A stretch of DNA of 64,000 nt from an uncultured Bacteroidaceae bacterium. Its GTDB lineage: Bacteria > Bacillota > Clostridia > Christensenellales > CAG-917. A program made the position numbers and the translations under genes. The notes beneath the pieces are model-generated. The model was not told the DNA's origin. It saw only the letters and a program-made list of their open reading frames with translations, and searched no databases. The number at the start of each line of letters is the position of its first letter. Within the stretch, counting starts at the first letter, position 1. This document shows, in pieces, positions 1-64,000 of this stretch. Where the stretch lies: the NCBI GenBank assembly GCA_964604875.1, contig CAZSAC010000001.1, positions 30,730 to 94,729 on the forward strand. Reading direction: 5' to 3'.

Positions 1-21
1 CGAGCCCCCTTCGGATCGCCA
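1..21 (+). tRNA. 3' end of a tRNA gene truncated by the window edge (T-loop remnant, acceptor 3' strand, GCCA)
   Basis: cgagccccc ttcggatc g cca reads as end of T-arm plus 7-nt acceptor strand plus discriminator plus CCA; lies 5 nt upstream of the next tRNA. Confidence 0.45.
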
Positions 22-26
22 CACTT

Positions 27-103
27 GCCTTGGTAGCTCAGTTGGTAGTAGCAGTGGACTGAAAATCCACGTGTCGGTGGTTCAAGTCCGCCCCAAGGCA
101 CCA
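27..103 (+). tRNA. tRNA-Phe (anticodon GAA), CCA encoded
   Basis: Acceptor gccttgg/ccaaggc; anticodon stem gtgga/tccac with loop cuGAAaa; T-loop ggttcaagtcc; ends ACCA. Confidence 0.9.
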
Positions 104-214
104 AAGTGCATTACCCGTATTTCGCCACAGCTCTCACCGTTGTTTGTTGTGAGCAAGAGGTGAAATACTTTTATATAAGGGGAATTTGCCACAACTAGTT
201 TCCCCTATCAATAT

Positions 215-289
215 GCTGGTGTGGCTCAATGGCAGAGCAGCTGATTTGTAATCAGCAGGTTGTTGGTTCGACTCCGACCACCAGCTCCA
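215..289 (+). tRNA. tRNA-Thr (anticodon UGU), CCA encoded
   Basis: Acceptor gctggtg/caccagc; anticodon loop ttTGTaa; T-loop ggttcgactcc. Confidence 0.9.
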
Positions 290-294
290 ATTAT

Positions 295-379
295 GGGAAG
301 ATTCCCGAGTGGCCAAAGGGAGCGGACTGTAAATCCGTTAGCTAAGCTTTCGGTGGTTCGAATCCACCTCTTCCCACCA
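295..379 (+). tRNA. tRNA-Tyr (anticodon GUA), long variable arm, CCA encoded
   Basis: Acceptor gggaaga/tcttccc; anticodon loop ctGTAaa; long extra arm; T-loop ggttcgaatcc. Confidence 0.9.
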
Positions 380-387
380 AAAAACGA

Positions 388-420
388 AACCGACAAATAT
401 TTGTCGGTTTTATGTTTTTT
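388..420 (+). terminator. Rho-independent terminator of the plus-strand tRNA operon
   Basis: Stem aaccgacaaa/tttgtcggtt followed by a T-rich tract (ttatgttttttt). Confidence 0.75.
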
Positions 421-534
421 TTACAGTGTAAAGTTAAATTAAATTAATTTAGATAAAGCATAATTATGCTATAGATAAAATTTTCTTGTTCAGTAGATTT
501 AAGCAATTTAAAAACTTTTACTTAAAATAAGACA

Positions 535-565
535 TAAAAAAACGCCACAGCTTGTGGCGTTTTTA
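535..565. terminator. Bidirectional hairpin terminator (ends rny on the minus strand)
   Basis: aaaaaaacgccacagcttgtggcgttttt: GC-rich stem flanked by A-run and T-run, 10 nt beyond the rny stop. Confidence 0.8.
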
Positions 566-574
566 AATGATTTT

Positions 575-2167
575 TTATTTTGCGTAATCTACGCTTCTGA
601 TTTCACGGACTACGGTGACTTTAATTTGTCCCGGATATTCCAGCTCGGACTCGAGCTTAGCCGCAATCTCCTTTGCTAAAAATACGGTTGTAGTATCATC
701 TACGACTTCAGGCTTAACCATAACACGGATTTCCCGCCCAGCCTGTATTGCATATGATTGCTCAACCCCTGCGAACGAATTTGCTAAGGTTTCCAATTTT
801 TCAATACGTTTTACATAGTTTTCTAACGATTCGCGTCTTGCGCCGGGGCGTGCGCTGGAAATAGCGTCCGCAGCCTGAACAAGAACAGCCTCGATAGTTG
901 TCGCCTCGATATCATTATGATGCGCGGCGATAGCGTGAATTACATCGTTGTGTTCCTTATACTTTTTGACAAGGTCTACGCCGATTTGAACGTGAGTGCC
1001 CTCAATTTCGTGGTCGACAGCTTTACCAATATCGTGCAATAAACCCGCGCGTTTTGCAACTTTTACGTCTGCGCCAAGTTCACTTGCCATCATACCTGCC
1101 AAAAATGCAACCTCAAGCGAGTGTTTCAAGCAGTTTTGACCATAGCTAGTACGATATTTAAGTCTGCCTAACACCTTGATAAGCTCGGGATGAATGCCAT
1201 AGATACCACATTCAAAGACAGCGTTTTCACCCGCTTCTTTGATGGATACTTCAACTTCTTTCCTTACCTTATCAACAATTTCCTCGATTCTGGCAGGATG
1301 AATTCTGCCGTCGGCAATCAATTTTTCTAAAGCAATACGAGCAACTTCCCTACGTACGGGGTCAAAACCGGATAAGGTAACAACGTCAGGGGTATCGTCA
1401 ATAATGAAATCAACGCCTGTTGCGCTTTCCAACGCTCTAATGTTCCTGCCGACACGCCCGATAATGCGCCCTTTCATATCATCGCTGGGTAGCGCCACTA
1501 CGCTTACCGTTGTTTCGGTTGCGTGGTCTGCCGCGCAACGTTGTATTGCTAAACTGATGATATTCTGCGCTTTGCGCTCAGCCTGTTCACGCGCTTCTGC
1601 CTCGATACTTTTGGCTTCTTGAGCCGCGTCTTTCTTTGCGGTTTCAATTAAGCCTGCCATAAGTTGTGATTTTGCTTCGTCTTTGGTCATACCTGACACA
1701 CGTTCAAGTTCCTGCTCCATAATATATTGAGCGTTCTTGAGTTTGTCTTCGATGCCTTGTAATTCCGCCTCTTTTTGAGCAATTTGGGATTTCTGCGCTT
1801 CAACCTGCTCAAGTTTTTTGTCAAGCGAGTCGTCTTTCTTGTCTAAATAGCTTTCCTTTTGTTGCAAGCGTGACTCTACTTTTTGAAGCTCAGTTCGTTT
1901 TTCCTTGGATTCCTTTTCGAACTCGATTCGCAATTTGTGTTGTTCTTCTTTTGCCTCTAAAAGCGCCTCTTTTCTGAGGGTTTTGGCTTCTAAATGCGCT
2001 TCATCGATTATCCTAGCCGATTCGGTTTTGGCAAGTCCGATTTTGTTTATGGAATACTGTCTATATGCTATATATCCAACAGCGCCTCCAACGGCAAGCG
2101 CGCCAAGCGCAATACCAATCGTACCACCCACCGACATAGCAAGCATAAACACAAAATTGCCTGTCAT
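575..2167 (-). CDS. rny: Ribonuclease Y
   Basis: 530 aa; N-terminal TM helix, long coiled coil, KH motif [14 protein letters not shown] domain ([12 protein letters not shown]). Confidence 0.95.
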
Positions 2168-2251
2168 TGTGGTTTTAACCTCCTATATATTCATAAAACC
2201 GTTTATGATTTGCCGTTCGCATTACTACAAATCACGATTTTAGTTATTAAA

Positions 2252-2281
2252 AGTATACATTAAATACTATACATTTGTCAA
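2252..2281 (-). promoter_or_regulatory. Candidate sigma-A promoter for rny
   Basis: Minus strand TTGACA-18 nt-TATACT preceded by TG (extended -10). Confidence 0.5.
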
Positions 2282-2306
2282 CAATATCAAATTCATCAAA
2301 AGAAAA

Positions 2307-3290
2307 CTAATTTCCTTGACGAATGGCAACTTCGATTTCAGCCAAAATTTCGGGGTTATTATTGAGATATTCTATGGTTTTATCTCTGCCTTGCCCGATT
2401 TTCTCATCCTTATACGAAATCCAGCTACCGCTCTTTGTGACGACGTTTTTCTCAATCGCCATATCCAAAATACAACCTACTTTTGAAATACCCTTTCCAA
2501 AGATAATATCAAATTCTGCAACCTTAAATGGCGGCGCAACCTTATTCTTTACAATTCTTGCCTTAGTATGATTTCCTATAACCTCTTGCCCGTCTTTTAG
2601 GGCGTCGGTACGACGAATATCAATTCTAACGCTGGAATAAAACTTTAAAGCCTTTCCGCCCGTTGTGGTTTCGGGATTGCCAAACATTACGCCGATTTTG
2701 TCACGCAGCTGATTTATAAACACGATACTGCACTTTGTTTTTCCGCAGATAGCCGTGAGTTTTCTTAAAGCTTGACTCATCAAACGAGCCTGCAAGCCCA
2801 TATGACTATCGCCCATTTCGCCGTCGATTTCGGCTTGCGGAGTCAGCGCGGCAACGCTGTCAACAACAATAATATCGATAGAATTGCTTCTAACCAACGT
2901 ATCAACGATATCCAAAGCCTGCTCTCCATTATCTGGCTGAGAGATATACATATCGTTGATTTGCACGCCTAATGCTTGAGCATAATAAGGGTCAAGCGCG
3001 TGTTCTGCGTCAATGAACGCCGCCGTCCCGCCTTTTTTTTGAGTTTCTGCGATTATGTGAAGCGCAACCGTGGTTTTACCCGAGGATTCCGGCCCGTATA
3101 TTTCAATAATTCTACCACGAGGTATACCTCCGATTCCCAACGCCATATCTAAAGTTAAACAGCCTGTGGGGATTGCGTCAACCTTTTGGATTTCGGATTC
3201 TCCAAACTTCATAATTGCGCCCTTGCCGAACTGCTTTTCAATTTTTTGTAGAGCGTGTTCGAGGGAGTTTACATCAATTTTATCTGCCAT
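2307..3290 (-). CDS. recA: Recombinase RecA
   Basis: 327 aa; Walker [10 protein letters not shown]; full-length RecA-type sequence; SD aaggag upstream. Confidence 0.97.
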
Positions 3291-3309
3291 CTTTTTCTCC
3301 TTTGCTTAC

Positions 3310-3783
3310 TTAATTATATTTTTTTAGAAACAAAAAAAGTTGTTCTAAAATAAATTCTGTGGCTTTTTTGCGTATTTCTAAACGATTTCCCGCAAAAATT
3401 TGTTTAAAAGTCAGTTTGCAATTTTTTGTTGCCAAACCAAAATATACAAGCCCTACAGGCTTATCCAAACTTCCGCCGTCGGGGCCGGCAATACCCGTTG
3501 TCGAGATTGCTATATCGGCGTTATTTAATAGCCCTTGCGCCATTTCTAGCGCCGTTTCAGAAGACACTGCGCTAAAACTGTTTAATGTCTTTTCCGATAC
3601 GTGTAAACGCTTCATTTTAGACTCGTTGCTATAGCTTACAATCCCCTCAAATAGATTTTGAGAAATGCCCGCTATATCAACCAAACTAGACGTTACCATA
3701 CCGCCCGTAAGACTTTCGGCAACGGCTAGGGTTAAGCCTTTTTCCCTCAATAGTTTTGCTATCTCTTCAGCGTATTTTATCAT
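3310..3783 (-). CDS. pncC: CinA C-terminal domain protein / nicotinamide-nucleotide amidohydrolase (PncC-like)
   Basis: 157 aa; AESLTGG motif and TGIAGPDGG; sits immediately upstream of recA, as cinA does in Firmicutes. Confidence 0.8.
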   Translation of the reverse strand: MIKYAEEIAKLLREKGLTLAVAESLTGGMVTSSLVDIAGISQNLFEGIVSYSNESKMKRLHVSEKTLNSFSAVSSETALEMAQGLLNNADIAISTTGIAGPDGGSLDKPVGLVYFGLATKNCKLTFKQIFAGNRLEIRKKATEFILEQLFLFLKKYN

Positions 3784-4403
3784 TTATTTTCTGAAGTGGA
3801 CGGTTCAGTCTCAACAACCGTTTGAGCAGCAATAGGCGTATCCGCTAATACCGCGCGGTTTTTGAAGATGTAATTTATCCCCGAATAGATTGAGAATAAC
3901 GCTCCAAGATAGAACGTAATTTTGCCTAACCAAGTGAAAAAAGCAAAGTCGCCAAATACAATAGCATCCAAGAACAATGCGCTCAAGCCAATGTCAAGAA
4001 AAATTGTTTTTATTTTGCCCCAAACGTCGGCGGCGATAACAACCTTCTTTTTTGCGGCGATAGACCTAAATGCGCTGACGATAAATTCCCTGCTCATAAT
4101 CAAACCGCACACGATTGCGCCCCAAGGGTTTGTCAAAGTGCCATCTCCGACATATACAAAAAGCATAACGACAACAATAACTTTATCCGCTATCGGGTCT
4201 AAAAACTTGCCTAAATCCGTAACAAGATTTCTACTGCGGGCGATGTGTCCGTCAATAAAATCAGTACAACAGCAAAGCACGAACAAAACGCAAGCTATAA
4301 TATCATTTGCGATAGGCGCAGACGGAATTTCCACATAGTATGCAACCAGAACAAGCGGAATTAAAAAGATTCTTGCAAGAGTGATTTTGTTTGGTAAATT
4401 CAT
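3780..4403 (-). CDS. pgsA: CDP-diacylglycerol--glycerol-3-phosphate 3-phosphatidyltransferase
   Basis: 207 aa multi-TM; CDP-alcohol phosphatidyltransferase motif DFIDGHIAR..G..LDPIADK. Confidence 0.85.
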   Translation of the reverse strand: MNLPNKITLARIFLIPLVLVAYYVEIPSAPIANDIIACVLFVLCCCTDFIDGHIARSRNLVTDLGKFLDPIADKVIVVVMLFVYVGDGTLTNPWGAIVCGLIMSREFIVSAFRSIAAKKKVVIAADVWGKIKTIFLDIGLSALFLDAIVFGDFAFFTWLGKITFYLGALFSIYSGINYIFKNRAVLADTPIAAQTVVETEPSTSENK

Positions 4404-5722
4404 TTTCTTTCTCCAATCAAGTCGTATTCCTTGAGCGAATTTATTTTTATATTGTAAAAATTTCCTACTTCAACAAGCTTGTCCGACGAAAAATAGACTC
4501 GGCTATCCACGTCGGGAGCGCAAAATTCAGGACGTCCATAAAACATCTGGCAATCATAATCAATGCCTTCATAAAGCACTTTAAGGGTTTTATCTATATA
4601 TTTTTGATTGTTAGACAAAATGACTTCCGATTGTAAAGCCCTTATCGAATCCACCCTTTTATTTTTGGTTGCGCTCGAAATCTGCCCTTTTAGCTTTGCA
4701 GCCGACGTACCGTCCTCTTTGCTGTATGCAAAAAAGCCCGCATAATCCAGTTTGTAGTTTTTGATAAAGTCATACAACTCTAAAAATTCGTCTTGCGTTT
4801 CGGTCGGAAAGCCTACAATAAAAGAACTTCTTATTGCGATAGAGTCGTCAGTCTCGCGGATTTTTTCAATAAGTCGTTTTACCCCGTCACTGTCAATGCG
4901 TCTATTCATCATCTTAAGTATTCTAGAGCTTATATGTTGAATAGGTATGTCAAGATATTTGCAAATTTTTGGATTTTTTGATACATAGGAAATTAAATCT
5001 GAGCTTACCAGCTCGGGATAGCAATACAGAAGCCTTATCCACTCTATATCCAAGCCGGACAGCTTATCAAGCAAATTCAGCAACGAATATTTGTCATATA
5101 AATCAATGCCGTACCGAGTAATATCCTGCGCTACTAAGTTGATTTCCTTAATTCCATATTCGTCAATCAAAAATTTCGTTTCATCAACTAAGCCTTCAAT
5201 TTTCCGTGAGCGGTATTTACCACGGATAGAAGGAATTGCGCAATAGGTGCAATGATTATCGCAGCCGTCGGCGATTTTCAAGTATGCCGTATGGAACGGC
5301 GTGCTTATAACCCTGTTTTTTGTAGGGGTGTCTAATCCGTTAATGCAATAGGCTTTTTCATCAGCTAAAACTTGGTTTAAAATCCACGGAAGTCTTTGAT
5401 AATCGGCAATCCCTAAAAAAGCGTCTACCTCGGGCAAGCTGTTTTTTAAGTCTTGTTTATATCTTTGAGGCAAGCAACCCGTGACGATAACCTTTATCGG
5501 ACGAACGGCTTTTTGCTCAGTAAACTCTAAAATTGTGTCAATAGCCTCTTTCTTACTGCTTTCAATAAACGCGCAGGTATTGATAATTACCACGTCGGCA
5601 AGTTCTGCCTCGGTCGTAATTTCATAACCGTTTTCGCTTAATATGTAAAGCATATTTTCTGTATCGACGCGGTTTTTGTCACAGCCTAGGCTGACCACGC
5701 CGACCTTAATCTTTTTATCCAT
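4400..5722 (-). CDS. rimO: Ribosomal protein S12 methylthiotransferase RimO (MiaB-family radical SAM)
   Basis: 440 aa; N-terminal MTTase cysteines, radical-SAM CDNHCTYC, C-terminal TRAM-like region; ftsK-rimO-pgsA context. Confidence 0.85.
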   Translation of the reverse strand: MDKKIKVGVVSLGCDKNRVDTENMLYILSENGYEITTEAELADVVIINTCAFIESSKKEAIDTILEFTEQKAVRPIKVIVTGCLPQRYKQDLKNSLPEVDAFLGIADYQRLPWILNQVLADEKAYCINGLDTPTKNRVISTPFHTAYLKIADGCDNHCTYCAIPSIRGKYRSRKIEGLVDETKFLIDEYGIKEINLVAQDITRYGIDLYDKYSLLNLLDKLSGLDIEWIRLLYCYPELVSSDLISYVSKNPKICKYLDIPIQHISSRILKMMNRRIDSDGVKRLIEKIRETDDSIAIRSSFIVGFPTETQDEFLELYDFIKNYKLDYAGFFAYSKEDGTSAAKLKGQISSATKNKRVDSIRALQSEVILSNNQKYIDKTLKVLYEGIDYDCQMFYGRPEFCAPDVDSRVYFSSDKLVEVGNFYNIKINSLKEYDLIGERK

Positions 5723-8700
5723 TAAAACCCTCTAAATCATCTGTAACGCCGTAAATTTGGTTGAATTGCTCCAACGATAACAGCACGTCGCGCCTTTTAT
5801 TTCCACCTTTATTGGTTGAAACATAACGTTTCTGCTCCATTTCTTCTATAAGCTTTGCCGCCGTCGGATAACCTATGGAAAACTTCATTTGTAAACGGGA
5901 TATAGAAGCTTGTTGTTCCATAACGCAAAGACGTAAAGCCTCAACAAAAAGCTGGTCGCTTTTACCCACTCTCGGCGAATCGATTGACTCGTCATCTTCT
6001 TCATTTTCGTTTTGAGCATATATACTGTTTTGAATTTCCGTATCATAGAAGCACTCATTGTTGGCTTTGATATAATCTACAACCGCCTTAACCTCGTCTC
6101 TCTCGACAAGCGTACATTGCAAACGTAACGCCTCCTTGCCTTGAGGAGCGTAAAGCATATCGCCCTTGCCCAAAAGCTTTTCTGCGCCTCCACCGCCTAA
6201 AATCGTCATAGAGTCGGCAGTCGACGTAACGGCAAACGCAATCCTTGACGGAAGGTTGGATTTTATTGTGCCCGTAACAATATCCACAGACGGACGTTGT
6301 GTGGCAACCACCAAATGAATTCCAGCCGCGCGTGACAAACGCGTAATTTTGCCGATTCTGTCTTCAATTTCTTTTTTCTTAACCAAAATAAAGTCCGCAA
6401 GCTCGTCAATGACGCAAACAATGCGCGGAATTTTATTCAATCCGCTTCCTTTTTTGGAAGCAACGGCATTATATTCGGCGATGTTTCTAACCTCGTTTTT
6501 CTTGAACATTTGGAAACGTTCTTTCATTTCTGTGATAAGCCAATCCAAAGCATTTATCGCAATTTCGGGGTCATCGATAACCTCGGGGACAAGCAAATGA
6601 GGAAGTCCGCTGTATAAATTCAGTTCTACCTGCTTGGGGTCAACTAAAATCAATTTCAAATCATTGGGACCGCAACGATATAAGAGGCTGACTATAAGCG
6701 AGTTGATACAAACGGATTTACCGCTACCTGTAGCGCCCGCAATCAGCATATGAGGCATACTTTCTAAGTCACATACGTTGTTTGTGTTGGCAATGTCCTT
6801 GCCTAAAGCAAACGTCAAAATAGATTTAGCCCGATTAAACTCCTCAGACATAACCAAGTTTTTCAAGCTTACCGTAGCGCGTTTTCTGTTTGGAACTTCA
6901 ATACCGAAAGCGTCTCTACCCGGTATCGGAGCTTCAAATCTTATTTTATCCGCGCATAGTTTCATCGCTAAATCGTGGTCGAGTTTTAAAACGTTATTTA
7001 CTGATACGCCGTCCGGCATTTTTAGCTCAAACCTTGAAAAAGTCGGCCCTTGCGTAACCCCGATAACCTTAGCGTCAACCTTAAACTGTGACAAGGTACG
7101 TTCCAAAATATCAATTCTGTCGGCATAATCCTCAAGCTCAACCGAATCGTCGCGCCCAAAAAGCAACTCAATCGGCGGCGCAAGATAAGGTTGCGAAAGC
7201 CCTCTTTCTTTTATGGCTTGGTCAATAGATATTTGCTCGGGTTTCGTCTTTTTCGGCGTCTCGGGTGAAAGCTTAACGGGTTCCGCCTTTTTGCCGATAG
7301 GAAAATCGTTGTTATAAGAGGAAGGTTTTTCTAAGGCAACGTCGTCCTTAGCTTTATTTCGTTCCACAGGGGTATCAATTTCTTTTTCGACCTTTTCAAC
7401 TTCGCTTTCAGACGGCATAATTACGCTTGTATCCACAGTTTCCGAGATAGACGGCGTAACAATATTTTGCGGTTTTTCAAATCGGGAAAAGTCACCCAAA
7501 GAGGGGCTGTCGTCAACTGTCGGATTTTGTGTTTTATTTTCAACAGGTTGAGCGGGGGCGTCACTAGCTTTTGGTTTTTTGGATTTTCCAAATAGGCTGA
7601 AAATACTGCCGACTTCTTCAACACCGATACCGCCGTTTTTTGGCGTTTCACTTTGAACAGGCTCGGCAGAAGGAGTAGGTTTTTCTTCATAAGCTGGCGC
7701 CTGAGACGGTTTTTCCACAGTCGGCTTTGAAATATGCAATTTCGATTCAACAACAGGACGGGGCGGCATTGGCGGTATAGGCTTAATTTCCGATACTGTC
7801 GGCTCTTGTCGTGGTGTTTTATCAACTGAAGGTTTATCTTTCTTTTCCCCAAACAAAATATCCTTGATAAATGCGGGCATATTTTCGTCAGGCTCAACAT
7901 TTTTTCGGGTATCTTCAATAATCGGTTGCGGTTTTTCAACCTCGGGCGCAGGCGCAGGCTCAGGCTCAACAGGTGGTGTCGCTTTCGGGTTGACTATGCG
8001 TTTTGATGCGGCTCCGTAAACGTCGCTGGGTTTTACGTCAGAATTAATGATATATCCGATGCGCTCTTGCATATCTTTGATACGCCCTTCTTCTGTGTTA
8101 TCAATTCCAAACGCTTCTTTAATAGATTTGGGCTTTGAATCCGCCTTTTCGTTTTGCATCTCGACGTTGAAATTGAACGGCAAAGACGATTTTGGCACTT
8201 TTTTATGCGCAGGTATAACGTCGTCATTTTCGGAGGTGCCGAAAAGTACGGGTTTATCACCGTCGTTGTTTTGAGCGTCGTTTTTTGCTTTTCTGTTTCC
8301 AAAAAGCTTTTCACGAGAACGGCGACGGCGTTCCTCCTCGGATTCAGGCATCGCCTCAATTTCAGAATCATTGACTTTATCCGCGCTGTCTTTATTGGGA
8401 AACATTGCGTCAAAGCCTTGCTTTTGTTGTTGTTTAATTTGTTTTTTCCCTGCAAGCTTAAACTCGGGACCTTCGCCATCGTTATCGATTGTGCCAATAA
8501 ACAATCTTGACCCAACGTCTGTAGGATAAGCCCTTTCATCGGGATTTTGTTTAGAAAAGTCAGTCAAAGACGGTTTGTCGTCTTTAGAACGTTTAATTTT
8601 GGTTTGTTTGGCGCGATAAGGGCTTTTCCTTTTAAACAATGGATAAAACGACGCCAACGCAGCAGCGGAAAACAGCACCAACAATACAATCAAAAAGAAC

Positions 8701-9134
8701 GTTGTTGAAAGCTTCATAACGGGATAGGCAAAAATTGAACCTATCCAACCCGCCGGAGTGCCGATGTTATAGCTTTGTTTTAAAAATGCGCCGTAATTAT
8801 TCCCTTCCAGCATACCTTTAGTAAACCACACGTGGAATATCATAACGCCTAAAACAAACAAGAAAATATATTTGAGCGCTTTATCCGCCGCAAGCGTCGG
8901 GCGCCTACCAAGCGTAATAGCTGCGCCGATTATAATACCGCAAATGGCGTACGCATATGCGACAAAACCAAAAACTCCGATTAAAAAACCGGATATCATC
9001 TTGCCCATATTACCAAGCGCGTTACATAGCGACAGGGTTGACAAAAGGCTTATAATTATAATCAAAATTCCGACTGCAATTCTATTTGCAGTGCTTTCAT
9101 ATCGACCATAGTTGTTTGGATTATTGTTATTCAA
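5715..9134 (-). CDS. ftsK: DNA translocase FtsK/SpoIIIE
   Basis: 1139 aa; N-terminal TM helices, ~500-aa P/E/K-rich linker, motor domain with Walker A GATGSGKS, C-terminal gamma winged-helix; probable TTG start after GGAGG. Confidence 0.92.
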   Translation of the reverse strand: MNNNNPNNYGRYESTANRIAVGILIIIISLLSTLSLCNALGNMGKMISGFLIGVFGFVAYAYAICGIIIGAAITLGRRPTLAADKALKYIFLFVLGVMIFHVWFTKGMLEGNNYGAFLKQSYNIGTPAGWIGSIFAYPVMKLSTTFFLIVLLVLFSAAALASFYPLFKRKSPYRAKQTKIKRSKDDKPSLTDFSKQNPDERAYPTDVGSRLFIGTIDNDGEGPEFKLAGKKQIKQQQKQGFDAMFPNKDSADKVNDSEIEAMPESEEERRRRSREKLFGNRKAKNDAQNNDGDKPVLFGTSENDDVIPAHKKVPKSSLPFNFNVEMQNEKADSKPKSIKEAFGIDNTEEGRIKDMQERIGYIINSDVKPSDVYGAASKRIVNPKATPPVEPEPAPAPEVEKPQPIIEDTRKNVEPDENMPAFIKDILFGEKKDKPSVDKTPRQEPTVSEIKPIPPMPPRPVVESKLHISKPTVEKPSQAPAYEEKPTPSAEPVQSETPKNGGIGVEEVGSIFSLFGKSKKPKASDAPAQPVENKTQNPTVDDSPSLGDFSRFEKPQNIVTPSISETVDTSVIMPSESEVEKVEKEIDTPVERNKAKDDVALEKPSSYNNDFPIGKKAEPVKLSPETPKKTKPEQISIDQAIKERGLSQPYLAPPIELLFGRDDSVELEDYADRIDILERTLSQFKVDAKVIGVTQGPTFSRFELKMPDGVSVNNVLKLDHDLAMKLCADKIRFEAPIPGRDAFGIEVPNRKRATVSLKNLVMSEEFNRAKSILTFALGKDIANTNNVCDLESMPHMLIAGATGSGKSVCINSLIVSLLYRCGPNDLKLILVDPKQVELNLYSGLPHLLVPEVIDDPEIAINALDWLITEMKERFQMFKKNEVRNIAEYNAVASKKGSGLNKIPRIVCVIDELADFILVKKKEIEDRIGKITRLSRAAGIHLVVATQRPSVDIVTGTIKSNLPSRIAFAVTSTADSMTILGGGGAEKLLGKGDMLYAPQGKEALRLQCTLVERDEVKAVVDYIKANNECFYDTEIQNSIYAQNENEEDDESIDSPRVGKSDQLFVEALRLCVMEQQASISRLQMKFSIGYPTAAKLIEEMEQKRYVSTNKGGNKRRDVLLSLEQFNQIYGVTDDLEGFNG

Positions 9135-9162
9135 AGTTGCCTCCGAAATAAGTTGTATATTG

Positions 9163-9191
9163 ATTATAACATTATATTATTTGTATTACAA
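9163..9191 (-). promoter_or_regulatory. Candidate sigma-A promoter for ftsK
   Basis: Minus strand TTGTAA-17 nt-TATAAT. Confidence 0.5.
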
Positions 9192-9219
9192 TGTTTGCCG
9201 AGCAAAAATAGTGTCGAAA

Positions 9220-9984
9220 TTACTCGATTTCCTCAAAGTCTTCGTCTTTTAAGAAGTCGGGAATTTCGTCATAGTCCACCAAAGTTTCGTCGTCGGAAAG
9301 CTCATCCTCGTCTAAAACTTCCTCATCTTCTATGTAAGACGTTGCCGCCACTTCCGAATTGGCTTGCGAATCTCCTCCGACGATAATCAGTTCAGGCTCG
9401 TCCACAAGCTCTCGTTTAAAATACAGCCCTTCTCTGTCGGCGGTATTAAAGTTTTGGTCAAGCCGAGAAATACGTTCCAAAACCTCATTGTAGTCAGGCA
9501 GATTTTCCAAGGATTCTATTTGGAACTTCCTTAAAAATTCTTCCGTCGTGCCAAACAATACCGGACGACCTACGGCTTCCTTTCTGCCTTTAACTTCAAT
9601 CAAATTAATCTTCATAAGCATTGACAGCGCATAGTCGGGGTCTTTACCTTTTATTTCCTCAATTTCCAAACGGGTTATCGGTTGCTTGTATGCAACAATA
9701 GACAAAACCTCCAACAAACTTTGAGATAAGGCTTTTTCTCTTATAGGAGTCAAAACGTCGGCTAAGGTGTCGCCGTATTTTTGATTTGACGCAAATTGAA
9801 GTTTATCTCCAAAGGTGCACAACAAAATACCGCTGTCACCGCCGTATTTTAACTTTAAATTTTCGATAACCTTATTAAGTTCCCTAGTTGTCAGCGCAGG
9901 AATATGTTCGATTAAATCCTTTTTTGAAAGCGGTTCTCCCGAAGCAAAAATCAAAGCCTCAACTGTTTCCTGAATATTCTGCAA
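9220..9984 (-). CDS. scpB: Segregation and condensation protein B with long acidic C-terminal tail
   Basis: 254 aa; N-terminus ETVEALIFASGEPLS typical of ScpB, two winged-helix regions, ~70-aa D/E-rich tail; downstream of scpA. Confidence 0.85.
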   Translation of the reverse strand: MQNIQETVEALIFASGEPLSKKDLIEHIPALTTRELNKVIENLKLKYGGDSGILLCTFGDKLQFASNQKYGDTLADVLTPIREKALSQSLLEVLSIVAYKQPITRLEIEEIKGKDPDYALSMLMKINLIEVKGRKEAVGRPVLFGTTEEFLRKFQIESLENLPDYNEVLERISRLDQNFNTADREGLYFKRELVDEPELIIVGGDSQANSEVAATSYIEDEEVLDEDELSDDETLVDYDEIPDFLKDEDFEEIE

Positions 9985-10858
9985 TTTCTTCTTCCTCCTC
10001 TGATATTACAACAGGCGTCTCAATCCCTTCCCTTAGGTTGATTTCAATATCCGAAAACGCTTCCGACTGCACAACGGTTATAACTTGGCGTTTTAGAAGC
10101 TCAAGCATAGCAAGGAACGTATTGATTATTTCCAATTTGTTAAAATCGTTGTCAAACAAAGAGAAAAGCTTCACGGATTTTTTTTCAAAAACGCTTTGGC
10201 TTATGTAGTTCATTCTGTCCGAAACGGAGAATCTCTCTTTTAAAATTTTCTTTGGTTCGGCAAGCTTTTCTTCCCTATCGATTCTATGCATCATTTTCGC
10301 ATAGGCGTCAATCATTTTGCTTAGGTCAAAGTCTTTTATTGCAATTCGATAGTCGTCTTCGGTATAGACAGGCTCGCGATAAAAACGGTTTATAGTTTCA
10401 AGCTCTCTGAGCTTTTCGGACATCTGCTTAAACATATCGTATTCCTGCAGACGCCTAATTAAGCTGTCCCCCGGAAGCTCGCCCGCTTCGATTTCCACTT
10501 GCTCGGTGGGTATCAACCGCTTGGCTTTGACCTCAATAAGCTCGCCCGCCATTGTGATAAATTCACCCGCGTATTCAATTTCGTTTTCGTCCCACGCTTG
10601 AAATTGGCGGATAATTTCCAAATATTGCGAGGTTATATCCGATACAAAAATATCTTCAATTTCAATCTTATTTTTTTTGATTAGATACAAAAGCAAGTCC
10701 AACGGACCTTCATAACGTGATAAATCAAAACGATAATCCTTACGGCTTTCATAAATGTCGTCGTCATCGCCGTACATAACGCTTTCAACGGCAACAACCT
10801 TGCCGTCTACAACACGAAAATATTCATCGTCTTTTCTCGTAAATTTCTTTATATCCAT
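9959..10858 (-). CDS. scpA: Segregation and condensation protein A (kleisin)
   Basis: 299 aa; FEGPLDLLLYLI kleisin N-terminal motif; overlaps scpB start. Confidence 0.85.
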   Translation of the reverse strand: MDIKKFTRKDDEYFRVVDGKVVAVESVMYGDDDDIYESRKDYRFDLSRYEGPLDLLLYLIKKNKIEIEDIFVSDITSQYLEIIRQFQAWDENEIEYAGEFITMAGELIEVKAKRLIPTEQVEIEAGELPGDSLIRRLQEYDMFKQMSEKLRELETINRFYREPVYTEDDYRIAIKDFDLSKMIDAYAKMMHRIDREEKLAEPKKILKERFSVSDRMNYISQSVFEKKSVKLFSLFDNDFNKLEIINTFLAMLELLKRQVITVVQSEAFSDIEINLREGIETPVVISEEEEEIAEYSGNS

Positions 10859-10862
10859 TAAA

Positions 10863-11585
10863 TTACACCGTCAAAACAACACCCCAAATAAGCTTAAACA
10901 ATTTATCAACAATGGTTTGCACCCACTCAAAATACATTCCAAAAATATCCAAAGCAGGGGCGATATTGCCCAAAAGTCGGCTTAAAATGATAACGCCTAA
11001 AAGCACGAAAGAACCATATTGCTCCATAAACTTTACATATGGATTGGTAGGTTTTGTAAATGCTTGAACAACCCTAAAGCCGTCAAGCGGATAAATCGGC
11101 AATAAGTTAAAAGCAATTAAACTTACATTGATTAATGTGCTGAAATAGAAGAAATAATAAAGCAATTTAAACATCGCATAGACAAAATTGCTTTTTACCA
11201 AAACGTCGGACGGCACCAATAAAACCAAGTTTGAAAGCCCAAAACACAAAAACGCGATAATCAAATTCATCGTTACGCCGGAAATTGCCGTTGTAAAAAT
11301 GCCAACGCGCTTGTTTTTAAAATTATCGGGGTTTATCGGCACAGGCTTTGCCCAACCAAATCCCACAATGAAAAACATTAACAAGCCGTACACGTCGAAA
11401 TGCGCCTTTGGATTAAGGCTTAATCGCCCTGATAATTTGGCAACTAAATCACCATTTTTATAGGCAACCCAAGCATGCGCCCACTCGTGAAGCATAATCG
11501 CCATAATAACAGCGGCGGTAAACGATATTATAAGTATAAATTTGTCCTGCGCGGACAAGTTTGAAATCAAAATATTAATAATCAT
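10863..11585 (-). CDS. Peptidase M50 / site-2 protease family membrane metalloprotease
   Basis: 240 aa multi-TM; HEWAHAW (HExxH) in TM region and downstream LPIYPLDG motif. Confidence 0.75.
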   Translation of the reverse strand: MIINILISNLSAQDKFILIISFTAAVIMAIMLHEWAHAWVAYKNGDLVAKLSGRLSLNPKAHFDVYGLLMFFIVGFGWAKPVPINPDNFKNKRVGIFTTAISGVTMNLIIAFLCFGLSNLVLLVPSDVLVKSNFVYAMFKLLYYFFYFSTLINVSLIAFNLLPIYPLDGFRVVQAFTKPTNPYVKFMEQYGSFVLLGVIILSRLLGNIAPALDIFGMYFEWVQTIVDKLFKLIWGVVLTV

Positions 11586-12913
11586 ATAGTTTCCTTTTTA
11601 AAGCGGTCGGGTATACAGTCGTTTCTGAGCAAATCGTCGTAGGTTTGCGGTTTAACAATATATTCTGCAATCCCGTCTTTAACCAAAACCACAGGCGGAA
11701 CAAGATTTTTATTGTAATTACTGCTCATAGAATGGTTATATGCTCCGGTTGAAAAAACGGCGATTATATCACCCTGACGGGGGGTTTGAATTTTAACATC
11801 TTTTGAAATTAAATCTCCACTTTCGCAACATTTTCCTGCCAATGTGATGTTATCGTTTATGCTATCGTTTGCTCTGTTTGCAATTATTGCCGAGTATTTA
11901 GCGTCATATAAAGCATATCTCGGATTATCAAACATACCGCCGTCTATAGCAACGTATTTACGTAAATGCTCAATGTTTTTAATTGTTCCCACCGTATAAA
12001 GCGTTATACCCGCCTCCGCAACCAGCGAGCGTCCCGGTTCAATAATCAAATGCGGTTTTTTAATATTCAAACGCGACACGGTTTCCAAAAGCTTTTGACA
12101 AAGTTTTTGCGTAAAATCCGCATAGTCTGTTGGAGAAAACTTATGGTCGGCGTCAGTATAATAGACGCCCCAGCCTCCGCCAACGTTTAACGCGGGACAA
12201 GACACGCCTATGCTTTCCAAGTGCTTTATGTAATTGCATACGATGTCAATAGTCATAGCGTAAGGTTCAAACTCAAAAATTTGCGAACCGATATGAAACG
12301 CCAAACCGTAAAACCTAATATTTTTATAATTGGAAATGCTCAAAATAGACTTATCTAAATCGATGTCGTTGATTTGAATGCCGAATTTGCTGTCAACCTT
12401 TGCAGTCTGAATAAAATCGTGCGTATGCGCCTCAACGCCGGGATTGACTCTAATCATTACGTTTTGAATATGGTTATATTTTTCTGCTAAAGCATTGATG
12501 GAAACAAGCTCGTCCTCGTTTTCGATAACTATGCAACCGATTTTATTTGAAATGGCAAGCTCTAACTCAGCAAAAAGTTTATTGTTTCCGTGGAAATATG
12601 CCTTATTTAATGGAAAACCCGCTTTTTTAGCGCAGTAAATTTCACCGCCCGAAACAACGTCGGCAGAAAGGCCTAGCTCTTTTAAAATTGCATACATCGC
12701 AAGGCTTGAAAAAGCTTTAGAGGCATAGGCGATTTCACCGTCGCCATAAAACTTTTTGACTGCGCCGGTATACGCCGAAGCAACCTCTGTTATATACTGC
12801 TCGTCTAAGACGTAAAGAGGTGTGCCGAAAGACTTTGCAAGCGAAACCGTATCACAACCTCCGATTTCCAAATGTTCGTCTTTGTTTATTTTTAACGTGT
12901 TTCTACTATTCAT
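11582..12913 (-). CDS. lysA: Diaminopimelate decarboxylase
   Basis: 443 aa; PLP fold-III decarboxylase pattern (YASKAF, HIGSQ, EPGRSLVA, CESGD). Confidence 0.9.
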   Translation of the reverse strand: MNSRNTLKINKDEHLEIGGCDTVSLAKSFGTPLYVLDEQYITEVASAYTGAVKKFYGDGEIAYASKAFSSLAMYAILKELGLSADVVSGGEIYCAKKAGFPLNKAYFHGNNKLFAELELAISNKIGCIVIENEDELVSINALAEKYNHIQNVMIRVNPGVEAHTHDFIQTAKVDSKFGIQINDIDLDKSILSISNYKNIRFYGLAFHIGSQIFEFEPYAMTIDIVCNYIKHLESIGVSCPALNVGGGWGVYYTDADHKFSPTDYADFTQKLCQKLLETVSRLNIKKPHLIIEPGRSLVAEAGITLYTVGTIKNIEHLRKYVAIDGGMFDNPRYALYDAKYSAIIANRANDSINDNITLAGKCCESGDLISKDVKIQTPRQGDIIAVFSTGAYNHSMSSNYNKNLVPPVVLVKDGIAEYIVKPQTYDDLLRNDCIPDRFKKETI

Positions 12914-13011
12914 AAAACCTCAACAAATAAAACTTTATTCTATTTTACCAAAAATACGATATTGTGTCAATTTAAATTATATAAATACAACATATAGTAT
13001 TATTTAATTTT

Positions 13012-13049
13012 TACAAAAAGAAAAACGGTGAAAAATTATTTCACCGTTT
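13012..13049 (-). terminator. Rho-independent terminator after the D-Ala-D-Ala carboxypeptidase gene
   Basis: Minus strand gaaacggtgaaa-loop-tttcaccgttt followed by ttctttttg. Confidence 0.8.
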
Positions 13050-13067
13050 CTCATAGTCTACTTTATT

Positions 13068-14222
13068 TTACCAGTTTTCTGTTATTCTTTTTATAATATC
13101 GGATAAACGAGCTTTCTCTACTGTTTCGTTAGCTAATATATTAACCTCCGCGATAACTTTTCCACCTTTTATTATAACTGCCTTTCCAACAACGTCGCCC
13201 TTTTGGATTGGCGCAGAAACAATATTAGGCAATTCGAAATTTACCTCTATTGCGCCTTCATCTCCTCGTTTCGTAAAAGCTGAAATATTCTTTTCGGGTA
13301 TAAGTTCTATACAAGGTTTACGTCCATTTTTTACTTCGATACGTTGTTCTAAGGGTTGATTGGCAGGATATAATACCCTATTTTCATATGCGCCAAAAGC
13401 ATAGTTAAACATATCGGATATATCTTTAAACCGTGTTTTTGAGTCGGGTTCACCAATTACTGTTGCGATAACACGCATATCGTTGCGTTTTGCCGATGCC
13501 GATAAACAGAACTTTGCCTCAGCAGTAAATCCGGTTTTTCCGCTGTCGCAACCTTTATAAAACCGTATTAATTTGTTTGTATTTGTCATTGTGGTTACTC
13601 GCCCGTCAGGGTGTTGATAGTCTTCCAACCATATTCCGCAAAACTCATAGTAAAGATTATGCGACAAAAGGCTTCTAAGCATAATTGAAACGTCTTTGGC
13701 TGTTGAGTATTGATTCATTGCGGGCAGTCCTGTGCAATTACTAAAAAGCGTATTTTCCATACCTAATTCTTTGGCGCGTTTATTCATCATTTTTACAAAC
13801 CCCGCTTCACTTCCGCCAATTTTTTCCGCCATAACGTGCGCGCTGTCATTTGCGCTCGCAACGACGATTGACTTGATTAAATCGCTTGCCTTATGCTTTG
13901 TATGAGCGTCTAAAAATATTTGCGAACCGCCCATCGCCGCGCTTTCGGGGCTTACTTCAATCTCATCTGTCAGCTTAAACTCGCCTCTATTGATAGCCTC
14001 AAAGCATAGCAAAGATGTCATAATTTTTACCATACTTGCAATTTGAAGTTTCTCGTTTTCATTTTGCTTATATATAACGGTGCCAGTATCAAAATCCATT
14101 AAATACGCCGATTTAGCGCTGGTAGTGATTTCGCTCACGGCAGCAGATGCAAAACCGCTTGAGCCGAATATAACACCAAACATTACGGCTATTGCCGTTA
14201 AAATCAAAACTGTTTTTTTCAT
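13068..14222 (-). CDS. Serine-type D-alanyl-D-alanine carboxypeptidase (PBP5 family, DacB/DacF-like)
   Basis: 384 aa; signal peptide; SxxK (SMVK), SxN (SAN), KTG (GKTGFT) motifs. Confidence 0.88.
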   Translation of the reverse strand: MKKTVLILTAIAVMFGVIFGSSGFASAAVSEITTSAKSAYLMDFDTGTVIYKQNENEKLQIASMVKIMTSLLCFEAINRGEFKLTDEIEVSPESAAMGGSQIFLDAHTKHKASDLIKSIVVASANDSAHVMAEKIGGSEAGFVKMMNKRAKELGMENTLFSNCTGLPAMNQYSTAKDVSIMLRSLLSHNLYYEFCGIWLEDYQHPDGRVTTMTNTNKLIRFYKGCDSGKTGFTAEAKFCLSASAKRNDMRVIATVIGEPDSKTRFKDISDMFNYAFGAYENRVLYPANQPLEQRIEVKNGRKPCIELIPEKNISAFTKRGDEGAIEVNFELPNIVSAPIQKGDVVGKAVIIKGGKVIAEVNILANETVEKARLSDIIKRITENW

Positions 14223-14262
14223 AAATCACCTCTATCAAATAGCTTGTAGATATATGAAATTT

Positions 14263-14841
14263 TTATTCATCAATATATTTTGGCGTTGCAATCTCAAACA
14301 AGCACGAAAATAAAGCGAACAATATACAAAGTATGATGACGTTTATAAGAAAGACCAAAAGCAACTTTTTTAAAACCATTTTAGCCACTTGCCAACATAC
14401 ACTACATTTGCAAGAAGTGTATGGCGAAATTAAGGCTAACGCCGCATTCAGCAATAAAAAAGATGCGATGAAGTTTGGAATATATATAAACAAAATGCTT
14501 CCAAAAACCATAATCGAAAAATCATTAAAGAAAACGCCAAAAGCGCACCCGGCGAACATTCCTAAAATTGAAAATACCAAATAACCAAATATACTTAGCC
14601 AGCGCGATAGCGTTGATAAAAACAAACAGAAATAACATAAAAAAATCAAGCCTAAAAACCAAACAAGCGCTTGTTTGGAATTAAAAACCACTTCGATTTC
14701 ATCAGGAAGATTTATACACAGAATACCAAACACCAACCCAATTAAAAACAGTATAGCGTTTAGGATTATTACCCAACGGTATTCTTTAAAAAAATCACGT
14801 ATAATAAATTCAATATTTTGCTTGGCGTATGCTTTCACCAA
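14263..14841 (-). CDS. Multi-pass membrane protein of unknown function (architecture loosely SpoIIM-like); start codon uncertain (TTG/GTG, no SD)
   Basis: 192 aa with about 5 predicted TM helices; 27 nt downstream of the Spo0A_C gene, same strand. Confidence 0.4.
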   Translation of the reverse strand: MVKAYAKQNIEFIIRDFFKEYRWVIILNAILFLIGLVFGILCINLPDEIEVVFNSKQALVWFLGLIFLCYFCLFLSTLSRWLSIFGYLVFSILGMFAGCAFGVFFNDFSIMVFGSILFIYIPNFIASFLLLNAALALISPYTSCKCSVCWQVAKMVLKKLLLVFLINVIILCILFALFSCLFEIATPKYIDE

Positions 14842-14868
14842 ACAAAATATATGCGCAACTTTTCAGTA

Positions 14869-15213
14869 TTATGCTTGTCTGGCTATGCTTTGCAGAGATA
14901 ATAACGCCGTCATAATGAACTGTTTGTTTGAAGGTTTACCTTTTCTCATATCAATGGTTTCGCCAAACTCGTCATACAAATTATTAACGTCGCCCTTAAG
15001 CCAAGCGGTTGAAATTGCATTTTGTACGTCTTTTTCAATGGCGGCGATTGATTTGTTATATTTATTTGACAGCCTGACATAGCCGGTATATTTTAACGGA
15101 AGCAACTCGTGTCCTTCCATTCCGCATTTTAAAAGTTCCGCCAAATATCTATAGCCCAGTTTATTTGGCACAAAGCCCAACTTTAGTAGGTATTCGGAAA
15201 TTAATTTGTCCAT
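14869..15213 (-). CDS. Stand-alone Spo0A C-terminal (DNA-binding) domain protein, no receiver domain
   Basis: 114 aa; aligns by eye to the B. subtilis Spo0A effector domain (LGYRYLAELL ~ KGYLYLREAI; IEKDVQNAISTAWLKGD ~ VERAIRHAIEVAWSRGN; KGKPSNKQFIMTAL ~ KAKPTNSEFIAMVA); strong SD GGAGGAG; only 96 nt separate it from the spoIVB stop. Confidence 0.85.
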   Translation of the reverse strand: MDKLISEYLLKLGFVPNKLGYRYLAELLKCGMEGHELLPLKYTGYVRLSNKYNKSIAAIEKDVQNAISTAWLKGDVNNLYDEFGETIDMRKGKPSNKQFIMTALLSLQSIARQA

Positions 15214-15309
15214 ATTCTCCTCCGCCCTACTAAGCTAACACATTTTCAATCACGGATTTTGAAACTTTTTGCAAAATAAAATAAAAAATGCTTGAATTAT
15301 ATAAAATTT

Positions 15310-16377
15310 TTAAGCCGCTTCAAAATTTTCTTTGTCTCCCGCGCCCGCCAAAAGCATATTTTCAATATAAATTCCATAGCCTCTTTCAGGATTATTCACA
15401 AAAACGTGAGTAACCGCCCCGATAAGTCTGCCATTTTGTAAAATCGGGCTTCCGCTCATACCTTGAACAATTCCACCCGTTGCAGAAAGCAGACGTTCGT
15501 CTTTTATATTGATAACAAAATTTTTGATTGTTGCCGCCTTGCCGATGCTTACTTTTACTATTTCGATTTCATAGTATTGCGGAATCTCCCCGGAAACTGT
15601 GGAATAAATAAAAGCTTTTCCAATTTCTATTTGGTTGGGAGATGCAATCTCAACCAATTGCGCATTAGCAGGAAGTTCGTCGTATGTCCCGAAAATACCG
15701 CAAATATTGTTTCTGTCAATTCCGCCTATTTTACCGTCTATCATACTAAATGAGCCTTTTAGTTCCCCCGCAACGCCGTCTTGAGCTTTTTTAATCCCCG
15801 TGATTTTACACGAATAAATAAAACCCTTGTTTAAGTCAGACGACAACCCCGTTTGCGAATCTAATATATGGTGTCCAAGCGCGCCGAAGCGTTTGTCTTT
15901 TGTTATATATGTTAGCGTACCTATCCCTGTAATGTTATCTTTAACGCTTATTCCAAGTTTAAATTCTTTTGTCAAAACGTCCTTTGCCAAATTTACGGTT
16001 TTGGTTAAAACCTCTCCATTTCTAATATATTTAAGCGCCGCAACCTTAAAATTGTTTCCATTGATTATTTTGGCAATATCCGTAGAAGAGCGCACAGGTA
16101 ACTCGTTTATTGACATCAAAATATCACCCGGTTTGACATCGTCAGAACTTAACGGCTTGACAACGCCTCTATCGGTTATAACATATGAAGCGCCCGTTAT
16201 AATGACGCCTTCCGTACCGATAGACACACCAACGGGTATTCCGCCCAAATATACTCTCGCGCCGTTAAAGTTTATAGCTTCCGATGACGTGATATCAACA
16301 CTTAATGCTGAAAGTCCGCTAACTGTGGCAAATAAAAAAACAACAAATATTATGGATTTCGTTAAAACGCTTTTCAT
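15310..16377 (-). CDS. spoIVB: SpoIVB signalling serine peptidase (S55) with PDZ domain
   Basis: 355 aa; N-terminal TM, PDZ (GDILMSINE), catalytic region GMSGSPI; recN-spoIVB-spo0A synteny. Confidence 0.9.
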   Translation of the reverse strand: MKSVLTKSIIFVVFLFATVSGLSALSVDITSSEAINFNGARVYLGGIPVGVSIGTEGVIITGASYVITDRGVVKPLSSDDVKPGDILMSINELPVRSSTDIAKIINGNNFKVAALKYIRNGEVLTKTVNLAKDVLTKEFKLGISVKDNITGIGTLTYITKDKRFGALGHHILDSQTGLSSDLNKGFIYSCKITGIKKAQDGVAGELKGSFSMIDGKIGGIDRNNICGIFGTYDELPANAQLVEIASPNQIEIGKAFIYSTVSGEIPQYYEIEIVKVSIGKAATIKNFVINIKDERLLSATGGIVQGMSGSPILQNGRLIGAVTHVFVNNPERGYGIYIENMLLAGAGDKENFEAA

Positions 16378-16385
16378 ATCAAATG

Positions 16386-16414
16386 TAGTGTGATAACGAT
16401 TAAATAAAATATTC
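16386..16414 (-). promoter_or_regulatory. Candidate forespore (sigma-F/G type) promoter for spoIVB
   Basis: Minus strand GAATA-17 nt-CACACTA resembles sigma-G GHATR-17/18-CAHWHTA; the -10 ends 8 nt before the ATG. Confidence 0.35.
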
Positions 16415-16441
16415 GACTTATAAAATCAAATTATTTTGAAA

Positions 16442-18163
16442 TTATTGGTTATTTTCTGAGACAACTTGGCTTTTATATCCGTTAGAATGCGATTTCATTT
16501 CCTTTGCGTGAGGAATTGCGTGCTCACTGTAGCCCGAACCTCCAATAAGCCTTGCAATTTCGGAAATTTGACCATCAAAGTCCAAAAGCGATAATTCGGT
16601 TACGGTTTTTTCGCCCTTAGTAAATTTTTCAATTTTGTAATGTAAATCTGCCATACTGGCAAGTTGAGGAAGATGCGTAACAGCGATAACCTGCCTATCA
16701 CAAGAAATATTAAACAGTTTTTCAGCAACCACTTGAGCGATATTTCCGCTTATCCCCGTATCAATCTCATCAAATACGATAGTAAAGATATTATCTAATT
16801 TGGCAATTATGTTTTTAAGAGCCAACATAAATCGAGACATCTCACCGCCCGAGATAATTTTTGCAAGAGGTTTTTCAGGCTCGCCTACGTTTGCCGAAAT
16901 CAAAAATTCGACCTTGTCAAACCCTAGTTCTCCGCAGTCCTCAATCGATAAATCACCATTATCCGTAAAACTTACAACAAACTTAGAACCTTTCATTCCC
17001 AAGTCGTTGAGTTGTTTATTAATTTCTTTTTCCAAAACCTTAGCATTTGACCGTCTAAGCTTGCTTAGTTTGTCACATTGCAAAAGCAGTTGCTCCGCTG
17101 ATTTTTTAATTTCATTTTCAAGTCGAGCGCACTCATCGTCGGCATTGGAAAGCAAATCAAACTCAGCCTTAGCTTGTTTTAAAAAGTCTAAAGCGGTGTC
17201 AACGCTTCCACCGAACTTTCGAGAAAGCGACCTGACAAGCTCCAACCGTTCTTCTATTTTTTCTGCGGAAAAATCGTCATATTGTAATTTATCTAAAATT
17301 TCTTCCAAGCTTTCAGAAATATCTTTTAATTCAATTTTTACGCTATCTAATCTTTCAACAAAACTTCCAAGTTGGTTATCAAACTCGCCCGCAATTGAAA
17401 GCATATTTTTTGCCTTATTCAACAAAGCGATAGCAGAAAGACCTTCAAAATTACCATTAAGCATTTCTTTACTGTCGGAGATAGAATTTACGATTTTTTC
17501 CATATTACGGAACTTTTTTCTTTGAGACAATAACTCGTCTTCCTCGCCAACAATTAAATCCGCTTTTTCCAGCTCATCAATTTGATAAGCCAAAATATCC
17601 AGTTTTCTTGCTCTATCGTCAGCATTTCCAAATTTATTATATTTTGATATCAGCTGCTTATATGTATAATATAAAGTTTTTACTTTTTCGATTTCGTTGC
17701 TAACGGCTTTCCCGCCGAAATTATCTAAAAGTTGTATATGCGAAGACGTGTTTAAAAGCGATTGATGCTCGTGCTGTCCGTGAATATCGACCATACGTTG
17801 CGTCAATCCTTTAAGCATTCCCAGTGTTGTTGTGTGTCCGTTAATTCTACACTCATTTTTACCGTTTATGCTCATAACACGACTTAATATCAATATTTCT
17901 TCAGCTTCAACGCCTATTTCAGTCAAATAATCTAAAACTTCAGAATTTTGATATTCTTCAAATACCGCCTCAACATAAGCGTTTTCTTCTCCAAAACGAA
18001 TTAACGTTTTATCAGCTCTTTCGCCCAAAACAAAGTTTAGAGAATCAATTATAATTGATTTTCCAGCGCCTGTTTCACCGCTTAATATGTTAAGACAGCA
18101 TCCAAACGATGCAGTCAAATTTTCTATAAGCGCTATGTTTTTTATGGTAATTTGTTTAAGCAT
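16442..18163 (-). CDS. recN: DNA repair protein RecN
   Basis: 573 aa; Walker A GETGAGKS, long coiled coil, signature SGGE, Walker B FDEID. Confidence 0.95.
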   Translation of the reverse strand: MLKQITIKNIALIENLTASFGCCLNILSGETGAGKSIIIDSLNFVLGERADKTLIRFGEENAYVEAVFEEYQNSEVLDYLTEIGVEAEEILILSRVMSINGKNECRINGHTTTLGMLKGLTQRMVDIHGQHEHQSLLNTSSHIQLLDNFGGKAVSNEIEKVKTLYYTYKQLISKYNKFGNADDRARKLDILAYQIDELEKADLIVGEEDELLSQRKKFRNMEKIVNSISDSKEMLNGNFEGLSAIALLNKAKNMLSIAGEFDNQLGSFVERLDSVKIELKDISESLEEILDKLQYDDFSAEKIEERLELVRSLSRKFGGSVDTALDFLKQAKAEFDLLSNADDECARLENEIKKSAEQLLLQCDKLSKLRRSNAKVLEKEINKQLNDLGMKGSKFVVSFTDNGDLSIEDCGELGFDKVEFLISANVGEPEKPLAKIISGGEMSRFMLALKNIIAKLDNIFTIVFDEIDTGISGNIAQVVAEKLFNISCDRQVIAVTHLPQLASMADLHYKIEKFTKGEKTVTELSLLDFDGQISEIARLIGGSGYSEHAIPHAKEMKSHSNGYKSQVVSENNQ

Positions 18164-18164
18164 T

Positions 18165-18617
18165 TTATAAAAGAGATTTAAGTTTCTCGACAGTATCCTC
18201 TACTGCGCTCCTGTGCTTTATCATAATTAGAATTGTGTCGTCGCCTGCTATACAACCCATAACATCGGATAATGACATTTTATCTATTAATGCAGCCGCA
18301 GAGTTTGCGCTACCGCTTAAAGTTTTGATAACAATAAAATTTTCAGAAAAATCTATCGACAAAACCGACTCTCTAAAAAGATTTAAAAGCTTATCTGACG
18401 TTTTATATTCCTGTATTTGTGGTTGGGAATATTTATAGCCCTTGTTGGCTGTCATTGTTTTGATTAGTCCAAGCTCCTTAATATCGCGCGAGACTGTGGC
18501 TTGTGTGACAACATAGCCCTCTTCTCTTAATGCTTCAGCAAGCGCCTCTTGCGTTTCGATTTCACGCTTAGATATAATCTCGACCAGTTTTAATTGTCTT
18601 GTACTGCGCGCCATCAT
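18165..18617 (-). CDS. argR: Arginine repressor
   Basis: 150 aa; winged-helix VTQATVSRDIKEL and C-terminal GTIAGDDT-like core (GCIAGDDTIL). Confidence 0.92.
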   Translation of the reverse strand: MMARSTRQLKLVEIISKREIETQEALAEALREEGYVVTQATVSRDIKELGLIKTMTANKGYKYSQPQIQEYKTSDKLLNLFRESVLSIDFSENFIVIKTLSGSANSAAALIDKMSLSDVMGCIAGDDTILIMIKHRSAVEDTVEKLKSLL

Positions 18618-18626
18618 TTTCCTCCG

Positions 18627-19472
18627 TTAGTTTATAGTTACGCCCCAATAGTTTAGTTTTTTAAGCAATTTATCATAAAATCCGTCATTTTTCAGTCTAA
18701 TAAATTGTGCGTTGTATCCTGCTTTATGGACTCTTACCTCTGCCATTTTTGAAACTTTTGCAACAAAGTTTCCGTCGATTATCAAGTCCGCATCCATATA
18801 AAGCTGTGGCGCAGAAACAGAAATTTCGTGACTGTCCGCCATAACAATCGGTCGGCTGTGCAGTGAGTGAGCGCAAATTGTATTTACAATAAACGCTTTG
18901 ATATCCGGCCCTAAAATCGGGCCTCCACAAGACAGCGAATAAGCCGTTGAACCTGTAGGAGTGCTTACAATTAAACCGTCGGCAAGATATTTATCCAACA
19001 GTTTATTGTCATATTCAACCTTTATTTGAATTGGACGGGTATTGCTTCCTTTTGAAAGAACCACATCGTTAAGCGCATAGTATTTATCATTTTTGTAGGT
19101 TGCCTCAAGCAAGGTACGCTCTTCAATAAAAAAGCCTCCGCCTATTACTTCAGAAATGGACTTTTCAATTTCCTGAGGGTCTATTTCTGTTAAAAAACCC
19201 ACGGTGCCGGTGTTTATAGACAAAATAGGAATACTGAGTTGACCAACGCCTTTAACAGCGTTTAAAACGGTACCGTCGCCTCCAAGCACAACCAACACGT
19301 CTGCTTTTTCAACACAATTTTCCAGTGGATAAACATCCTCTGAACCAAATTTTGTTTTACTGTTAGAAGAAAGAATATATGAGATTTTTTTATCAATAAG
19401 ACAATTTATTACACGCTTGGTTGCGTCCATATCAAAATCTTTTTCAAAATTTGCATATACAATAAATAGCAT
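18627..19472 (-). CDS. nadK: NAD kinase
   Basis: 281 aa; GGDGT motif and TPTGSTAYSLS motif. Confidence 0.92.
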   Translation of the reverse strand: MLFIVYANFEKDFDMDATKRVINCLIDKKISYILSSNSKTKFGSEDVYPLENCVEKADVLVVLGGDGTVLNAVKGVGQLSIPILSINTGTVGFLTEIDPQEIEKSISEVIGGGFFIEERTLLEATYKNDKYYALNDVVLSKGSNTRPIQIKVEYDNKLLDKYLADGLIVSTPTGSTAYSLSCGGPILGPDIKAFIVNTICAHSLHSRPIVMADSHEISVSAPQLYMDADLIIDGNFVAKVSKMAEVRVHKAGYNAQFIRLKNDGFYDKLLKKLNYWGVTIN

Positions 19473-19503
19473 AAATTACCCCAAATATTCGTGAATTATT
19501 TAT

Positions 19504-19532
19504 ATTATAAATCAATCTTTGACTAAAGTAAA
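19504..19532 (-). promoter_or_regulatory. Candidate internal sigma-A promoter upstream of nadK
   Basis: Minus strand TTTACT-17 nt-TATAAT. Confidence 0.45.
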
Positions 19533-19553
19533 TTAATTTATCTCTATTCTATA

Positions 19554-20327
19554 TTATTTCAATGCTAAAAAATCTGAATACTTTAATCTGTTGATAGTAT
19601 TATTTGTTTTTTCAAAAGCAAGCTTTACTGTGTACTCTATATTTTTATTTTTAAAATTTATTGGAACTGCGCATATGTTTTCCATATATAGTCCGATTGA
19701 ATTTGCATATTCCAAAACTTTGTTTATAACTTCCAGTCTTTCTTTTTTATCAACAACGACACCGCTTTTACCCGCGCGATGACCCAGTTCAAATTGAGGT
19801 TTAATCAAAGCGATTATACAGCCGTCTGGTTTCAACATAATACTTGCTGGCTTTAGTATATACTTTATCGAAATAAAACTAACGTCTATAGTAATTATGT
19901 CGGCATATTCGCCAATATCCTCAAAAACAAGCTCTCTTGCATTAAGTCTGTCCCGAATAACCACTCGACTGTCACGCTTAAGTTTATCAGAAAAAGCGCA
20001 CTCTGCCACGTCAACGGCAAAAACTTTTTTTGCGCCAAATTTTAAAAGACAATCGGTAAACCCCCCGTTTGACGCGCCTATATCAATGGCAGTTTTATTT
20101 ACAACGTCAAGTCTGAATACGTTGAAAGCTTTTTCAAGTTTATCCCCGCCCAAGCTCTCAAATTCTGCCGACGTATCAATTTCTATAACAGTATCGTCAT
20201 CGACCTCGGCAGATGGCTTGTCCGCAACAACTCCACCGATTTTAACCTTACCTTTTTTAATAAGGTTTAAGGCAAAGGTACGAGATTTGAGTTTATATTT
20301 TTCGAGAATATATAAATCAAGTCTCAT
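19554..20327 (-). CDS. tlyA: TlyA-family rRNA 2'-O-methyltransferase (S4 + FtsJ domains)
   Basis: 257 aa; N-terminal S4 RNA-binding region, SAM motif IDIGASNGGFTD. Confidence 0.85.
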   Translation of the reverse strand: MRLDLYILEKYKLKSRTFALNLIKKGKVKIGGVVADKPSAEVDDDTVIEIDTSAEFESLGGDKLEKAFNVFRLDVVNKTAIDIGASNGGFTDCLLKFGAKKVFAVDVAECAFSDKLKRDSRVVIRDRLNARELVFEDIGEYADIITIDVSFISIKYILKPASIMLKPDGCIIALIKPQFELGHRAGKSGVVVDKKERLEVINKVLEYANSIGLYMENICAVPINFKNKNIEYTVKLAFEKTNNTINRLKYSDFLALK

Positions 20328-22014
20328 TGAAAAAACTCACGGCTTTTTGCGTCAAATTTTCCAAACCAAACCCAAACTTTTGATACGCTTCAGAATCTGT
20401 CATATTTGCAATAGGCACATTTTCAAAAGCCATAGGCAAAATGAAATTTCCGTTATAGCCTTTTTGATTATAATGTTCTAAAATAGCGTCCGACAAACCG
20501 CCGCACAAAATATTGTCTTCAAGCACCATAATTTTTTTATCGCTGATTTCTTTAAGCATCAATTCGTCAATCGGGTGCGCAAATTTTGCGTCGATTATAT
20601 CAACATTTATGCCCTTAATTGCCAAATTATTGCGCAGTTTATGAGCAATATTACACATTTTTGCGCCAATATACAATATAACTTTGTCAGAATTATTATA
20701 AACGTCGTAAGACCATTTGCCCAACTCTATCGGCGCTGATTCGCCCAATTCAAGACTGTCACAACAGCCTTTACCATATCGAATAGCAAGCGGAAGGTTA
20801 CATTTTTGAGACCATTTAACCATTTTCTCCATTTCATCAAGGTCGCGCGGGGACGCTATATTCATCCCTGCTGTTCGCAAATAGCTGATGTTAATTAATC
20901 CTTGATGAGTTTCACCGTCGCCTGATACAACTCCGCTGTGATCAATACACAAAGTTACGGGCAGTTTTTGTATCATTATATCGTGAAGAATTTGGTCAAA
21001 TCCTCTTTGCAAAAACGTACTGTAAACTGCAAGATATGGTTTAAAACCCTCTTTTGCCAAAGCTGCGCACATTGTAACTGCGTGCTCTTCGGCTATACCT
21101 GTATCAATAAACCTGTTAGGATATTTTTCTGCAAAAGCAGTCAGCCCAACGCCCTCTTTCATCGCTGCGGTAACTGCAACAATTTTGTCGTCTTTTTCTG
21201 CCAACTTGCACAAAACCGCCGATAGCCTTTCGCCAAAGCTTTCGCTAGCGGGTTTGGAAACGCCGTATGAATGGCACTTCTCTATGGATTTGCCATTTTC
21301 GAAAAAGCCCTTGCCCTTGATTGTGTTTACGTGTACCACAACGCTTTTATCAGAGGCCTTGGCTTTGCGTAAAGCAGATATTAAATCTTCTAAATTATGC
21401 CCGTCGATTTGACCTATGTAATCAAAATCAAACAAATTAAAATATTCTTTTGCCGATTCAAATTTATTGAAAATCTTTGACAGCATCCCAACGGTTGGAG
21501 AAATTGCCATTTTATTGTCGTTTAAAATTATAATTTGTTTTCCCTTTTCCAAAGGACTGACGTTTAAAGCCTCAAATGACATTCCGTTTGAAATAGAACC
21601 GTCACCGATTAAAGAGATAATTTCAAAATCCTCTTTTTTTAAGGCTCTGGCGCGTAAAACTCCGCACGCAACAGATAAAGCCGTTCCACTATGTCCGGCG
21701 TCGAAGTAATCAAATTCGCTTTCGCTGGTTTTGGGAAAACCGCTTAAACCGCCTAGTGTACGAATTGTATTAAAGCCTTCTCTGGTCAATAGTTTATGCG
21801 TATAGCATTGATGTCCGACATCAAAAATAAGCTTATCTTTTGGAAAATCAAATACATAATGAAGCGCAATCGTAAGCTCAACTACGCCCAAATTTGACGC
21901 TAAATGCCCGCCGTTTGTGGTTATGACCTTAATAATTTCTTCTCTAATTTCGTCAGCAAGCCGATTTAACGATTTTATATCCAGCTTTTTTATATCACTT
22001 CTTTTTTCGAGCAC
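20317..22014 (-). CDS. dxs: 1-deoxy-D-xylulose-5-phosphate synthase (short-linker form)
   Basis: 565 aa; GGHLASNLG, GHSGT, TPP motif GDGSISNGMSFEALN, transketolase pyrimidine-binding and C-terminal domains. Confidence 0.9.
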   Translation of the reverse strand: MLEKRSDIKKLDIKSLNRLADEIREEIIKVITTNGGHLASNLGVVELTIALHYVFDFPKDKLIFDVGHQCYTHKLLTREGFNTIRTLGGLSGFPKTSESEFDYFDAGHSGTALSVACGVLRARALKKEDFEIISLIGDGSISNGMSFEALNVSPLEKGKQIIILNDNKMAISPTVGMLSKIFNKFESAKEYFNLFDFDYIGQIDGHNLEDLISALRKAKASDKSVVVHVNTIKGKGFFENGKSIEKCHSYGVSKPASESFGERLSAVLCKLAEKDDKIVAVTAAMKEGVGLTAFAEKYPNRFIDTGIAEEHAVTMCAALAKEGFKPYLAVYSTFLQRGFDQILHDIMIQKLPVTLCIDHSGVVSGDGETHQGLINISYLRTAGMNIASPRDLDEMEKMVKWSQKCNLPLAIRYGKGCCDSLELGESAPIELGKWSYDVYNNSDKVILYIGAKMCNIAHKLRNNLAIKGINVDIIDAKFAHPIDELMLKEISDKKIMVLEDNILCGGLSDAILEHYNQKGYNGNFILPMAFENVPIANMTDSEAYQKFGFGLENLTQKAVSFFNET

Positions 22015-22681
22015 TTTTACTCTCCTTCGTAAAAAACGAAATAAATTTTGCGGTTACCATAACAAATTCCTTCGATTGCTTAATAGCGTACGCCTTAACA
22101 AACGCTTTGCCTCCGACAATCGCCGCAGAAACCACGCTGCTTATGGCAATCGTGACGATTTGTTCAATCAAGGTTGACGCGTCAAGCAAAACTTTTCCTG
22201 CAATAACAACCGTACACGCGCCTGCCAAAATACCAAAAATGTCACCGATAACGTCGTTACAAATATTTGATACCTTGTCTGCATTTTTGACAAGCTTAAT
22301 GGCAATTTTACTTCCGGGAACTTTTCTGCTTGCCATAGCCGTTAAGGGGCCTAGTTCACAAGCAGCGACCGCCACGCCGATTCCGTCAAACAATATACTT
22401 CCGATAATTAAAAACAACAGCAACAAAATAACTATTAATACATTATTCGCAGTTGCCGTCATTTGCGCCACAAAACTGAAAAATGCCGACAAAAAAAACG
22501 TAATAACTGTAGCTTTTATCGCCCAATGCGACTTAGCCCCGTTATTTTTGAATTTTTTATCGGATTTGTTTCGCGTTTTTTTGACAGGTGTAGCTTCGGA
22601 TTTTGATTCGTTTAAAGGTAACGCCTGTCCTTCATTTAACGGCACTTCGAGATTGTCGTCGAAATTGTCGTTGTTATCCAT
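21995..22681 (-). CDS. oapA: Small 4-TM membrane protein, candidate OLE-associated protein A
   Basis: Start moved to the ATG at 22681 (SD agaggaa); 228 aa; hydrophilic N-terminus then 4 predicted TM helices; DVIGD (D-x3-D) at the start of TM3; position between the large non-coding region and dxs. Confidence 0.6.
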   Translation of the reverse strand: MDNNDNFDDNLEVPLNEGQALPLNESKSEATPVKKTRNKSDKKFKNNGAKSHWAIKATVITFFLSAFFSFVAQMTATANNVLIVILLLLFLIIGSILFDGIGVAVAACELGPLTAMASRKVPGSKIAIKLVKNADKVSNICNDVIGDIFGILAGACTVVIAGKVLLDASTLIEQIVTIAISSVVSAAIVGGKAFVKAYAIKQSKEFVMVTAKFISFFTKESKSARKKK

Positions 22682-22708
22682 ATATTCCTCTTTTTTAAAA
22701 AAATTAAT

Positions 22709-23285
22709 GGTGGTAACATTTTGAGTAAACCTTGCGCCTTTAGGTCTAGTTGACTTTCTCTCCACAAAAACTCTTCGTCGCCGATAGAGAAGTTTCCTAT
22801 TATATTGCAGACTACGGAGTTGCCGTCCGCAGGACTAGATTGCCACTTAGAGCACACTATAATCCCCAAAATATTTCCAATGGAACAGCCTAGAAGATTT
22901 CCTTTACAGTCCAAGAGCACACTTAGCTTCTTTTGCAAGCTGAGTTTCATCGGGCAATCGGCAAAAGCACATTGGCCAACATACAATGCCGTGTTCCCAA
23001 ATTCACACCGATCACTCAAAGCAGGCTACTCTGCACACAGCTTTTTGCCGCATTACAGGTTTTCACTAACCAGTAGAAGATTTGACGTCTACCGAATTAG
23101 GCCTCCACGATAATTGGGTCGCAGGTCGCATGCCATTGCGACTCGCCCAAAAATCTTAACTCCCAGCAACAGCCCTTGTTTGGGCAACAAAGGCCACCAC
23201 CAGAAACTTCATCGATATGCCCTTTAACGGTATTTTAACCCCGTCTTGGGTGTGGCTGGACTGACTAGGATACTGCACCACCATT
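22709..23285 (-). ncRNA. ole: Candidate OLE (ornate, large, extremophilic) RNA, ~575 nt
   Basis: ORF-poor region, GC-richer than neighbouring intergenic DNA, between ispA and the 4-TM gene; own TTGTAA-17-TATAAT promoter; 5' GGUGGU can pair with 3' ACCACC; the operon context xseAB-ispA-RNA-oapA-dxs-tlyA-nadK-argR-recN matches the published OLE locus. Ends are approximate and no covariance search was run. Confidence 0.65.
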
Positions 23286-23292
23286 TTTTTGT

Positions 23293-23321
23293 ATTATAAC
23301 ACAATCAAATATAAATTACAA
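23293..23321 (-). promoter_or_regulatory. Sigma-A type promoter directly upstream of the OLE-like RNA
   Basis: Minus strand TTGTAA-17 nt-TATAAT; predicted start near 23285, just before GGUGGUGCAG. Confidence 0.55.
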
Positions 23322-23343
23322 CATATTATATATTTATACACTG

Positions 23344-24159
23344 CTAAAGTTTAATATACTTTCCAAAAAAGCCTAATAATTCAAGCAAAAGTTGAGGATT
23401 TTTAAATTTATCGGCAAGATTTTTTGCAGATTTTACCAAACTATCCAACTCATTAATGGCAAAATCACGTCCGTACAATTTTGCATAGTTTAACTCTTCT
23501 TCAAAAATGATGCCTTGGTCGAAGTCGTCTAAATCGTCGGCAATTTGAAAAGCTAAACCAAATCTGTGCGAAAATTCCACCAGCGTGTCTAATATTTCCT
23601 TGTCATCTGTAAACAACGTTGCGCCTGCAAGCAATGCGCCTTCAAAAAGCTTACCCGTTTTGTAAAGAAAGATTTTTTCCAACTGATTACAGTGCGATAA
23701 ATCCAAAAATTGTCCATAAACCATACCGTTTATGCCCGATGATTTTGCCAAAATTGACGACGCATTAATTGCCCGCTCATCTTTGGCATTTTGAAACAAA
23801 ATTTCAAAAGCAGAGTTTAACAGCGCGTCTCCGACCAATAAAGCCAGCCATTCGCCGTATTTTTTATGGACAGTAAGCTCGCCCCGTCTTAAATCGTCGT
23901 TGTCCATACAGGGTAAATCATCGTGAACCAAAGAATAATTATGGATAAGCTCAATGGCAATCGCATATGGCATCGCCTTGTCAATATCGCCTCCGACAAG
24001 GCTCGCGCCGGTCAACAGCATAATCGGACGCAACCGCTTTCCACCTCTTACAGCATATGCGACAGCCTCGCCAAGCTCGCCCTTATCAGTATATCCTTTT
24101 GCCCAGTTCTGTACGGCAGAATCAACCAAAAGTTTTAGCGATGTTAGATTATTCATCAA
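23344..24159 (-). CDS. ispA: Farnesyl/geranyl diphosphate synthase (polyprenyl synthetase)
   Basis: 271 aa; first DDxxD region LVHDDLPCMDNDDLRRG and second motif FQIADDLDD. Confidence 0.88.
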   Translation of the reverse strand: MMNNLTSLKLLVDSAVQNWAKGYTDKGELGEAVAYAVRGGKRLRPIMLLTGASLVGGDIDKAMPYAIAIELIHNYSLVHDDLPCMDNDDLRRGELTVHKKYGEWLALLVGDALLNSAFEILFQNAKDERAINASSILAKSSGINGMVYGQFLDLSHCNQLEKIFLYKTGKLFEGALLAGATLFTDDKEILDTLVEFSHRFGLAFQIADDLDDFDQGIIFEEELNYAKLYGRDFAINELDSLVKSAKNLADKFKNPQLLLELLGFFGKYIKL

Positions 24160-24361
24160 TTTTAAACTCCTGCGTTAGCTTGTTCAATTCATCGGTCAGC
24201 AGTAAAATTTTGCCCTTACTGTCGCCTAAATATTCAAGACATTTTTTAGAAAGCTCTATCCCTTTATTAAAAAGCTCCAAGCTTTCGTCTAAGCTGATTT
24301 TTTGCGTTTCCAATTTTTTAACAATCGTCTCTAATTCGGAAAAAGTAGTTTCGAAATTCAT
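24149..24361 (-). CDS. xseB: Exodeoxyribonuclease VII small subunit
   Basis: 70 aa helical; FETTFSELETIVKKLE..L.LDESL pattern; overlaps the xseA stop. Confidence 0.85.
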   Translation of the reverse strand: MNFETTFSELETIVKKLETQKISLDESLELFNKGIELSKKCLEYLGDSKGKILLLTDELNKLTQEFKIDE

Positions 24362-25548
24362 AGCTCCTCCTCAACAATATCCGTAACGTTTGCATATATA
24401 CTGCCATCCGCGCCCTTTACGGTAATTTTATCGCCAACATTCACGTTTTTTACGCTGGTTACGGGATTGCCGTTATCATATAAGCAAAAGTAACCGCTTT
24501 TCAAAATCCTCACGGGATTCATCTTTTCTAATGCAGTCAACAGTTTTTCAACGGCGAACTCGTTATTTTTTTGTAAATTATTTATAGAATTTGACATTTT
24601 AATATTGCTTTTTTCCAATCTTGACAAGTTTTCATTATATTGTTTGTCAACGGCATTTGCTATATTTGATGTCAAATATTTTGTTTTTTCCAAATAACCG
24701 TTTAAGCAAAGCTGAGACGATACATTTGCCCGCTTTAAAAAATCAAAAACAGAATCCTTGGTTTTATAATAATCATACGCCACCAGTTCGCCTGCCGCCG
24801 TTGGCGTCGCCGCCCTTGCGTCTGCGGCAAAATCACACAAAGAAAAATCGGTCTCGTGTCCAACCGCCGAAATAATCGGCGTTTTCATATTAAATACAGC
24901 GCGCACAACATTTTCGTCGTAAAACGGAAGCAAGTCCTCTAAACTACCTCCGCCACGCGCCAGAATAACACAGTCAAAATTCATTCTGTCAACGCTTTTG
25001 AGCGCCATTGCAATTTCCATTGAAGCATACTCGCCCTGAACCTTGACATCTTTGACATAAATGTCCAATTTAGGATTTTTTCTTCTGATTGTTTTATAAA
25101 TATCCCTTATAACCGCACCATTTTTTGATGTTACAACAACAACCTTATCGCAAAACTTCGGTATAGGGATTTTATTAGAATCATCAAAAACGCCTTCTGC
25201 CGCAAGTTTGTTTCTAAGTTCTTCAATCCGCTGATACAACAAACCTATCCCGACAGGCTCGATTTTAGATACAACCAAACTCAAGCGTCCGCTAGGCGCG
25301 TAAAAGTCGGGCGTACCAATAAGTATAACGCTTTCGCCCTCTTTGGGAATATACGTTTTACGATATTGAAAACAACTGCACGCAATAACTCCGCCGCTGT
25401 CTTTTAAGTTAAAGTAGGAATGCGCACCACTTATTCTAAGCCCTGACACCTCGCCCAAAATTGCAATGTTATGAAGCATTTCTTCTGCCACAAAAATGTC
25501 CTTAATATACTTGCAAAGTTCGGTTACGGTGATATATTTTCTTTCCAT
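24358..25548 (-). CDS. xseA: Exodeoxyribonuclease VII large subunit
   Basis: 396 aa; N-terminal OB fold (VTELC.YIK), RGGGS.EDL and GHE.D motifs. Confidence 0.9.
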   Translation of the reverse strand: MERKYITVTELCKYIKDIFVAEEMLHNIAILGEVSGLRISGAHSYFNLKDSGGVIACSCFQYRKTYIPKEGESVILIGTPDFYAPSGRLSLVVSKIEPVGIGLLYQRIEELRNKLAAEGVFDDSNKIPIPKFCDKVVVVTSKNGAVIRDIYKTIRRKNPKLDIYVKDVKVQGEYASMEIAMALKSVDRMNFDCVILARGGGSLEDLLPFYDENVVRAVFNMKTPIISAVGHETDFSLCDFAADARAATPTAAGELVAYDYYKTKDSVFDFLKRANVSSQLCLNGYLEKTKYLTSNIANAVDKQYNENLSRLEKSNIKMSNSINNLQKNNEFAVEKLLTALEKMNPVRILKSGYFCLYDNGNPVTSVKNVNVGDKITVKGADGSIYANVTDIVEEEL

Positions 25549-25572
25549 ATTCGCCTTATTAAAAATTGCCGA

Positions 25573-26412
25573 CTAACCGCGACGCGCGCTTTTAATCGTA
25601 TTTTTCATAAGCATAGTAATCGTCATTGGACCAACTCCGCCGGGAACCGGGGTGATAAAACTGCATTTATCTTTTACCGCCTCAAAATCTACGTCTCCGC
25701 ATAGTTTGCCGTTTTCATCGCGGTTCATACCAACGTCGATAACCACCGCGCCGTCTTTTACATATTCCGCCGTAACAAACTTAGCTCTGCCAATAGCGGC
25801 AACCAAAATGTCCGCTTTGGCGCAAATTTCTGGCAAATTTTGTGTTTTACTGTGACAAATTGTAACAGTCGCATTTTCCTGTAAAAGCAAATTGAACATC
25901 GGTTTTCCAACAATATTGCTTCTTCCGATAACCACGGCATTCTTCCCGGAGATGCTTGTCCCCGTGGATTTAATAAGTTCAATAACGCCTTGAGGAGTAC
26001 ACGATACCATATCAAGAGTACCCAAACTAAGCAACCCCACTTGCTCTGCGCAAAAACCGTCAACGTCTTTTTTTGGCAGAATATGCGCAAGTATTTTCTT
26101 TTCGTCTAAATGCTTTGGCAACGGCAACTGACATAAAATACCGTGAACGTCATCACGGACGTTGAGCTCGGATACCGTATCCATAAGCGTTTGTTCATCA
26201 ATATCGGCGGGAAAACGATAGGAGAAACTTTCAATACCCAGCTCTGCGCAGGCGTTTATTTTGTTTCTGACATAGACTTGGCTTGCGGAATCATCGCCAA
26301 CTAAAATAACCGCCAAGCCCACACTCTTGCCTTGCGCTTTTAATGCGTCCACTTCCAGCTTAAGTTCTTCCCTAATTTTTTTGGATAAAGCTTTTCCGTC
26401 AATTATGTTCAT
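25573..26412 (-). CDS. folD: Bifunctional methylenetetrahydrofolate dehydrogenase/cyclohydrolase
   Basis: Start moved to the internal ATG (MNIIDGKALSKKIREEL); 279 aa; VGDD.AS..YV, GRSNIVGKP, PVPGGVGPMT motifs. Confidence 0.93.
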   Translation of the reverse strand: MNIIDGKALSKKIREELKLEVDALKAQGKSVGLAVILVGDDSASQVYVRNKINACAELGIESFSYRFPADIDEQTLMDTVSELNVRDDVHGILCQLPLPKHLDEKKILAHILPKKDVDGFCAEQVGLLSLGTLDMVSCTPQGVIELIKSTGTSISGKNAVVIGRSNIVGKPMFNLLLQENATVTICHSKTQNLPEICAKADILVAAIGRAKFVTAEYVKDGAVVIDVGMNRDENGKLCGDVDFEAVKDKCSFITPVPGGVGPMTITMLMKNTIKSARRG

Positions 26413-26824
26413 TTTTTTCTCCGTTAAGTGATTTACAAATGCTTGATAATACGCCGTTAACATACGCGCTGCTTTTATCGGTGCTATAGCGTTTGGCAAG
26501 CTCAACCGCCTCGCTTATCGCAACAGAATGAGGAATATCGTCGGACATAAACGTAAGCTCGTATGTACACAAAATCAATATTGCCAAGTCGGGCTTATAA
26601 ACCCTTGATATATCAAATCCGTCGGTATATTTGGCGATAGTAGCTTTCAAATCGTCATAGTTTGCAATTATCCCTCTATATACGTCAACCATATAAGAGC
26701 GGTCTTCAACCGACAAGGACGAATCCAAAAGTAAAAGTTCCAATGTAGTCTGATTTTCTACACCGTAAAATAAAAATTCAAAAGTCAATTTATATACGTT
26801 TTCTCTAGCTGTTCTTCTGCTCAT
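26399..26824 (-). CDS. nusB: Transcription antitermination factor NusB
   Basis: 141 aa; SRRTARE.. N-terminus and helical NusB pattern; nusB-folD synteny. Confidence 0.9.
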   Translation of the reverse strand: MSRRTARENVYKLTFEFLFYGVENQTTLELLLLDSSLSVEDRSYMVDVYRGIIANYDDLKATIAKYTDGFDISRVYKPDLAILILCTYELTFMSDDIPHSVAISEAVELAKRYSTDKSSAYVNGVLSSICKSLNGEKNEHN

Positions 26825-27213
26825 AGTTCCCCTTCGTCAATATCATCTGCTTCGTCGTCGAAAATGTGTTCAATCGGCGGAGGACAAGCCTGTTCCTCAA
26901 CAATGATGCTGACAACCATAACGTTGATTTGTTCAACCTTATAGCAAGTTTCCTTTTCGACGTCGGCTTTGATTTTTTCCTGCACGGCGCAAACGACTTC
27001 GGGGATATTATATCCATATAAAACGTTAATAAAAATATCCATTTTCACGTTATTATCGGTGATATAAGCCTGCGCGTCGGACGCTGCTGACCTGGAAAGC
27101 TTTTTACGTTCCGCCGATAAAAGCTTAACACCGTCGACTTCGGCGGCGCTTTTTATCGCAATAGCTGCGATAATATTTGAATAAAGGTCGTTATTTGAAC
27201 TGTTTTTAGCCAT
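26821..27213 (-). CDS. Asp23/Gls24-family alkaline shock protein (YqhY-like)
   Basis: 130 aa; IAAIAIKSAAEVDGV pattern; upstream of nusB as in Bacillus. Confidence 0.8.
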   Translation of the reverse strand: MAKNSSNNDLYSNIIAAIAIKSAAEVDGVKLLSAERKKLSRSAASDAQAYITDNNVKMDIFINVLYGYNIPEVVCAVQEKIKADVEKETCYKVEQINVMVVSIIVEEQACPPPIEHIFDDEADDIDEGEL

Positions 27214-27234
27214 AACCCCTCCTAAATTTTATAT

Positions 27235-27263
27235 ATTATAGCACAATTTTTTTATATGTTCAA
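27235..27263 (-). promoter_or_regulatory. Candidate sigma-A promoter for the asp23-nusB-folD-xseAB-ispA unit
   Basis: Minus strand TTGAAC-17 nt-TATAAT with TG two nt upstream. Confidence 0.55.
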
Positions 27264-27306
27264 GAAACTGTCGCATAGTATTTTTAAAAATATATTTTTT
27301 GTCGCA

Positions 27307-27376
27307 TTAAAAAGCCGAGCCATTACGGCTCGACTTTAAGTAAGACATAAAAAAATTTCCGCCGTTGGCGGAAAAA
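27307..27376 (-). terminator. Two tandem Rho-independent terminators after spoIIIAH
   Basis: Hairpin tttccgcc-gtt-ggcggaaa followed by a U-run, then hairpin cgagcc-loop-ggctcg followed by uuuuu (minus-strand sense). Confidence 0.8.
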
Positions 27377-27379
27377 TTT

Positions 27380-27856
27380 TTAGTATGCGTTTACATTGAC
27401 CTGCGTTGCAATATACTTGGTTTCAGTGAGGACAATCGCCAATATTTGCGCAACTTCGTTTGCTTGTAAATCGTCGTCTACAACCGTGATTGTACAAGAA
27501 TCATCCGTTAAGTTTACCAACGCGTCCGAAAAGCCTTTGGCTTTTATGAGGTTTTCAAGCTTTAATTCGCCTTCCATTAAATCGCAAATTTTTTGTTTCT
27601 GAGCTTCGGCGGTGACCTTAGCTTCAGCTGATGACGTTTCCGAAATCATTATTGCGTCTAAGTAATCGAACATTTCTTGTCTGCCCGTCGTTCTGTCGCT
27701 TCGGAAGGAATTGAAGGTTGCCGTAACATTCGGGGTATCGCCCGTGCCGGGTTTAGAATTTCCCAGACGACTATTTAACCAAACGTTTAGAAATGCGGAT
27801 GCCACCAAAAGCACGACCATTACCGACAGAACTATAATCTTTTTTTTGTTTTTCAT
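27380..27856 (-). CDS. spoIIIAH: Stage III sporulation protein AH
   Basis: 158 aa; N-terminal TM anchor, last gene of the eight-gene spoIIIA cluster, YscJ/FliF-like C-terminal region. Confidence 0.7.
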   Translation of the reverse strand: MKNKKKIIVLSVMVVLLVASAFLNVWLNSRLGNSKPGTGDTPNVTATFNSFRSDRTTGRQEMFDYLDAIMISETSSAEAKVTAEAQKQKICDLMEGELKLENLIKAKGFSDALVNLTDDSCTITVVDDDLQANEVAQILAIVLTETKYIATQVNVNAY

Positions 27857-27865
27857 ATAAACCTC

Positions 27866-28450
27866 CTATTTGTTCATAGTGAATATTTGTATTTTATTTG
27901 CATCTATATTCAATACCGTTGCGGCAGCCTTTTGTAAACGCAGTCGGACACCCACATCGTTTGCGCCCTCCGCCACAATGATAACCCCGACTATTTGAGG
28001 GTTTATTTCCTTTAGTACGACAGGCACTTGTTCGCCGTTCACCGTGACCATAACGGGAGTAGAGCTTTCATCCGATGTAACCGTCTTTAAAGCCGAGCCT
28101 CCGCTATTATCTTCCCTTGTGACCGTATTCTGCGAGGACGTTTTCGCCGTAATAAGCTCGGACGTTCCGTCATAGGTAATCATACACTCCACCTTACCCG
28201 CTCCCTCGATTTTAGAAAGGACAGTCGCCAGTCTTTTTTCGGTTTCCGCATAAGCCGACACAGTTTGAGAGCTCTCTTTTGAAGATACTTTTTCCGTCTT
28301 TTGCCAGCCGGCGTAGACAATAAGCATTATCGCTATTAAAACTATGCAAATAATAACTTCAATATGCTTAATTTTTTTAATGCGTTGTAAGAAATCATCA
28401 ATTTTGTCTTTAAACGAAATCTTTTCACACTCATTCTTCTTTTCAATCAT
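27866..28450 (-). CDS. spoIIIAG: Stage III sporulation protein AG
   Basis: 194 aa; single TM then the conserved C-terminal beta-rich domain (VEGVAIVAEGA-like: IVGVIIVAEGAND). Confidence 0.78.
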   Translation of the reverse strand: MIEKKNECEKISFKDKIDDFLQRIKKIKHIEVIICIVLIAIMLIVYAGWQKTEKVSSKESSQTVSAYAETEKRLATVLSKIEGAGKVECMITYDGTSELITAKTSSQNTVTREDNSGGSALKTVTSDESSTPVMVTVNGEQVPVVLKEINPQIVGVIIVAEGANDVGVRLRLQKAAATVLNIDANKIQIFTMNK

Positions 28451-28923
28451 AACACCCTCACATAATCTCGGTCTATTTTTAAATACGCAGACACCGTTGT
28501 CTTGATATTATTTATTATATCTATATGCTCATTTGAGCTATTCAAAACCACATTATTCAAATAAATATTTACATAGTCGATTTCGTTGGCGTTATTTACT
28601 TTTTTAACAATTTTAGCCTCGCAATCGGTGTATCCCAACTGCAATAAAAGTTCTTCTATGCTTTCTTCACGATAGTCTTTTTTTGTTTGTGAAACGCTGT
28701 CTATAAAGTTTTCATCGACGCTAAAACTTACGCCGTTTGAAAATAACTTTTTAAAATCAATTTCTTTGTTTATAAATTTCGGAATCGGCGCAATTATGGT
28801 TAGTATTGTGATTGCGGCAAAAATCCCCTTGATATATTTATTGGTTTGTCCCTCCGGCAAAACAATATCAACAAGGATACCTAAGGTAATTATTCCAACA
28901 ATACTTATTATCCACGCGCTCAT
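28447..28923 (-). CDS. spoIIIAF: Stage III sporulation protein AF
   Basis: 158 aa; two N-terminal TM helices; position in the operon. Confidence 0.7.
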   Translation of the reverse strand: MSAWIISIVGIITLGILVDIVLPEGQTNKYIKGIFAAITILTIIAPIPKFINKEIDFKKLFSNGVSFSVDENFIDSVSQTKKDYREESIEELLLQLGYTDCEAKIVKKVNNANEIDYVNIYLNNVVLNSSNEHIDIINNIKTTVSAYLKIDRDYVRVL

Positions 28924-30122
28924 TAGACCACCCCAAGGTTACACGAATAGATAACCAACATAATTAAAATAAAATACATAAACGCTGTGCCGCATAAAAC
29001 CGACAAAAGCAACGACATACTTTTGGAAACGCCTTGTAATAGGTTAGAAATTTTGTTATCTGACAACGGCTCGGCAATCGCTGCCGCCAGTTTTAATCCA
29101 AGCGAAAACATCGCCAGTTTTATAATCGGCGAAATAACAACAACCAAAACCAGCATAAGTCCCGCAACACCAACAGAGTTTTTCAATAAAATACAGCTTG
29201 CCATCACCAAATCAAAGCCGTCGGACAAATATCCTCCTAAAATCGGAACGTAGCTTCCTATTGCAAATTTAGTTGCGGTAATTCCAATTCCGTCAATAGT
29301 ACGCCCGGCGATACCTCTCATCGTCACAAGCATCATAAATACACTGAAAATTATACCTAAGCTCCATTCGGCAATACTTTTAAAAAAGGCTGAAAATTTG
29401 TTTAGCTTTACATTTTTTGATAGATTTCCAACCACCAAAAAAATGAGCGCGGCGATAAAGCAAGGAAGAATAAATTTAGATATTGCTTCAATGACAAAAC
29501 CCGTTGCGATAACCATAAGCGGCTGATATAACCCTACTCCCGTCGTTCCGCCTAAAGCCGCCAGTAATGTCAAAAATATTGGGAATAGCACGCTCATTAA
29601 GCTTTGCAAGCGGGATACGGTTTGCACGGTCAATTTTATGTAATTTGCAATAGTATTTAGAAGAATAATTACAATTATTGCGTAACAAACAAAGAAAATA
29701 ATTTCATTTGTGGACTTTGACAAAAAGCCCGAGTTTAAACCTGAAAGAATTCCATAAAGTAAAACTATAGCAACAATAGTAATAAGCGACGGCAAAAATC
29801 CAACAAAGCCCTGCGTAACCTTATCCAATATTAAGTCAAATATCGATTCGATGTTTCCCGCCTCTCCGTTGGATATCTTCAAAACCAAATCTTTAAGTTG
29901 GTCGGCGTTTAAAATAGATTTTTCCTCATCGGTTAATGACTTGAAAAATTCTTCCAACGCATTTGTATCCAAATTATCTAATTGTTCCTCGGTTTGCTTG
30001 TCCAATTCTTCCTCAACAGTTTTTTCGTCAGCCGCAAGTGTTATATTTTGTGGCGAAAAATATAATAATATGACGAATGTTATTATAAAAACTGCAAGAA
30101 CAATTAGGATTTTCTTTTTCAT
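28923..30122 (-). CDS. spoIIIAE: Stage III sporulation protein AE
   Basis: 399 aa; signal/TM, then a polytopic membrane domain typical of SpoIIIAE. Confidence 0.85.
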   Translation of the reverse strand: MKKKILIVLAVFIITFVILLYFSPQNITLAADEKTVEEELDKQTEEQLDNLDTNALEEFFKSLTDEEKSILNADQLKDLVLKISNGEAGNIESIFDLILDKVTQGFVGFLPSLITIVAIVLLYGILSGLNSGFLSKSTNEIIFFVCYAIIVIILLNTIANYIKLTVQTVSRLQSLMSVLFPIFLTLLAALGGTTGVGLYQPLMVIATGFVIEAISKFILPCFIAALIFLVVGNLSKNVKLNKFSAFFKSIAEWSLGIIFSVFMMLVTMRGIAGRTIDGIGITATKFAIGSYVPILGGYLSDGFDLVMASCILLKNSVGVAGLMLVLVVVISPIIKLAMFSLGLKLAAAIAEPLSDNKISNLLQGVSKSMSLLLSVLCGTAFMYFILIMLVIYSCNLGVV

Positions 30123-30505
30123 TTTACTAAATTTATAATTACGTCCATAAGCGTTGTCAAAATCGGTAGCGCCATTAAAAAAATAACGATTTTACCCGCC
30201 AGCTGAAGCTTTTTGCCTATACTTGCCGTACCGTAATCCTCGCATATGCCTGCTGAATACTCTGTTAAATATCCGATACCGATTATCTTCATCACCCCGG
30301 CAAACAGCTCGTCCGATATGGCACTTTTCTCAACAATTTCATAAAACGCGCCAACAACCTCGCCCAACGAATTTATCAGCATAACCAAAATTATGATACC
30401 GGTTGCCAAAACAACAAATATGGAATATTCGGGTTTTGCGCTTTTCATTAAACCCGTTATAATCGCCCCTAAAATTCCAATTCCGACAACCTTAAAAATT
30501 TCCAT
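30119..30505 (-). CDS. spoIIIAD: Stage III sporulation protein AD
   Basis: 128 aa, 4 TM; KIVGIGILGA start typical of SpoIIIAD. Confidence 0.85.
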   Translation of the reverse strand: MEIFKVVGIGILGAIITGLMKSAKPEYSIFVVLATGIIILVMLINSLGEVVGAFYEIVEKSAISDELFAGVMKIIGIGYLTEYSAGICEDYGTASIGKKLQLAGKIVIFLMALPILTTLMDVIINLVK

Positions 30506-30506
30506 A

Positions 30507-30704
30507 TTAATATAACCCGAAGATTTGTTTTACGGTATCAAAAAGTCCGCCGACCATTTCAAGCATCATTACAATGACCACGACGACGCCGGCAATGGTG
30601 ACAAAGGTGCTTATTTCCTCTTTATCACTTTTTTTCAATATAATGTTTACAACGGCAGTTAAAAGCCCGATTCCTGCAATTTTTAAAATAATATCAATTC
30701 CCAT
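30507..30704 (-). CDS. spoIIIAC: Stage III sporulation protein AC
   Basis: Start set at MGIDIILKIAGIG (matches the B. subtilis MGVDVNVIFQIAGVG start); 65 aa, 2 TM. Confidence 0.85.
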   Translation of the reverse strand: MGIDIILKIAGIGLLTAVVNIILKKSDKEEISTFVTIAGVVVVIVMMLEMVGGLFDTVKQIFGLY

Positions 30705-30705
30705 A

Positions 30706-31206
30706 TCACACCACAATAACCATTAATGCAACACCTAACAATACCGACAGTTTATAATACATTCCGCCTTTCTTTTCATAGTTGTCCGAAGCCGAGCTTT
30801 CCAGACTTTGAAAACGCATTTTGTTGTTTTGAATTATTTTTAGTTCTGCTTCTAAGTCATTTTTTCCAAGCGAGTACAAAAATTCTGCTATATTTTTTGT
30901 ATCCTGATTCGAAAGATATATATTTTTCAAATAGTTTTCGACCTCCGTTACGTTAATATATCCCGCCTGTAAACCGATTATGTATTTTTTTATCAACTCG
31001 TAAGGTAATCCTTTTTTGTTATTGCAAAAACTTTCCAAAACTTCCTTCAAGGGTGTTTTTAAAAAATTTACCTGCCTGTAAAGCGTGTCGCAAAGCTGTA
31101 CGAAAACAGAATAAGTTTCTAATCTTATTCGGTAAATTCGTTTTATTGCCAAGCCCGTATACGCGCTTGCAGCCATTAAAAGCGCGCCCGCAAAAATTGT
31201 TATCAT
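30706..31206 (-). CDS. spoIIIAB: Stage III sporulation protein AB
   Basis: 166 aa; N- and C-terminal TM helices around a helical GspF-like domain; operon position. Confidence 0.75.
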   Translation of the reverse strand: MITIFAGALLMAASAYTGLAIKRIYRIRLETYSVFVQLCDTLYRQVNFLKTPLKEVLESFCNNKKGLPYELIKKYIIGLQAGYINVTEVENYLKNIYLSNQDTKNIAEFLYSLGKNDLEAELKIIQNNKMRFQSLESSASDNYEKKGGMYYKLSVLLGVALMVIVV

Positions 31207-32144
31207 TTATCAATTACCCTCAAAACTTCTCCGACCTTTCGTTTTTTTGATAAAACAATTTTGACATCAAAAAGCTTTAAAAAGTTGGCAAAAATTGAAT
31301 TTTCCAGCTCTTTTTCGCTCTCTGCGTGTATTGATGCAAAAATTTTTACCCCGGCTCTGCATGCGTCAGCCAAAACCTCGGTTTCAGAAATTTTGTATAT
31401 TTCATCTGTCACAATAACGTCCGGATTCATTGCTCTTATTACGTTTTCATAAGCGATAAGTTTTGGAACTCCGCTAATTACGTCTGTATTTTCTCCGACT
31501 GAAAATGCCGCTATTCCTTTTACTGCTGCGGCAAGCTCATATCTTTCATCGACAATAAGCACATTTTTTCCTTTGTCGGAAATAACGCGGGATAATTCTC
31601 TAAGCAAGGTTGTCTTTCCCGCCGCGGGGGGAGATATAATGATTGTATTTTTAACCTCGCCGTCAACATAAATGCTATCAATTAAACCGTCGGCGCACCC
31701 AAAAACTTCGTCAGGCACCCTAATTGCCAAACAGGAGATATCCTTTTGTGTAGACAACTTCCCGTTATTCATAACTCCCTCTCCGCAAATCCCGATTCTA
31801 ATTCCCCCCTGACAATGAATAAACCCGCTTACCAAACTGTCGCTGATTGAATACACCGAATAACCGCTAGCAACCCCCAAAATATAATCTATGTCACTTC
31901 TGCTTACCTTCACGCTTGATGTTTGTCTATTAAGCAACATCCATTTCTGCCCGTCATATACTCTCATATAACGGCCGATTCTTAAACGTAATTCACAAAT
32001 TTTTAAACCTTCTAACTGCGCTTTCAATATGTCAGGAAGAAGATAATTTAGATTTTCCACACTTAATGCTATGAGCGTAAAAATACATAAATTCTTATTG
32101 GACAATTTATGCCAAAAAACGCACAAAATCGTATATTTTAACAC
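31203..32144 (-). CDS. spoIIIAA: Stage III sporulation protein AA (secretion-type ATPase); true start probably downstream (e.g. GTG at 32060)
   Basis: Walker A PPAAGKTTLLRE, Walker B IVTDEI; the first ~28 codons of the ORF begin at a GTG without SD and look non-native. Confidence 0.85.
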   Translation of the reverse strand: MLKYTILCVFWHKLSNKNLCIFTLIALSVENLNYLLPDILKAQLEGLKICELRLRIGRYMRVYDGQKWMLLNRQTSSVKVSRSDIDYILGVASGYSVYSISDSLVSGFIHCQGGIRIGICGEGVMNNGKLSTQKDISCLAIRVPDEVFGCADGLIDSIYVDGEVKNTIIISPPAAGKTTLLRELSRVISDKGKNVLIVDERYELAAAVKGIAAFSVGENTDVISGVPKLIAYENVIRAMNPDVIVTDEIYKISETEVLADACRAGVKIFASIHAESEKELENSIFANFLKLFDVKIVLSKKRKVGEVLRVIDK

Positions 32145-32162
32145 TTAAATATATTTATACTG

Positions 32163-32191
32163 TTTACAAGTTAATAGTTTTGTGATAAAAT
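32163..32191 (+). promoter_or_regulatory. Candidate sigma-A promoter for pepP-efp, positioned for a leaderless transcript
   Basis: TTTACA-17 nt-TAAAAT with TGn extension; the -10 ends 6 nt before the ATG at 32198; no SD. Confidence 0.45.
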
Positions 32192-32197
32192 ATTTTT

Positions 32198-33262
32198 ATG
32201 AAAAATTTTATAGAGATTTTTAATAAATTTAAAGGTGTTGACGCTGTAGTGTTAACTGCGCCGTCTAACACTTTCTATCTTGCGGAATATGAAAGCAGTT
32301 TTGCATACATCGTTTTATCCAAACAAGGCGGTTTTTATTTAACCGATACACGTTATATAGAAGAGGCTTCTGCAATCATAAACAACGGCGCGGAAGTATT
32401 GCCAATCACTTATAAAAACGCTTTTTCAACAATAAACGAAATATTAGACAAACTTGGCGCAAAAAATATCGGATTTGAAAATTTAAGTATGAGTTTTGAA
32501 ACTTATACAGGTCTTAAATCTGCCCTTATTGGAAAGAATTTAATCGGGATTGAGCAACAACTTTTGGCAATTCGTTCAATTAAAACTGCCGATGAGCTTA
32601 AACTTATAAAAAAAGCCGCCAAAATAAATGATAAATCCTTTGACCAGCTTTGCAAAAAGATTAGTCTTGGCGTGACGGAACGAGAGCTTGCCTATGAGTT
32701 GGAATATCTCTTCAGAAAAAACGGCGCAGATGGTACTGCATTTGAAACCATAGTGGCTTTTGGTGATAATACTTCAAAGCCGCACGCGCACGCAGGCGAC
32801 AAAAAGCTGACCGAAGAAACACCGATTACCATCGATTTTGGTTGCAAGCTTAATGGATACTGCAGCGATATTACACGAAATGCATTCTTTGGTTCGCCCA
32901 CACCCAAATATGTTGAAATTTATGAGGCAGTATTACAAGCTAATATGCGTGGTATAGACGCTATAATGCCCAATGTTGCCACAGCGGCAATTCATTCGGT
33001 ATGCCTAACCTCTTTGGCGGAACAAGGGCTAGATAAATACTTTATACACGGCACCGGGCACGGAGTTGGTATTGATATTCACGAGGCGCCAACACTTAAC
33101 GCTAACAGCGCCGAAATTTTAAAGCGGAATATGGTTGTCACGGTTGAACCCGGCGTATATATTCCCGGCTTTGGCGGAGTACGTATTGAGGATTTGATTA
33201 TTGTCACCTCTAAAGGTGCGGAAATAATCAGCCATACAGATAAAAAATTATTGATTTTGTAA
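32198..33262 (+). CDS. pepP: Xaa-Pro aminopeptidase / M24B peptidase (YqhT-like)
   Basis: 354 aa; creatinase-like N-domain, M24 metal ligands ([26 protein letters not shown]); precedes efp as in Bacillus. Confidence 0.85.
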
Positions 33263-33278
33263 AACACAGGAGGTTTTT

Positions 33279-33842
33279 ATGGCATTTGTTACAGCGGGAG
33301 ATTTCCGAAAAGGGATTACCTTCCAAGACGGCACAAACGTATTTGTAATTACGGACTTTCAACACGTAAAGCCTGGTAAAGGCGCGGCGTTTGTACGCAC
33401 AAAAATTAAAAATGTTCTGACAGGTGGAGTGATTGAACGTACATTCAACCCTACGGATAAATTTGAACTTGCGCATATTGAGCGCAAAGAAATGCAATAT
33501 CTTTACAGCGATGGTGAGCTTTATTATTTTATGGACAACGAAACCTATGAGCAAATACCGCTTATGAAAGACACCGTCGAAGAGGCATTGAAGTTTGTCA
33601 AAGAGAATATGAGCGTTAATATCGCATTCTTCAACGGACAAGCAATTTCCGTGGAAGCGCCCAACTTTGTTGAGCTTGAAATCACATTCTGCGAGCCCGG
33701 CGTTAAAGGCGACACCGCAACCGGAGGTAGCAAACCTGCAACCTTAGAAACGGGCGTCGTAATACAAGTTCCTTTCTTTGTAAACCAAGGCGATACAATC
33801 CGTGTGGATACACGCTCGGGCGAGTATATGTCCAGAGTATAA
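33279..33842 (+). CDS. efp: Elongation factor P
   Basis: 187 aa; [16 protein letters not shown] loop with the modified-Lys region; SD aggagg. Confidence 0.96.
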
Positions 33843-33853
33843 TTAAAAATTTT

Positions 33854-33879
33854 GGGCAGATAATCTCTGCCCTTTTTTT
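33854..33879 (+). terminator. Rho-independent terminator after efp
   Basis: gggcaga-taatc-tctgccc followed by ttttttt. Confidence 0.85.
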
Positions 33880-33883
33880 ATGT

Positions 33884-33912
33884 GAAAAAGCGCCGTCAAA
33901 ATTGACGGCGCT
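33884..33912 (-). terminator. Rho-independent terminator after the SGNH lipoprotein gene (convergent with the efp terminator)
   Basis: agcgccgtcaa-loop-ttgacggcgct with a U-run in minus-strand sense. Confidence 0.8.
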
Positions 33913-33944
33913 TTTGTATTGCTTTGTATTCTATTAGTTATTGA

Positions 33945-35807
33945 TTATGCCGCAACATATTCCGTATCTTGTTGAGCATAAACATATGTTTTGATAAATT
34001 CAATATTGGTTTTAATCATTTGATTACCACTACTGTTTTCATACATCGTCATAACAACAAACGGCGCGCCGTCCTTATTATGATGTTCTCCCACGTATAC
34101 GCCCTTATAGGTTTCCCCGTCATAGCCTTCAACGTCACGGATATAATATTTTCCGCTATATTTGATGCCCAAACCGTCAGGTAATACGAATCCTTGCGGC
34201 AGTGAAAAATTATTTGGGGCAGCCTCCAGCGCATTAACCAATTTTTGAATGTTTTCAGACTCAAAATCTAATCCTACAAGCTCTAGTCCCGTACTTCCGG
34301 GCAACAACCCAAGCGAAGCTTCTGCGTCATAAAGCGAAAATCCGGGGAACAATCCATTTACATATTGAGCCACAAACGCGGTTAAATCAACATTCTTAAC
34401 AAGAGAGTTTATATCAATGTTAAATTGTTTAAGCAAGGCGTTAATGCCATTCATATCCAATATAATCAGCAACTCCATAGTCCCGTCTGGTTTTAGTGTA
34501 ATGCCACTCTTAGACGCATCGATTAACCCAACAATAAGTCCGCCTAATCCACCCGGTATAAGCCCAACAGTTGTAGGTTTGACAAAATCATAGTGTACGG
34601 TTTCCTCAACAAAATAACCGCCAACAAACGGTTCGTCCTCACTTCTGTCCAAATAGCTTGGGGTAAGACCGCGTGTGCAACGGAAAAACAACTCCGTAAC
34701 CTCTTCTGTTGAACTAGCAGCGTTTATCATAACTTTGGCATACTCGGAAAACGTTTTATTGTCCTTTGAGAATAATTTATCCAGTTGCGCGGTACGCAGT
34801 TTTTTGTATTCTTGCGCGGCTGGTTGTTCGGATACAATACCTGCTTCCACCAATTTTTCTTGAATTAAGTCGGCAATGACTGCGTGACCTTCGTTGGAGG
34901 GGTGAATACCGTCAGAATAAATCAGTTGAGGACCTCTTGCAGAATCTGCGTCGGCTATCTCCTTAAAGCCTTTATAAACGTCAACAAAATGCACGTTCTC
35001 GTCTGTTGCCTTGTTTGCATTGTAATAATCCTCAATAACTTTGTTCATTTTAGGGATAATGATGTCGCCAACTGCGCGATATTCCTCGGGGGATACCGCA
35101 GGAGACAATTTCGACAACGATTGTCTTACTTCTGCGCCCATTAGAGGAGTCGGAGGATATATAGGATTATATACGCTTTGAATTATAATATCAGCAGTAG
35201 GATTCATAATGCGCAATAATTCCATAATTTTGCGGAATTTAACAACAGAATTTTTCAAGGTTCTGTCAATAAAAAATTCATTATCTTCTGCATAGTATGG
35301 CTTATTCGTTGCAGCCTCTAAAATTATCGTATTGAAAAATTCGCCCGCTTGAAGCAAATCGTTTCCGATGATAGAAATATGTATAATGTCCGCTTGCATA
35401 ATGTGAGTGGTTGTCAAAATTGCGCCGGGGTCTTTTGCGACCATATCCAACGTCATTTTTTCCTCGTCTGCAAGCCAATTATAATCGGTGGTATATTTAG
35501 AATTTGTTTCAGGATTTGTCAATAAACATAACATATCCCTCGTTTGATGTCCTGAAACCGAATGGTTATAAAACTTAAAATTATTTCTTTGCCCTATTGT
35601 GCCGTAATAGCCATAGTCCTCACGCTCGGACAGGGGCGCAACACCGATAATGGCTTCTGCGATACTATCTCCTAAAAAAACGATACTTTTTTGCTCTCCC
35701 GGAGTTTGTACCACATCGGGCTCGTCGTCTTTACAGGCGCTAAGCGTAAAAATGGCGCAAACAACCAACATCAAGCAAAGAAGAATTTTTAAAAACTTCC
35801 CTTTCAT
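33945..35807 (-). CDS. Lipoprotein with N-terminal SGNH/GDSL hydrolase domain and ~270-aa uncharacterised C-terminal region
   Basis: 620 aa; lipobox FTLSAC; block I IVFLGDSIAE, block V-like DGIHPSNEGH; no recognisable motif in the C-terminal part. Confidence 0.6.
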   Translation of the reverse strand: MKGKFLKILLCLMLVVCAIFTLSACKDDEPDVVQTPGEQKSIVFLGDSIAEAIIGVAPLSEREDYGYYGTIGQRNNFKFYNHSVSGHQTRDMLCLLTNPETNSKYTTDYNWLADEEKMTLDMVAKDPGAILTTTHIMQADIIHISIIGNDLLQAGEFFNTIILEAATNKPYYAEDNEFFIDRTLKNSVVKFRKIMELLRIMNPTADIIIQSVYNPIYPPTPLMGAEVRQSLSKLSPAVSPEEYRAVGDIIIPKMNKVIEDYYNANKATDENVHFVDVYKGFKEIADADSARGPQLIYSDGIHPSNEGHAVIADLIQEKLVEAGIVSEQPAAQEYKKLRTAQLDKLFSKDNKTFSEYAKVMINAASSTEEVTELFFRCTRGLTPSYLDRSEDEPFVGGYFVEETVHYDFVKPTTVGLIPGGLGGLIVGLIDASKSGITLKPDGTMELLIILDMNGINALLKQFNIDINSLVKNVDLTAFVAQYVNGLFPGFSLYDAEASLGLLPGSTGLELVGLDFESENIQKLVNALEAAPNNFSLPQGFVLPDGLGIKYSGKYYIRDVEGYDGETYKGVYVGEHHNKDGAPFVVMTMYENSSGNQMIKTNIEFIKTYVYAQQDTEYVAA

Positions 35808-35894
35808 AACTTCCTCCTAAACATATAATGTCTTAATTATATAATATGAATATTTGGTAGTCAAGAAAACCAAGTTTATAAAATAGTCAAATGT

Positions 35895-36755
35895 TTAAAA
35901 CTTTAGTCGAATTTTTTGAAAAGTATCCTTCATAAATTTAGCATCTTCGGCTTGCGTACCTGCCGATTCACAAATAATATAGGGGGACAAATTATATTTA
36001 TCCACAATTTCTGCAAACGGTTCAAATTCGGGTCCGAAAGCAGAATCTTCAAAGGTTAGATGTCGGATTTCACCCTTGTCTGAATATTGAATCTTGGAAA
36101 AATGGACGTGCATATTAGATGTTTTATCTATGCCTACACCGTTAACAAGTTCAATAATTATATTTTCAAAATCCTGAACAGTTTTTAAACCGCCACGGGT
36201 TCTGGCGTTAACGTGTCCAAAGTCAACGCAGGGATAAAAACTATCGTCGATATTGCAAAAACGGATTATTTCTTCCACCGTTCCTATTTGGGCAAGCTTA
36301 CCCATTGTCTCAGGGCATAATATAATATCTTCAAATTTTGCTTCTTTTTTTACAAGAGAAAATCTTTTAAGACGCTGCTCAATTAAAAAAACCGCTTCCT
36401 CTCGAGGCAATTTTCCTTCTGTTCCAACGTGAAATACGCACCGATTGCCCTCAAACCATTTAAGCGCAGTCATTGATTGCAACAAATATTTGAAACTGTT
36501 AATCTCGCCCTTATCTTGGTCGGGATTGGCAAAATTTATATAATAAGGCGCGTGAGCAGAAATTTCGATATTATTTTCTTTTCCTTCCTTTCCGATTGCC
36601 CTTGCAGAAACCTCTCCGATTGTGACGCCTCTGCCAAACGAATATTCAAACGCATCCAAACCTTTGTCTTTCAGCCATTTTGGGGTATCCTTTGTAGACA
36701 AAAAGCCATCTGCATAAAAGCTTTCTCCATTTCCTGACGGGCCAAATTTTATCAT
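35895..36755 (-). CDS. Xylose-isomerase-like TIM-barrel protein, endonuclease IV (AP endonuclease 2) family-like
   Basis: 286 aa; ISAHAPYYINFAN, CPETMG, VDFGHVNA and HVHFS resemble the Nfo metal-binding blocks. Confidence 0.55.
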   Translation of the reverse strand: MIKFGPSGNGESFYADGFLSTKDTPKWLKDKGLDAFEYSFGRGVTIGEVSARAIGKEGKENNIEISAHAPYYINFANPDQDKGEINSFKYLLQSMTALKWFEGNRCVFHVGTEGKLPREEAVFLIEQRLKRFSLVKKEAKFEDIILCPETMGKLAQIGTVEEIIRFCNIDDSFYPCVDFGHVNARTRGGLKTVQDFENIIIELVNGVGIDKTSNMHVHFSKIQYSDKGEIRHLTFEDSAFGPEFEPFAEIVDKYNLSPYIICESAGTQAEDAKFMKDTFQKIRLKF

Positions 36756-37660
36756 AACGTCCTCTTAATAAAAGCTGCAATTTGAATATCCTTCATAATT
36801 TGGTCATGAATATCCTGTTCGCTTTCAAATTTCACAATATCACGGATTTTTTTATAAAATCTAACCGTAATATCTTTTCCGTATAAATTGCCTTTATAGT
36901 TTTCCAAAAAGCTTTCCACCGTTAAGGTATAGTCGTCAAATGTCGGCTTAACGCCGATGTTTGTCAAACTATCATATATAAACCCGTCAACTTCCACCGT
37001 CGTTGCGTAAACGCCTTGGCTCATCTTGTGTTTTTCTTCAGAAACAAAAATGTTTGCTGTCGGAAAACCAAAAGCCCTGCCTCTGCCAAAACAATGAACC
37101 ACGTTGCCCTGAATGCGGTAAGCCCTCCCTAAAAGTTGATTGGCTTTGACAATATTACCGCTAGATAAATAATTTCTGATTGTAGTGCTGCTGATTTTTT
37201 CACCGTCTTCATCACGCAAATATTCCATATGTTTTACAACTGCGCCCTTGCTTGCGGCAAAGTAAGTCAGCATATTGATATTTCCCGCGCCCTTGTATCC
37301 AAAAGTAAAATCCTTTCCGCACACAACTGCAAGAATTTTAAAATTAGAAAATAGATTAACCAAAAAAGCCTCGGGCGAGGTTTGCGCGTATTCATAAGAC
37401 ATAGTTTTTGCAATAACGACGTCTATCCCTAGATTTTGCAAAATAGATACACGCTCGTCAAAGGTAAAAACCATACCCGTATCTTTGTTAAAAAACTTAA
37501 AAGGATTGTTTTTAAAAGTAAAAATCGCGCTCGAAACACCCAAAAACTCGGCGAGGTTTTTTGTCTCGTCAATAAGTCTTGCATGCCCTCTATGCACGCT
37601 GTCAAAGAAACCCAGCGCCAAAACTATAGGCTTATCATATCCGTTTTCAACAATTTTCAT
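36752..37660 (-). CDS. ribF: Bifunctional riboflavin kinase / FAD synthetase
   Basis: 302 aa; LGFFDSVHRGH nucleotidyltransferase motif, C-terminal riboflavin kinase (GFPTANI). Confidence 0.9.
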   Translation of the reverse strand: MKIVENGYDKPIVLALGFFDSVHRGHARLIDETKNLAEFLGVSSAIFTFKNNPFKFFNKDTGMVFTFDERVSILQNLGIDVVIAKTMSYEYAQTSPEAFLVNLFSNFKILAVVCGKDFTFGYKGAGNINMLTYFAASKGAVVKHMEYLRDEDGEKISSTTIRNYLSSGNIVKANQLLGRAYRIQGNVVHCFGRGRAFGFPTANIFVSEEKHKMSQGVYATTVEVDGFIYDSLTNIGVKPTFDDYTLTVESFLENYKGNLYGKDITVRFYKKIRDIVKFESEQDIHDQIMKDIQIAAFIKRTL

Positions 37661-37663
37661 TTG

Positions 37664-38536
37664 CTAGAACCTTACACAAACGTTTAATATTCCGTTTTCT
37701 GCTTTTGCCACGCCAAATAAGACATCTTTTAAATATACCGCATAACTACCGTCAGACAGATTGTTCAGCTTAAGCTTGACGCCGTTTATTAAGGGTTTTT
37801 CAAACTTTTCATCGACGTCATAACGTCGAAAATTTTCTAGGTATCGATTAACGCCGATAACATTTGAAAGCAAGTCAGTCTGCAAGTTATCAAAAGTAAC
37901 CGCATCATTTATAGAAAAAATACCCGCCTCTGTTCTTATTAGTGACGACATAAAACCGACCGTATTTAACGCGTACGCCATATCTCTGACGATACTTCTG
38001 ATATATGTTCCTGCTGAACACATAATATCAAAATTAAAGGTATTTTCATTTTTACCCAAAAATTTCATATTATAGATTTCAATCTCTCTGCCTTTAAGGT
38101 CAACGCTGATACCCTTTCTTGCCAAATCGTATGCTCTTGCTCCGTTTACTAGCTTTGCCGAATATTGCGGAGGAACTTGAGTATGCTTTCCGATAATATT
38201 GTTTAGCAAGTCCAAAACATCGTTTTCCGAGGGAATAATTTCCGACGTATTTGTCACACAGCCATAGCTGTCAAGCGTATCCGTCTCTTGCCCAAAGGAA
38301 AAGGCAGCCCGATATGTTTTTTTATCTTTAAAATTAAAGTCAAAAAGTTTTGTTGCTTTCCCTATCGCAATAGGAAGTACGCCGGCAGCTCCCGGGTCTA
38401 AAGTTCCAAAATGACCAACTTTTACTGCGCCATAATTTTTTTTCAGTATGCCTCTAACTATGACAACGGCATCGCTTGATGTCATATTTGTAGGTTTAAG
38501 CAAATTAATAAAGCCGTTTAAGTCTTCGTTTGGCAT
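37664..38536 (-). CDS. truB: tRNA pseudouridine(55) synthase
   Basis: 290 aa; catalytic block GHFGTLDPGAAGVLPI; truB-ribF pair. Confidence 0.92.
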   Translation of the reverse strand: MPNEDLNGFINLLKPTNMTSSDAVVIVRGILKKNYGAVKVGHFGTLDPGAAGVLPIAIGKATKLFDFNFKDKKTYRAAFSFGQETDTLDSYGCVTNTSEIIPSENDVLDLLNNIIGKHTQVPPQYSAKLVNGARAYDLARKGISVDLKGREIEIYNMKFLGKNENTFNFDIMCSAGTYIRSIVRDMAYALNTVGFMSSLIRTEAGIFSINDAVTFDNLQTDLLSNVIGVNRYLENFRRYDVDEKFEKPLINGVKLKLNNLSDGSYAVYLKDVLFGVAKAENGILNVCVRF

Positions 38537-38537
38537 A

Positions 38538-39515
38538 TTATAACATATCTCTTGCTGCTTTTAACAGCTTATCAACAACGTCTTCATAAAACCCCGACAG
38601 TCTACAGCCGGCAGCTTTAGCGTGTCCACCGCCACCGAAAACAGCGGCTATTTGAGAGGCGTCAATATCGTTCTTTGTGCGAATACTCACTCTAAAATAT
38701 TTGTCGTAAACCTCCGCAACAGAGAATGCAATCTTAACACTATTGACATTTATTAAATCAACTATAACGCCTTCGGTATCTTCTGAAGACGTATTAGTTT
38801 CTTTAAAGTCGTCAGTTCTAAAAGTTAAAATACCAACTTTATTTTCCTCAAAAAACTTAGCATTATTCAACACTTTGTTTTTAAGCTTAAATTGGTTAAC
38901 ACTTTTATTTTTTATCAAATTATAAATTGCCACGTCTGCCAAAAAATCATATTTTTTTAGTTCTGATGCAATCCATAATGTTTCCGCTGTCGTATTGGAA
39001 AAAGAAAAACAACCGCTATCGGTAACTATGCCCGAGAAAATCAACTCGGCTATTTTTTCATCAACAAGCTGAATCTCGTTCTGCTTTTCCAATTTTTTTA
39101 TAACCCAATAAATTAACTCCGCCGTTGCCGAAGCGCTACTGTCGCAAAGCGTATAATCTGCAAATTTTGCGTTTGTTTTATGATGGTCTATTACCAAACG
39201 CTCGTCAGACTTATTAAAATATTTTCCTACATAGTTAAACCTTTCTGCGTCAGAACAGTCTATTGCAACAGCAAGCTCGTATTTTTTCATTCCGCCGACA
39301 TTTACGATGTCTGAATATGGCAGAAAACTTAACTTAGACGGCAAGTTATCATCGCAAAAAACTTCTGCGGTTTTACCCAGTTTTTTTAGCGCAACAGCCA
39401 ACGCAATGGCAGAGCATATTGTATCGCCATCGGGATTAGCGTGACAGATTAACGCAACGGTTTTGGCTTTATTTAAATAGTCAGTCGTTTTTTCGATTTT
39501 GACCTCATCAATCAT
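38538..39515 (-). CDS. nrnA: DHH/DHHA1 phosphoesterase (NrnA-like oligoribonuclease/pAp phosphatase)
   Basis: 325 aa; HANPDGD, DHH (IDHH), GGGGH motifs. Confidence 0.82.
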   Translation of the reverse strand: MIDEVKIEKTTDYLNKAKTVALICHANPDGDTICSAIALAVALKKLGKTAEVFCDDNLPSKLSFLPYSDIVNVGGMKKYELAVAIDCSDAERFNYVGKYFNKSDERLVIDHHKTNAKFADYTLCDSSASATAELIYWVIKKLEKQNEIQLVDEKIAELIFSGIVTDSGCFSFSNTTAETLWIASELKKYDFLADVAIYNLIKNKSVNQFKLKNKVLNNAKFFEENKVGILTFRTDDFKETNTSSEDTEGVIVDLINVNSVKIAFSVAEVYDKYFRVSIRTKNDIDASQIAAVFGGGGHAKAAGCRLSGFYEDVVDKLLKAARDML

Positions 39516-39858
39516 TTTTTATAACACCTTTAAGCAGTCTGTCAATTTTCATACCGTATTCGATACTGTCGTCTAAGACAAAACTCAGGTCGGGCATATT
39601 TCTTATGTTCATCAAACTTTTAAGCTCATTTCTAATGAAGCCTGCAGCATTGGAAATAGTTTTCATTGCTTCTGCTTTATTTTCGATATTTAAAAGACTG
39701 ACATATATCTTGCTATACTTTAAATCCGAGGTTGTTGAAACTTTGGTAATTGAAATCAACCCACCCTGTAAGCGTGGGTCGTTCAATTTGTGCTGTATTA
39801 TTGCGGCGGTTTGTTTTTCAATTTCCGCATTGATACGACTTATTTTATTATTACTCAT
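39508..39858 (-). CDS. rbfA: Ribosome-binding factor A
   Basis: 116 aa; DPRL...[18 protein letters not shown] pattern; follows infB. Confidence 0.9.
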
Positions 39859-42553
39859 TTATTTGCTCCATAACGAATGCCTCGATTACGTCGCCCTCTT
39901 TAATATCGTTAAAGTTAACAATACTCATACCGCATTCATAGCCTTTAGCCACTTCTTTTGCGTCGTCTTTGAAACGCTTTAAGCTATCGAGTTCGCCCTC
40001 GAAGACAAAGTTATTATCACGATATAATCTAACTTTTGCGTTTCTGGTAATCTTTCCGTCAGTCACATAGCAACCTGCAACCGTACCGACACCCGTGATT
40101 TTATATACCTGTCTAACTTCAGCGTTTCCAAGCGTAACCTCTTTAAATTTAGGCGCAAGCATACCTTTTATTGCCGCAGATACGTCATCGATTGCGTCAT
40201 AAATTACCCTATATAATCTAATATCGATTCCGTCACGCTCAGCAGTAGCCTTAGCTTTTGCGTCAGCTCGAACGTTAAAGCCAATAATGATTGCGTTTGC
40301 AGTATTTGCAAGCATAACGTCCGAGTCATTGATTGCGCCGACTGCGCCGTGTATCACCGCTATAGTGACTTCATCGTTAGTCAGTTTTACCAAGGATTGT
40401 TTTACCGCTTCCACACTGCCTTGAACGTCGGCTTTAATAATGATATTTAAGGATTTCGATTCACCTTGTTTGATTTTTGCAAAAATGTCATCAAGCGAGG
40501 TGGACGCCTTTGTAGCGTTAATCTCACTTCTAATTTTCAGTTGCCTTTCATTGGCAACTTGTTTTGCAAGTTTTTCGTCCCCTACAACAGAAATCGGGTC
40601 GCCCGCATTTGGCACTTCTGAAAAACCGATAACCGATACGGGAATTGACGGACCTGCGGATTTTATATTTTTTCCTTTATCGTCAATCATTGCTCTGATT
40701 TTACCAACACAAATACCGGCAACAACAAAATCGCTTATCTTTAAAGTACCGTTTTGAACCAAAACCGTTGCAAGCGGTCCCTTGCCCTTATCAAGTCTTG
40801 CTTCGATAATAGTACCTCTGGCATTTCTATCGGGATTAGCTTTAAGCTCTAACATTTCCGCAACCAATAAAACGGTTTCCAAAAGCTTGTTAATGTTTTC
40901 ACCTGTTTTTGCAGAAACATACACAACAGGGGTATCACCGCCCCATTCTTCAGGGACAAGCTCGTGTTCCGTCAGTTGTTGCAAAACACGTTCCGGTTGC
41001 GCGCCTGTCTTATCAATTTTATTGACGGCGATAATTATAGATACGCCGGCAAGCTTTGCGTGATTTATTGCCTCTATCGTTTGTGGCATAATACCGTCGT
41101 CAGCGGCAACTACTATAATTGCTATATCAGTTACTTGAGCGCCCCTCATACGCATTGACGTAAACGCTTCGTGACCGGGAGTGTCTAAAAACGTGATGGG
41201 TTTATTGTTTAGAGAAACAGTATACGCGCCGATGTGCTGCGTGATTCCGCCTGCCTCGCCTGCGGTAACATTCGCCTTTCTGATGTAGTCCAACAAAGAT
41301 GTTTTACCGTGGTCAACGTGCCCCATAATTGTAACAACCGGCGGACGTGTAACAAGGTTATCCTCGTCGTCGCTGTCGGTTTCCGTTTCGATATCAAACA
41401 ATTTATCCTCAGCAGTTTTTTCGGGCTCATAGCTTAGGGTAACGCCAAGCTCCGTGGCAACTAAGTCCGCGGTATCAAAATCGATTACGTCGTTAATTGT
41501 TTTCAAAATGCCCAAAACCATAAGCTGTTTCAATATCTCGCCGCCTGTTTTGCCGATTTTCTCGCTTAAGGTTTTGATAGTGACAAATTCCGATGTTATT
41601 ACAGCGCTTTCAATTTTGGTTGAAGTTGGCAAAATAAACTCATTTTTCTTGGAGGAACGATGCTTAAAATGACGCGCGGTTTCATTACCCTCCTCGTCAT
41701 AAACCACTTGGTCGTTTACAATATATCCTTTACGAATCAAAGCGCGCTTGTTTTGAGCTTTTTTATCTTCAATAGCCTGTTGAGCAGGAGTTTTTTTCTG
41801 CACAGTCTTTTGTTGATAGCCCGGCTTTGTTGCAATAGGCGTAGGAGTGGCCGCTGAAAATCTGGGAGCATTGCCACCTTGACGAGGCGAGGTTGAACCT
41901 CCTTGTCTAGGCGCATTTGCGCCGTTGGGACGATTTTGTCCGCCTTGGAAGTTTTGCCCGTTTTGTGGGCGATATTGTCCATTTTGTTGCGGTCTTTGTT
42001 GTCCGTTATTTTGATAAGGCGGACGAGACTGACCGTTTTGCGTCGGGCGCGATTGTCCTGATTGTCCGTTCTGTTGAGGACGGTATTGCGGATTTTGAGG
42101 TCTTTTCTGAGGATTGTTTGTAGAATTATCAAAAATTCTTGTTTGAACGTTTTCCCGAACGACAGGTTGCTCGATGACCGCGGGAGCCTCCGGCTCAGCC
42201 TCGATTATCGGTGTGACAACCTCAACGGGTTTTTCTTCAACAATAGGCGCTTCCTCAACAATTTTGGGAACAGCTATAACTTCTTCCTCAATTATTTCAG
42301 GTTGCTTATCTTTCTCTTTTTCTGCTTTCTTCGCAAGCTCCTCTGCCTGACGTTGCTCCTCGAGTTTTCGGGCATTTTCCATATCGATAATCTTGCGGGA
42401 CTTAATGTCCAACAATGATTGAGTTAAGTTTTCGATTTTGTCTCTGACCTCTGAAGCGTGTTGCAAGGTTTTTGCAAGTCTATCTTGCCTAAACCCCAAA
42501 AGAGCTTTCACGCCACTTGATTCAGATTGAGTCTTTCCTGTGTTTTCTGCCAT
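39851..42553 (-). CDS. infB: Translation initiation factor IF-2
   Basis: 900 aa; G-domain [22 protein letters not shown]-rich low-complexity N-terminal region. Confidence 0.96.
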
Positions 42554-42572
42554 TTATTTACCTCCGCAACAG

Positions 42573-42875
42573 TCACGCATTTTCATTTTTGATAATAGCG
42601 TTCGCCAATTCCATATCGGTGACGGCTATTACCTTACAATTTTGCTTCTTTAAAATACCCTCCAAGGTTTGTTCCTTTAAGACAATCAGCGGAGAATTCG
42701 TTTTTTCGCAATACGCCTTAATTTGCTTGGACGTATTCTCCCCTGCGCTTGAGCAAAGAATAATGACTCTATGACGTTTTCCTCGTTTTGTAATCGAATC
42801 TACGCCAAAAATAATTTTTCCTGCCCTTGCGGCAAACCCTATATAGCTTTCAATTTTCGGTATCAGTGAAGTCAT
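42573..42875 (-). CDS. ylxQ: L7Ae-family (K-turn binding) protein YlxQ
   Basis: 100 aa; GFAARAGKIIFG pattern of the L7Ae/YlxQ family; nusA-ylxR-ylxQ-infB context. Confidence 0.8.
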   Translation of the reverse strand: MTSLIPKIESYIGFAARAGKIIFGVDSITKRGKRHRVIILCSSAGENTSKQIKAYCEKTNSPLIVLKEQTLEGILKKQNCKVIAVTDMELANAIIKNENA

Positions 42876-43116
42876 TTAATATTTTCTCATATACGGCGTC
42901 GTCAACTAAGCAATCAAAAACCTTATTCAAAAACTTCTTTGACACGCATTTTTTAATACAGTTTATATCCTTGCAGATATATGCGCCCCTTCCTCTCATT
43001 TTGCCCGTTAAATCCAATGCGATTGTATCTTCGGATTTAACAATGCGTACCAGTTCATTTTTTGGACGCATCGTACGGCAAACGACACACATACGCATAG
43101 GCACGTTTTTAGTCAT
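42850..43116 (-). CDS. ylxR: YlxR/RnpM (DUF448) RNA-binding protein
   Basis: 88 aa; PMRMCVVCR...RIV and GRGAYIC motifs. Confidence 0.82.
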   Translation of the reverse strand: MTKNVPMRMCVVCRTMRPKNELVRIVKSEDTIALDLTGKMRGRGAYICKDINCIKKCVSKKFLNKVFDCLVDDAVYEKILNDFTDTEN

Positions 43117-44221
43117 CGGTTTCCTCTTTCAAAGCAGCCTCTGTTTCTTCGCTTAGAGGAGCAAACTCTTTCATAACTGCGCTATATGGCTTAACGTCGA
43201 TTCTCCAGCCTGTCAATTTAGCGGCTAGTCTGGCGTTTTGACCTTGTTTGCCGATAGCAAGCGACAGCTTTTCGTCGGATACCACAACTCGCGCGGACTT
43301 TTCTTCCTCATTAATTTGAACCATTTGGACAGGAGCGGGGCTAAGCGCGCGGGCAACATATTCCAAAGGGTCTGCGCAATATGCGATGACGTCGATTTTT
43401 TCACCGTTTAGTTCTGCAACGATTGCGTTAACGCGGGAACCTTTAGGTCCGATACAAGCGCCGATAGCATCAACCGACGCGTCGTCGCTTGAAACAGCAA
43501 TCTTGGTGCGGTAGCCAGCTTCTCTAACAATGCTGTTTACTTTTACTAAGCCACTGCGAATTTCGGGAACTTCAAGTTCAAAAAGTCTTTTGACAAAGCC
43601 GGCTGCCGCCCTTGAAACGACAACTTGCGCGCCATAGTTGGTTGTACGAACTTTTTTTACAAATACCTTTACAACATCGTTGATTTCCAAGCGTTCACCG
43701 GGGACTTGGTCGGGCAATGCAAGCACGCCTTCCATTTGGTTTCCGGAAATTTCAACAAAAACGTTTGAGCCCTCTTTCTTTCTTACGATTGCGCTGAGAA
43801 TTTCCCCTTCGCGTTGCGTCATTTCGTTCATAACGATATCACGTCGAGCGTCGTTCAAACGTTGCATAATAACTTGTTTAGCCGTTTGAGCGGCAATACG
43901 TGAAAATGCGCGAGGAGTAATATCCTCCAACACGATATCGCCAAGCTTATAACTTATCTTATATTCTCTTGCTTCTTCCAAGGATATTTCCTTGTCGGGG
44001 TCTTCGACGGTTTCCACAACCTGTCTGTATGCAAAGATTCTTATAGTACCGCGGTCCTCGTCGGCGCGAACGGTAATCTGACGTGTCTCGCCTGTCTCTT
44101 TTTTATAGGCGAATAATATACCCGCCTCCAGAGCTTCGATAAGTTTATCTCGACTGATTTTCTTTTCTCTTTCTAAAATGTCAAGTGCGTCAAAAAACTC
44201 TTTGTAATCCTTATTACCCAT
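43109..44221 (-). CDS. nusA: Transcription termination/antitermination factor NusA
   Basis: 370 aa; N-terminal domain, S1, two KH domains (GACIGPKGSRV, AIGKQGQNARLA). Confidence 0.96.
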   Translation of the reverse strand: MGNKDYKEFFDALDILEREKKISRDKLIEALEAGILFAYKKETGETRQITVRADEDRGTIRIFAYRQVVETVEDPDKEISLEEAREYKISYKLGDIVLEDITPRAFSRIAAQTAKQVIMQRLNDARRDIVMNEMTQREGEILSAIVRKKEGSNVFVEISGNQMEGVLALPDQVPGERLEINDVVKVFVKKVRTTNYGAQVVVSRAAAGFVKRLFELEVPEIRSGLVKVNSIVREAGYRTKIAVSSDDASVDAIGACIGPKGSRVNAIVAELNGEKIDVIAYCADPLEYVARALSPAPVQMVQINEEEKSARVVVSDEKLSLAIGKQGQNARLAAKLTGWRIDVKPYSAVMKEFAPLSEETEAALKEETDD

Positions 44222-44282
44222 TTTTATATTCCTCCTGCCAAAATACAGCGAGCAAACTGTATTTCGGTGTTGTTTATTCTAA

Positions 44283-44759
44283 CTAAAATTTTATTGCAAC
44301 GGTTGCCTTTGTGACATTCTTTCTTTCTAGAACTGTTGTCAAAGATTGAGGTTTTAAAACTTCAATAGAAATTGTATCCGCATCAAATGCCAATAATTTT
44401 CCAACAAGCTTTTCTTTTTTTATGGTTTTATTTGCATCGGGTTGTTTTAAAACTATTTCCAACTCCTCGCCTAAGCGTCTGCGAAAATCGTCATCAGTTT
44501 TAAGTTGCCAGTCTAAGCCCATTGAGGAAACTTCAAGCGTATACGGCTTGTCCTCGGAAGGATTAAGCTCATCAAGAGGGGCATTAATTGCGTTATGAAT
44601 AGTTTCACAATCGGATAGTACCATTGCGCCTTGCTTCCAAATATATACGGTGATTGTATCCACGCCGTTAGGCTTATGGCATTTTACCGATACAAGCTCA
44701 TATCCAAGCGTGTCGATAATAGGCTTTATGACCTCTTCAATTTTTAAAACTTTATCCAT
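44283..44759 (-). CDS. rimP: Ribosome maturation factor RimP
   Basis: Start set at the second ATG (SD aggaga; MDKVLKIEEVIKPIIDTLGYELV aligns with RimP N-termini); 158 aa. Confidence 0.85.
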   Translation of the reverse strand: MDKVLKIEEVIKPIIDTLGYELVSVKCHKPNGVDTITVYIWKQGAMVLSDCETIHNAINAPLDELNPSEDKPYTLEVSSMGLDWQLKTDDDFRRRLGEELEIVLKQPDANKTIKKEKLVGKLLAFDADTISIEVLKPQSLTTVLERKNVTKATVAIKF

Positions 44760-44881
44760 ACAGTCTCCTATAAATGAACTAGAGCGAGCCATAGGCTCAC
44801 TCTAGTAAATGTACTATTTAGCATTTATATATTAACATATATTATTATTTATTGCAACTGATTTTATACCAAAAAACGCAA

Positions 44882-45529
44882 TTATCGCTGAGATAGATAA
44901 ACTCCAAGCTGCTCGGCGTCTGAAAATACCGGCCTATTTAGCTTAGACAATGTTTCAAGGCTGTTGTGCCCTCTGGCAATAAATACGCAGTCACAACCAA
45001 TCTCATCGGCAACCTCGGCGTCGTGGGCGGTATCGCCAACCATAACCGCCGTCGTTACATCAAACGGATGACCTAAAAGCCAATCCTGCGCAATTTCAAT
45101 TTTTCCCTTTGCATAAATGTTATCTAATCCGATTACGTCATCAAAATAATCTGATAAGCCGTAGTGGCTCAAAAGCTCAATTAAGCCGTCTTTTTTATAA
45201 GCCGACAAAATAATTTGCCTAATTTTTTGAGAATGAAGTTTTTTTATTAAACCGACGACGTCACTAAATACCGGCGCATTTTCGGCTTTAATATAATATT
45301 CCTTCATATACTCGTCCGCTAACGTTTCATAAGGCTCAATAGAATAATCAAATCCCGCTTTTTTATAATAATCTACAATAGGAAAACAAAATTTATCAAA
45401 ATAATCCGCCGAATTTTCAAATCGTTTCATATTTCGTCTGGTAAAAAGCTCGTTAATACTGTCGATTCCAATTTGGAGGTCATCTAATATTGTACCGTTC
45501 CAATCCCAAAATATTGTTTTATAGCCCAA
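44882..45529 (-). CDS. HAD-superfamily hydrolase (phosphatase-like)
   Basis: 215 aa; motif I IFWDWNGT (Asn at the D+2 position), motif IV VGDTAHD. Confidence 0.7.
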   Translation of the reverse strand: MGYKTIFWDWNGTILDDLQIGIDSINELFTRRNMKRFENSADYFDKFCFPIVDYYKKAGFDYSIEPYETLADEYMKEYYIKAENAPVFSDVVGLIKKLHSQKIRQIILSAYKKDGLIELLSHYGLSDYFDDVIGLDNIYAKGKIEIAQDWLLGHPFDVTTAVMVGDTAHDAEVADEIGCDCVFIARGHNSLETLSKLNRPVFSDAEQLGVYLSQR

Positions 45530-45552
45530 AAAACACCTCGCTATTTGTTTTA

Positions 45553-45585
45553 GAAAAAATATGGCTTATATCGCCATATTTTTTA
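45553..45585 (-). terminator. Hairpin terminator after the AOR gene
   Basis: aaaaaatatggc-loop-gccatatttttt, A/T runs on both sides. Confidence 0.6.
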
Positions 45586-45621
45586 AACTAATATTTATAT
45601 TTTATGTAGTTATTAAAAAAA

Positions 45622-47586
45622 TTATACCCTGCCCGTTTCTCGCGCTAAACGGCGTTTGTCTTTTTCAACCTCTTTTTGGAAGGATTTATCATCAAGCTTA
45701 AGCTTTTTCATTAGGCTGGGTTTAGGTATGCCGTTTTCATCCCATTGACGTGACTTATAAAATTTCTTTCTAAGTTTATCCATTGGGACTTTCGTCTTTT
45801 TATTTGAAGGGTCCTCGCATTCGTCGGTCAATTTTTTGGGAAGCTTATCCTGACTGCCTTGCAAACCTAAGCGGATATTCAACATTCTTTCCAAGTTCCA
45901 CCCACGTTTGCCAACCTTTAGAAAATCACCAATTTTATAATTCATACCCGTACAATGATTTATTGCAACGGGATAGGTTATCATACCTTCCAAATTCACC
46001 GCAAGCATACCCGGGTGATGGTTGATTAAATCAACAATACCACCGATATAAGGCGCTACTGCATTGACAATCCTTGTCGGTAAAAAGTTGGGTTTGGCAA
46101 TCAAAAAGCCCGGCAAAACCTGATATGACGTGAACAAGCAAGTGCCAGCGGCGGAAATTGCTTCCATAAAGTCTTGGAAAAATACCGTAAACGCAGCCTT
46201 TCCAAAAGGCGTAAGCTGATTTATGCTTAACCCCAAACCTTCTAATATAACCAAATAACCTGCGTTTAAGTGACAACCGCCACGGTTTGACGTTGCGTAT
46301 CCCAAGCCCATACCCACGGCGTGTCTTGGCTCGTATGCGGAAAGCTCCATACCTTTTACGTTTATGGCAAAGTCTGTTCCGCCGTATTTTTCTGCAAGCC
46401 AACGACTGCCCTCTGCAAGCTCGTCGCCGACACCACGACGCAACGCAATATCTTCAATTAGCTGTGAAATATTATCGATTTTCCCAAATTCTAAGCCTAA
46501 ATCTGCCATTCCTTTTTCTTTAAGCTCCATAGCAAAAGCCACAGTACCCGAAAAGGAAATTGTATCCATACCGTATTCGTCAAGCTCGTAATTCCACTTA
46601 AAAATGCTTTCTAAATCGCTGTTTAAAATATTCGGCCCCAATAAGCCCAAAATTTCCAACTCGGGACCTTTAACCGCCTTATTATCTACGTCAACAACTC
46701 TCGTACATTGAATCGGGCAAGATAGACAGCCCTTATTTTTTATCAAAAATTCTTCCGCAAGTCTTTCACCGCTGACTTTTTCAAAATCATCATAGGTGCC
46801 CTTGCTGAAGTTTTTGGTTGCCAAGATATGCTTTGCCTGCATCTGTGTAACTAAGCCCGCAGTCCCCAAACGAGGAAGCTGACTGCCTGTTAAAGGATGT
46901 TTTTTTAGCCTTGCAACCCAAGCTTTTGCAGTTTTTTGTAATTTTTCTTTATCGAAAGCCGTGTTGCCGATAGAGCCTTCAGCAGTGATAGCCTTAACGT
47001 TTTTACTGCCTAAAACCCCGCCGAGACCCGCGCGTCCGGCAGTCCTCTCATCGCTGAATAAGCCTGCGTATTTAACCCTATTTTCGCCGGCGGGTCCAAT
47101 AACAAGTTTACCGCATTTTCCGCCGATTTTTTCTTGAACTTCGCTAGTTTTAAGACCCCACAGTTCTGTCGCGTCTTCAAAAGTGATTTTGTCTCCGACA
47201 ATTTTAATAAGGGTTTTACCTTCTGCCTTGCCCGTTATAATAATGCCGTCGAAACCACACCGCTTCATCTGCATACCAAAAGGTCCGCCACAGTTTGAGG
47301 AAGCCACAAGCCCGGTTTGCGGAGATATCCCCGACACGTTAAAACGCGCGCTGGAAGGCAAGCCGTTGTTCGTAAAAGGACCGGTTGTGATAACCAAAAG
47401 ATTTTCCTCGCCATACGGGTCAATCTTATCTTTGATATTGTTATATAAAATTTTGGCAGCCATAACCTTGCCACCCAAAAAGAGACGTCTTTCGGTATCC
47501 GACCAAGGATAATCCGAGACTGTCTTTGTGGTTAAATCGATTTTTATTACTCTGCCGACATAGCCGCCGTATTTAGTATTACTCAT
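45622..47586 (-). CDS. aor: Aldehyde:ferredoxin oxidoreductase family (tungstopterin) enzyme
   Basis: 654 aa; AFOR N-domain, 4Fe-4S cysteines (CLSCPIQC), SNRGGCH motif. Confidence 0.87.
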   Translation of the reverse strand: MSNTKYGGYVGRVIKIDLTTKTVSDYPWSDTERRLFLGGKVMAAKILYNNIKDKIDPYGEENLLVITTGPFTNNGLPSSARFNVSGISPQTGLVASSNCGGPFGMQMKRCGFDGIIITGKAEGKTLIKIVGDKITFEDATELWGLKTSEVQEKIGGKCGKLVIGPAGENRVKYAGLFSDERTAGRAGLGGVLGSKNVKAITAEGSIGNTAFDKEKLQKTAKAWVARLKKHPLTGSQLPRLGTAGLVTQMQAKHILATKNFSKGTYDDFEKVSGERLAEEFLIKNKGCLSCPIQCTRVVDVDNKAVKGPELEILGLLGPNILNSDLESIFKWNYELDEYGMDTISFSGTVAFAMELKEKGMADLGLEFGKIDNISQLIEDIALRRGVGDELAEGSRWLAEKYGGTDFAINVKGMELSAYEPRHAVGMGLGYATSNRGGCHLNAGYLVILEGLGLSINQLTPFGKAAFTVFFQDFMEAISAAGTCLFTSYQVLPGFLIAKPNFLPTRIVNAVAPYIGGIVDLINHHPGMLAVNLEGMITYPVAINHCTGMNYKIGDFLKVGKRGWNLERMLNIRLGLQGSQDKLPKKLTDECEDPSNKKTKVPMDKLRKKFYKSRQWDENGIPKPSLMKKLKLDDKSFQKEVEKDKRRLARETGRV

Positions 47587-47662
47587 ATCGCCCCTATAAA
47601 TTTTTTATTATAAATATTGTAACAAAAATATTTGCATTACGCAAACAAAATTATGTCTAAGT

Positions 47663-48520
47663 TTAAAATGCGCAGTTATTTGGGTCAGAACCAAGCCTGC
47701 CAACGCCCACCGTTTCTGAAATATTATTTAAAATATCCATCTCAAACGCCTCAAGGTTAAAGTCAAATACGTCGATGTTTTCTTCAATGCGCGACGGCGT
47801 TACCGACTTTGGAATAGGCACAACGCCTTTTTGCAAGCACCATCTAAGCATAATCTGCGCGGGAGTTTTTTTGTATTTTCGGCTTAAAGTTTGTATTTCG
47901 TCTAAGTCAAAGGATTTTCCCTTGCATATAGGCGCCCACGCCTCAACAACCATATCTTTGGACTTTGCATAGTTTAAAACGTTTTCCCTATATAAACCAA
48001 TATGGTATTCAAATTGGTCAACCATAGGCATAATCGTGCAGTTATTTTCAAGAAAATCCAAATGGTTTTCCAAAAAATTGCTGACGCCTATAGCCCTGAC
48101 TCGCCCTTCGTTATATAAGCGTTCAAAGGCGCGCCAAGTATCATATATTTTTTCTTGCCAAATTTCTTTAAAATCAAAGGCAATCGGCCAGTGGATTAGG
48201 TATAAATCAAGATACTCCAAGCCCAATTTCGACATTGATGCGTCAAACGCTCTTAAGGTTGTGTCATAACCTTGGTCAGGGTTCCACAATTTGGTGGTTA
48301 TAAACAACTCTTTTCTGTCTAAATCACACTTATTTATTGCATTTCCAACGCTTTCCTCGTTATTATAACACCTCGCCGTGTCAATTAAGCGATAACCCGC
48401 TGAAATTGCTTTTAGTACGCCGTCCTCACAGATTTCACCTGCCGGAGTTTTAAAAGTGCCATACCCGATAATTGGCATTTGAACGCCGTTTTTTAGCGTA
48501 ATTTTATCAAAAATTTGCAT
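47663..48520 (-). CDS. Aldo/keto reductase
   Basis: 285 aa; GYRLIDTA..Y, LWN, LDLYLIHWP, IPKS..P.R motifs. Confidence 0.9.
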   Translation of the reverse strand: MQIFDKITLKNGVQMPIIGYGTFKTPAGEICEDGVLKAISAGYRLIDTARCYNNEESVGNAINKCDLDRKELFITTKLWNPDQGYDTTLRAFDASMSKLGLEYLDLYLIHWPIAFDFKEIWQEKIYDTWRAFERLYNEGRVRAIGVSNFLENHLDFLENNCTIMPMVDQFEYHIGLYRENVLNYAKSKDMVVEAWAPICKGKSFDLDEIQTLSRKYKKTPAQIMLRWCLQKGVVPIPKSVTPSRIEENIDVFDFNLEAFEMDILNNISETVGVGRLGSDPNNCAF

Positions 48521-48530
48521 AAGCCCTCAC

Positions 48531-48566
48531 AAAAAAATAATACCGACAAAGCTGTCAGTATTATTA
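48531..48566 (-). terminator. Rho-independent terminator after trpB
   Basis: 13-bp stem (one mismatch) aataataccgaca/tgtcagtattatt followed by uuuuuuu in minus-strand sense. Confidence 0.7.
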
Positions 48567-48596
48567 TATTGCATATAGCCTAAAATTACAATAGCT

Positions 48597-49826
48597 TTAT
48601 TTAATTCTATCGCCGTATTTTTCCAAAACATAGTCTACGTCCTTGTCGCCCCTGCCTGAAAGATTGACCAAAATTGAGCCTGTGCCCATTTCTTTGGCAA
48701 GCTTCATCGCATATGCGACAGCGTGCGAGCTTTCCAACGCGGGGATAATACCCTCTAACCTAGACAGTTTAAAAAATGCGTCAACAGCCTCTTCATCGGT
48801 TGCCGTTCTATATTCCACACGCCCGACATCGCGTAAAAAAGCGTGTTCGGGACCCGACGACGGATAATCCAATCCGCTTGCGATTGAATACACGGGGGCA
48901 GCCTCGCCCTTATTATCCTTAAGCATTATACTGTTAAATCCGTGCATAATTCCTTCAGTACCGTATGTCAGGCTTGCGGCGTGGTCACCAATTTTTTCGC
49001 CTCTGCCCAGAGGCTCAATACCACAAAGCTTTACGGGGTCGTTTAAAAAAGCTTCAAACATACCGATAGAATTACTGCCACCGCCTACACAAGCGCAAAC
49101 AACGTCGGGAAGCTCTCCCGTCATTTGCAAAAACTGCTCACGAGCTTCAATGCCAACAACCATTTGGAAATCTCTTACCATAAGCGGAAACGGATGAGGT
49201 CCAAGGGCTGAACCGATGCAGTAAATACTATCCTTGTATTCCTTCAAATATGCGTCGAAAGCGGCGTCAACGGCTTCTTTCAACGTTTTTAAACCGTGCG
49301 TCACGGGAATAACTCTTGCGCCCAAAATTTTCATTCTGGCAACGTTTGGAGCTTGCTTTGATATATCGACTTCACCCATATAGATGTCACATTCCAACCC
49401 AAAATACGCAGCAGCCGTCGCCAACGCAACGCCGTGTTGCCCCGCGCCGGTTTCGGCGATAAGTTTTTTCTTTCCCATATAGTTTGCAAGCAAGCCTTCG
49501 CCCATACAATGGTTTAGCTTGTGAGCGCCCGTGTGGTTTAAATCTTCACGTTTAATATATATTTGACAACCGCCAATGCTTCTAGACAGTCTTTCACAAT
49601 GATAAACGGGCGTGGGACGGCCCTGAAACTCTTTTCTGATGCGTCTGAGTTCGCTTATAAATTTTGCCGATTTGCAAATAGTTTGATATGCTTGCGAAAT
49701 TTCTCGAAAAGCAGGAACAAGCTGTTCTGGTAAATATGCGCCACCGTATTGTCCGAAATACCCGTTTTTATCGGGATAGTTTTTTAAATATGTTTGAAAA
49801 TTTACTTCATTATTGTTTGTATTCAT
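48597..49826 (-). CDS. trpB: Tryptophan synthase beta chain (orphan; no trpA or other trp genes nearby)
   Basis: 409 aa; [16 protein letters not shown]-lysine block [20 protein letters not shown]. Confidence 0.87.
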
Positions 49827-49871
49827 TTAATTTCTCCTAAATTTTATAGATTTGATTTTACTTTTTGGCAT

Positions 49872-49897
49872 AAAAAAACAGCAATATGCTATTGCCA
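49872..49897 (-). terminator. Weak hairpin plus U7 in the trpB leader, a possible attenuator
   Basis: Minus strand GGCAAUA-GCA-UAUUGCUG followed by UUUUUUU, ~45 nt upstream of the trpB ATG. Confidence 0.35.
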
Positions 49898-49948
49898 TCG
49901 AAAATCCAAAAAAATATAAGGAAAATACAACCGCTCTATTGCGGAAAC

Positions 49949-49998
49949 CTCAACTAAACTAAACATAACTCACCTATACTAAACTAATTTAAACCCTA
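49949..49998 (-). promoter_or_regulatory. Run of (U/G)AG triplets with 5-nt periodicity, a TRAP-binding-site-like element in the trpB leader
   Basis: Minus strand UAG-9nt-UAGuuUAGuaUAGguGAGuuAUGuuUAGuuUAGuuGAG; eight triplets in perfect 5-nt register (7 canonical). Confidence 0.4.
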
Positions 49999-50013
49999 AA
50001 GTTGGTTTAATTT

Positions 50014-50043
50014 ATATTAGCATATTATGTTTTGCGATGTCAA
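50014..50043 (-). promoter_or_regulatory. Candidate sigma-A promoter for trpB
   Basis: Minus strand TTGACA-18 nt-TAATAT; would give a ~180-nt leader. Confidence 0.45.
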
Positions 50044-50057
50044 TTGTTTTATATTGA

Positions 50058-50088
50058 CAAAAAAGAAAACCAACCGAAGTTGGCTTCT
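50058..50088 (-). terminator. Rho-independent terminator after the 137-aa hypothetical gene
   Basis: Minus strand gaagccaac-uucg-guugguuuuc followed by uuuuuu. Confidence 0.75.
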
Positions 50089-50092
50089 CATT

Positions 50093-50506
50093 TTACAAGT
50101 ATTGTCTTAATTCTTTAATATTGCAGTCATAAAGTTCAATCAAATCACCCACCAGTGGCGGAGTTTCGATACCATCATTATTGGCTTCGTGCGTTTGAGA
50201 AATAATTTCATTTATACCAAGATTGTTTCCTTCAATAAGCATTTGGGCAATATTTTTATTTGATTTATCCATACAAGCCTTCATTTTGGTTGCCGAACGC
50301 ACCATCATATTTTGAAAGAATTCTCCCTTAACCTCATCGCTTAAGTCGCCTTCACAAACCGCTCTATCTTTTATTTCTGCAAGTTTTTCTCTTTGATTGA
50401 CAACGATATTTCTAAACTCATCGTCTTTAACACATGTTTTTATGCTGTCAATCGCCTCAATACCCATATTGGCATTTTTTGCTACTTCCATAATTAAATC
50501 ACTCAT
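50093..50506 (-). CDS. Hypothetical helical protein
   Basis: Start set at the ATG preceded by ggagga (MSDLIMEV...); 137 aa, predicted all-helical, no motif recognised. Confidence 0.5.
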   Translation of the reverse strand: MSDLIMEVAKNANMGIEAIDSIKTCVKDDEFRNIVVNQREKLAEIKDRAVCEGDLSDEVKGEFFQNMMVRSATKMKACMDKSNKNIAQMLIEGNNLGINEIISQTHEANNDGIETPPLVGDLIELYDCNIKELRQYL

Positions 50507-50551
50507 ACCAAATCCTCCAGACTTAGTATGAGTCATATTTTTTTATAAATA

Positions 50552-50578
50552 CAAAAAGACGCCAAAATTGGCGTCTTT
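50552..50578 (-). terminator. Rho-independent terminator after the M28 peptidase gene
   Basis: aagacgcc-aaaatt-ggcgtctt flanked by A/T runs. Confidence 0.8.
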
Positions 50579-50593
50579 TTAAACAATTTTAGT

Positions 50594-51835
50594 TTATTTT
50601 CCAAACTTTTTATCAAAGTTTTCCAAACATTTAACGCTTACGGCGTAACAATTTGCCAAGCCTTCTTTGTTTAAGTTATCATATGTATCGTAAATTGTGT
50701 GATAATAATTTTCCAATTTATGATTCATTGCGGTGATACCTGTCGCCTTAAAGCCTGCTTGCGCGAATGCAGCGCTGTCTGTCGCTCCGCCCATAGGAGG
50801 AACCATACCCGTTGCGCAGAAAACATTAAGTTCTTTAGCAGCTTCAACGAAAGAATCCGAAACGTCTTTATCGGCGGCAACAGTTGCGTTAAGGTCACGG
50901 TAGTTTACCATCAAAAACTTTCCATCGTGAATGGTATCGTATGAATATATCCAAGTGGGAACGTCGTCAAACTCGCCCTTATGAGCCTCGCACCACGCCT
51001 TTGCGCCACGCAAGCCGGCTTCTTCAGAGCCACTTAGGATAACGCCGACTTCGGTATGTTCTAATTCAATACCGGCGTCTTTCATCGCTTTCAAAAGAGC
51101 TATGCCCATATAGCAACCTGTTAAGTTGTCATTTGCGCCGTCAACAACAGTTTTTTCGTCCCACAAGAAGTAAAGAACGATGAAGAATGGTACGAAAGCA
51201 AGGGTTCCAATACAAAGCCAGAAAGTCAAACCGTCGGCAGGTGTCAACATATATGGAGCAACGCCGTTTTTTACGGTAACAACTATGCACATAGCCAAAA
51301 GATACAACACTCCAACAAAGCTGAATATGTATTGAGAAATATGAATAACACCACCAAATTTCTCATTAATAGGCCAATTATACGCAGCGTCCGGGTGACC
51401 GTTAAAGAAAACTCTGCCCTTTACTTCACCGGTACACTTTTTGATTGCCGTAACGTTGTGGCCTGTTTTTTCTGGGAATAGTTTATCAATAAATTTTATG
51501 TATAAACCAAATTGTAAAAACATCACTACTAAGCCGATTACGATAAGCACTATACTGACAACCGGCATAAAAAACATACAAACTAAACCAACCAAAGCAA
51601 GCGTAATTGTGATGTAAATCCACCCCATAAATGAACCGGGATTTTCCTTAAACGATTCCAAATCGGCTCGTTCACAACCGCAGTCATTTTTCAATACGTC
51701 CGCCATATATTGGCAGGCAACCTTTTCGCCCTCGCTACCGGGGTCACGTTTAGGCATATCTTTACAAATATGAGTGATTTCATCAATCATATATTGCGCG
51801 GATTCCGCCTTTTTTTCAATAAGCTTGTTAAACAT
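50594..51835 (-). CDS. Membrane-embedded M28-family metallopeptidase
   Basis: 413 aa; internal TM helices; GANDNLTG and SGSEEAGLRGA zinc-ligand blocks. Confidence 0.72.
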   Translation of the reverse strand: MFNKLIEKKAESAQYMIDEITHICKDMPKRDPGSEGEKVACQYMADVLKNDCGCERADLESFKENPGSFMGWIYITITLALVGLVCMFFMPVVSIVLIVIGLVVMFLQFGLYIKFIDKLFPEKTGHNVTAIKKCTGEVKGRVFFNGHPDAAYNWPINEKFGGVIHISQYIFSFVGVLYLLAMCIVVTVKNGVAPYMLTPADGLTFWLCIGTLAFVPFFIVLYFLWDEKTVVDGANDNLTGCYMGIALLKAMKDAGIELEHTEVGVILSGSEEAGLRGAKAWCEAHKGEFDDVPTWIYSYDTIHDGKFLMVNYRDLNATVAADKDVSDSFVEAAKELNVFCATGMVPPMGGATDSAAFAQAGFKATGITAMNHKLENYYHTIYDTYDNLNKEGLANCYAVSVKCLENFDKKFGK

Positions 51836-51994
51836 ATCTTCCTCCTTACACCTAAATTATAATTTAGTTTATCAAACAACCCAAATTTTTACAACTGATT
51901 TTTGATTTTTAAAAATAAATTTATATATTATAGTATTTTTGATAGAAAATTAATCCAAAAAAACAACTATAAACAGCAAAAAAATATATTTTAG

Positions 51995-52029
51995 AAAAAA
52001 ACAAAAAGAGCAAGCAAAAAGCTTACTCT
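51995..52029 (-). terminator. Terminator of the 10-tRNA operon
   Basis: Minus strand agaguaagc-uuuuu-gcuugcucu followed by uuuuuguuuuuuu. Confidence 0.7.
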
Positions 52030-52034
52030 TTATG

Positions 52035-52121
52035 TGGTGCCGAAAACCGGACTCGAACCGGTACGGCTGTTACACCGAGGGATTTTAAGTCCCTTGCGTC
52101 TGCCTATTCCGCCACTTCGGC
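52035..52121 (-). tRNA. tRNA-Leu (anticodon UAA), long variable arm, CCA encoded
   Basis: Acceptor GCCGAAG/UUUCGGC; anticodon loop cuUAAaa; T-loop gguucgagucc. Confidence 0.9.
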
Positions 52122-52125
52122 AAAT

Positions 52126-52199
52126 TGGAGGCACCACCCAGACTTGAACTGGGGATAAAGGCTTTGCAGGCCTCTGCCTTACCACTTGGCTATGGTGCC
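52126..52199 (-). tRNA. tRNA-Cys (anticodon GCA), CCA encoded
   Basis: Acceptor GGCACCA/UGGUGCC; anticodon loop cuGCAaa; T-loop aguucaagucu. Confidence 0.9.
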
Positions 52200-52205
52200 A
52201 AAACT

Positions 52206-52280
52206 TGGAGCGGGAGACGGGATTCGGACCCGCGACTTCCACCTTGGCAAGGTGGCATTCTACCACTGAATCACTCCCGC
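52206..52280 (-). tRNA. tRNA-Gly (anticodon GCC), CCA encoded
   Basis: Acceptor GCGGGAG/CUCCCGC; anticodon loop uuGCCaa. Confidence 0.9.
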
Positions 52281-52333
52281 ATATTATATGCTTTGGCAAC
52301 AAAAACGCTACATTTATTAAGTTTTAAATTTCC

Positions 52334-52504
52334 GCGCGCCTACCCTCGCTTTGCGCTCGGACTCAACTTGCTCACTGCTAGGCTTGCTGTCTGTGTTTGT
52401 CTTTTGCGCGCCTACCCTCGCTTTGCGCTCGGACTCAACTTGCTCACTGCTAGGCTTGGCTTATAACTCTGTCTTTCACGCGCCTACCCTCGCTTTGCGC
52501 TCGG
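52334..52504. repeat. GC-rich tandem direct repeat, 72-bp period, about 2.4 copies, inside the tRNA operon spacer
   Basis: gcgcgcctaccctcgctttgcgctcggactcaacttgctcactgctaggcttg is identical at 52334 and 52406; the first 26 nt recur at 52479; each unit is bounded by the self-complementary GCGCGC. Confidence 0.9.
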
Positions 52505-52525
52505 GGCGGCTTTCCTGCGCTCGTT

Positions 52526-52637
52526 TATGCCCTCAAGTCGTTCCGCCTTTTGAACATAAATTTTTGCATTACTGCAAGCAGTATGCAAGCAATTTATGTT
52601 TTCCCTCAAAGTCAACTTTGCTGACTTTGAGGGCATA
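52526..52637 (-). other. Three related segments allowing mutually exclusive helices (12-bp local hairpin versus ~100-nt long-range pairing)
   Basis: ttatgccctcaa(g)tc at 52526, ccctcaaagtca at 52604, inverted copy tgactttgagggcataa at 52621. Confidence 0.6.
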
Positions 52638-52644
52638 ACTCGCT

Positions 52645-52720
52645 TGGTGCGCCTTCAGGGATTCGAACCCGGGACCCACTGATTAAGAGTCAGTTGCTCT
52701 ACCAACTGAGCTAAAGGCGC
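52645..52720 (-). tRNA. tRNA-Lys (anticodon CUU), CCA encoded
   Basis: Acceptor GCGCCUU/AAGGCGC; anticodon loop cuCUUaa. Confidence 0.9.
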
Positions 52721-52727
52721 ATAAATT

Positions 52728-52769
52728 TTCAAGGTGCGGAAAAAAAATTTTTTCTGTCGCACCTTGAAA
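52728..52769 (-). other. Long near-perfect hairpin between two tRNA genes
   Basis: ttcaaggtgcg...cgcaccttgaa outer stem, with an inner A-run/T-run extension. Confidence 0.7.
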
Positions 52770-52772
52770 TGT

Positions 52773-52856
52773 TGGTGCGACCGAAAGGACTTGAACCTTC
52801 ACATCATGGATACTAGATCCTAAGTCTAGCGCGTCTGCCAATTCCGCCACGGTCGC
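52773..52856 (-). tRNA. tRNA-Leu (anticodon UAG), long variable arm, CCA encoded
   Basis: Acceptor GCGACCG/CGGUCGC; anticodon loop cuUAGga. Confidence 0.9.
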
Positions 52857-52872
52857 AGATTTAAATTAAGTT

Positions 52873-52948
52873 TGGTGACCCATCCGCGACTCGAACGCGG
52901 GACACCTTGATTAAAAGTCAAGTGCTCTACCGACTGAGCTAATGGGTC
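52873..52948 (-). tRNA. tRNA-Lys (anticodon UUU), CCA encoded
   Basis: Acceptor GACCCAU/AUGGGUC; anticodon loop cuUUUaa. Confidence 0.9.
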
Positions 52949-52952
52949 ATAA

Positions 52953-53027
52953 TGGCAGGGGTGGCAAGATTTGAACTTACGAATGCTAGAGTCAAAGTCT
53001 AGTGCCTTACCGCTTGGCGACACCCCT
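52953..53027 (-). tRNA. tRNA-Gln (anticodon UUG), CCA encoded
   Basis: Acceptor AGGGGUG/CACCCCU; anticodon loop cuUUGac. Confidence 0.88.
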
Positions 53028-53061
53028 AAAAACTGTCCTACCAACGCACGCAATATGGATG

Positions 53062-53139
53062 TGGGGTGAGTAATGGGATTCGAACCCATGGCCTCCAGGG
53101 CCACAACCTGGCGCTCTAACCAGCTGAGCTATACCCACC
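53062..53139 (-). tRNA. tRNA-His (anticodon GUG) with encoded G-1, CCA encoded
   Basis: Extra 5' G opposite the discriminator C; anticodon loop uuGUGgc. Confidence 0.88.
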
Positions 53140-53142
53140 ATA

Positions 53143-53219
53143 TGGCGAGCCAGAAGGGATTCGAACCCCTGACCTACGGCTTAGAAGGCCGTTGCTCTAT
53201 CCTACTGAGCTACTGGCCC
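53143..53219 (-). tRNA. tRNA-Arg (anticodon UCU), CCA encoded
   Basis: Acceptor GGGCCAG/CUGGCUC; anticodon loop cuUCUaa. Confidence 0.9.
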
Positions 53220-53248
53220 TCATTGCGCATTGTAGGATTTGGCGTTAA

Positions 53249-53322
53249 TGGAGCGGGTGATGGGAATCGGACCCACGCGGTCAGCTTGGAAGGCTGATAT
53301 TCTACCATTGAACTACACCCGC
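53249..53322 (-). tRNA. tRNA-Gly (anticodon UCC), CCA encoded
   Basis: Acceptor GCGGGUG/CACCCGC; anticodon loop cuUCCaa. Confidence 0.9.
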
Positions 53323-53342
53323 ATAAGTCACAACGCTTTGAA

Positions 53343-53371
53343 ATTATATAATACAGAGAAAATTATGTCAA
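53343..53371 (-). promoter_or_regulatory. Consensus sigma-A promoter of the tRNA operon
   Basis: Minus strand TTGACA-17 nt-TATAAT (both hexamers perfect), ~20 nt upstream of tRNA-Gly(UCC). Confidence 0.75.
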
Positions 53372-53377
53372 CGATTT

Positions 53378-53842
53378 TCAGCCCATTTTGACAAATTTAG
53401 CAAAAATATTTTTACCATTTACTATAATATATGTATATCCTATATCATTAACGGGCGAATTAGCTGTAGAGCCGATGTTTATTAGTCTAATGCCATCGCA
53501 GACGTCGTCGTAAAACATATGCGAATGACCATATACAATACAGTCTACGCCTTTTTCAAGCGCGCCGTAAACTAAATCTAAATTGCTTGAGTATAAGTGT
53601 CCGTGCGTGATTAAAATTTTTACATTTTCAACCTGAATTATTTCTTCTTCGGCATAATTCATTCTGCCGTCGCAATTACCTCTAACTGCGTGCAGCTTAT
53701 CTTTTGGTATCCTATCGTTTGACAAGACGCTTGCCAAACCATCGCCCGTATAGAAAATTAAATCCGACTCACTCATGCGGGAAATGAACGTATCATTTAT
53801 TTCCGCGCCGTGTGAGTCGGAAAAAGCAAAAATCGTAACCAT
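53378..53842 (-). CDS. YfcE/MJ0936-family metallophosphoesterase
   Basis: 154 aa; FSDSHG, GDG, GNCD, HGH, GHSH metal-ligand blocks. Confidence 0.78.
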   Translation of the reverse strand: MVTIFAFSDSHGAEINDTFISRMSESDLIFYTGDGLASVLSNDRIPKDKLHAVRGNCDGRMNYAEEEIIQVENVKILITHGHLYSSNLDLVYGALEKGVDCIVYGHSHMFYDDVCDGIRLINIGSTANSPVNDIGYTYIIVNGKNIFAKFVKMG

Positions 53843-53853
53843 CTACAAGTTTT

Positions 53854-54429
53854 CTACCTTAATTTACTGAATAAATCCTCTACCGCTCTAGTCCTATGAC
53901 TTACCGATTGTTTTTCGATGTTGCTTGCTTCGCCGAATGTTTTTCCAAGCTCGTCAACAAAAAATACGCTGTCATAGCCAAATCCGTTAAAGCCGCGTCT
54001 GGAACGGGTAATCTTTCCGTGGACTGTGCCCTCTCCAAAAATATAGTGCCCGTCGGGATAGAACATAACCAGTACCGACATCATATACGCGCTTCTGTCT
54101 GAAAAATTTTCCATACGTTTAAGCAACAGCTGAATGTTTGCAATATCATTGTGGATTTCGCCTGCATAACGCGCGGAAAGCACGCCCGGTTCACCATTTA
54201 AAGCGTTAACAACCAATCCGCTGTCGTCGCCAATTACAGGGATATCAACAACTTTGGCAACAGCTTGCGCCTTAACCAAGGCATTTTGGAAGAAAGTAAT
54301 GCCTTTTTCTTGAACGGTAATTTTAAGACCATAATCGGCTAAAGTAAAGACCTTATGCCCCATAGGCTCTAAAATGTTTCTTAATTCATTTATCTTATGA
54401 TCATTCGTTGTCGAAAGTAAAATTTCCAT
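53854..54429 (-). CDS. rdgB: dITP/XTP pyrophosphatase (RdgB/HAM1 family)
   Basis: 191 aa; TTNDHKINE, GDDSGL, FGYDSVF, SHR motifs. Confidence 0.9.
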   Translation of the reverse strand: MEILLSTTNDHKINELRNILEPMGHKVFTLADYGLKITVQEKGITFFQNALVKAQAVAKVVDIPVIGDDSGLVVNALNGEPGVLSARYAGEIHNDIANIQLLLKRMENFSDRSAYMMSVLVMFYPDGHYIFGEGTVHGKITRSRRGFNGFGYDSVFFVDELGKTFGEASNIEKQSVSHRTRAVEDLFSKLR

Positions 54430-54461
54430 ACTTTTCCCTCCATATTTTAACCCTTACTATA

Positions 54462-54489
54462 ATTCTATGTTAAAAAATTAATTTGTCAA
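54462..54489 (-). promoter_or_regulatory. Candidate sigma-A promoter for rdgB-phosphoesterase
   Basis: Minus strand TTGACA-16 nt-TAGAAT. Confidence 0.5.
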
Positions 54490-54518
54490 TAGAACTTTAG
54501 CAAAAAACCTCCATTCCT

Positions 54519-54569
54519 TTGTCGAAAAATGGAAATTAATGGTAATTTTTTATTCTAATTGTCGAAAAA
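54519..54569 (+). promoter_or_regulatory. Two identical 11-mers ttgtcgaaaaa, 40 bp apart, each containing the Spo0A-box heptamer TGTCGAA
   Basis: Exact copies at 54519-54529 and 54559-54569, just upstream of the rdgB promoter candidate and downstream of the spoIVA terminator. Confidence 0.25.
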
Positions 54570-54584
54570 ACAAAATTTTTACTA

Positions 54585-54613
54585 TATGCGCCGCCCAAAA
54601 TAGGCGGCGCATA
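54585..54613 (-). terminator. GC-rich hairpin after spoIVA (U-tract weak)
   Basis: tatgcgccgcc-loop-ggcggcgcata 9 nt past the spoIVA stop. Confidence 0.5.
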
Positions 54614-54621
54614 AGTTTTAT

Positions 54622-56100
54622 TTATAGAAGAATACAAATTACTCCGCCTTTTCCCTCGTTTACGATGCGAGTAACAGTCTTGCGCATCTTATTACGAACT
54701 TCAACAGGCATAGCTCTAAGTTTATTTCCTAAACCCTCATTTACAAAAGAATTTAACGTTCTGCCAAATATATTGGTTTCCCAAATGCCAGTCTTATCAT
54801 CGGCAAATTTGTCCAATAATGATTTTACCAAATCCTCGCTTTGTTGCTCTGTACCCACTATCGGGCTAACCTCGGCTTCCACGTCTACCCGCATAATATG
54901 CAACGATGGCGCTGACGCTTTCAATTTGATTCCGTATTGCCCGCCTTGCTTAACCATAATAGGCTCCTCTAAAATCATTTCGCTCATAGTCGGTTCCACA
55001 ACGCCATAGCCTGTTGCGTAAACTTCTTCCAACGCTCCTTTTAGCTTGCTATAGCTTTCTTCTGCTTTTTTAAGAAAACGGATATAGCTGAACAACATAA
55101 AATCGTCGCCGATGTCGTGTCCGCATTCCTCGCTTAGGACGCTGAAGAATAAATCGGGTTTGACTTTTACGTTGATTTCCATTTTGCCCGTCGCCATATC
55201 CAGCGAGCTAATTTCGGGAGTGTCAAGATATTTTGCGTTTGCAAATGCCGCCGCAAGCTTGTCGCTGTCACGCATTTTTATAATATCTGCGGAAATGTTA
55301 TTTAAAATTGAAAGCAATTCCTTTATTATGCTGTTATCGGCGGACAACGCTTGTAACCATTTTGGAGCGACAGCGTCAAGTTGTTTAAGCGGAAATTCTG
55401 CCAAAATAGTTTGCATTACGTCGGAAACGTCGTCCTCTGTCATATTTAATGCGTCTTTAACTAAAACCGGCACATCGAATTTTGCGCTCAAATCTGCGCC
55501 AATCTTTATTGTTTCGGGCGCGTTGGGCGTTTTGCTGTTTAAAACTATTGCAAAAGGTTTTCCAAATTCTTTTAATTCTTTGGCGACTCTCGCCTCCGCT
55601 TTTTCGTAAGAATGCCTTTCAATATCGGTTATAGTGCCGTCTGTGGTAACCAAAACCCCTATTGTGGAATGTTCTTTGATAACTTTTTCCGTGCCGATTT
55701 CCGCAGCCCTCTCGAATGGCATTTCGTCTTCCGACCAAGGCGTACGAACTTTTCTTTCCTTACCCGCCTCCAAGTGTCCGATAGCGCCGTCTACCAAATA
55801 ACCAACGCAATCAATAAGTCTGACGTTTGCAACAGCTTTGTCGTTAAATTTAACTTTAACGGCTTCTGCCGGCACAAACTTTGGCTGAGTTGTCATAATA
55901 CTTTTTCCGTCAGCCGATTGTGGCAATTCATCCACCGCCCTTCTGCGTTTGTTTTCGTCGTCGATGTTATCCAACACTAAAACTTCCATAAATCGTTTGA
56001 TAAAAGTAGACTTGCCACTTCTGACAGGTCCGACAACTCCAACATATATATCGCCGTTCGTGCGTGTAGCTATGTCACGATATAAATTAAAATCCGTCAT
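54622..56100 (-). CDS. spoIVA: Stage IV sporulation protein A (spore coat morphogenetic ATPase)
   Basis: Start set at the ATG after AAGGAGG; 492 aa; GDIYVGVVGPVRSGKSTFIKRFME Walker A; full-length match to the SpoIVA pattern. Confidence 0.96.
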   Translation of the reverse strand: MTDFNLYRDIATRTNGDIYVGVVGPVRSGKSTFIKRFMEVLVLDNIDDENKRRRAVDELPQSADGKSIMTTQPKFVPAEAVKVKFNDKAVANVRLIDCVGYLVDGAIGHLEAGKERKVRTPWSEDEMPFERAAEIGTEKVIKEHSTIGVLVTTDGTITDIERHSYEKAEARVAKELKEFGKPFAIVLNSKTPNAPETIKIGADLSAKFDVPVLVKDALNMTEDDVSDVMQTILAEFPLKQLDAVAPKWLQALSADNSIIKELLSILNNISADIIKMRDSDKLAAAFANAKYLDTPEISSLDMATGKMEINVKVKPDLFFSVLSEECGHDIGDDFMLFSYIRFLKKAEESYSKLKGALEEVYATGYGVVEPTMSEMILEEPIMVKQGGQYGIKLKASAPSLHIMRVDVEAEVSPIVGTEQQSEDLVKSLLDKFADDKTGIWETNIFGRTLNSFVNEGLGNKLRAMPVEVRNKMRKTVTRIVNEGKGGVICILL

Positions 56101-56189
56101 ATACAACCTCCTTTTAGATGTGTCGGTAAAGTATATGACGGATTATATTAAAAAATGTTGTCTTATTTAATAAGGAATAAAAATAATAT

Positions 56190-57464
56190 CTATTTATTAC
56201 ATATATTTTCTAAAGCGCTGATTTTTATTGCGGTGACAAAAACCTCCATCGCCGTTTTAAGCTCATCAACGGCCGGATATGAAGGCGCAATCCTGATGTT
56301 TTTATCCAAGTCATCATTGCCCAAGGGGAAGGTTGCGCCGGCGTTTGTAAACTTTACGCCGACAGACGACGCAATTTCTATCACGCGTTTTGCGCTTCCC
56401 GATAAAACGTCAACAGAAACAAAATAGCCTCCGTTAGGTTTTGTCCAAGAAACAATGTCGTTAGGCTCAAAATTAGCTTCTAACGTGTCGTAAACCGTTT
56501 GAAATTTCGGACGCAAAATCGACGCGTGTTTTTCCATAATCGCTTTAATGTTGTTCACATCCTTCAAAAAACGAAAGTGCATCAGTTGATTAACCTTATT
56601 TGGACCAATAGTTTGATATTTTATGCGGGAATAAAACTCTTTCAAGTTGGCTTCACTTGTAATTAGGGTTGCAACGCCCGCGCCTGACATTGTAATTTTT
56701 GACGTGGAAGAAAACATAAAAACTCGGTCGGGATTGCCCGCTAGATTTGCCGCCTCAATAATGTTTTTTAAGGGCTCGTCTTTAAATAACGTATGCACAC
56801 AATAGGCGTTATCCCAAAATATCCTAAAATCGGGCGATGCGGTTTTCATATTTGCAAGTCTGCTTACAACGTCGTCGGAGTATGTAATACCTGTAGGATT
56901 GCTGTATTTTGGCACGCACCATATCCCCTTTATTGAACTGTCGTTTTCGACAAGCGCTTCAATCATACCGATGTTTACGCCGTTTTCGGAAAGAGGCACA
57001 GATATCATTTCAATGCCAAAAGCCTGACAAATTGCAAAATGTCTGTCGTATCCCGGAGTCAGACAGATAAATTTAACACGCGGAAGCTTATTCCACGGAA
57101 CATTACCTCCAAACCCAAATTGTTTTCCGTGTTGGACTAAAGTATACATTATTGATAAACTTGAGCTGTCTCCGACATAGACGTTCGAGGCTGATACGGA
57201 GAATAAATCGGCAAACAGCTTGCGCATTTCCATTATGCCCTCAATACAGCCATAATTTCGGGCGTCAATACCGTTTTCAAGTTTGAAATTCGACTTTGAA
57301 TCCAAAATATCGAACATCTCGTTTAACATATCCAACTGTTGCGTACAAGGTTTTCCTCTCGACATATCCAAAGAAAGCTTCATCGACTGAAACTTCTTAA
57401 GTTGCTTTAATTCTTTTTCCAAGTTTTCCTTGGCGTCTTTTACAGATAAATTTGCGTATGTCAT
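56190..57464 (-). CDS. PLP-dependent aminotransferase, class I/II fold
   Basis: 424 aa; SSTSKITMSGAG lysine block, NPTG motif. Confidence 0.7.
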   Translation of the reverse strand: MTYANLSVKDAKENLEKELKQLKKFQSMKLSLDMSRGKPCTQQLDMLNEMFDILDSKSNFKLENGIDARNYGCIEGIMEMRKLFADLFSVSASNVYVGDSSSLSIMYTLVQHGKQFGFGGNVPWNKLPRVKFICLTPGYDRHFAICQAFGIEMISVPLSENGVNIGMIEALVENDSSIKGIWCVPKYSNPTGITYSDDVVSRLANMKTASPDFRIFWDNAYCVHTLFKDEPLKNIIEAANLAGNPDRVFMFSSTSKITMSGAGVATLITSEANLKEFYSRIKYQTIGPNKVNQLMHFRFLKDVNNIKAIMEKHASILRPKFQTVYDTLEANFEPNDIVSWTKPNGGYFVSVDVLSGSAKRVIEIASSVGVKFTNAGATFPLGNDDLDKNIRIAPSYPAVDELKTAMEVFVTAIKISALENICNK

Positions 57465-58789
57465 AGTATATCCTTCTCACTTTTATTACGAATTATAAGT
57501 TTTATTGGCGTTCCCGAAAACTCAAATGAACGTCGTAATGCGTTTTCCAAATACCTTTTATAGCTAAAGTGCATAATCCTTTCGTCATTGACAAACATAA
57601 CAAACGTCGGGGGTTTCACCGTAACCTGAGTGGTATAATAAATTTTAAGTCTTCTTCCGTTTTTGGACGGAGGTTCGTTTGTCAAAATTGCCTCGTGTAA
57701 AACGTCGTTGAGCAAGCCTGTTGAAATACGTCTTTCGGCATTTTCATAAACTTCGTTGGCAACCTTTAGAATTTCAGAAGCCCTTTTTCCTGTTTTTGCC
57801 GAAACAAATAACGGTTTATAATAATACATAAACTTTAACTCTTCGTCAAGATTTTTTGTATATTTATTTATTGTATGCGTATCTTTTTCCACTAAGTCCC
57901 ACTTATTCATTATAATAACGCTGGGTTTGCCTTGTTCGTGGACATAGCCTGCAATCTTTATATCCTGCTCGGACAGCTCGGTTGAAGAATCGATAACAAC
58001 AAGAATAATGTCTGCCCGACGTACCGCCGCTAAGCTGCGCATTACGCTGTATTGCTCCAAATCCTCGTCAACGCTTCTTTTTCTGCGGATACCCGCCGTA
58101 TCAATTAAAATATACTTTTTACCGTCAACCGTAAACGGCGTATCAATGGCGTCTCGGGTGGTGCCTGCAATATCGCTGACAATAACCCTATCATAACCAA
58201 GCAAACGGTTTACTATTGAGCTTTTGCCTGCGTTAGGCTTTCCGACAACCGCAATTTTTAAAACGTCGGTATCTTCTTCTGATGCGGAAAATTTTGATAT
58301 ATTTTTTACGATTTCATCCAACAAATCGCCAAGCCCTTTGGCTTGCTGAGCCGATATACCAATAGGTTCTCCGCAGCCGAGCTCGTAATAATCGTATAGC
58401 GAATCGTTTTCGTTATTATCCAGCTTATTTACAACAAGCAAAAATGGCTTACCGCTTTTGCGTAAAAATGACGCAACTTCATAGTCTTCATTTGTCAAAC
58501 CGGCTTTTCCGTCAAGCATAAACAGCACTAAATCGGCAGTATCAACAGCAATTTCCGCTTGCGCTTTTATATGAAGCCACATTTCGTCTTCGCTTTTAAT
58601 TTCCAATCCACCCGTATCAATAAGGGTAAAGGTTGTCCCGCACCACTCGGCGTCTGCGTAAAGCCTATCCCTAGTTACTCCGGGCGTATCCTCTACAATG
58701 GAAATGCGCTGCCCGACTATTTTATTAAAAAAAGTAGATTTTCCGACGTTCGGTCTTCCGACTATCGCTACCAAAGGTTTTCTTGCCAT
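57461..58789 (-). CDS. der: Ribosome-associated GTPase Der/EngA
   Basis: 442 aa; two G-domains (GRPNVGKST, GKPNAGKSS) plus a KH-like C-terminus. Confidence 0.96.
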   Translation of the reverse strand: MARKPLVAIVGRPNVGKSTFFNKIVGQRISIVEDTPGVTRDRLYADAEWCGTTFTLIDTGGLEIKSEDEMWLHIKAQAEIAVDTADLVLFMLDGKAGLTNEDYEVASFLRKSGKPFLLVVNKLDNNENDSLYDYYELGCGEPIGISAQQAKGLGDLLDEIVKNISKFSASEEDTDVLKIAVVGKPNAGKSSIVNRLLGYDRVIVSDIAGTTRDAIDTPFTVDGKKYILIDTAGIRRKRSVDEDLEQYSVMRSLAAVRRADIILVVIDSSTELSEQDIKIAGYVHEQGKPSVIIMNKWDLVEKDTHTINKYTKNLDEELKFMYYYKPLFVSAKTGKRASEILKVANEVYENAERRISTGLLNDVLHEAILTNEPPSKNGRRLKIYYTTQVTVKPPTFVMFVNDERIMHFSYKRYLENALRRSFEFSGTPIKLIIRNKSEKDIL

Positions 58790-58790
58790 A

Positions 58791-60068
58791 TTAATCCTCT
58801 ATAATTTTGTCCAGTAAATCTTCGCCTAAAGCATCGCTTACCGCAACATTTTTTAGTTGTGAAACTATTTTTTCAAAGGTTGTTCCGTCCAAAAATACGT
58901 CTTCAAATTCCCTAAGCATATTTTTGGGTATAATATATTTATCAAAGCCACGTGGAGTCTGCTCCAAAAGGTCTTTTCCTACAATCAAGCCCGCAACGGT
59001 CACATTTTTGCCAAAAAAGTTGTTTTCTATTGTGATAACTTCAATGGTAACATTTTTTATTTTGGTTAAAATTTGTTCAACGACAGCCTTTAAAGTTTTA
59101 GAAAAAGAAACTCCTGTTATCAACGCAACCTTTTTACCTTTTAAATCTATATCCGTCAAGGCATTAAGCTGATTATCAATGTTTTCCAAAAAAGTGGCAA
59201 TCAAACCGACTCCGTTTTCAATTTGCGAAAAGTTGCCGTAATAGTCTGCCGACGGAAGTTTTTTATCGGCTCTAACATAAAATTCGTCGCTACACCAACA
59301 AAAATCCTTTTCCTTATTAAAAGCCTCAACCATAGCAATCGTATCCGTTACGCACTTTTGTGACAGCGGTAAAATAGGATATAATCCCTCTCTGTGCTCT
59401 GTTAAGCCGACAGGAACCACCGCCAATGACTGAACGGACGGATAAAAAGAATAAAGCGTTTTGATTGTATCATCTAAAACCGCCCCGTCGTTTATACCCT
59501 CAACCAACACAACCTGAGTATGCATCTTTATACCGTTTTTGGCAAATAGTTGGATATACTCCATAAGCTTGGTGGCGTTTGGATTGGTTATCATCTTTTT
59601 GCGTACGTCGGGATTTACTGCGTGGACAGAAATGTATAACGGAGAAATTTTATATTCGATAATCCTATCAACGTCCTCTTGCGTGAGGTTGGTCAAAGTG
59701 ACATAGTTTCCGCTGACGCAAGATAAACGATAATCATCGTCCTTAACATATAAGGTTTCCCTCATATTTTTGGGGAGCTGATCTACAAAGCAAAAAACGC
59801 ATTTGTTTTTACACCTGTGCGGTGTCAGCACAAATTCTGCGCCGAAATCGATACCTAACGACTGACACTCCGACTTATGAATTAGAACTTTCTTTTTATT
59901 GCCCTGCCGATTGACGTATTCAACCGATACGTTTTCTTCGCAGTCAAAAAAGAGATAGTCTAAAACATCTCTAAGCGGGTGATTTTCTATCGATACGATA
60001 TCGTCCCCGATTTTTAAGCCCGCGCGCTTTGCGCAAGAGCCTTTTTCAAAACCTACTATTTTTGCCAT
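58791..60068 (-). CDS. PDZ + radical-SAM-like DUF512 protein
   Basis: 425 aa; N-terminal PDZ (GLKIGDDIVSIEN), CKNKCVFC cysteine triad; conserved position upstream of der in Clostridia. Confidence 0.7.
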   Translation of the reverse strand: MAKIVGFEKGSCAKRAGLKIGDDIVSIENHPLRDVLDYLFFDCEENVSVEYVNRQGNKKKVLIHKSECQSLGIDFGAEFVLTPHRCKNKCVFCFVDQLPKNMRETLYVKDDDYRLSCVSGNYVTLTNLTQEDVDRIIEYKISPLYISVHAVNPDVRKKMITNPNATKLMEYIQLFAKNGIKMHTQVVLVEGINDGAVLDDTIKTLYSFYPSVQSLAVVPVGLTEHREGLYPILPLSQKCVTDTIAMVEAFNKEKDFCWCSDEFYVRADKKLPSADYYGNFSQIENGVGLIATFLENIDNQLNALTDIDLKGKKVALITGVSFSKTLKAVVEQILTKIKNVTIEVITIENNFFGKNVTVAGLIVGKDLLEQTPRGFDKYIIPKNMLREFEDVFLDGTTFEKIVSQLKNVAVSDALGEDLLDKIIED

Positions 60069-60104
60069 TATATTTATCTTTTGTTCAGCTTGTCCTAAAT
60101 GGAA

Positions 60105-60392
60105 TTAGATTTCAAAATCCACGCAAACGGATTTTTCAGCCACCGTACCCATAAACGCCTTGACGGGTACGTGCAACGGATGTACTTGATATTCTTGCAT
60201 TTTCTCCATATTTTCAAAAGTGCAAATTAAGCAAAAATCGAAACTGCGACCGCTATGCAAAATATCCCAACCGCACTCGATGTCCAACAGACAATCTATT
60301 TTACCTTTCATACTCATAAAATTTTCTTTAACTTTTGTGAGCATTTCCAATGAAGTATCCTTTAATTGATAAACAACAATATGTTTTAACAT
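60105..60392 (-). CDS. Dabb (stress-responsive alpha/beta barrel) family protein
   Basis: 95 aa; MLKHIVVYQLKD start and H..H pattern of Dabb proteins. Confidence 0.65.
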   Translation of the reverse strand: MLKHIVVYQLKDTSLEMLTKVKENFMSMKGKIDCLLDIECGWDILHSGRSFDFCLICTFENMEKMQEYQVHPLHVPVKAFMGTVAEKSVCVDFEI

Positions 60393-60420
60393 AAAAATTT
60401 CCCGCTAAAAGCGGTCCTCC

Positions 60421-61575
60421 TTATAATGTTTCTTCTGTTCTTTCCTTATAGTTTGCCAAAAGCTCACAAATTTCCGACAACCCGTTCGCCGAGGTGCGTA
60501 CGGACGCGCTTTCTGCAAGCTGTTTTCCTAAATTTGTTTGCAAAATATTATATAAACCAATTATGGCAAAGTTATAGTCGTGAGCATAATATATCAAACT
60601 TTTCGACGCCAAATATTCCAAATCCGCCTCCTCGCTAGCGTTGTCGGGGGCATAAGCTATCACGGGGATATTAAGCAAAAACGACCGATAAATAAGTTCG
60701 CTGTCAAACACCGTCATAACGCAATCGGCGGCGATAAGCGTATTTTCCACTTTGCCGTCCGTGTTTAAATATACCTTGACATTTTGCACTTTTTTTTCGT
60801 CAATAAGCTTTAGTATATCACTATGAAGCATACGGTTTTTACCGCAGTCGGCAATTATGTTTATCATATTGCCTTGGTCAAGCAAAAGTTGAAACACGGG
60901 AAACATTTCTCTTGAGCCGACTTTCCCGCCGGACAAATAAATTGTCGGGTTCATATTCAAGCCTAAGTGCGCCTTTTTCTTGACGATAAAGTCCACCGAG
61001 GGCATATTTTCAACAATCGGCAAACCCAACACAAAAATTTTATTGCTTGGAAAACCTAAACTTGTGATTTTGTTTTTCATATCGATGTTTTCCACAATAT
61101 ACGCGTCGGCATAGGGGCTATAAAAACTTCTGTCCAATGAAAACAAATTCATCAAAACGACGATAGGATTGGGAAAATGCATACGCCTTTTGGCAACAAT
61201 GGACTCGTGAAAGCCCTCTTTTGTCGTCACCAAAATAACGTCGGGATTAAATCTCAAAATAGCGTTATAAATCCTTTTGGTTTTTCCCCTCAATCCTTTA
61301 TTTAAAAGATGTCCGTCACCAACGCTGAAATTCGCCCTTGAAAACTTTTGCTTAATTCCCTTAATATTGCGATATAATACGGGGATTTTTTGCGTATATC
61401 TTTCTGAAGCGGCATTCGACCTTTCTGCCCTGCTTTTAGAGCCGTATTGGTTCTCGTCAATTATAATCACATTATAGTTTTGATGATACGAACTAAATTG
61501 CTCGGCTACGGATTTCACGACAGAGTCGTCCGCGCAAATCGACGAAATAATCAATATATTTTTTTTAGGGTTCAT
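60421..61575 (-). CDS. GT-B-fold glycosyltransferase-like protein (MGDG-synthase/MurG-like architecture), N-terminal motif degenerate
   Basis: 384 aa; ILIISS...(no G-x-G-H) N-half and Rossmann-like C-half; assignment by architecture only. Confidence 0.35.
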   Translation of the reverse strand: MNPKKNILIISSICADDSVVKSVAEQFSSYHQNYNVIIIDENQYGSKSRAERSNAASERYTQKIPVLYRNIKGIKQKFSRANFSVGDGHLLNKGLRGKTKRIYNAILRFNPDVILVTTKEGFHESIVAKRRMHFPNPIVVLMNLFSLDRSFYSPYADAYIVENIDMKNKITSLGFPSNKIFVLGLPIVENMPSVDFIVKKKAHLGLNMNPTIYLSGGKVGSREMFPVFQLLLDQGNMINIIADCGKNRMLHSDILKLIDEKKVQNVKVYLNTDGKVENTLIAADCVMTVFDSELIYRSFLLNIPVIAYAPDNASEEADLEYLASKSLIYYAHDYNFAIIGLYNILQTNLGKQLAESASVRTSANGLSEICELLANYKERTEETL

Positions 61576-62798
61576 TTTATACCTCCGATGTAACGGCGTA
61601 AAATATCGTGTTTTTGAAGCTTTAAGTCACTTTTAATATATAATCGTTGCTGAACCAATTTGCAATCATCAACCAAATTTGATTGCTCGTCAAAAACCTC
61701 GTCAACCACAATTTGCTTATTGAAATTTTGGTCAGAAGACAACACTTCCAAAACATCACCTTTTTTAAAACGATTGCGCTGCTCGACAATTATTGCGCCA
61801 AGCTTTTCGTCATAGCCCAAAGCCTCGGCAATAAATGCGTATTCGCAGTTTGGTTTAGAGGTATCGTAACATACGTTGTCTTTGTTTTCAAAATACAGTC
61901 CAGTGGTATAGCCTCTATGGCTTGTTTTATCAAGCTCAAGAGCAAGCTCATCGCTTAATTTATAGTTGTTTTTGTCTTCATAATATGCGTTTATTGCGCG
62001 TCTATAAGCGTTTACAACACTGCCAACGTAGTATTCGGATTTCATTCTGCCTTCAATTTTAAAGCTGTCGACGCCCGCTTCTATAAGCTTGTCGATATAC
62101 GAAAGCATATTTAAATCCTTGCTGTTCATAATATAGGTGCCGTGCTTGTCCTCAAGCATTGTCAAAGGATTCTCAGTTCGGCTTGCCTCTGCGATGGCGT
62201 ACTCCCACCGACAGGCTTGAACGCACTCGCCTCGATTGCTGTTTCGGTTGGTTAGATAACTGCTAAGCAAGCACCTACCGCTATACGAAATGCACATAGC
62301 CCCGTGAACAAAAACCTCCAACTGAAGACTGTCTCCAACCATTTGTTTAATTTCTGCAATTTCCTCAAGTGAAAGTTCTCTTGCCAAAACCACGCGCTTT
62401 ACGCCCTGCTTTGCCCAAAACTTTGCAGTGTATCCGTTTGTTGTATTCGCCTGAGTCGATAAGTGTATTTCAAGCTTAGGAGCAACCTTTTGACAAAGCT
62501 CTATCGCGCCTGCGTCCGTCATTATAACGCCGTCAACCCCTATCGATTCCAAAAATACAAAGTAGGTAGAAAGCGGGGAAAAATCCCTGTTTGAAGCAAA
62601 AATATTGACCGTGACAAACACTTTTTTAGAAATAGAGTGCGCAAAGCTTACGGCGTCCGCCAATTCGCTATTTTCAAAATTGTCCGCATACGCCCTAAGT
62701 CCGAACTCGCTTCCGCCCAAATAGACGGCGTCCGCGCCAAAATGGAACGCGGTATTAAGTTTATTTCGATTGCCTGCCGGCGCCAAAAGCTCAACCAT
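61572..62798 (-). CDS. Peptidase U32 family protein (TrhP/YrrO-like tRNA hydroxylation factor)
   Basis: 408 aa; U32 signature EVFVHGAMCISYSGRCLLS; adjacent to an O-methyltransferase as in yrrM-yrrN-yrrO. Confidence 0.85.
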   Translation of the reverse strand: MVELLAPAGNRNKLNTAFHFGADAVYLGGSEFGLRAYADNFENSELADAVSFAHSISKKVFVTVNIFASNRDFSPLSTYFVFLESIGVDGVIMTDAGAIELCQKVAPKLEIHLSTQANTTNGYTAKFWAKQGVKRVVLARELSLEEIAEIKQMVGDSLQLEVFVHGAMCISYSGRCLLSSYLTNRNSNRGECVQACRWEYAIAEASRTENPLTMLEDKHGTYIMNSKDLNMLSYIDKLIEAGVDSFKIEGRMKSEYYVGSVVNAYRRAINAYYEDKNNYKLSDELALELDKTSHRGYTTGLYFENKDNVCYDTSKPNCEYAFIAEALGYDEKLGAIIVEQRNRFKKGDVLEVLSSDQNFNKQIVVDEVFDEQSNLVDDCKLVQQRLYIKSDLKLQKHDILRRYIGGIK

Positions 62799-62800
62799 TG

Positions 62801-63397
62801 CTACCTCTTTTTTGTACCTATACTGATTCCGTCGCCCTCATAAAGCAAAACTGCGTCGAAATCCTCGTCTGTTTCAAGTTGTTGTAAATATGTTTTAAGC
62901 GATAAAATTATCGTGCGGTGCTTATGTAAAGGCTTATCCATAAAGGTATAGCCTTTAAATAGCACGTTGTCGGCAAAAATCACACCGCCTATTGAAAGAA
63001 CCTTTTTAAGATACGGCAGAAATTGCGCATAGTGTCCTTTGGGTCCGTCAAGCAAAATAAAGTCAAACTCGCCCGTAAGATAGCGGATTATCTCTACCGC
63101 GTCGCCTTCCCAAAAAGTTACTCTGTCTAAAAACCCGGCTTTTTCAAAATTTTGTTTTGCCACCGCAATAGACTCGGCGTCGATTTCAACGGTATAAAGT
63201 TTTGCGTCGCAGTTGGACAACATCAAAATTCCGCTGTAGCCTATCGCCGTACCAATTTCCAAAATCCTTTTTGGATTTTTGGCTTTTATCGTATCCTCCA
63301 AAATTGTTGCGCTTTCGTCCAAAATAATCGGCACTTTATGCGCTTTTGCGTAGGATTTTATTTCTTTTAATACCGAACTGTCCAAGCTAAGCCTCAA
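62801..63397 (-). CDS. Class I SAM-dependent O-methyltransferase (TrmR/YrrM-like)
   Basis: 198 aa; ILEIGTAIGYS SAM motif, FDFILLDGPK, ADN. Confidence 0.75.
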   Translation of the reverse strand: MRLSLDSSVLKEIKSYAKAHKVPIILDESATILEDTIKAKNPKRILEIGTAIGYSGILMLSNCDAKLYTVEIDAESIAVAKQNFEKAGFLDRVTFWEGDAVEIIRYLTGEFDFILLDGPKGHYAQFLPYLKKVLSIGGVIFADNVLFKGYTFMDKPLHKHRTIILSLKTYLQQLETDEDFDAVLLYEGDGISIGTKKR

Positions 63398-64000
63398 TAA
63401 TTATCGGCAAAATCATCGGATATTGTCTATAACTGTTTACGATAAACTTCCTTAAGGCTTTTCTGATTATAGTTTTTAGGTCGAAAATATCTTCAACCGT
63501 TGAAAAATCGATGTTTTCCAGCGCGCGCGACACAACCTCTTTAGCCTGCTCGGGGAAAGCGTCGCTTAAATGAACGCCTCTTAGAATTACGTCGGGACCG
63601 CTTAAAATCTCGCCTGTTTTGAAACGTATGGTTGTCAAAACGATAATAAAACCGTTGTCCGATAAGGCTTTTCTATCTCTTAAAACACCCTCTGCGTTAT
63701 CGCCTAAGGCAATGCCGTCAATAAAGTTGTTGCCTGCGGGCACGTTGGACATTTTAACGATTTTGTTTTTTTGAACGCCAAGCATATTTCCTATAGACGG
63801 AATAAAAATGCTTTCGGGATTGATGCCCATACTTTCAGCAAGTAAAGCGTGCTTTTTTAAGTGTCGATATTCACCGTGAACAGGCACAAAATACTTTGGC
63901 TTCACCATAGCAAGCATCATTTTAAGTTCTTCCTTGCAAGCGTGTCCGGATACGTGAATGTCGAGGTCGGGGTTATAAATTACCTCTGCGCCCAAACGGT
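63387..64000 (-). CDS. rnj: Ribonuclease J, C-terminal part (gene continues beyond the window)
   Basis: HVSGHACKEELKMM (beta-CASP/MBL motif) and C-terminal domain; the reading frame is open to the window edge. Confidence 0.85.
   Translation of the reverse strand, partial: RLGAEVIYNPDLDIHVSGHACKEELKMMLAMVKPKYFVPVHGEYRHLKKHALLAESMGINPESIFIPSIGNMLGVQKNKIVKMSNVPAGNNFIDGIALGDNAEGVLRDRKALSDNGFIIVLTTIRFKTGEILSGPDVILRGVHLSDAFPEQAKEVVSRALENIDFSTVEDIFDLKTIIRKALRKFIVNSYRQYPMILPIIIEA

Follow-up and report, generated by a model that had tools for sequence, protein, structure and literature searches.

A receiver-less spo0A orthologue in the ancestral spo0A slot of uncultured gut Clostridia

Background

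Reviews describe all endospore formers as starting sporulation through Spo0A phosphorylated on a conserved aspartate (PMC11210211, PMC6136694; 10.1101/2022.02.25.481979). The canonical protein (TIGR02875, PF00072 plus PF08769; B. subtilis P06534, C. difficile CD1214) is encoded in the slot after recN and spoIVB. Most genomes carry it once: a single spo0A occurs in 107 of 118 Spo0A-positive genomes and paralogues in 11 (about 10%) (10.1101/2022.02.25.481979). On its own and unphosphorylated, the DNA-binding domain still binds legitimate targets, and its constitutive activity is textbook knowledge (PMC3485338).

Several forms of Spo0A or of related regulators act, or would act, without phosphorylation control. 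In engineered or proteolytic C-terminal fragments of B. subtilis Spo0A and in sad67-type deletions, the effector is freed of the inhibitory receiver; all of these were made in the laboratory and have the canonical recognition helix. Constitutive activity is reported for sad67 and other N-terminal deletions (Ireton et al. 1993; Grimsley et al. 1994, as cited in PMC10294663). Truncated, receiver-less spo0A homologues are carried by gut phages (Schwartz et al., mBio 2023, PMC10294663); these also consist of the effector only, with the same argument that host signals would not be needed. Atypical response regulators (aspartate-less or pseudo-receiver, PMC4395418) are likewise output proteins free of phosphorylation control.

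Here we describe a short chromosomal gene that encodes the Spo0A effector domain alone. Its product has the effector fold of canonical Spo0A and retains the E213 equivalent and the W224, G227, F236-G237 and K-P-[ST]-N motifs, and the gene lies in the same slot after recN-spoIVB. Unlike canonical Spo0A, the protein has no receiver, with no Asp56 and no predicted phosphorelay or kinase input, and its recognition helix contains EKDVQN in place of ERAIRH. The family is natural and lineage-wide with an altered helix, in contrast to the laboratory constructs. It differs from the phage homologues in being chromosomal, within conserved housekeeping and sporulation synteny, and from the atypical response regulators, which retain the receiver fold, in having the domain deleted. 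In our literature search no paper dealt with a Spo0A orthologue that lacks the receiver at this locus, or with the pseudo-receiver form described below. Proteins of this kind are named "Spo0A C-terminal domain-containing protein" by NCBI, and two family members are named response regulator by JGI.

The short gene and its product

The window, by which we mean the whole 64-kb stretch of DNA that was analysed, includes the following features at the short gene.

14869..15213, minus strand: receiver-less spo0A orthologue; ATG start, 114 aa, a complete Spo0A_C effector domain alone
15217..15223, minus strand: Shine-Dalgarno sequence GGAGGAG, followed by AAT and then the ATG; read from the sequence
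15214..15309, no strand: spacer of 96 nt that separates the short gene from the spoIVB stop; in-frame stops, no Rfam element

The 114-aa protein is a Spo0A effector domain and nothing else. Pfam Spo0A_C matches it at 2.9e-17 and 63 bits over profile positions 1-100 of 104 (canonical proteins score 110-140 bits). The full-length Spo0A equivalog TIGR02875 is matched at positions 149-250 of 262 only, and the 54.3 bits fail its cut-off of 200 bits. A profile of the short family matches 1LQ1 and 1FC3, the solved Spo0A effector domains, at about 1e-19. The AlphaFold2 model (pLDDT 89.7) has six helices. Its sole significant PDB matches in Foldseek are 1FC3/1LQ1 (TM 0.75-0.82 by query length), on which it superposes with an rmsd of 1.7-2.6 Å over about 108 columns. 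The protein opens precisely with effector helix A. As a Spo0A it has the six-helix Spo0A_C domain (PF08769) and lacks the N-terminal receiver with Asp56 and the acidic pocket. The exact 114-aa sequence has no entry in the contig index.

The sequence upstream is closed to any extension. Read in the frame of the short gene, the spacer translates as stop-KFYIIQAFFILFCKKFQNP-stop-LKMC-stop-LSRAEENM, with stops 8 and 13 codons 5' of the ATG and the spoIVB stop also in frame. Because of these stops and the gap of 96 nt, an N-terminal extension of the short ORF is impossible and neither a receiver nor a remnant of one can fit. When all 64 kb were searched by tblastn with B. subtilis Spo0A of full length, the short ORF alone was matched, by query residues 150-253, and nothing was found to match the receiver. 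In its C-terminal part the query is consistent with the 1LQ1 chain, and as a whole it is 58% identical to the canonical Spo0A of a related locus (L089, below).

The original prediction had named 14869-15213 as an effector domain of 114 aa with a strong Shine-Dalgarno sequence and, 96 nt after the spoIVB stop, no room for a receiver. ORF, Pfam, AlphaFold2 and Foldseek agree on the domain, the Shine-Dalgarno sequence is found 3 nt before the ATG, and the gap is of the predicted length. The Spo0A_C profile, a failure against which would have spoken against the identification, recognises the protein clearly.

Genomic context

The genes around the short gene are as follows.

18165-18617: argR, precedes recN
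16442..18163, minus strand: recN, 573 aa; within the ancestral argR-recN-spoIVB-spo0A order
15310..16377, minus strand: spoIVB, 355 aa; Peptidase_S55 2e-72, TIGR02860 300 bits; the canonical upstream neighbour of spo0A
14263..14841, minus strand: multi-pass membrane protein, 192 aa; conserved, of no recognised family
13068..14222, minus strand: dacB/dacF-like D-Ala-D-Ala carboxypeptidase; Pfam Peptidase_S11 and PBP5_C

On the minus strand the window reads spoIIIAA-AH, nusB, folD, xseA, ispA, dxs, tlyA, nadK, argR, recN, spoIVB and the short gene. These are followed by the gene for the 192-aa membrane protein, the dacB-like gene, lysA, an M50 peptidase gene, scpA, scpB and an ftsK/spoIIIE-like gene. 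We take this to be the B. subtilis-type gene order around spo0A. The dacB-like gene opens a conserved downstream block, dacB-lysA-M50-scpA-scpB, and the same block follows the slot in loci L001-L004, L085, L087 and L088.

The short gene occupies the ancestral spo0A slot, since two related loci hold a canonical gene with receiver and Spo0A_C domains right there. L088 has spoIVB, then the canonical gene, then deoB-punA-dacB-lysA-M50-scpA-scpB. L089 has dxs-tlyA-nadK-argR-recN-spoIVB and then canonical Spo0A. The slot that had been predicted from the position after recN-spoIVB is thus borne out by comparison. The prediction that the other sporulation genes in the window are intact also held: spoIIIAA-AH, spoIVB and spoIVA (minus strand, 640 bits) were confirmed, and spoIIGA-sigE-sigG are present in relatives. 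That these genes are kept whole, here and in relatives, suggests a developmental programme still in use.

Conservation among relatives

When one genome per GTDB species was scanned, relatives of the short protein turned up in 114 species-level genomes. We fetched the loci of the best 80 of these 114 species, plus four further contigs (L001-L004) from one of the 80, for 84 loci. The 80 best loci all come from metagenome-assembled genomes (MAGs), labelled Christensenellales, Christensenella sp. UBA..., Clostridia bacterium, CAG:917, CAG:1138, CAG:475, Ca. Faecicola and Ca. Limadaptatus; one is a closed chromosome (CP091734.1, 1.53-Mb). The clade carrying the short gene thus consists of uncultured, mostly gut-associated Clostridia (Christensenellales-type MAGs). 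Sporulation in these uncultured organisms is a prediction from their genes. In the protein database we found 27 relatives, all of 68-119 aa and every one with Spo0A_C only.

The short gene lies within a few hundred bases of spoIVB in 70 of the 80 loci. Of these 70, 20 share the layout of the window, with spoIVB upstream in the same direction; in the other 50 the short gene is turned round, so that it and spoIVB converge. A termite-gut subclade has a short gene that no longer adjoins spoIVB. None of the 80 fetched loci contains receiver-coding sequence, so the truncation first seen in the window recurs in its relatives, and at nearly all loci there are stops a short way upstream of the conserved start.

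RecN aside, nothing encoded in the neighbourhood is as well conserved as the short protein. Its identity to the window copy has a median of 59%, compared with 40% for SpoIVB, 52% for DacB and 50% for LysA at the same loci; RecN, measured in nine loci only, has a similar median of 56%. The family alignment (A1) has 27 invariant columns, K61, Q64 and N65 among them. Wherever dS is unsaturated, dN/dS of the short gene is 0.00-0.18. The short gene is real, old and under strong purifying selection.

Pseudo-receiver relatives and the origin of the short form

A profile search of 1.84 billion representatives recovered 6167 with Spo0A_C at E<=1e-3, which include stand-alone, tandem (3-4 domains) and canonical proteins. 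Among the closest longer proteins is a family of about 255 aa (P0203, P0201, P0199, P0206, P0077 and others; alignment A4). Pfam Response_reg is not recognised in the N-terminal 135 residues of this family even at E<=10. AlphaFold2 models this domain with confidence as a (beta-alpha)5 fold, and Foldseek matches it to receiver domains and response regulators. The positions aligned with B. subtilis D10-D11 hold S-N, S-Q or S-K and the Lys108 region is missing; the equivalent of Asp56 is invariant. The N-terminal domain is a pseudo-receiver that has lost the acidic pocket. The recognition helix of this family contains ERNIRN.

The pseudo-receiver gene sits in the same place. Loci L085 and L087, both on long contigs, have the order argR-recN-spoIVB-X-membrane protein-deoB-punA-dacB-M50-scpA-scpB, in which X is the protein of about 255 aa. 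The pseudo-receiver family therefore shares slot and flanking genes with the short family, and differs in keeping a receiver fold of about 135 aa, without the acidic pair or the conserved Lys.

The original prediction had raised the question of whether the short copy derives from the orthologous spo0A. In a neighbour-joining tree of 458 effector domains, which was built on 112 columns without bootstrap support and is indicative only, the short family falls essentially into a single clade (137 leaves, 133 with the family motif) and the next clade out is the pseudo-receiver family from the same slot. RecN identity to the window falls from 50-64% in the short clade to 43% at the pseudo-receiver loci and 35% in L089. 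This gradient, the shared slot and the position of the pseudo-receiver group as nearest clade suggest that the receiver may have decayed in situ and was then deleted.

Recognition helix and activation region

The recognition helix of the short protein is IEKDVQNAISTAW (residues 59-71). It contains E-K-D-V-Q-N in the window, and the short family invariably has E-K-D-[IV]-Q-N where canonical proteins have E-R-x-I-R-[HN]. In the short family, E60-K61-x-x-Q64-N65 corresponds to canonical E213-R214-x-x-R217-H/N218. In B. subtilis numbering (canonical ERAIRH), E213 is kept, R214 is replaced by K, R217 by Q and H218 by N. The canonical signature is thus absent from the window protein, and it is found in nearly all proteins with both receiver and effector domains that we examined (a few have M or V for the Ile, and one has K for the first Arg). 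The alignment to the effector domain that had been made by eye therefore stands along its length, including the helix region, but the helix itself is not canonical, with both arginines replaced.

E213, R214 and R217 reportedly make the base contacts with the 0A box in the 1LQ1 complex (Zhao et al. 2002). The invariant change makes binding to canonical 0A boxes uncertain and weakens the assumption of such binding. A shift in operator specificity away from the TGTCGAA 0A box, of which G2, C4 and G5 are specifically contacted (PMC3485338), is plausible from the helix residues.

The activation region appears partly conserved. The region aligned to B. subtilis residues 224-240 keeps W, G, [DN], F-G and T, and the motif W-x-x-G-[DN]-[IV]...F-G-x-T is common to the short family and canonical Spo0A. 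This stretch presumably includes the sigma-A-activating region.

Expression signals and the adjoining membrane protein

We predict the following signals on either side of the short gene.

15296..15323, minus strand: putative sigma-A-like promoter TTGAAG-16-TATAAT; consensus scan, 10/12 matches; overlaps the end of spoIVB, about 80 nt 5' of the ATG
14813..14850, minus strand: 15-bp hairpin, terminator-like site; RNA fold -17.9 kcal/mol, z = -3.15

A terminator scan found no terminator-like site on the minus strand between spoIVB and the short gene, so read-through from spoIVB is possible. An Rfam scan of 14000-16500 gave no match. The hairpin is just 3' of the short-gene stop and spans the start codon of the membrane-protein gene; judged by its fold and position, it could serve as a terminator or attenuator.

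Loci of the clade with the inverted layout share the motif TATGACAAAA in the region 5' of the short gene. On visual inspection it matches the -35 element of a candidate sigma-E-like promoter (TCATAT-N14-CATAxxxT) for the divergent membrane-protein gene. We also considered that it may be a Spo0A-type operator (TGTCATA compared with TGTCGAA). A TTGCCA-type -35 with an extended -10 (e.g. TGCTAATAT) can be seen by eye upstream of the short gene in the same clade.

A jackhmmer search placed a membrane protein of about 190 aa beside the short gene at 72 of the 80 species loci. It found the protein also in L001-L004 and in both contigs of the pseudo-receiver locus, L085 and L086. Its gene is either downstream of the short gene, sometimes with a 4-nt overlap, or divergent from it. 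The protein has no Pfam or NCBIfam match even at E<=10. L089 has a Pfam-recognised SpoIIM in a comparable position, before xerD-deoB. Profile comparison with a Pfam-recognised SpoIIM does not favour homology (hhalign probability 3.9%), and an HMM-to-sequence match was weak and compositionally biased. Position and promoter shape are what support the possible reading that the membrane protein is a very divergent SpoIIM.

Predicted function and alternatives

The structural and evolutionary claims on the receiver-less spo0A are solid; those on its function we infer. The latter include the two roles put forward in the original prediction, a bypass of the phosphorelay and competition with a full-length copy. 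With roughly even confidence, we read the short protein as a phosphorylation-independent Spo0A orthologue with an activity set by its abundance. In this clade the receiver domain would have been lost completely, leaving a six-helix effector with its helix-turn-helix and a partly conserved activation region. Since the inhibitory receiver is absent, the protein would be competent for DNA binding and transcription control with no need of phosphorylation. Its activity would be set by the amount made; transcription could start at the gene's own putative sigma-A-type promoter and perhaps also read through from spoIVB. Neither histidine kinases nor a phosphorelay would take part in its control, and its operator may differ from the canonical 0A box.

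This reading brings with it predicted constitutive activity, dosage control, a master-regulator role in sporulation and the lack of a second, full-length Spo0A in these genomes. The last of these is rather probable, because the ancestral slot is occupied, the sister lineages are already without the phosphorylation chemistry at this locus and spo0A is mostly single elsewhere. Several considerations count against the reading. Among them are the replaced arginines of the recognition helix and the lack of 0A-box enrichment given below. Canonical Spo0A~P dimerises through its receiver domain, which bears on how a receiver-less protein would bind cooperatively. A constitutive master regulator on a sigma-A-type promoter would also need further control, and we found none at the short gene beyond that promoter.

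A first alternative is that classical sporulation control has been lost or remodelled, and that the short protein is a repurposed Spo0A descendant that uses a different operator, controls something else than sporulation entry and is no longer the master switch. The invariant EKD[IV]QN helix in place of ERxIR[HN] fits this, as do the 63 bits on Pfam Spo0A_C compared with 110-140 for canonical proteins, and the subclade from termite guts in which the gene is no longer beside spoIVB. Canonical 0A boxes are also unenriched upstream of the short gene in 81 loci. The window as a whole has no enrichment either (7 boxes compared with 8.4 expected), and upstream of spoIIGA in L001/L002 we found only repeated near-matches of the ATCGAyA type. 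Furthermore, SpoMAG, a machine-learning survey, predicts most Christensenellales MAGs to be non-sporulating (PMC12536801), which also counts against the main reading. However, the linkage to spoIVB is tight in 70 of 80 species, many sporulation genes are intact in the window and in relatives, and W-x-x-G-[DN]-[IV]...F-G-x-T is kept as in canonical Spo0A. We consider such repurposing unlikely.

A second alternative places a canonical, phosphorylatable Spo0A elsewhere in the genome. At Spo0A-type operators the short protein would then be a competitor, an anti-activator or a modulator of dosage. Within 160 nt, at 54408-54567, the window has a cluster of three perfect extended 0A boxes of canonical type, which would fit a Spo0A of canonical specificity. 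Canonical-type sites thus exist in this genome, and the cluster fits this alternative or the main reading alike. An accessory copy would have precedents in the spo0A paralogues of 11 of 118 Spo0A-positive genomes (10.1101/2022.02.25.481979) and in the stand-alone and tandem Spo0A_C proteins that are common among the 6167 representatives. However, it is the ancestral slot itself that the short gene occupies, so the full-length gene would have to have moved while the truncated copy stayed behind and persisted in more than 100 species. No gene with receiver and Spo0A_C domains was found within 6-10 kb at any of the 84 loci or in the 64-kb window, and the locus gene of the sister lineages is already without a phospho-acceptor pocket. 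A search with P0213, the nearest canonical Spo0A, is a weak test: of its 2130 matches 120 were listed, and among these none was assignable to a contig with the short gene. We regard an accessory role as unlikely.

A third alternative is a split response regulator, in which a receiver or pseudo-receiver protein encoded elsewhere gates the effector in trans. The pseudo-receiver lineage kept a non-phosphorylatable receiver fold for a time, which implies a role for that fold other than phosphorylation. Against this, no receiver-like ORF lies near the short gene at any locus, and we know of no trans receiver partner for Spo0A; we hold such an arrangement to be highly improbable.

The concern that the short gene is an artefact or a pseudogene (a misassembly, a frameshift or a decaying spo0A remnant), raised with the original prediction, is effectively refuted by the same architecture in 114 species, assembled independently in many projects, by a dN/dS of 0.00-0.18, by the gene's own Shine-Dalgarno sequence and by the intact fold. 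A phage origin was also considered and rejected: the chromosomal synteny is conserved, IMG/VR has no member of the family and true-phage matches in INPHARED have 20-30% identity. A single "phage" match of 64% to the short protein is a mislabelled bacterial fragment.

Significance

Our broadest proposal, which we offer tentatively and with more doubt than the reading of the short protein itself, is that phosphorylatable Spo0A is absent throughout an order-level clade of at least 114 species of gut Clostridia. Endospore development in this clade would run through a receiver-less, dosage-controlled Spo0A with a re-specified helix, and the pseudo-receiver sisters would represent a stage of the loss. 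If that absence holds, the clade would provide the first case in nature of an endospore programme entered without two-component input. In the absence of a second copy, the short protein would be the sole Spo0A-type regulator beside spoIIIA, spoIVA, spoIVB, spoIIGA, sigE and sigG. A second copy would make it an accessory protein.

These short genes are counted as ordinary spo0A by pipelines in which a KEGG or Pfam hit is enough to score "spo0A present", which can mislead sporulation predictions for abundant uncultured gut taxa. A conserved receiver-less orthologue, together with the pseudo-receiver form, would show that the phosphorylation input layer is dispensable, and the clade would offer a natural system for the timing of sporulation entry without kinases.

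Neighborhood of the short spo0A

In the window and in 72 of the 80 species loci retrieved, the short spo0A, which encodes only the Spo0A_C effector domain, adjoins a gene for a conserved multi-pass membrane protein of about 190 amino acids that belongs to no recognized family. The two genes are co-directional, at times with a 4-nt overlap, or divergent. In the window, a hairpin lies immediately 3′ of the stop codon of the short gene and spans the start codon (TTG/GTG) of the membrane-protein gene; a U-rich stretch comes after it.

14263-14841, minus strand: conserved multi-pass membrane protein, ~190 aa
14813-14850, minus strand: 15-bp hairpin (-17.9 kcal/mol, z = -3.15)

A candidate sigma-E-like promoter, judged by eye, is near the start codon of the membrane-protein gene. 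The gene occupies the position of spoIIM in L089, a relative with a canonical Spo0A. The membrane protein was considered as a SpoIIM homologue, for which there was no statistical support.

Small local inversions are found in this region. The short gene is flipped relative to spoIVB and dacB in 50 of the 80 species (50 loci among L026-L084), and in four loci (L028, L036, L042, and L046) it is the membrane-protein gene that is inverted. Throughout these inversions, the three genes remain next to one another. In a subclade of termite-gut MAGs (L018-L020 and L023-L025) the short gene does not adjoin spoIVB; its neighbors in L018 encode a collagen-repeat protein, a melibiase, and a ParA-like ATPase.

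One further record with the short gene, GenBank MT835614.1 (positions 1-13799; L090), is labelled “UNVERIFIED: Bacteriophage sp.” We reject the phage identity: the record is a bacterial chromosome fragment carrying argR, recN, spoIVB, the short spo0A, the membrane-protein gene, dacB, M50, and scpA, and the protein encoded by its short gene has exactly the sequence found in the species represented by L007.

Candidate 0A boxes

The exact extended 0A-box consensus, TTGTCGAAA, occurs only five times in the entire 64 kb, and three of these copies fall within a single stretch of 160 nt.

54408-54567, plus strand: three exact copies of TTGTCGAAA (minus-strand reading TTTCGACAA)
53854-54429: Ham1/rdgB-type gene with a TTGACA/TATAGT-like promoter

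Two of the three are intergenic, past the spoIVA terminator and upstream of this promoter, and the third is at the 5′ end of the Ham1/rdgB-type gene.

In one subclade (L031, L033, L044, L045, L047, L051, and L080), a conserved TTCGNCA, complementary to the degenerate 0A box TGNCGAA, comes no more than 3 nt after a -35-like hexamer, TTGACA. The pair lies upstream, about 110-125 nt from the position that aligns to the start codon of the window protein, and TTCGNCA might serve in autoregulation. In the full set of 81 upstream regions, TTCGNCA was observed 17 times, with about 9 expected, although the loci are related to one another.

In a species with the short Spo0A, contigs L001 and L002 have two to three direct repeats of ~24 nt ahead of the spoIIGA-sigE-sigG cluster. 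The repeat cores, ATCGA[CT][AG]TTT, are near-matches to the 0A box.

L001, about 640-1090: repeats upstream of spoIIGA
L002, about 720-1320: repeats upstream of spoIIGA

Other Spo0A architectures

In related lineages, the same spoIVB slot holds a pseudo-receiver Spo0A family (P0203/P0201).

L085, 6001-6774: pseudo-receiver Spo0A, ~255 aa
L087, 6001-6822: pseudo-receiver Spo0A, ~255 aa

Pfam does not recognize a REC domain in this family; AlphaFold2 confidently predicts a REC fold for the N-terminal part. The family lacks both the acidic pair and the conserved Lys, its Asp56 equivalent is invariant (family alignment A4), and its recognition helix is ERNIRN.

The search of representatives also recovered single polypeptides with Spo0A_C domains in tandem and no receiver, four in P0049 (454 aa) and three in P0050 (394 aa). 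These proteins might be covalent oligomers that stand in for receiver-mediated dimerization.

Follow-up and report, generated by a model that had tools for sequence, protein, structure and literature searches.

OLE (ornate, large, extremophilic) RNA is a class of which 2,822 representatives have been mapped in the Bacillota (PMC11332333). In Bacillus halodurans, OLE RNA has its own proximal promoter, which has been verified experimentally, and its 5′ ends map to the start of stem P1; the alcohol and cold phenotypes associated with OLE and the stability of the RNA were described in the same work (PMC3413148). The structure has been divided into two domains, one bringing together P1, P2, and P10 to P15 and the other comprising P3 to P9 (PMC12265935). 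A role for the P4 loop in the OLE dimer has been described (PMC12286853, PMC12265935), and in the cryo-EM dimer the GGCC palindrome of the P9 loop forms a symmetric kissing loop (PMC12286853). Among the protein partners, OapC has been linked to the k-turn (PMC9723947), and OapB has been linked to P13, where its site requires a GNRA loop and a single-nucleotide bulge (PMC7936274). In H. halodurans only, OapA has been found to bind the RNA cooperatively and to anchor it at the membrane (summarized in PMC12265935). OapA is related to MpfA but has weaker similarity to CNNM than MpfA does, and a DxxxD motif has been named as distinctive of OapA (PMC11332333).

Here we describe an OLE locus in a 64,000-nucleotide stretch of DNA, referred to below as the window. 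In common with the OLE RNAs (RF01071) of Halalkalibacterium halodurans and Clostridium acetobutylicum, it has a full-length match to the family model with P1 to P15 and intact k-turn strands, a GGCC kissing loop, P13 and P14.1 capped by GNRA loops, its own promoter just before P1, and oapA directly downstream within an ispA/dxs/xseAB/folD/argR/recN cluster. It differs from them in its P4 loop (UUAAAAUA for CUAAAAAU, a clade trait common to 12 Christensenellales-type loci), in an A-U pair in place of a near-invariant G-C pair in P15, in a P13 bulge that lies nearer the loop, and in P7 and P8, which fall short of the median length by a few nucleotides.

OLE variants 1 (TANB77) and 2 (RF39), described by Fernando and Breaker in 2024, belong to the same class and come from a similar context of gut- or anaerobe-type Clostridia. 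In those variants, P7 to P9 are shortened or missing and the OapB site of P13 is often missing (PMC11332333), whereas the window copy has P7 (39 nt), P8 (28 nt), P9 (97 nt), and P13 (21 nt), each near its median length. All of its stems are of typical length, and the window copy is therefore of the full-length type. ROOL, GOLLD, raiA, HEARO, group I and II introns, and RNase P are comparable to OLE in size and complexity, and ROOL and GOLLD form homo-oligomers, as does OLE, but the gene context and conserved blocks in the window are OLE specific. An Rfam 15 scan of the window found no family at threshold apart from OLE and tRNA, and the other large RNA classes are ruled out on that ground.

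A full-length OLE RNA gene lies between ispA and oapA

The gap between the two genes covers 662 bases (22682 to 23343), bounded above by the ispA ORF and below by the ATG at 22681. An earlier reading of this DNA from its letters alone (the sequence-only reading) had proposed that the gap holds an OLE RNA and had suggested a covariance-model search of the minus strand as a check. When the whole window was searched with Rfam 15, RF01071 matched 22694 to 23297 on that strand with a score of 441 bits, far above the gathering score of 50 (E = 3.3e−126), and the match ran from position 1 to position 616 of the 616-position model without truncation. The proposal is thus confirmed: the gap is a canonical full-length member of the already known OLE class. 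The GC content of the match is 44.5%, compared with 39.9% for the whole window, 20 to 30% in six other intergenic stretches (each of at least 139 nt), and 17 to 25% in the two short spacers flanking the RNA, in line with the earlier remark that the region is GC-richer than other intergenic DNA. The features of the locus are collected in Table 1.

Table 1. Features of the OLE locus, in window coordinates
Feature	Position	Strand	Basis or remark
ispA (polyprenyl synthetase), upstream neighbor	23344..24159	−	Polyprenyl_synt, 141 bits
Sigma-A-type promoter TTGTAA-17-TATAAT, TG extended −10	23293..23321	−	10/12 positions
OLE RNA gene (extent of RF01071 match)	22694..23297	−	Covariance model, pairs, covariation, conserved columns
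OLE core, P1 to P1	22709..23282	−	574 nt
P1, 5′ strand GGUGGU	23277..23282	−	Sequence, alignment, single-sequence fold
P2, 5′ strand CAG..CCUAG	23265..23275	−	Palindromic CUAG, reported OapA site
P3 and P3.1, 5′ strands	23250..23263	−	Stem proposed in the literature as membrane spanning
P4 loop, A-rich, UUAAAAUA	23231..23238	−	Dimer bridge B1 in cryo-EM models
J4a/5 segment AAAGGGCAUAUCGAUGAAGUU, k-turn strand and predicted OapC site	23205..23225	−	GAUGAAG block (PMC9723947)
J6/7 CGUGGAG, second k-turn strand in cryo-EM structure	23103..23109	−	PMC12286853
P9 terminal loop UUGGCCAA, palindromic GGCC	22972..22979	−	Predicted symmetric kissing loop, dimer bridge B3
P3.1 and P3, 3′ strands	22907..22922	−	Complementarity to 23250-23263
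P2, 3′ strand CUAGGCUG	22886..22893	−	Pairs with 23265-23275
P13 hairpin, GNRA tetraloop GCAA, one bulged nucleotide (candidate OapB-type site)	22812..22832	−	PMC7936274 for site requirements
P15 mini-hairpin GA[GAAAG]UC	22752..22760	−	A-U pair in place of G-C
P1, 3′ strand ACCACC	22709..22714	−	99% of cells paired
U-rich tail AUUAAUUUUUUU directly after P1	22697..22708	−	Rfam consensus U-rich there too
Spurious ORF, 127 aa, inside RNA gene	22636..23019	−	ORF scan, Pfam, relatives
Spurious antisense ORF, 102 aa, inside RNA gene	22805..23113	+	ORF scan, Pfam, relatives
oapA, 228 aa, membrane protein with DxxxD	21995..22681	−	SD GAGG 22687-22690, homologues, motifs
dxs, downstream neighbor	20317..22014	−	GTG start overlaps oapA end by 20 nt

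We collected loci for comparison with a conserved 21-mer of the OLE 5′ region, taking one genome per GTDB species. At least 120 loci were listed, and alignment-based trimming of these 8-kb loci gave 106 complete OLE sequences. Because these loci were selected with the 21-mer pattern, 20 of their bases were fixed in advance and are necessarily conserved. The 106 public sequences and the window copy (107 in all) were aligned with MAFFT L-INS-i, and because this alignment uses sequence only and is not structure aware, the counts of pairs and of covariation given here are conservative. Among the matches listed (106 to 118 sequences), the identity of the window copy to public OLEs is at most ~71 to 73%, the best being to Christensenella-labeled metagenome-assembled genomes (MAGs).

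With the Rfam structure mapped onto the sequence, 134 of the 157 consensus pairs are canonical in the window copy; most of the 23 that are not fall at the P7 and P9 tips, in parts of the alignment with low posterior probability. Standard pairs fill 86.5% of the sequence-by-pair cells of the 107 sequences, compared with 40 to 46% in slid controls, which have the 3′ partner shifted by 1 to 3 columns. The sequence-only reading had named compensatory changes in relatives as a second check, and these were found in abundance: 131 of 157 pairs changed on both sides among the 107 sequences, and every helix has several pairs at which two or three sequences or more carry compensatory changes.

The window copy agrees with the public sequences at 166 of the 168 columns conserved in at least 97% of the 106, ~20 of these columns being fixed by the search pattern. 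It departs from them at G539A and C545U, which are opposed in the P15 hairpin and make a compensatory change from G-C, found in 105 of the 106 other sequences, to A-U. At the 90% conservation level there are six deviations, among them C278U and G370A, which form a compensatory pair in P9. This pattern of conservation and compensation marks an RNA selected for its structure, not a relic.

Long-range stems and landmarks of the RNA

In the Rfam model, nucleotides 1 to 52 are without pairing, and P1, P2, and P3/P3.1 are missing. We assigned these stems from base complementarity and the published account of the domains (PMC12265935). The closing helix of GGUGGU and ACCACC that had been noticed in the letters is present and complementary, spans 574 nt, and corresponds to stem P1 of the published model. 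Five of the six 5′ bases of P1 are fixed by the search pattern, but the outermost pair lies outside it and is GC in 73 sequences, AU in 25, GU in 4, and UA in 1 (103 of 106 paired). The minimum-free-energy fold of the single sequence closes P1 (z = −2.85 versus shuffles) and also gives P3, P5, P6.1, P7, P8, and P12. P2, formed by CAG..CCUAG with CUAGGCUG, is paired in 107 of 107 sequences, its one variable pair covarying as UA (80), CG (22), and UG (5). Pairing was 90% for P3.1, with 4 to 8 pair types per position, and 69% for P3, compared with 38 to 60% and 29 to 41%, respectively, for the slid controls. Covariation is present at every position free to vary in P1, P2, and P3.1. The window OLE can form all of the model stems together with the long-range stems P1, P2, P3, and P3.1.

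The k-turn, which the sequence-only reading had also singled out for checking, is intact in its conserved strands. The GAUGAAG of J4a/5 is invariant in the 107 sequences and identical in the window copy, and the J6/7 strand likewise matches the invariant consensus. The palindromic GGCC of the P9 loop occurs in 91 of 107 sequences, and the rarer forms AGCU, GAUC, and GCGC are palindromic too. The P5.1 loop GCCCA and the P6.1 loop AAUGGCA are those of the consensus. The P4 loop UUAAAAUA is a minority variant in which one A of the common form CUAAAAAU is replaced; among the matches listed, such a variant is common to 12 loci with the labels Christensenellales-type or unclassified Clostridia. The predicted dimerization elements (the A-rich L4, the complementary L5.1 and L6.1, and the palindromic L9) are all present at the level of sequence.

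Re-registered by eye, P13 can form an 8-bp stem with C473 bulged. Because the bulge lies one pair from the tetraloop, not three, OapB-type recognition is uncertain. P14.1 ends in the GNRA loop GCGA. We found no OapB or OapC gene within the 64-kb window. Its single L7Ae-family gene (42573 to 42875) is of the YlxQ type, with no ybxF-type gene present, and two ORFs without a family (50093 to 50536 and 14263 to 14841) had no PDB sequence match, neither being an evident OapB.

A promoter lies just upstream of P1

The near-consensus promoter reported earlier at 23321 to 23293 holds up, being the best promoter-like site in positions 21900 to 24300. Transcription is predicted to start at ~23285 to 23287, 3 to 5 nt before P1. 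The end of the −10 element is 11 nt from GUGGU, and in the nearest relatives among the matches listed (loci L003, L066, L095, L049, and L045) a TTGACA-16/17-TATAAT promoter stands at 11 to 12 nt. A site with at least 9 of 12 positions and a −10 element ending 5 to 16 nt before P1 was found in 51 of the at least 120 listed loci, compared with 2.7% of shuffled upstream sequences. Thus ~40% of the sampled loci, and not B. halodurans alone, have a strong promoter whose distance to P1 is fixed. The arrangement agrees with the proximal promoter verified by experiment in B. halodurans (PMC3413148). There is no terminator-like hairpin between ispA and dxs, so that read-through into oapA-dxs is likely; read-in from xseA-xseB-ispA is likely as well.

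The downstream gene and its neighborhood

The ATG of the downstream gene is preceded, five bases upstream, by the SD sequence GAGG. tblastn found OapA homologues directly downstream of OLE in 97 of the at least 120 listed loci. The window protein has the blocks FDxIGxAV (here FDGIGVAV), E.P..AMAS.KV, NDVIGD, and VGGKA, which are conserved in an alignment of 93 proteins, and the DxxxD within NDVIGD (D143-V-I-G-D147) is conserved in at least 90% of 92 homologues. Given these 92 syntenic homologues, the gene is, on the sequence evidence, a bona fide oapA.

The product shows the features published for OapA: four hydrophobic segments (Kyte-Doolittle; residues of about 53 to 77, 70 to 111, 142 to 172, and 170 to 195), the DxxxD motif, and a subthreshold Pfam similarity to CNNM/DUF21 (PF01595; 24.5 bits against a cutoff of 28.4), a domain found in the MpfA/CorB Mg2+ transporters. 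It has no other domains and, unlike MpfA, lacks CBS and CorC. A charged N-terminal extension of ~50 residues, lacking in most homologues, accompanies a length of 228 residues versus a median of ~202. Identity to any homologue found was at most 51 to 56% among the matches listed, a metagenome scan with the protein gave 27 loci with none above 56%, and a comparison with PDB sequences gave no meaningful match.

Pfam assignments give the gene order folD-xseA-xseB-ispA-OLE-oapA-dxs-tlyA-nadK-argR-recN, followed by spoIVB; nusB, an asp23-family gene, and spoIIIAA-AH lie farther upstream. They agree with the order from xseA to recN, with an RNA and a small four-transmembrane protein between ispA and dxs, on which the sequence-only reading had relied; it is the canonical OLE neighborhood, with genes for isoprenoids, DNA repair, folate, and sporulation. 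The same order recurs in dozens of public loci among the matches listed and agrees with the genes already described as ole associated (PMC12265935). Elsewhere, the window holds, by Pfam, housekeeping and sporulation genes, nearly all on the minus strand. The spoIIIA operon, spoIVA, spoIVB, and an aldehyde:ferredoxin oxidoreductase point to a spore-forming anaerobic member of the Bacillota. An adjoining Spo0A-like gene without a receiver domain had no match in the 8-kb OLE loci, these loci being too short.

Alternative explanations of the locus

We conclude that 22694 to 23297 on the minus strand is almost certainly a functional, full-length OLE RNA gene, with its obligate partner gene, oapA, next to it. 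That the gap instead encodes one or both of two hypothetical proteins, of 127 and 102 residues, hardly deserves credence. The ORFs do exist, and the longest stop-free stretch, of 119 codons' worth of amino acids, is attained by just 3.8% of shuffles, but they overlap each other on opposite strands, both start with TTG without a well-placed SD sequence, and neither has a Pfam match at an E value of ≤0.01. Of 106 relatives, only 1 and 7, respectively, have any frame without stops across the homologous region, length differences are spread evenly over the residues modulo 3, and substitutions keep base pairs, not codons. The gap therefore contains no credible gene for a protein, as had been stated from the letters, and the accompanying warning that annotation by ORFs alone would mislabel it as hypothetical proteins was sound, both ORFs being without family match or conservation. 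They should not be annotated.

A decaying, nonfunctional OLE relic that still scores with the model would account for the 23 noncanonical pairs of 157 and for a P7 and a P8 somewhat below the median length, and rare defective ole genes have been reported, by Fernando and Breaker, in organisms without OapA (PMC11332333). In the window, however, oapA is intact with all of its motifs, the promoter is kept at the conserved distance, the highly conserved columns are intact except for two changes that compensate each other, and the mismatches cluster where the posterior probability of the alignment is low; we consider decay very unlikely. It is highly improbable, too, that the region works solely in cis, regulating oapA-dxs as a structured 5′ leader of great length, and not as a stable trans-acting RNA. 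A leader would fit the absence of a terminator-like site before oapA and the mere 27 nt between the end of P1 and the oapA start codon, and for these same reasons ole and oapA are probably cotranscribed. Yet the OLE RNA of B. halodurans is a single, very stable band of ~600 nt that binds the OapA protein (PMC3413148, PMC12265935), and the size, the ~25% of invariant nucleotides, and the dimer contacts of this class, to which the window RNA belongs, far exceed those of any known leader.

Proposed mode of action and significance

For the OLE gene and its OapA partner, homology, structure, signals, and context come from the window itself, and the mode of action would follow that of other species, the steps below resting on the published OLE RNAs of Halalkalibacterium halodurans and Clostridium. 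An RNA of ~580 nt would be abundant, its own promoter and read-through from xseA-xseB-ispA both contributing (PMC3413148), and transcription would run on into oapA-dxs, with no terminator between. The RNA would fold into domain 1 (P3 to P9) and domain 2 (P1, P2, and P10 to P15) and dimerize via the A-rich P4 loop, the P5.1 and P6.1 loops, and the palindromic GGCC of P9, and OapA dimers would keep it at the membrane (PMC12286853, PMC12265935). The resulting particle may aid survival of stress from short-chain alcohols, cold, excess Mg2+, and poor carbon sources. The likeliest route would be control of a CNNM-like divalent-cation transport by OapA, with proteins at the k-turn and P13. We have far less confidence in any specific biochemical mechanism than in the OLE gene and OapA, and the locus cannot discriminate among such mechanisms.

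Proteins encoded by the flanking genes are at most ~62% identical to those of the sampled loci among the matches listed, and look-ups of the exact OapA, ArgR, EF-P, and RecA sequences gave no match. It is conceivable, although we think it unlikely, that the host represents a deep, unsampled lineage of spore-forming anaerobic Clostridia near the Christensenellales, whose OLE would carry natural "mutations" where the class is otherwise invariant: the replacement of one A in the loop of the B1 A-A helix, a unique A-U pair in the P15 stem of the four-way junction, and the shifted bulge of P13. If so, structure-function studies of OLE dimerization and OapB recognition could make good use of this natural variant, and the adjoining Spo0A-like gene might point to an unusual connection with sporulation control.

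Because 2,822 representatives have already been mapped (PMC11332333), one further canonical OLE locus adds little, and this one does not help to explain what the RNA does biochemically. Of possible interest to specialists are the compensatory A-U that the window sequence adds at the near-invariant G-C pair of P15 and, as a small point, the covariation of the freely varying pairs of P1 and P2. The practical value of the locus is in annotation: an ORF-only pipeline would give one or two hypothetical proteins, or an oapA lengthened to the GTG at 22765 inside the RNA, whereas the right features are the OLE RNA gene and oapA.

Promoters of ole genes and base pairing in P15

The 80 nt upstream of each OLE was searched in the sampled public loci (L001 to L120). 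Among the matches listed, ~42% of the loci carried a strong sigma-70-type promoter whose −10 element ended 5 to 16 nt before P1, the long-range closing stem of the RNA, versus 2.7% of shuffled sequences, and in many of these promoter-bearing loci TTGACA-16/17-TATAAT was present without a mismatch. Promoters dedicated to ole and set at a constant spacing thus appear to be common among these genes.

Two loci lie in metagenome-assembled genomes labelled "uncultured Bacteroides sp." (L095, CAZXUW010000003.1) and "Deltaproteobacteria bacterium" (L042, JBLMYQ010000034.1). These contigs are probably mis-binned or mislabelled Bacillota, as likewise noted for non-Bacillota OLE hits by Fernando and Breaker (PMC11332333).

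Within the RNA, the inner pair of the small hairpin P15 (window 22752-22760) is A-U in the window OLE only (1 of the 107 aligned, among the matches listed) and G-C in 105 of the 106 others. Both positions are otherwise almost invariant, and the two substitutions compensate each other cleanly.

Genes in the window

The reading frame of oapA, the OLE partner gene, stays open further upstream to a GTG at 22765, within the OLE gene, such that an RNA-unaware gene caller could annotate a 256-aa protein (21995-22765, minus strand) overlapping OLE. At its other end, oapA overlaps the dxs start by 20 nt. The DXP_synthase_N match in the dxs product is broken into two stretches, which suggests that a linker segment has been shortened.

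Features of the window (SD, Shine-Dalgarno sequence)
Feature	Position	Strand	Remarks
tRNA gene array	27-376	+	3 genes
Hydrophobic ORF	14263-14841	-	192 aa; directly downstream of Spo0A_C gene
Spo0A_C gene	14869-15213	-	114 aa, own SD; PF08769, 63 bits
dxs	20317-22014	-	565 aa, short; GTG start
L7Ae-family gene	42573-42875	-	between nusA and infB
Aldehyde:ferredoxin oxidoreductase gene	45622-47586	-	adjoins aldo/keto reductase gene
Family-less ORF	50093-50536	-	147 aa
tRNA gene array	52038-53322	-	10 genes

The usual place of spo0A is right after spoIVB. The gene that immediately follows spoIVB here matches only the Spo0A C-terminal DNA-binding domain, and a receiver domain cannot fit because spoIVB ends just 97 nt upstream. 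This product could be a Spo0A-like regulator that lacks a receiver; alternatively, the genuine spo0A may lie elsewhere. Pfam and PDB sequence searches returned no family and no meaningful PDB match for its strongly hydrophobic downstream neighbor, and neither a family nor a PDB match for the 147-aa ORF. The aldehyde:ferredoxin oxidoreductase gene is a marker of an anaerobic host lifestyle.

The top PDB match of the L7Ae-family product, B. subtilis YlxQ (3v7q), identifies it as the YlxQ paralogue of the k-turn-binding OLE partner OapC/YbxF rather than OapC itself. Even so, the protein could serve OLE as a k-turn binder.

Follow-up and report, generated by a model that had tools for sequence, protein, structure and literature searches.

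A UAG/GAG Triplet Array ahead of a Stand-Alone trpB in Uncultured Clostridia: A Candidate TRAP Site over the Start of a Leader ORF

The leader of a stand-alone trpB gene in the 64-kb stretch of DNA analyzed here (the window) carries an array of UAG and GAG triplets that is real, lies far beyond chance and recurs in relatives. Comparison of sequences indicates that the array replaces a Trp-specific T-box that other orthologues have. It is probably a TRAP-type site, whether TRAP acts through a short leader ORF or without it. In the model that we consider best, the Trp-TRAP site lies over the SD and start codon of this leader ORF; Trp-TRAP covers the ribosome site, so that no ribosome masks the terminator ahead of trpB, whereas in the absence of TRAP a ribosome would mask it. 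We assign this model a probability of roughly 0.45.

Genomic Context and Leader Layout

The window has a G+C content of 39.9%, contains OLE RNA and spoIVA, and originates from an uncultured spore-forming lineage of Clostridia. Its nearest relatives, MAGs from gut and rumen, go under the labels Clostridia, Clostridiales or "Christensenella sp.". The gene trpB (49826–48597, minus strand; ATG at 49826) encodes a protein of 409 amino acids matching Pfam PALP and NCBIfam TIGR00263, the latter with 531.6 bits against a cut-off of 392; it is a canonical TrpB. No trpA adjoins the window trpB. The genes that follow it encode an aldo-keto reductase, an aldehyde:ferredoxin oxidoreductase and a HAD hydrolase, a string common to close relatives.

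Read on the minus strand, the leader region is bounded by the terminator of the upstream gene (50087–50066). A consensus scan recovered the promoter proposed initially (50043–50014): TTGACA (50043–50038) and TAATAT (50019–50014) are separated by 18 nt, with TG before the −10 hexamer. TTGACA-type promoters occupy the matching position in the orthologous leaders L090, L001, L018, L045, L023 and L054. The 5′ end of the transcript is predicted to fold into the stem-loop UUAAACC-AACUUUAG-GGUUUAA (50010–49989, minus strand; RNAfold, −6.0 kcal/mol), and a predicted hairpin lies directly 5′ of the array in the same six leaders and in L087.

Both hairpins named in the initial annotation are present downstream of the array. 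The first is a small structure, CCGC-AAUAGA-GCGG (49944–49931, minus strand; RNAfold), whose loop holds a UAG at 49938–49936. The second is a weak AU-rich intrinsic terminator, GAUGGCAAUA-GCA-UAUUGCUGUU (49899–49877, minus strand; −6.9 kcal/mol), followed by U7 (49878–49872); an equivalent hairpin with a U-run follows the leader ORF in L090, L087, L001, L018, L045, L023 and L054. The SD of trpB, AGGAG (49838–49834, minus strand), lies 33 nt beyond U7.

Sequence and Statistics of the Triplet Array

The candidate TRAP binding site (49986–49949, minus strand) comprises eight slots at exact 5-nt spacing, seven of which hold (U/G)AG. It reads UAG uu UAG ua UAG gu GAG uu AUG uu UAG uu UAG uu GAG, precisely as first described in strand, register and number of canonical triplets. 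Slots 1–4 correspond to UAG (49986–84), UAG (49981–79), UAG (49976–74) and GAG (49971–69), and slots 5–8 to AUG (49966–64), UAG (49961–59), UAG (49956–54) and GAG (49951–49). Besides the UAG in the loop of the small hairpin, another one flanks the array 9 nt upstream (49998–49996). This extra UAG, noticed before, is part of the loop in the 5′ stem-loop. The distance from the predicted transcription start had been given as ~10 nt and requires correction, as the in-register array begins ~21 nt after it.

No other period-5 (G/U)AG array with seven hits occurs on either strand of the window, the runner-up having three hits. The largest period-5 array in each of 200 first-order Markov simulations of the window had 2–4 hits, never more than 4, and the strict four-triplet pattern KAGNNKAGNNKAGNNKAG matches the window once, compared with 0.03 matches expected from 100 dinucleotide shuffles. 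In ~1.1 Mb of retrieved loci, runs of at least five (G/U)AG triplets with no interruption are confined to trpB leaders, and every match of the strict pattern falls in a trpB leader.

TRF reports the array as a period-5 tandem repeat of 7.2 copies, which speaks for a chance origin or a slipped pentanucleotide microsatellite, (UAGUU)n, devoid of function. Such an origin is highly improbable and is contradicted by the comparative data: the array far exceeds anything seen in the simulations, what is kept from species to species is the triplets and not the full unit, and independent arrays occupy the same position in distant orthologues.

TRAP sites consist of (G/U)AG repeats with spacers of 2–3 nt (PMC10327191, PMC7430163), GAGUU and GAGAU repeats being optimised sites (PMC3064811). 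The array follows this sequence rule, and it also has the location of a TRAP target, the leader or initiation region of a Trp-related gene, since it lies between the promoter and trpB.

Arrays and T-Boxes in Orthologous Leaders

The leader sample comprised the upstream regions of 80 species-level trpB orthologues together with closer metagenomic relatives. Among 81 non-redundant leaders, 50 contain a T-box only, eight an array only, one contains both and 22 neither. Where a leader ORF is present, an array and a T-box hardly ever occur together (Fisher p = 6.7e-7), and GC content does not separate the two types of loci. The T-boxes of L032 and L013 pass the Rfam cut-off and have the specifier UGG; an Rfam search of the window leader, extended to E ≤ 10, returned no match, the T-box model RF00230 included.

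The two types of leaders share a common plan. In the T-box type, a strong SD and a tiny ORF, typically MLLTKRWR..., come after the T-box; in the array type, an ORF of this kind has the NAG array just ahead of its start or over it. Because the array swaps with a tRNA-Trp sensor before the same gene, it is expected to be a tryptophan-responsive element.

L090 (TrpB 94% identical to that of the window) has UAG-10-UAG UAG UAG GAG uuu AUG cg UAG UAG AAG. In L087/L091 (88%), five UAGs are followed by a 6-nt gap with AUG and then by two UAGs, and L001-L007 (85%) has UAG UAG UAG AAG GAG UAG. More distant loci include L018 with six triplets, L045 with five (spacers 2, 3, 3, 2) and L023 and L054 with five each, all at about 79% TrpB identity, as well as L019 (about 78%), which fills seven of eight slots and also contains a T-box. 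In an alignment of the window with L090, L087 and L001, the AG columns are invariant and the spacers differ, so that the triplets are kept while the spacers vary, as is the rule for TRAP targets. Conservation in orthologous leaders had been set as a test in the initial annotation, and the array stands up to it: AG and the spacing are kept in L090, L087, L001, L018, L045, L023, L054 and L019. Several relatives have only 5–6 triplets, which counts against the preferred model. The array-type loci form at least three, and no more than 3–4, separate clades in the TrpB tree, so independent events are few.

Leader ORF

ORF calling and comparison with orthologues delineate a leader ORF, MFSLVEVSAIERLYFPYIFLDFRWQ, of 25 codons plus a stop codon (49966–49889, minus strand). 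Its SD, AGGUGAG (49975–49969, minus strand), identified in the sequence by SD scoring, lies within the array. The AUG listed at first as a non-canonical slot (49966–49964) is present, and we reinterpret it as the start codon following this SD. The only Trp codon, UGG (49897–49895), and the stop codon two codons past it (49891–49889) both fall in the 5′ arm of the terminator. The orthologous ORFs encode MRSLVKVSASVRLYFHYNFLDFRWQ in L090 and MISLVSVLCVEGTAQLCIYFTFRW in L087, each closed by a stop codon, and ...VYFLDFRWRNGT... in L001.

In a codon table of 42 leaders, UGG is invariant. The Arg codon after it is freely CGU, CGA, CGG or CGC, every ACN codon occurs for Thr at position −3, and both AAA and AAG occur for Lys at −2. 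Such freedom at third positions is characteristic of a translated ORF. For the two UAGs past the AUG, conservation could reflect their role as codons (x-Ser-Leu-Val) and not as triplets, a point against the preferred model.

By contrast, the Arg codon preceding UGG is CGA in 33 of the 37 cases with Arg. An out-of-frame ORF starting from the AUG inside CGAUGG was considered and rejected: its lengths and ends are random, and no consistent ORF emerges.

In every array-type leader, the array, with its last triplets, overlaps the SD and/or the start codon of the leader ORF. The opposite end of the ORF varies with respect to the terminator hairpin: the stop codon lies inside it in the window, L090 and L087, abuts it in L018 and L045, and precedes it by 12 nt in L023 and L054, and in L001 the ORF continues through the hairpin. 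In L018 and L045, UGG is located 18–21 nt before the hairpin, so a ribosome stalled there would not mask it, a weak point of the preferred model.

A short ORF with a Trp codon and a downstream intrinsic terminator are two hallmarks of ribosome-mediated attenuators found in the window leader; tandem regulatory codons and a 2:3 antiterminator are absent, and no alternative 2:3 pairing is predicted in the window leader. These hallmarks invite a reading with no protein at all, in which the UGG-containing ORF senses charged tRNA-Trp, the ribosome hides or exposes the terminator and the trpB SD, and the array is merely an unstructured initiation region derived from a repeat. Conservation of the ORF in 42 leaders with invariant UGG and coding-type variation is in line with this reading, as are the overlap of the ORF end with the terminator and the fact that most orthologues have the ORF but no array. 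It gives no account, however, of why AG is kept at 5-nt spacing in leaders that cannot be aligned, nor of why arrays are found almost only where the T-box is missing, and we regard it as quite unlikely.

MtrB Homologs

The preferred model calls for a TRAP protein, encoded by mtrB. Searches with tblastn did not find mtrB in the 64-kb window or in the 4–6 kb around each orthologous trpB. Among 1.8 billion proteins, MtrB is a small family of 127 representatives at 50% identity. Within this family, about 40 clusters make up a clade from low-GC "Clostridia bacterium" gut MAGs; every member has the PF02081 domain, and the genes are without exception flanked by dnaE and pfkA. P0377, a member found in 583 collection blocks, lies on contigs with 31–47% G+C. 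Its clade scores 108.3 with the NCBIfam MtrB model, below the cut-off of 117. Lys37 is one of three named RNA-contact residues of TRAP, K37/K56/R58 (PMC7430163); in the gut clade it is missing, position 37 being variable, and Phe32 is replaced with Pro, which counts against the preferred model.

A metagenomic contig, L119, contains a more canonical protein. Its mtrB (2296–2520) encodes F32, K37, K56 and R58 and scores 135.7 against the same cut-off of 117. Directly after the gene lies an array of 8 triplets, UAG UAG GAG UAG (UGG) UAG GAG GAG GAG (2548–2590), followed by a good terminator and then by a second array, UAG GAG GAG GAG GAG, over the SD and start codon of trpB. This trpB is also stand-alone, its product being 55% identical to that of the window. 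The gene order on L119 demonstrates that a module of TRAP, triplet array and orphan trpB does exist. Attenuation by the leader peptide with no protein reading the array leaves this adjacency without an account.

A link between array-bearing MAGs and mtrB contigs is circumstantial. MtrB P0411 is found on the ENA assemblies ERZ4740482 and ERZ4740454, and the contig names of L023 and L054 begin with ERZ474...; comparison of the assembly accessions of MtrB matches with those of TrpB matches revealed no identity. Tetranucleotide correlations between trpB and mtrB loci amount to 0.91 for L045–L109, 0.82 for L023–L102 and 0.85 for L001–L115, and since non-array controls reach 0.83, only the first of these stands out.

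The array might instead be read by another protein that binds NAG repeats and lies outside the MtrB family. The failure to find mtrB in the window, the loss of Lys37 in the gut clade and the UAG-rich, not GAG-rich, composition of the arrays speak for such a reader. Nevertheless, we know of no protein besides TRAP that reads (G/U)AG at 5-nt spacing: HutP recognizes UAG with 4-nt spacers, and Hfq binds ARN triplets. Moreover, a comparable leader on L119 is linked with a canonical MtrB, and a reader from another family appears very unlikely.

Folding of the Leader and Proposed Mechanism

The leader was folded with RNAfold with the array free and with the triplets held unpaired, as the initial annotation had suggested. 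The terminator hairpin is predicted either way, and no helix competing with it, that is, no antiterminator, is predicted for the window leader. The attenuation arrangement proposed initially is thus retained in part: a weak terminator does follow the array, but with no antiterminator predicted the layout is not that of the classical B. subtilis TRAP attenuator. The TRAP interpretation itself is in the main supported, by the triplet rules, their conservation, the swap with the T-box and the adjacency to mtrB on L119, yet it leaves out that the AUG opens a leader ORF. Besides the missing antiterminator, two further points count against the preferred model: part of the array is predicted to pair with downstream RNA, and ~50 nt separate the last triplet from the terminator.

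The trpB SD is paired in the full-length MFE structure with a pyrimidine tract, UUUUCCU (49925–49919, minus strand), which lies within the leader ORF and is a predicted anti-SD; the probability of the SD being unpaired is ~0.1. In L001, GGACUUCCGA (codons D-F-R) is predicted to pair with UCGGAGGUCU at the trpB SD. Holding the array unpaired caused no consistent change in the accessibility of the trpB SD in seven leaders.

These features bear on the possibility that TRAP acts without the leader ORF, by direct termination at the weak terminator, as has been proposed in B. halodurans, and/or by sequestration of the trpB SD, as with trpE in B. subtilis, the ORF being a separate Trp-tRNA sensor or untranslated. 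All evidence for the array as a TRAP site applies equally here. The terminator is weak, AU-rich and without an antiterminator, and TRAP can drive termination at such a site (PMC3064811); the predicted pairing of the trpB SD with the pyrimidine tract and the second array of L119, placed directly over a trpB SD, fit as well. However, the gap between triplets and hairpin makes a direct pull on RNA polymerase less plausible, and the predicted SD sequestration is the same with the array held unpaired. Direct action of TRAP also leaves without explanation why the array overlaps the SD and start of the ORF and why the ORF ends at the terminator. We consider it unlikely.

The preferred reading, in which TRAP controls access of ribosomes to the leader ORF, builds on what is observed: the array and its conservation, its exchange with the T-box, the leader ORF, the way its end is placed relative to the terminator, and metagenomic modules of mtrB, array and trpB. 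We infer an mtrB gene in the host genome, binding of its product at the array and masking of the terminator by the ribosome. The partner would be an MtrB homologue, a tryptophan-activated ring protein whose gene lies elsewhere in the genome. With ample tryptophan, this protein would wrap the (U/G)AG triplets at 49986–49949, aided by the 5′ stem-loop and the flanking UAGs. The initiation region of the leader ORF would then be occluded, no ribosome would enter, and the hairpin with U7 (49899–49872) would form, ending transcription before trpB; in transcripts that escape, the trpB SD would stay paired with the pyrimidine tract of the leader. When tryptophan is scarce, the protein would leave the RNA and a ribosome would translate the leader ORF. 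Positioned at the single UGG, stalled by low Trp-tRNA, or at the stop codon, both within the 5′ arm of the terminator, this ribosome would block the hairpin and melt the anti-SD pairing, so that RNA polymerase could read into trpB and trpB could be translated.

We also put forward, tentatively and with the odds leaning against it, a more specific form of this model. Here the leader would be a hybrid attenuator, in which a TRAP-type protein gates initiation of the leader peptide and thereby senses free tryptophan, and a ribosome, translating or stalled at CGA-UGG, serves as antiterminator and anti-anti-SD for an indole-salvaging trpB; the partner would be a divergent gut MtrB lacking Lys37 and preferring UAG. 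The presence of only one Trp codon in the leader ORF counts against the preferred model.

Significance

TRAP is the textbook example of protein-mediated attenuation and has been studied almost only in Bacillaceae. A TRAP array over the start of a Trp-codon leader ORF would be a combination without earlier description; in the literature searched, we found no TRAP array gating a leader peptide, no TRAP-controlled orphan trpB in gut Clostridia and no such leader peptide. If the proposed reading is true, TRAP regulation reaches abundant uncultured gut Clostridia, where it controls a lone trpB that probably makes tryptophan from environmental indole. It would further imply an evolutionary exchange of sensors, a T-box responding to tRNA-Trp versus TRAP responding to free Trp, before one conserved leader peptide, and would make the leader a compact natural circuit in which a protein and a ribosome both act as sensors within the same 80 nt. 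The divergent MtrB clade without Lys37 would also be flagged, with its RNA recognition open to testing.

Comparison with Known Systems

The window leader has several elements in common with the B. subtilis trpEDCFBA leader, namely the triplets, a 5′ stem-loop, a weak AU-rich terminator and possible SD sequestration (PMC3064811, PMC10327191). It differs in having seven canonical triplets in eight slots plus two flanking UAGs, compared with 11 triplets in B. subtilis, and in its UAG-rich composition. In addition, no antiterminator is predicted, the array lies over the start of a leader ORF, and the gene controlled would be a stand-alone trpB of an uncultured Clostridia lineage.

In B. subtilis trpG, trpP and ycbK, a TRAP site over the initiation region blocks ribosome binding (PMC10327191). 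The window array likewise overlaps an SD and a start codon. The ORF covered, however, is a 25-codon leader and not the regulated enzyme or transporter gene, so the effect on trpB would be indirect, exerted via the terminator and the anti-SD. The trp attenuator of B. halodurans, where TRAP-dependent termination takes place at a terminator that is very weak and not overlapped by an antiterminator (Szigeti et al. 2004, in PMC3064811), resembles the window leader in these respects; no leader ORF has been reported for it, and the distance between triplets and terminator is larger in the window.

The leader of B. subtilis rtpA, which encodes anti-TRAP, contains a T-box followed by a short peptide with Trp codons and is subject to tRNA-dependent stalling (PMC10327191). 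T-box-type orthologues of the window trpB leader share this layout of T-box and Trp-codon peptide. The window ORF has one UGG after a fixed CGA, compared with three Trp codons in rtpA; its triplet array replaces the T-box, and the ORF ends in a terminator, not at a downstream SD.

In the enteric ribosome-mediated attenuators, such as trpL and pyrBI, an intrinsic terminator is likewise preceded by a short ORF that contains a regulatory codon. In the pyrBI leader, the ribosome physically prevents hairpin formation. Unlike these enteric systems, the window leader has a single Trp codon and no 2:3 antiterminator, and initiation of its leader ORF is apparently gated by an RNA-binding protein.

Genomic surroundings of trpB

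Downstream of trpB, the minus strand of the window carries genes encoding an aldo-keto reductase, an aldehyde:ferredoxin oxidoreductase and a HAD hydrolase (44882-48520). This string is kept 3′ of trpB in the compared loci L087-L091, and in L001-L006 without the aldehyde:ferredoxin oxidoreductase. Its genes may be functionally linked to the orphan trpB. In L001, from a relative whose TrpB is 85% identical, a SAM riboswitch (53 bits; 7344-7427, plus strand) lies directly downstream of trpB and precedes a 91-aa ORF together with the aldo-keto reductase and HAD genes; unlike L001, the window has no counterpart of it at this place.

Just upstream of the trpB promoter lies a 147-aa ORF (50093-50536, minus strand) without a match in Pfam or NCBIfam. 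A good terminator stands at its end, and the C-terminal part of the protein is conserved in L090 (TrpB 94% identical). The window also encodes an OLE (ornate large extremophilic) RNA of full length (22694-23297, minus strand; 441 bits) and two tRNA gene clusters, comprising three genes at 27-379 (plus strand) and ten at 52035-53322 (minus strand). The Leu-Cys-Gly trio is also located upstream of trpB in L001 and L087.

T-box-type leaders and their leader ORF

In a set of trpB leaders (L013, L015, L021, L030-L034, L040-L049, L053-L058, L064-L069, L074 and L079-L086), a tiny conserved ORF with the consensus M-L-L-T-K-R-W-R is placed between a Trp T-box terminator and trpB. Its Trp codon UGG is invariant; the preceding Arg codon is CGA in 33 of 37 cases, and all four CGN codons are used for the Arg that follows. 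A UGGCG...CGCCA hairpin often begins at the Trp codon. Two leaders, L011 and L019, combine the T-box with (G/U)AG triplets: in L019, seven of eight slots are filled ahead of the leader ORF (3795-3832), and in L011 the Shine-Dalgarno sequence (SD) of trpB is overlaid by UAG aa GAG ua GAG aa GGAG (3960-3978).

MtrB homologues and triplet arrays

Metagenome-assembled genomes of gut Clostridia encode a clade of MtrB (TRAP) homologues invariably flanked by dnaE and pfkA (L092-L104, L107-L115 and L123-L127, mtrB being central in each). Phe32 is replaced by Pro, Lys37 is not conserved, and the scores fall below the NCBIfam MtrB cut-off; one member of the clade was found in 583 collection blocks.

On the metagenomic contig L119 (2296-3942), mtrB is followed by an eight-triplet (G/U)AG array, a terminator, a second array of five triplets that covers the SD, and a trpB that stands alone. 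The region looks like a compact, seemingly self-contained TRAP-trpB module.

Upstream of the array, a 5′ hairpin whose loop is GCAAGGGA, in the form AUAAUGCAAGGGACAUUAU or GAUAGGCAAGGGAUUUAU, is conserved at three trpB loci (L018, about 3750-3783; L045, about 3697-3729; L054, about 3690-3720). It calls to mind the 5′ stem-loop that TRAP contacts in the trp leader of B. subtilis.
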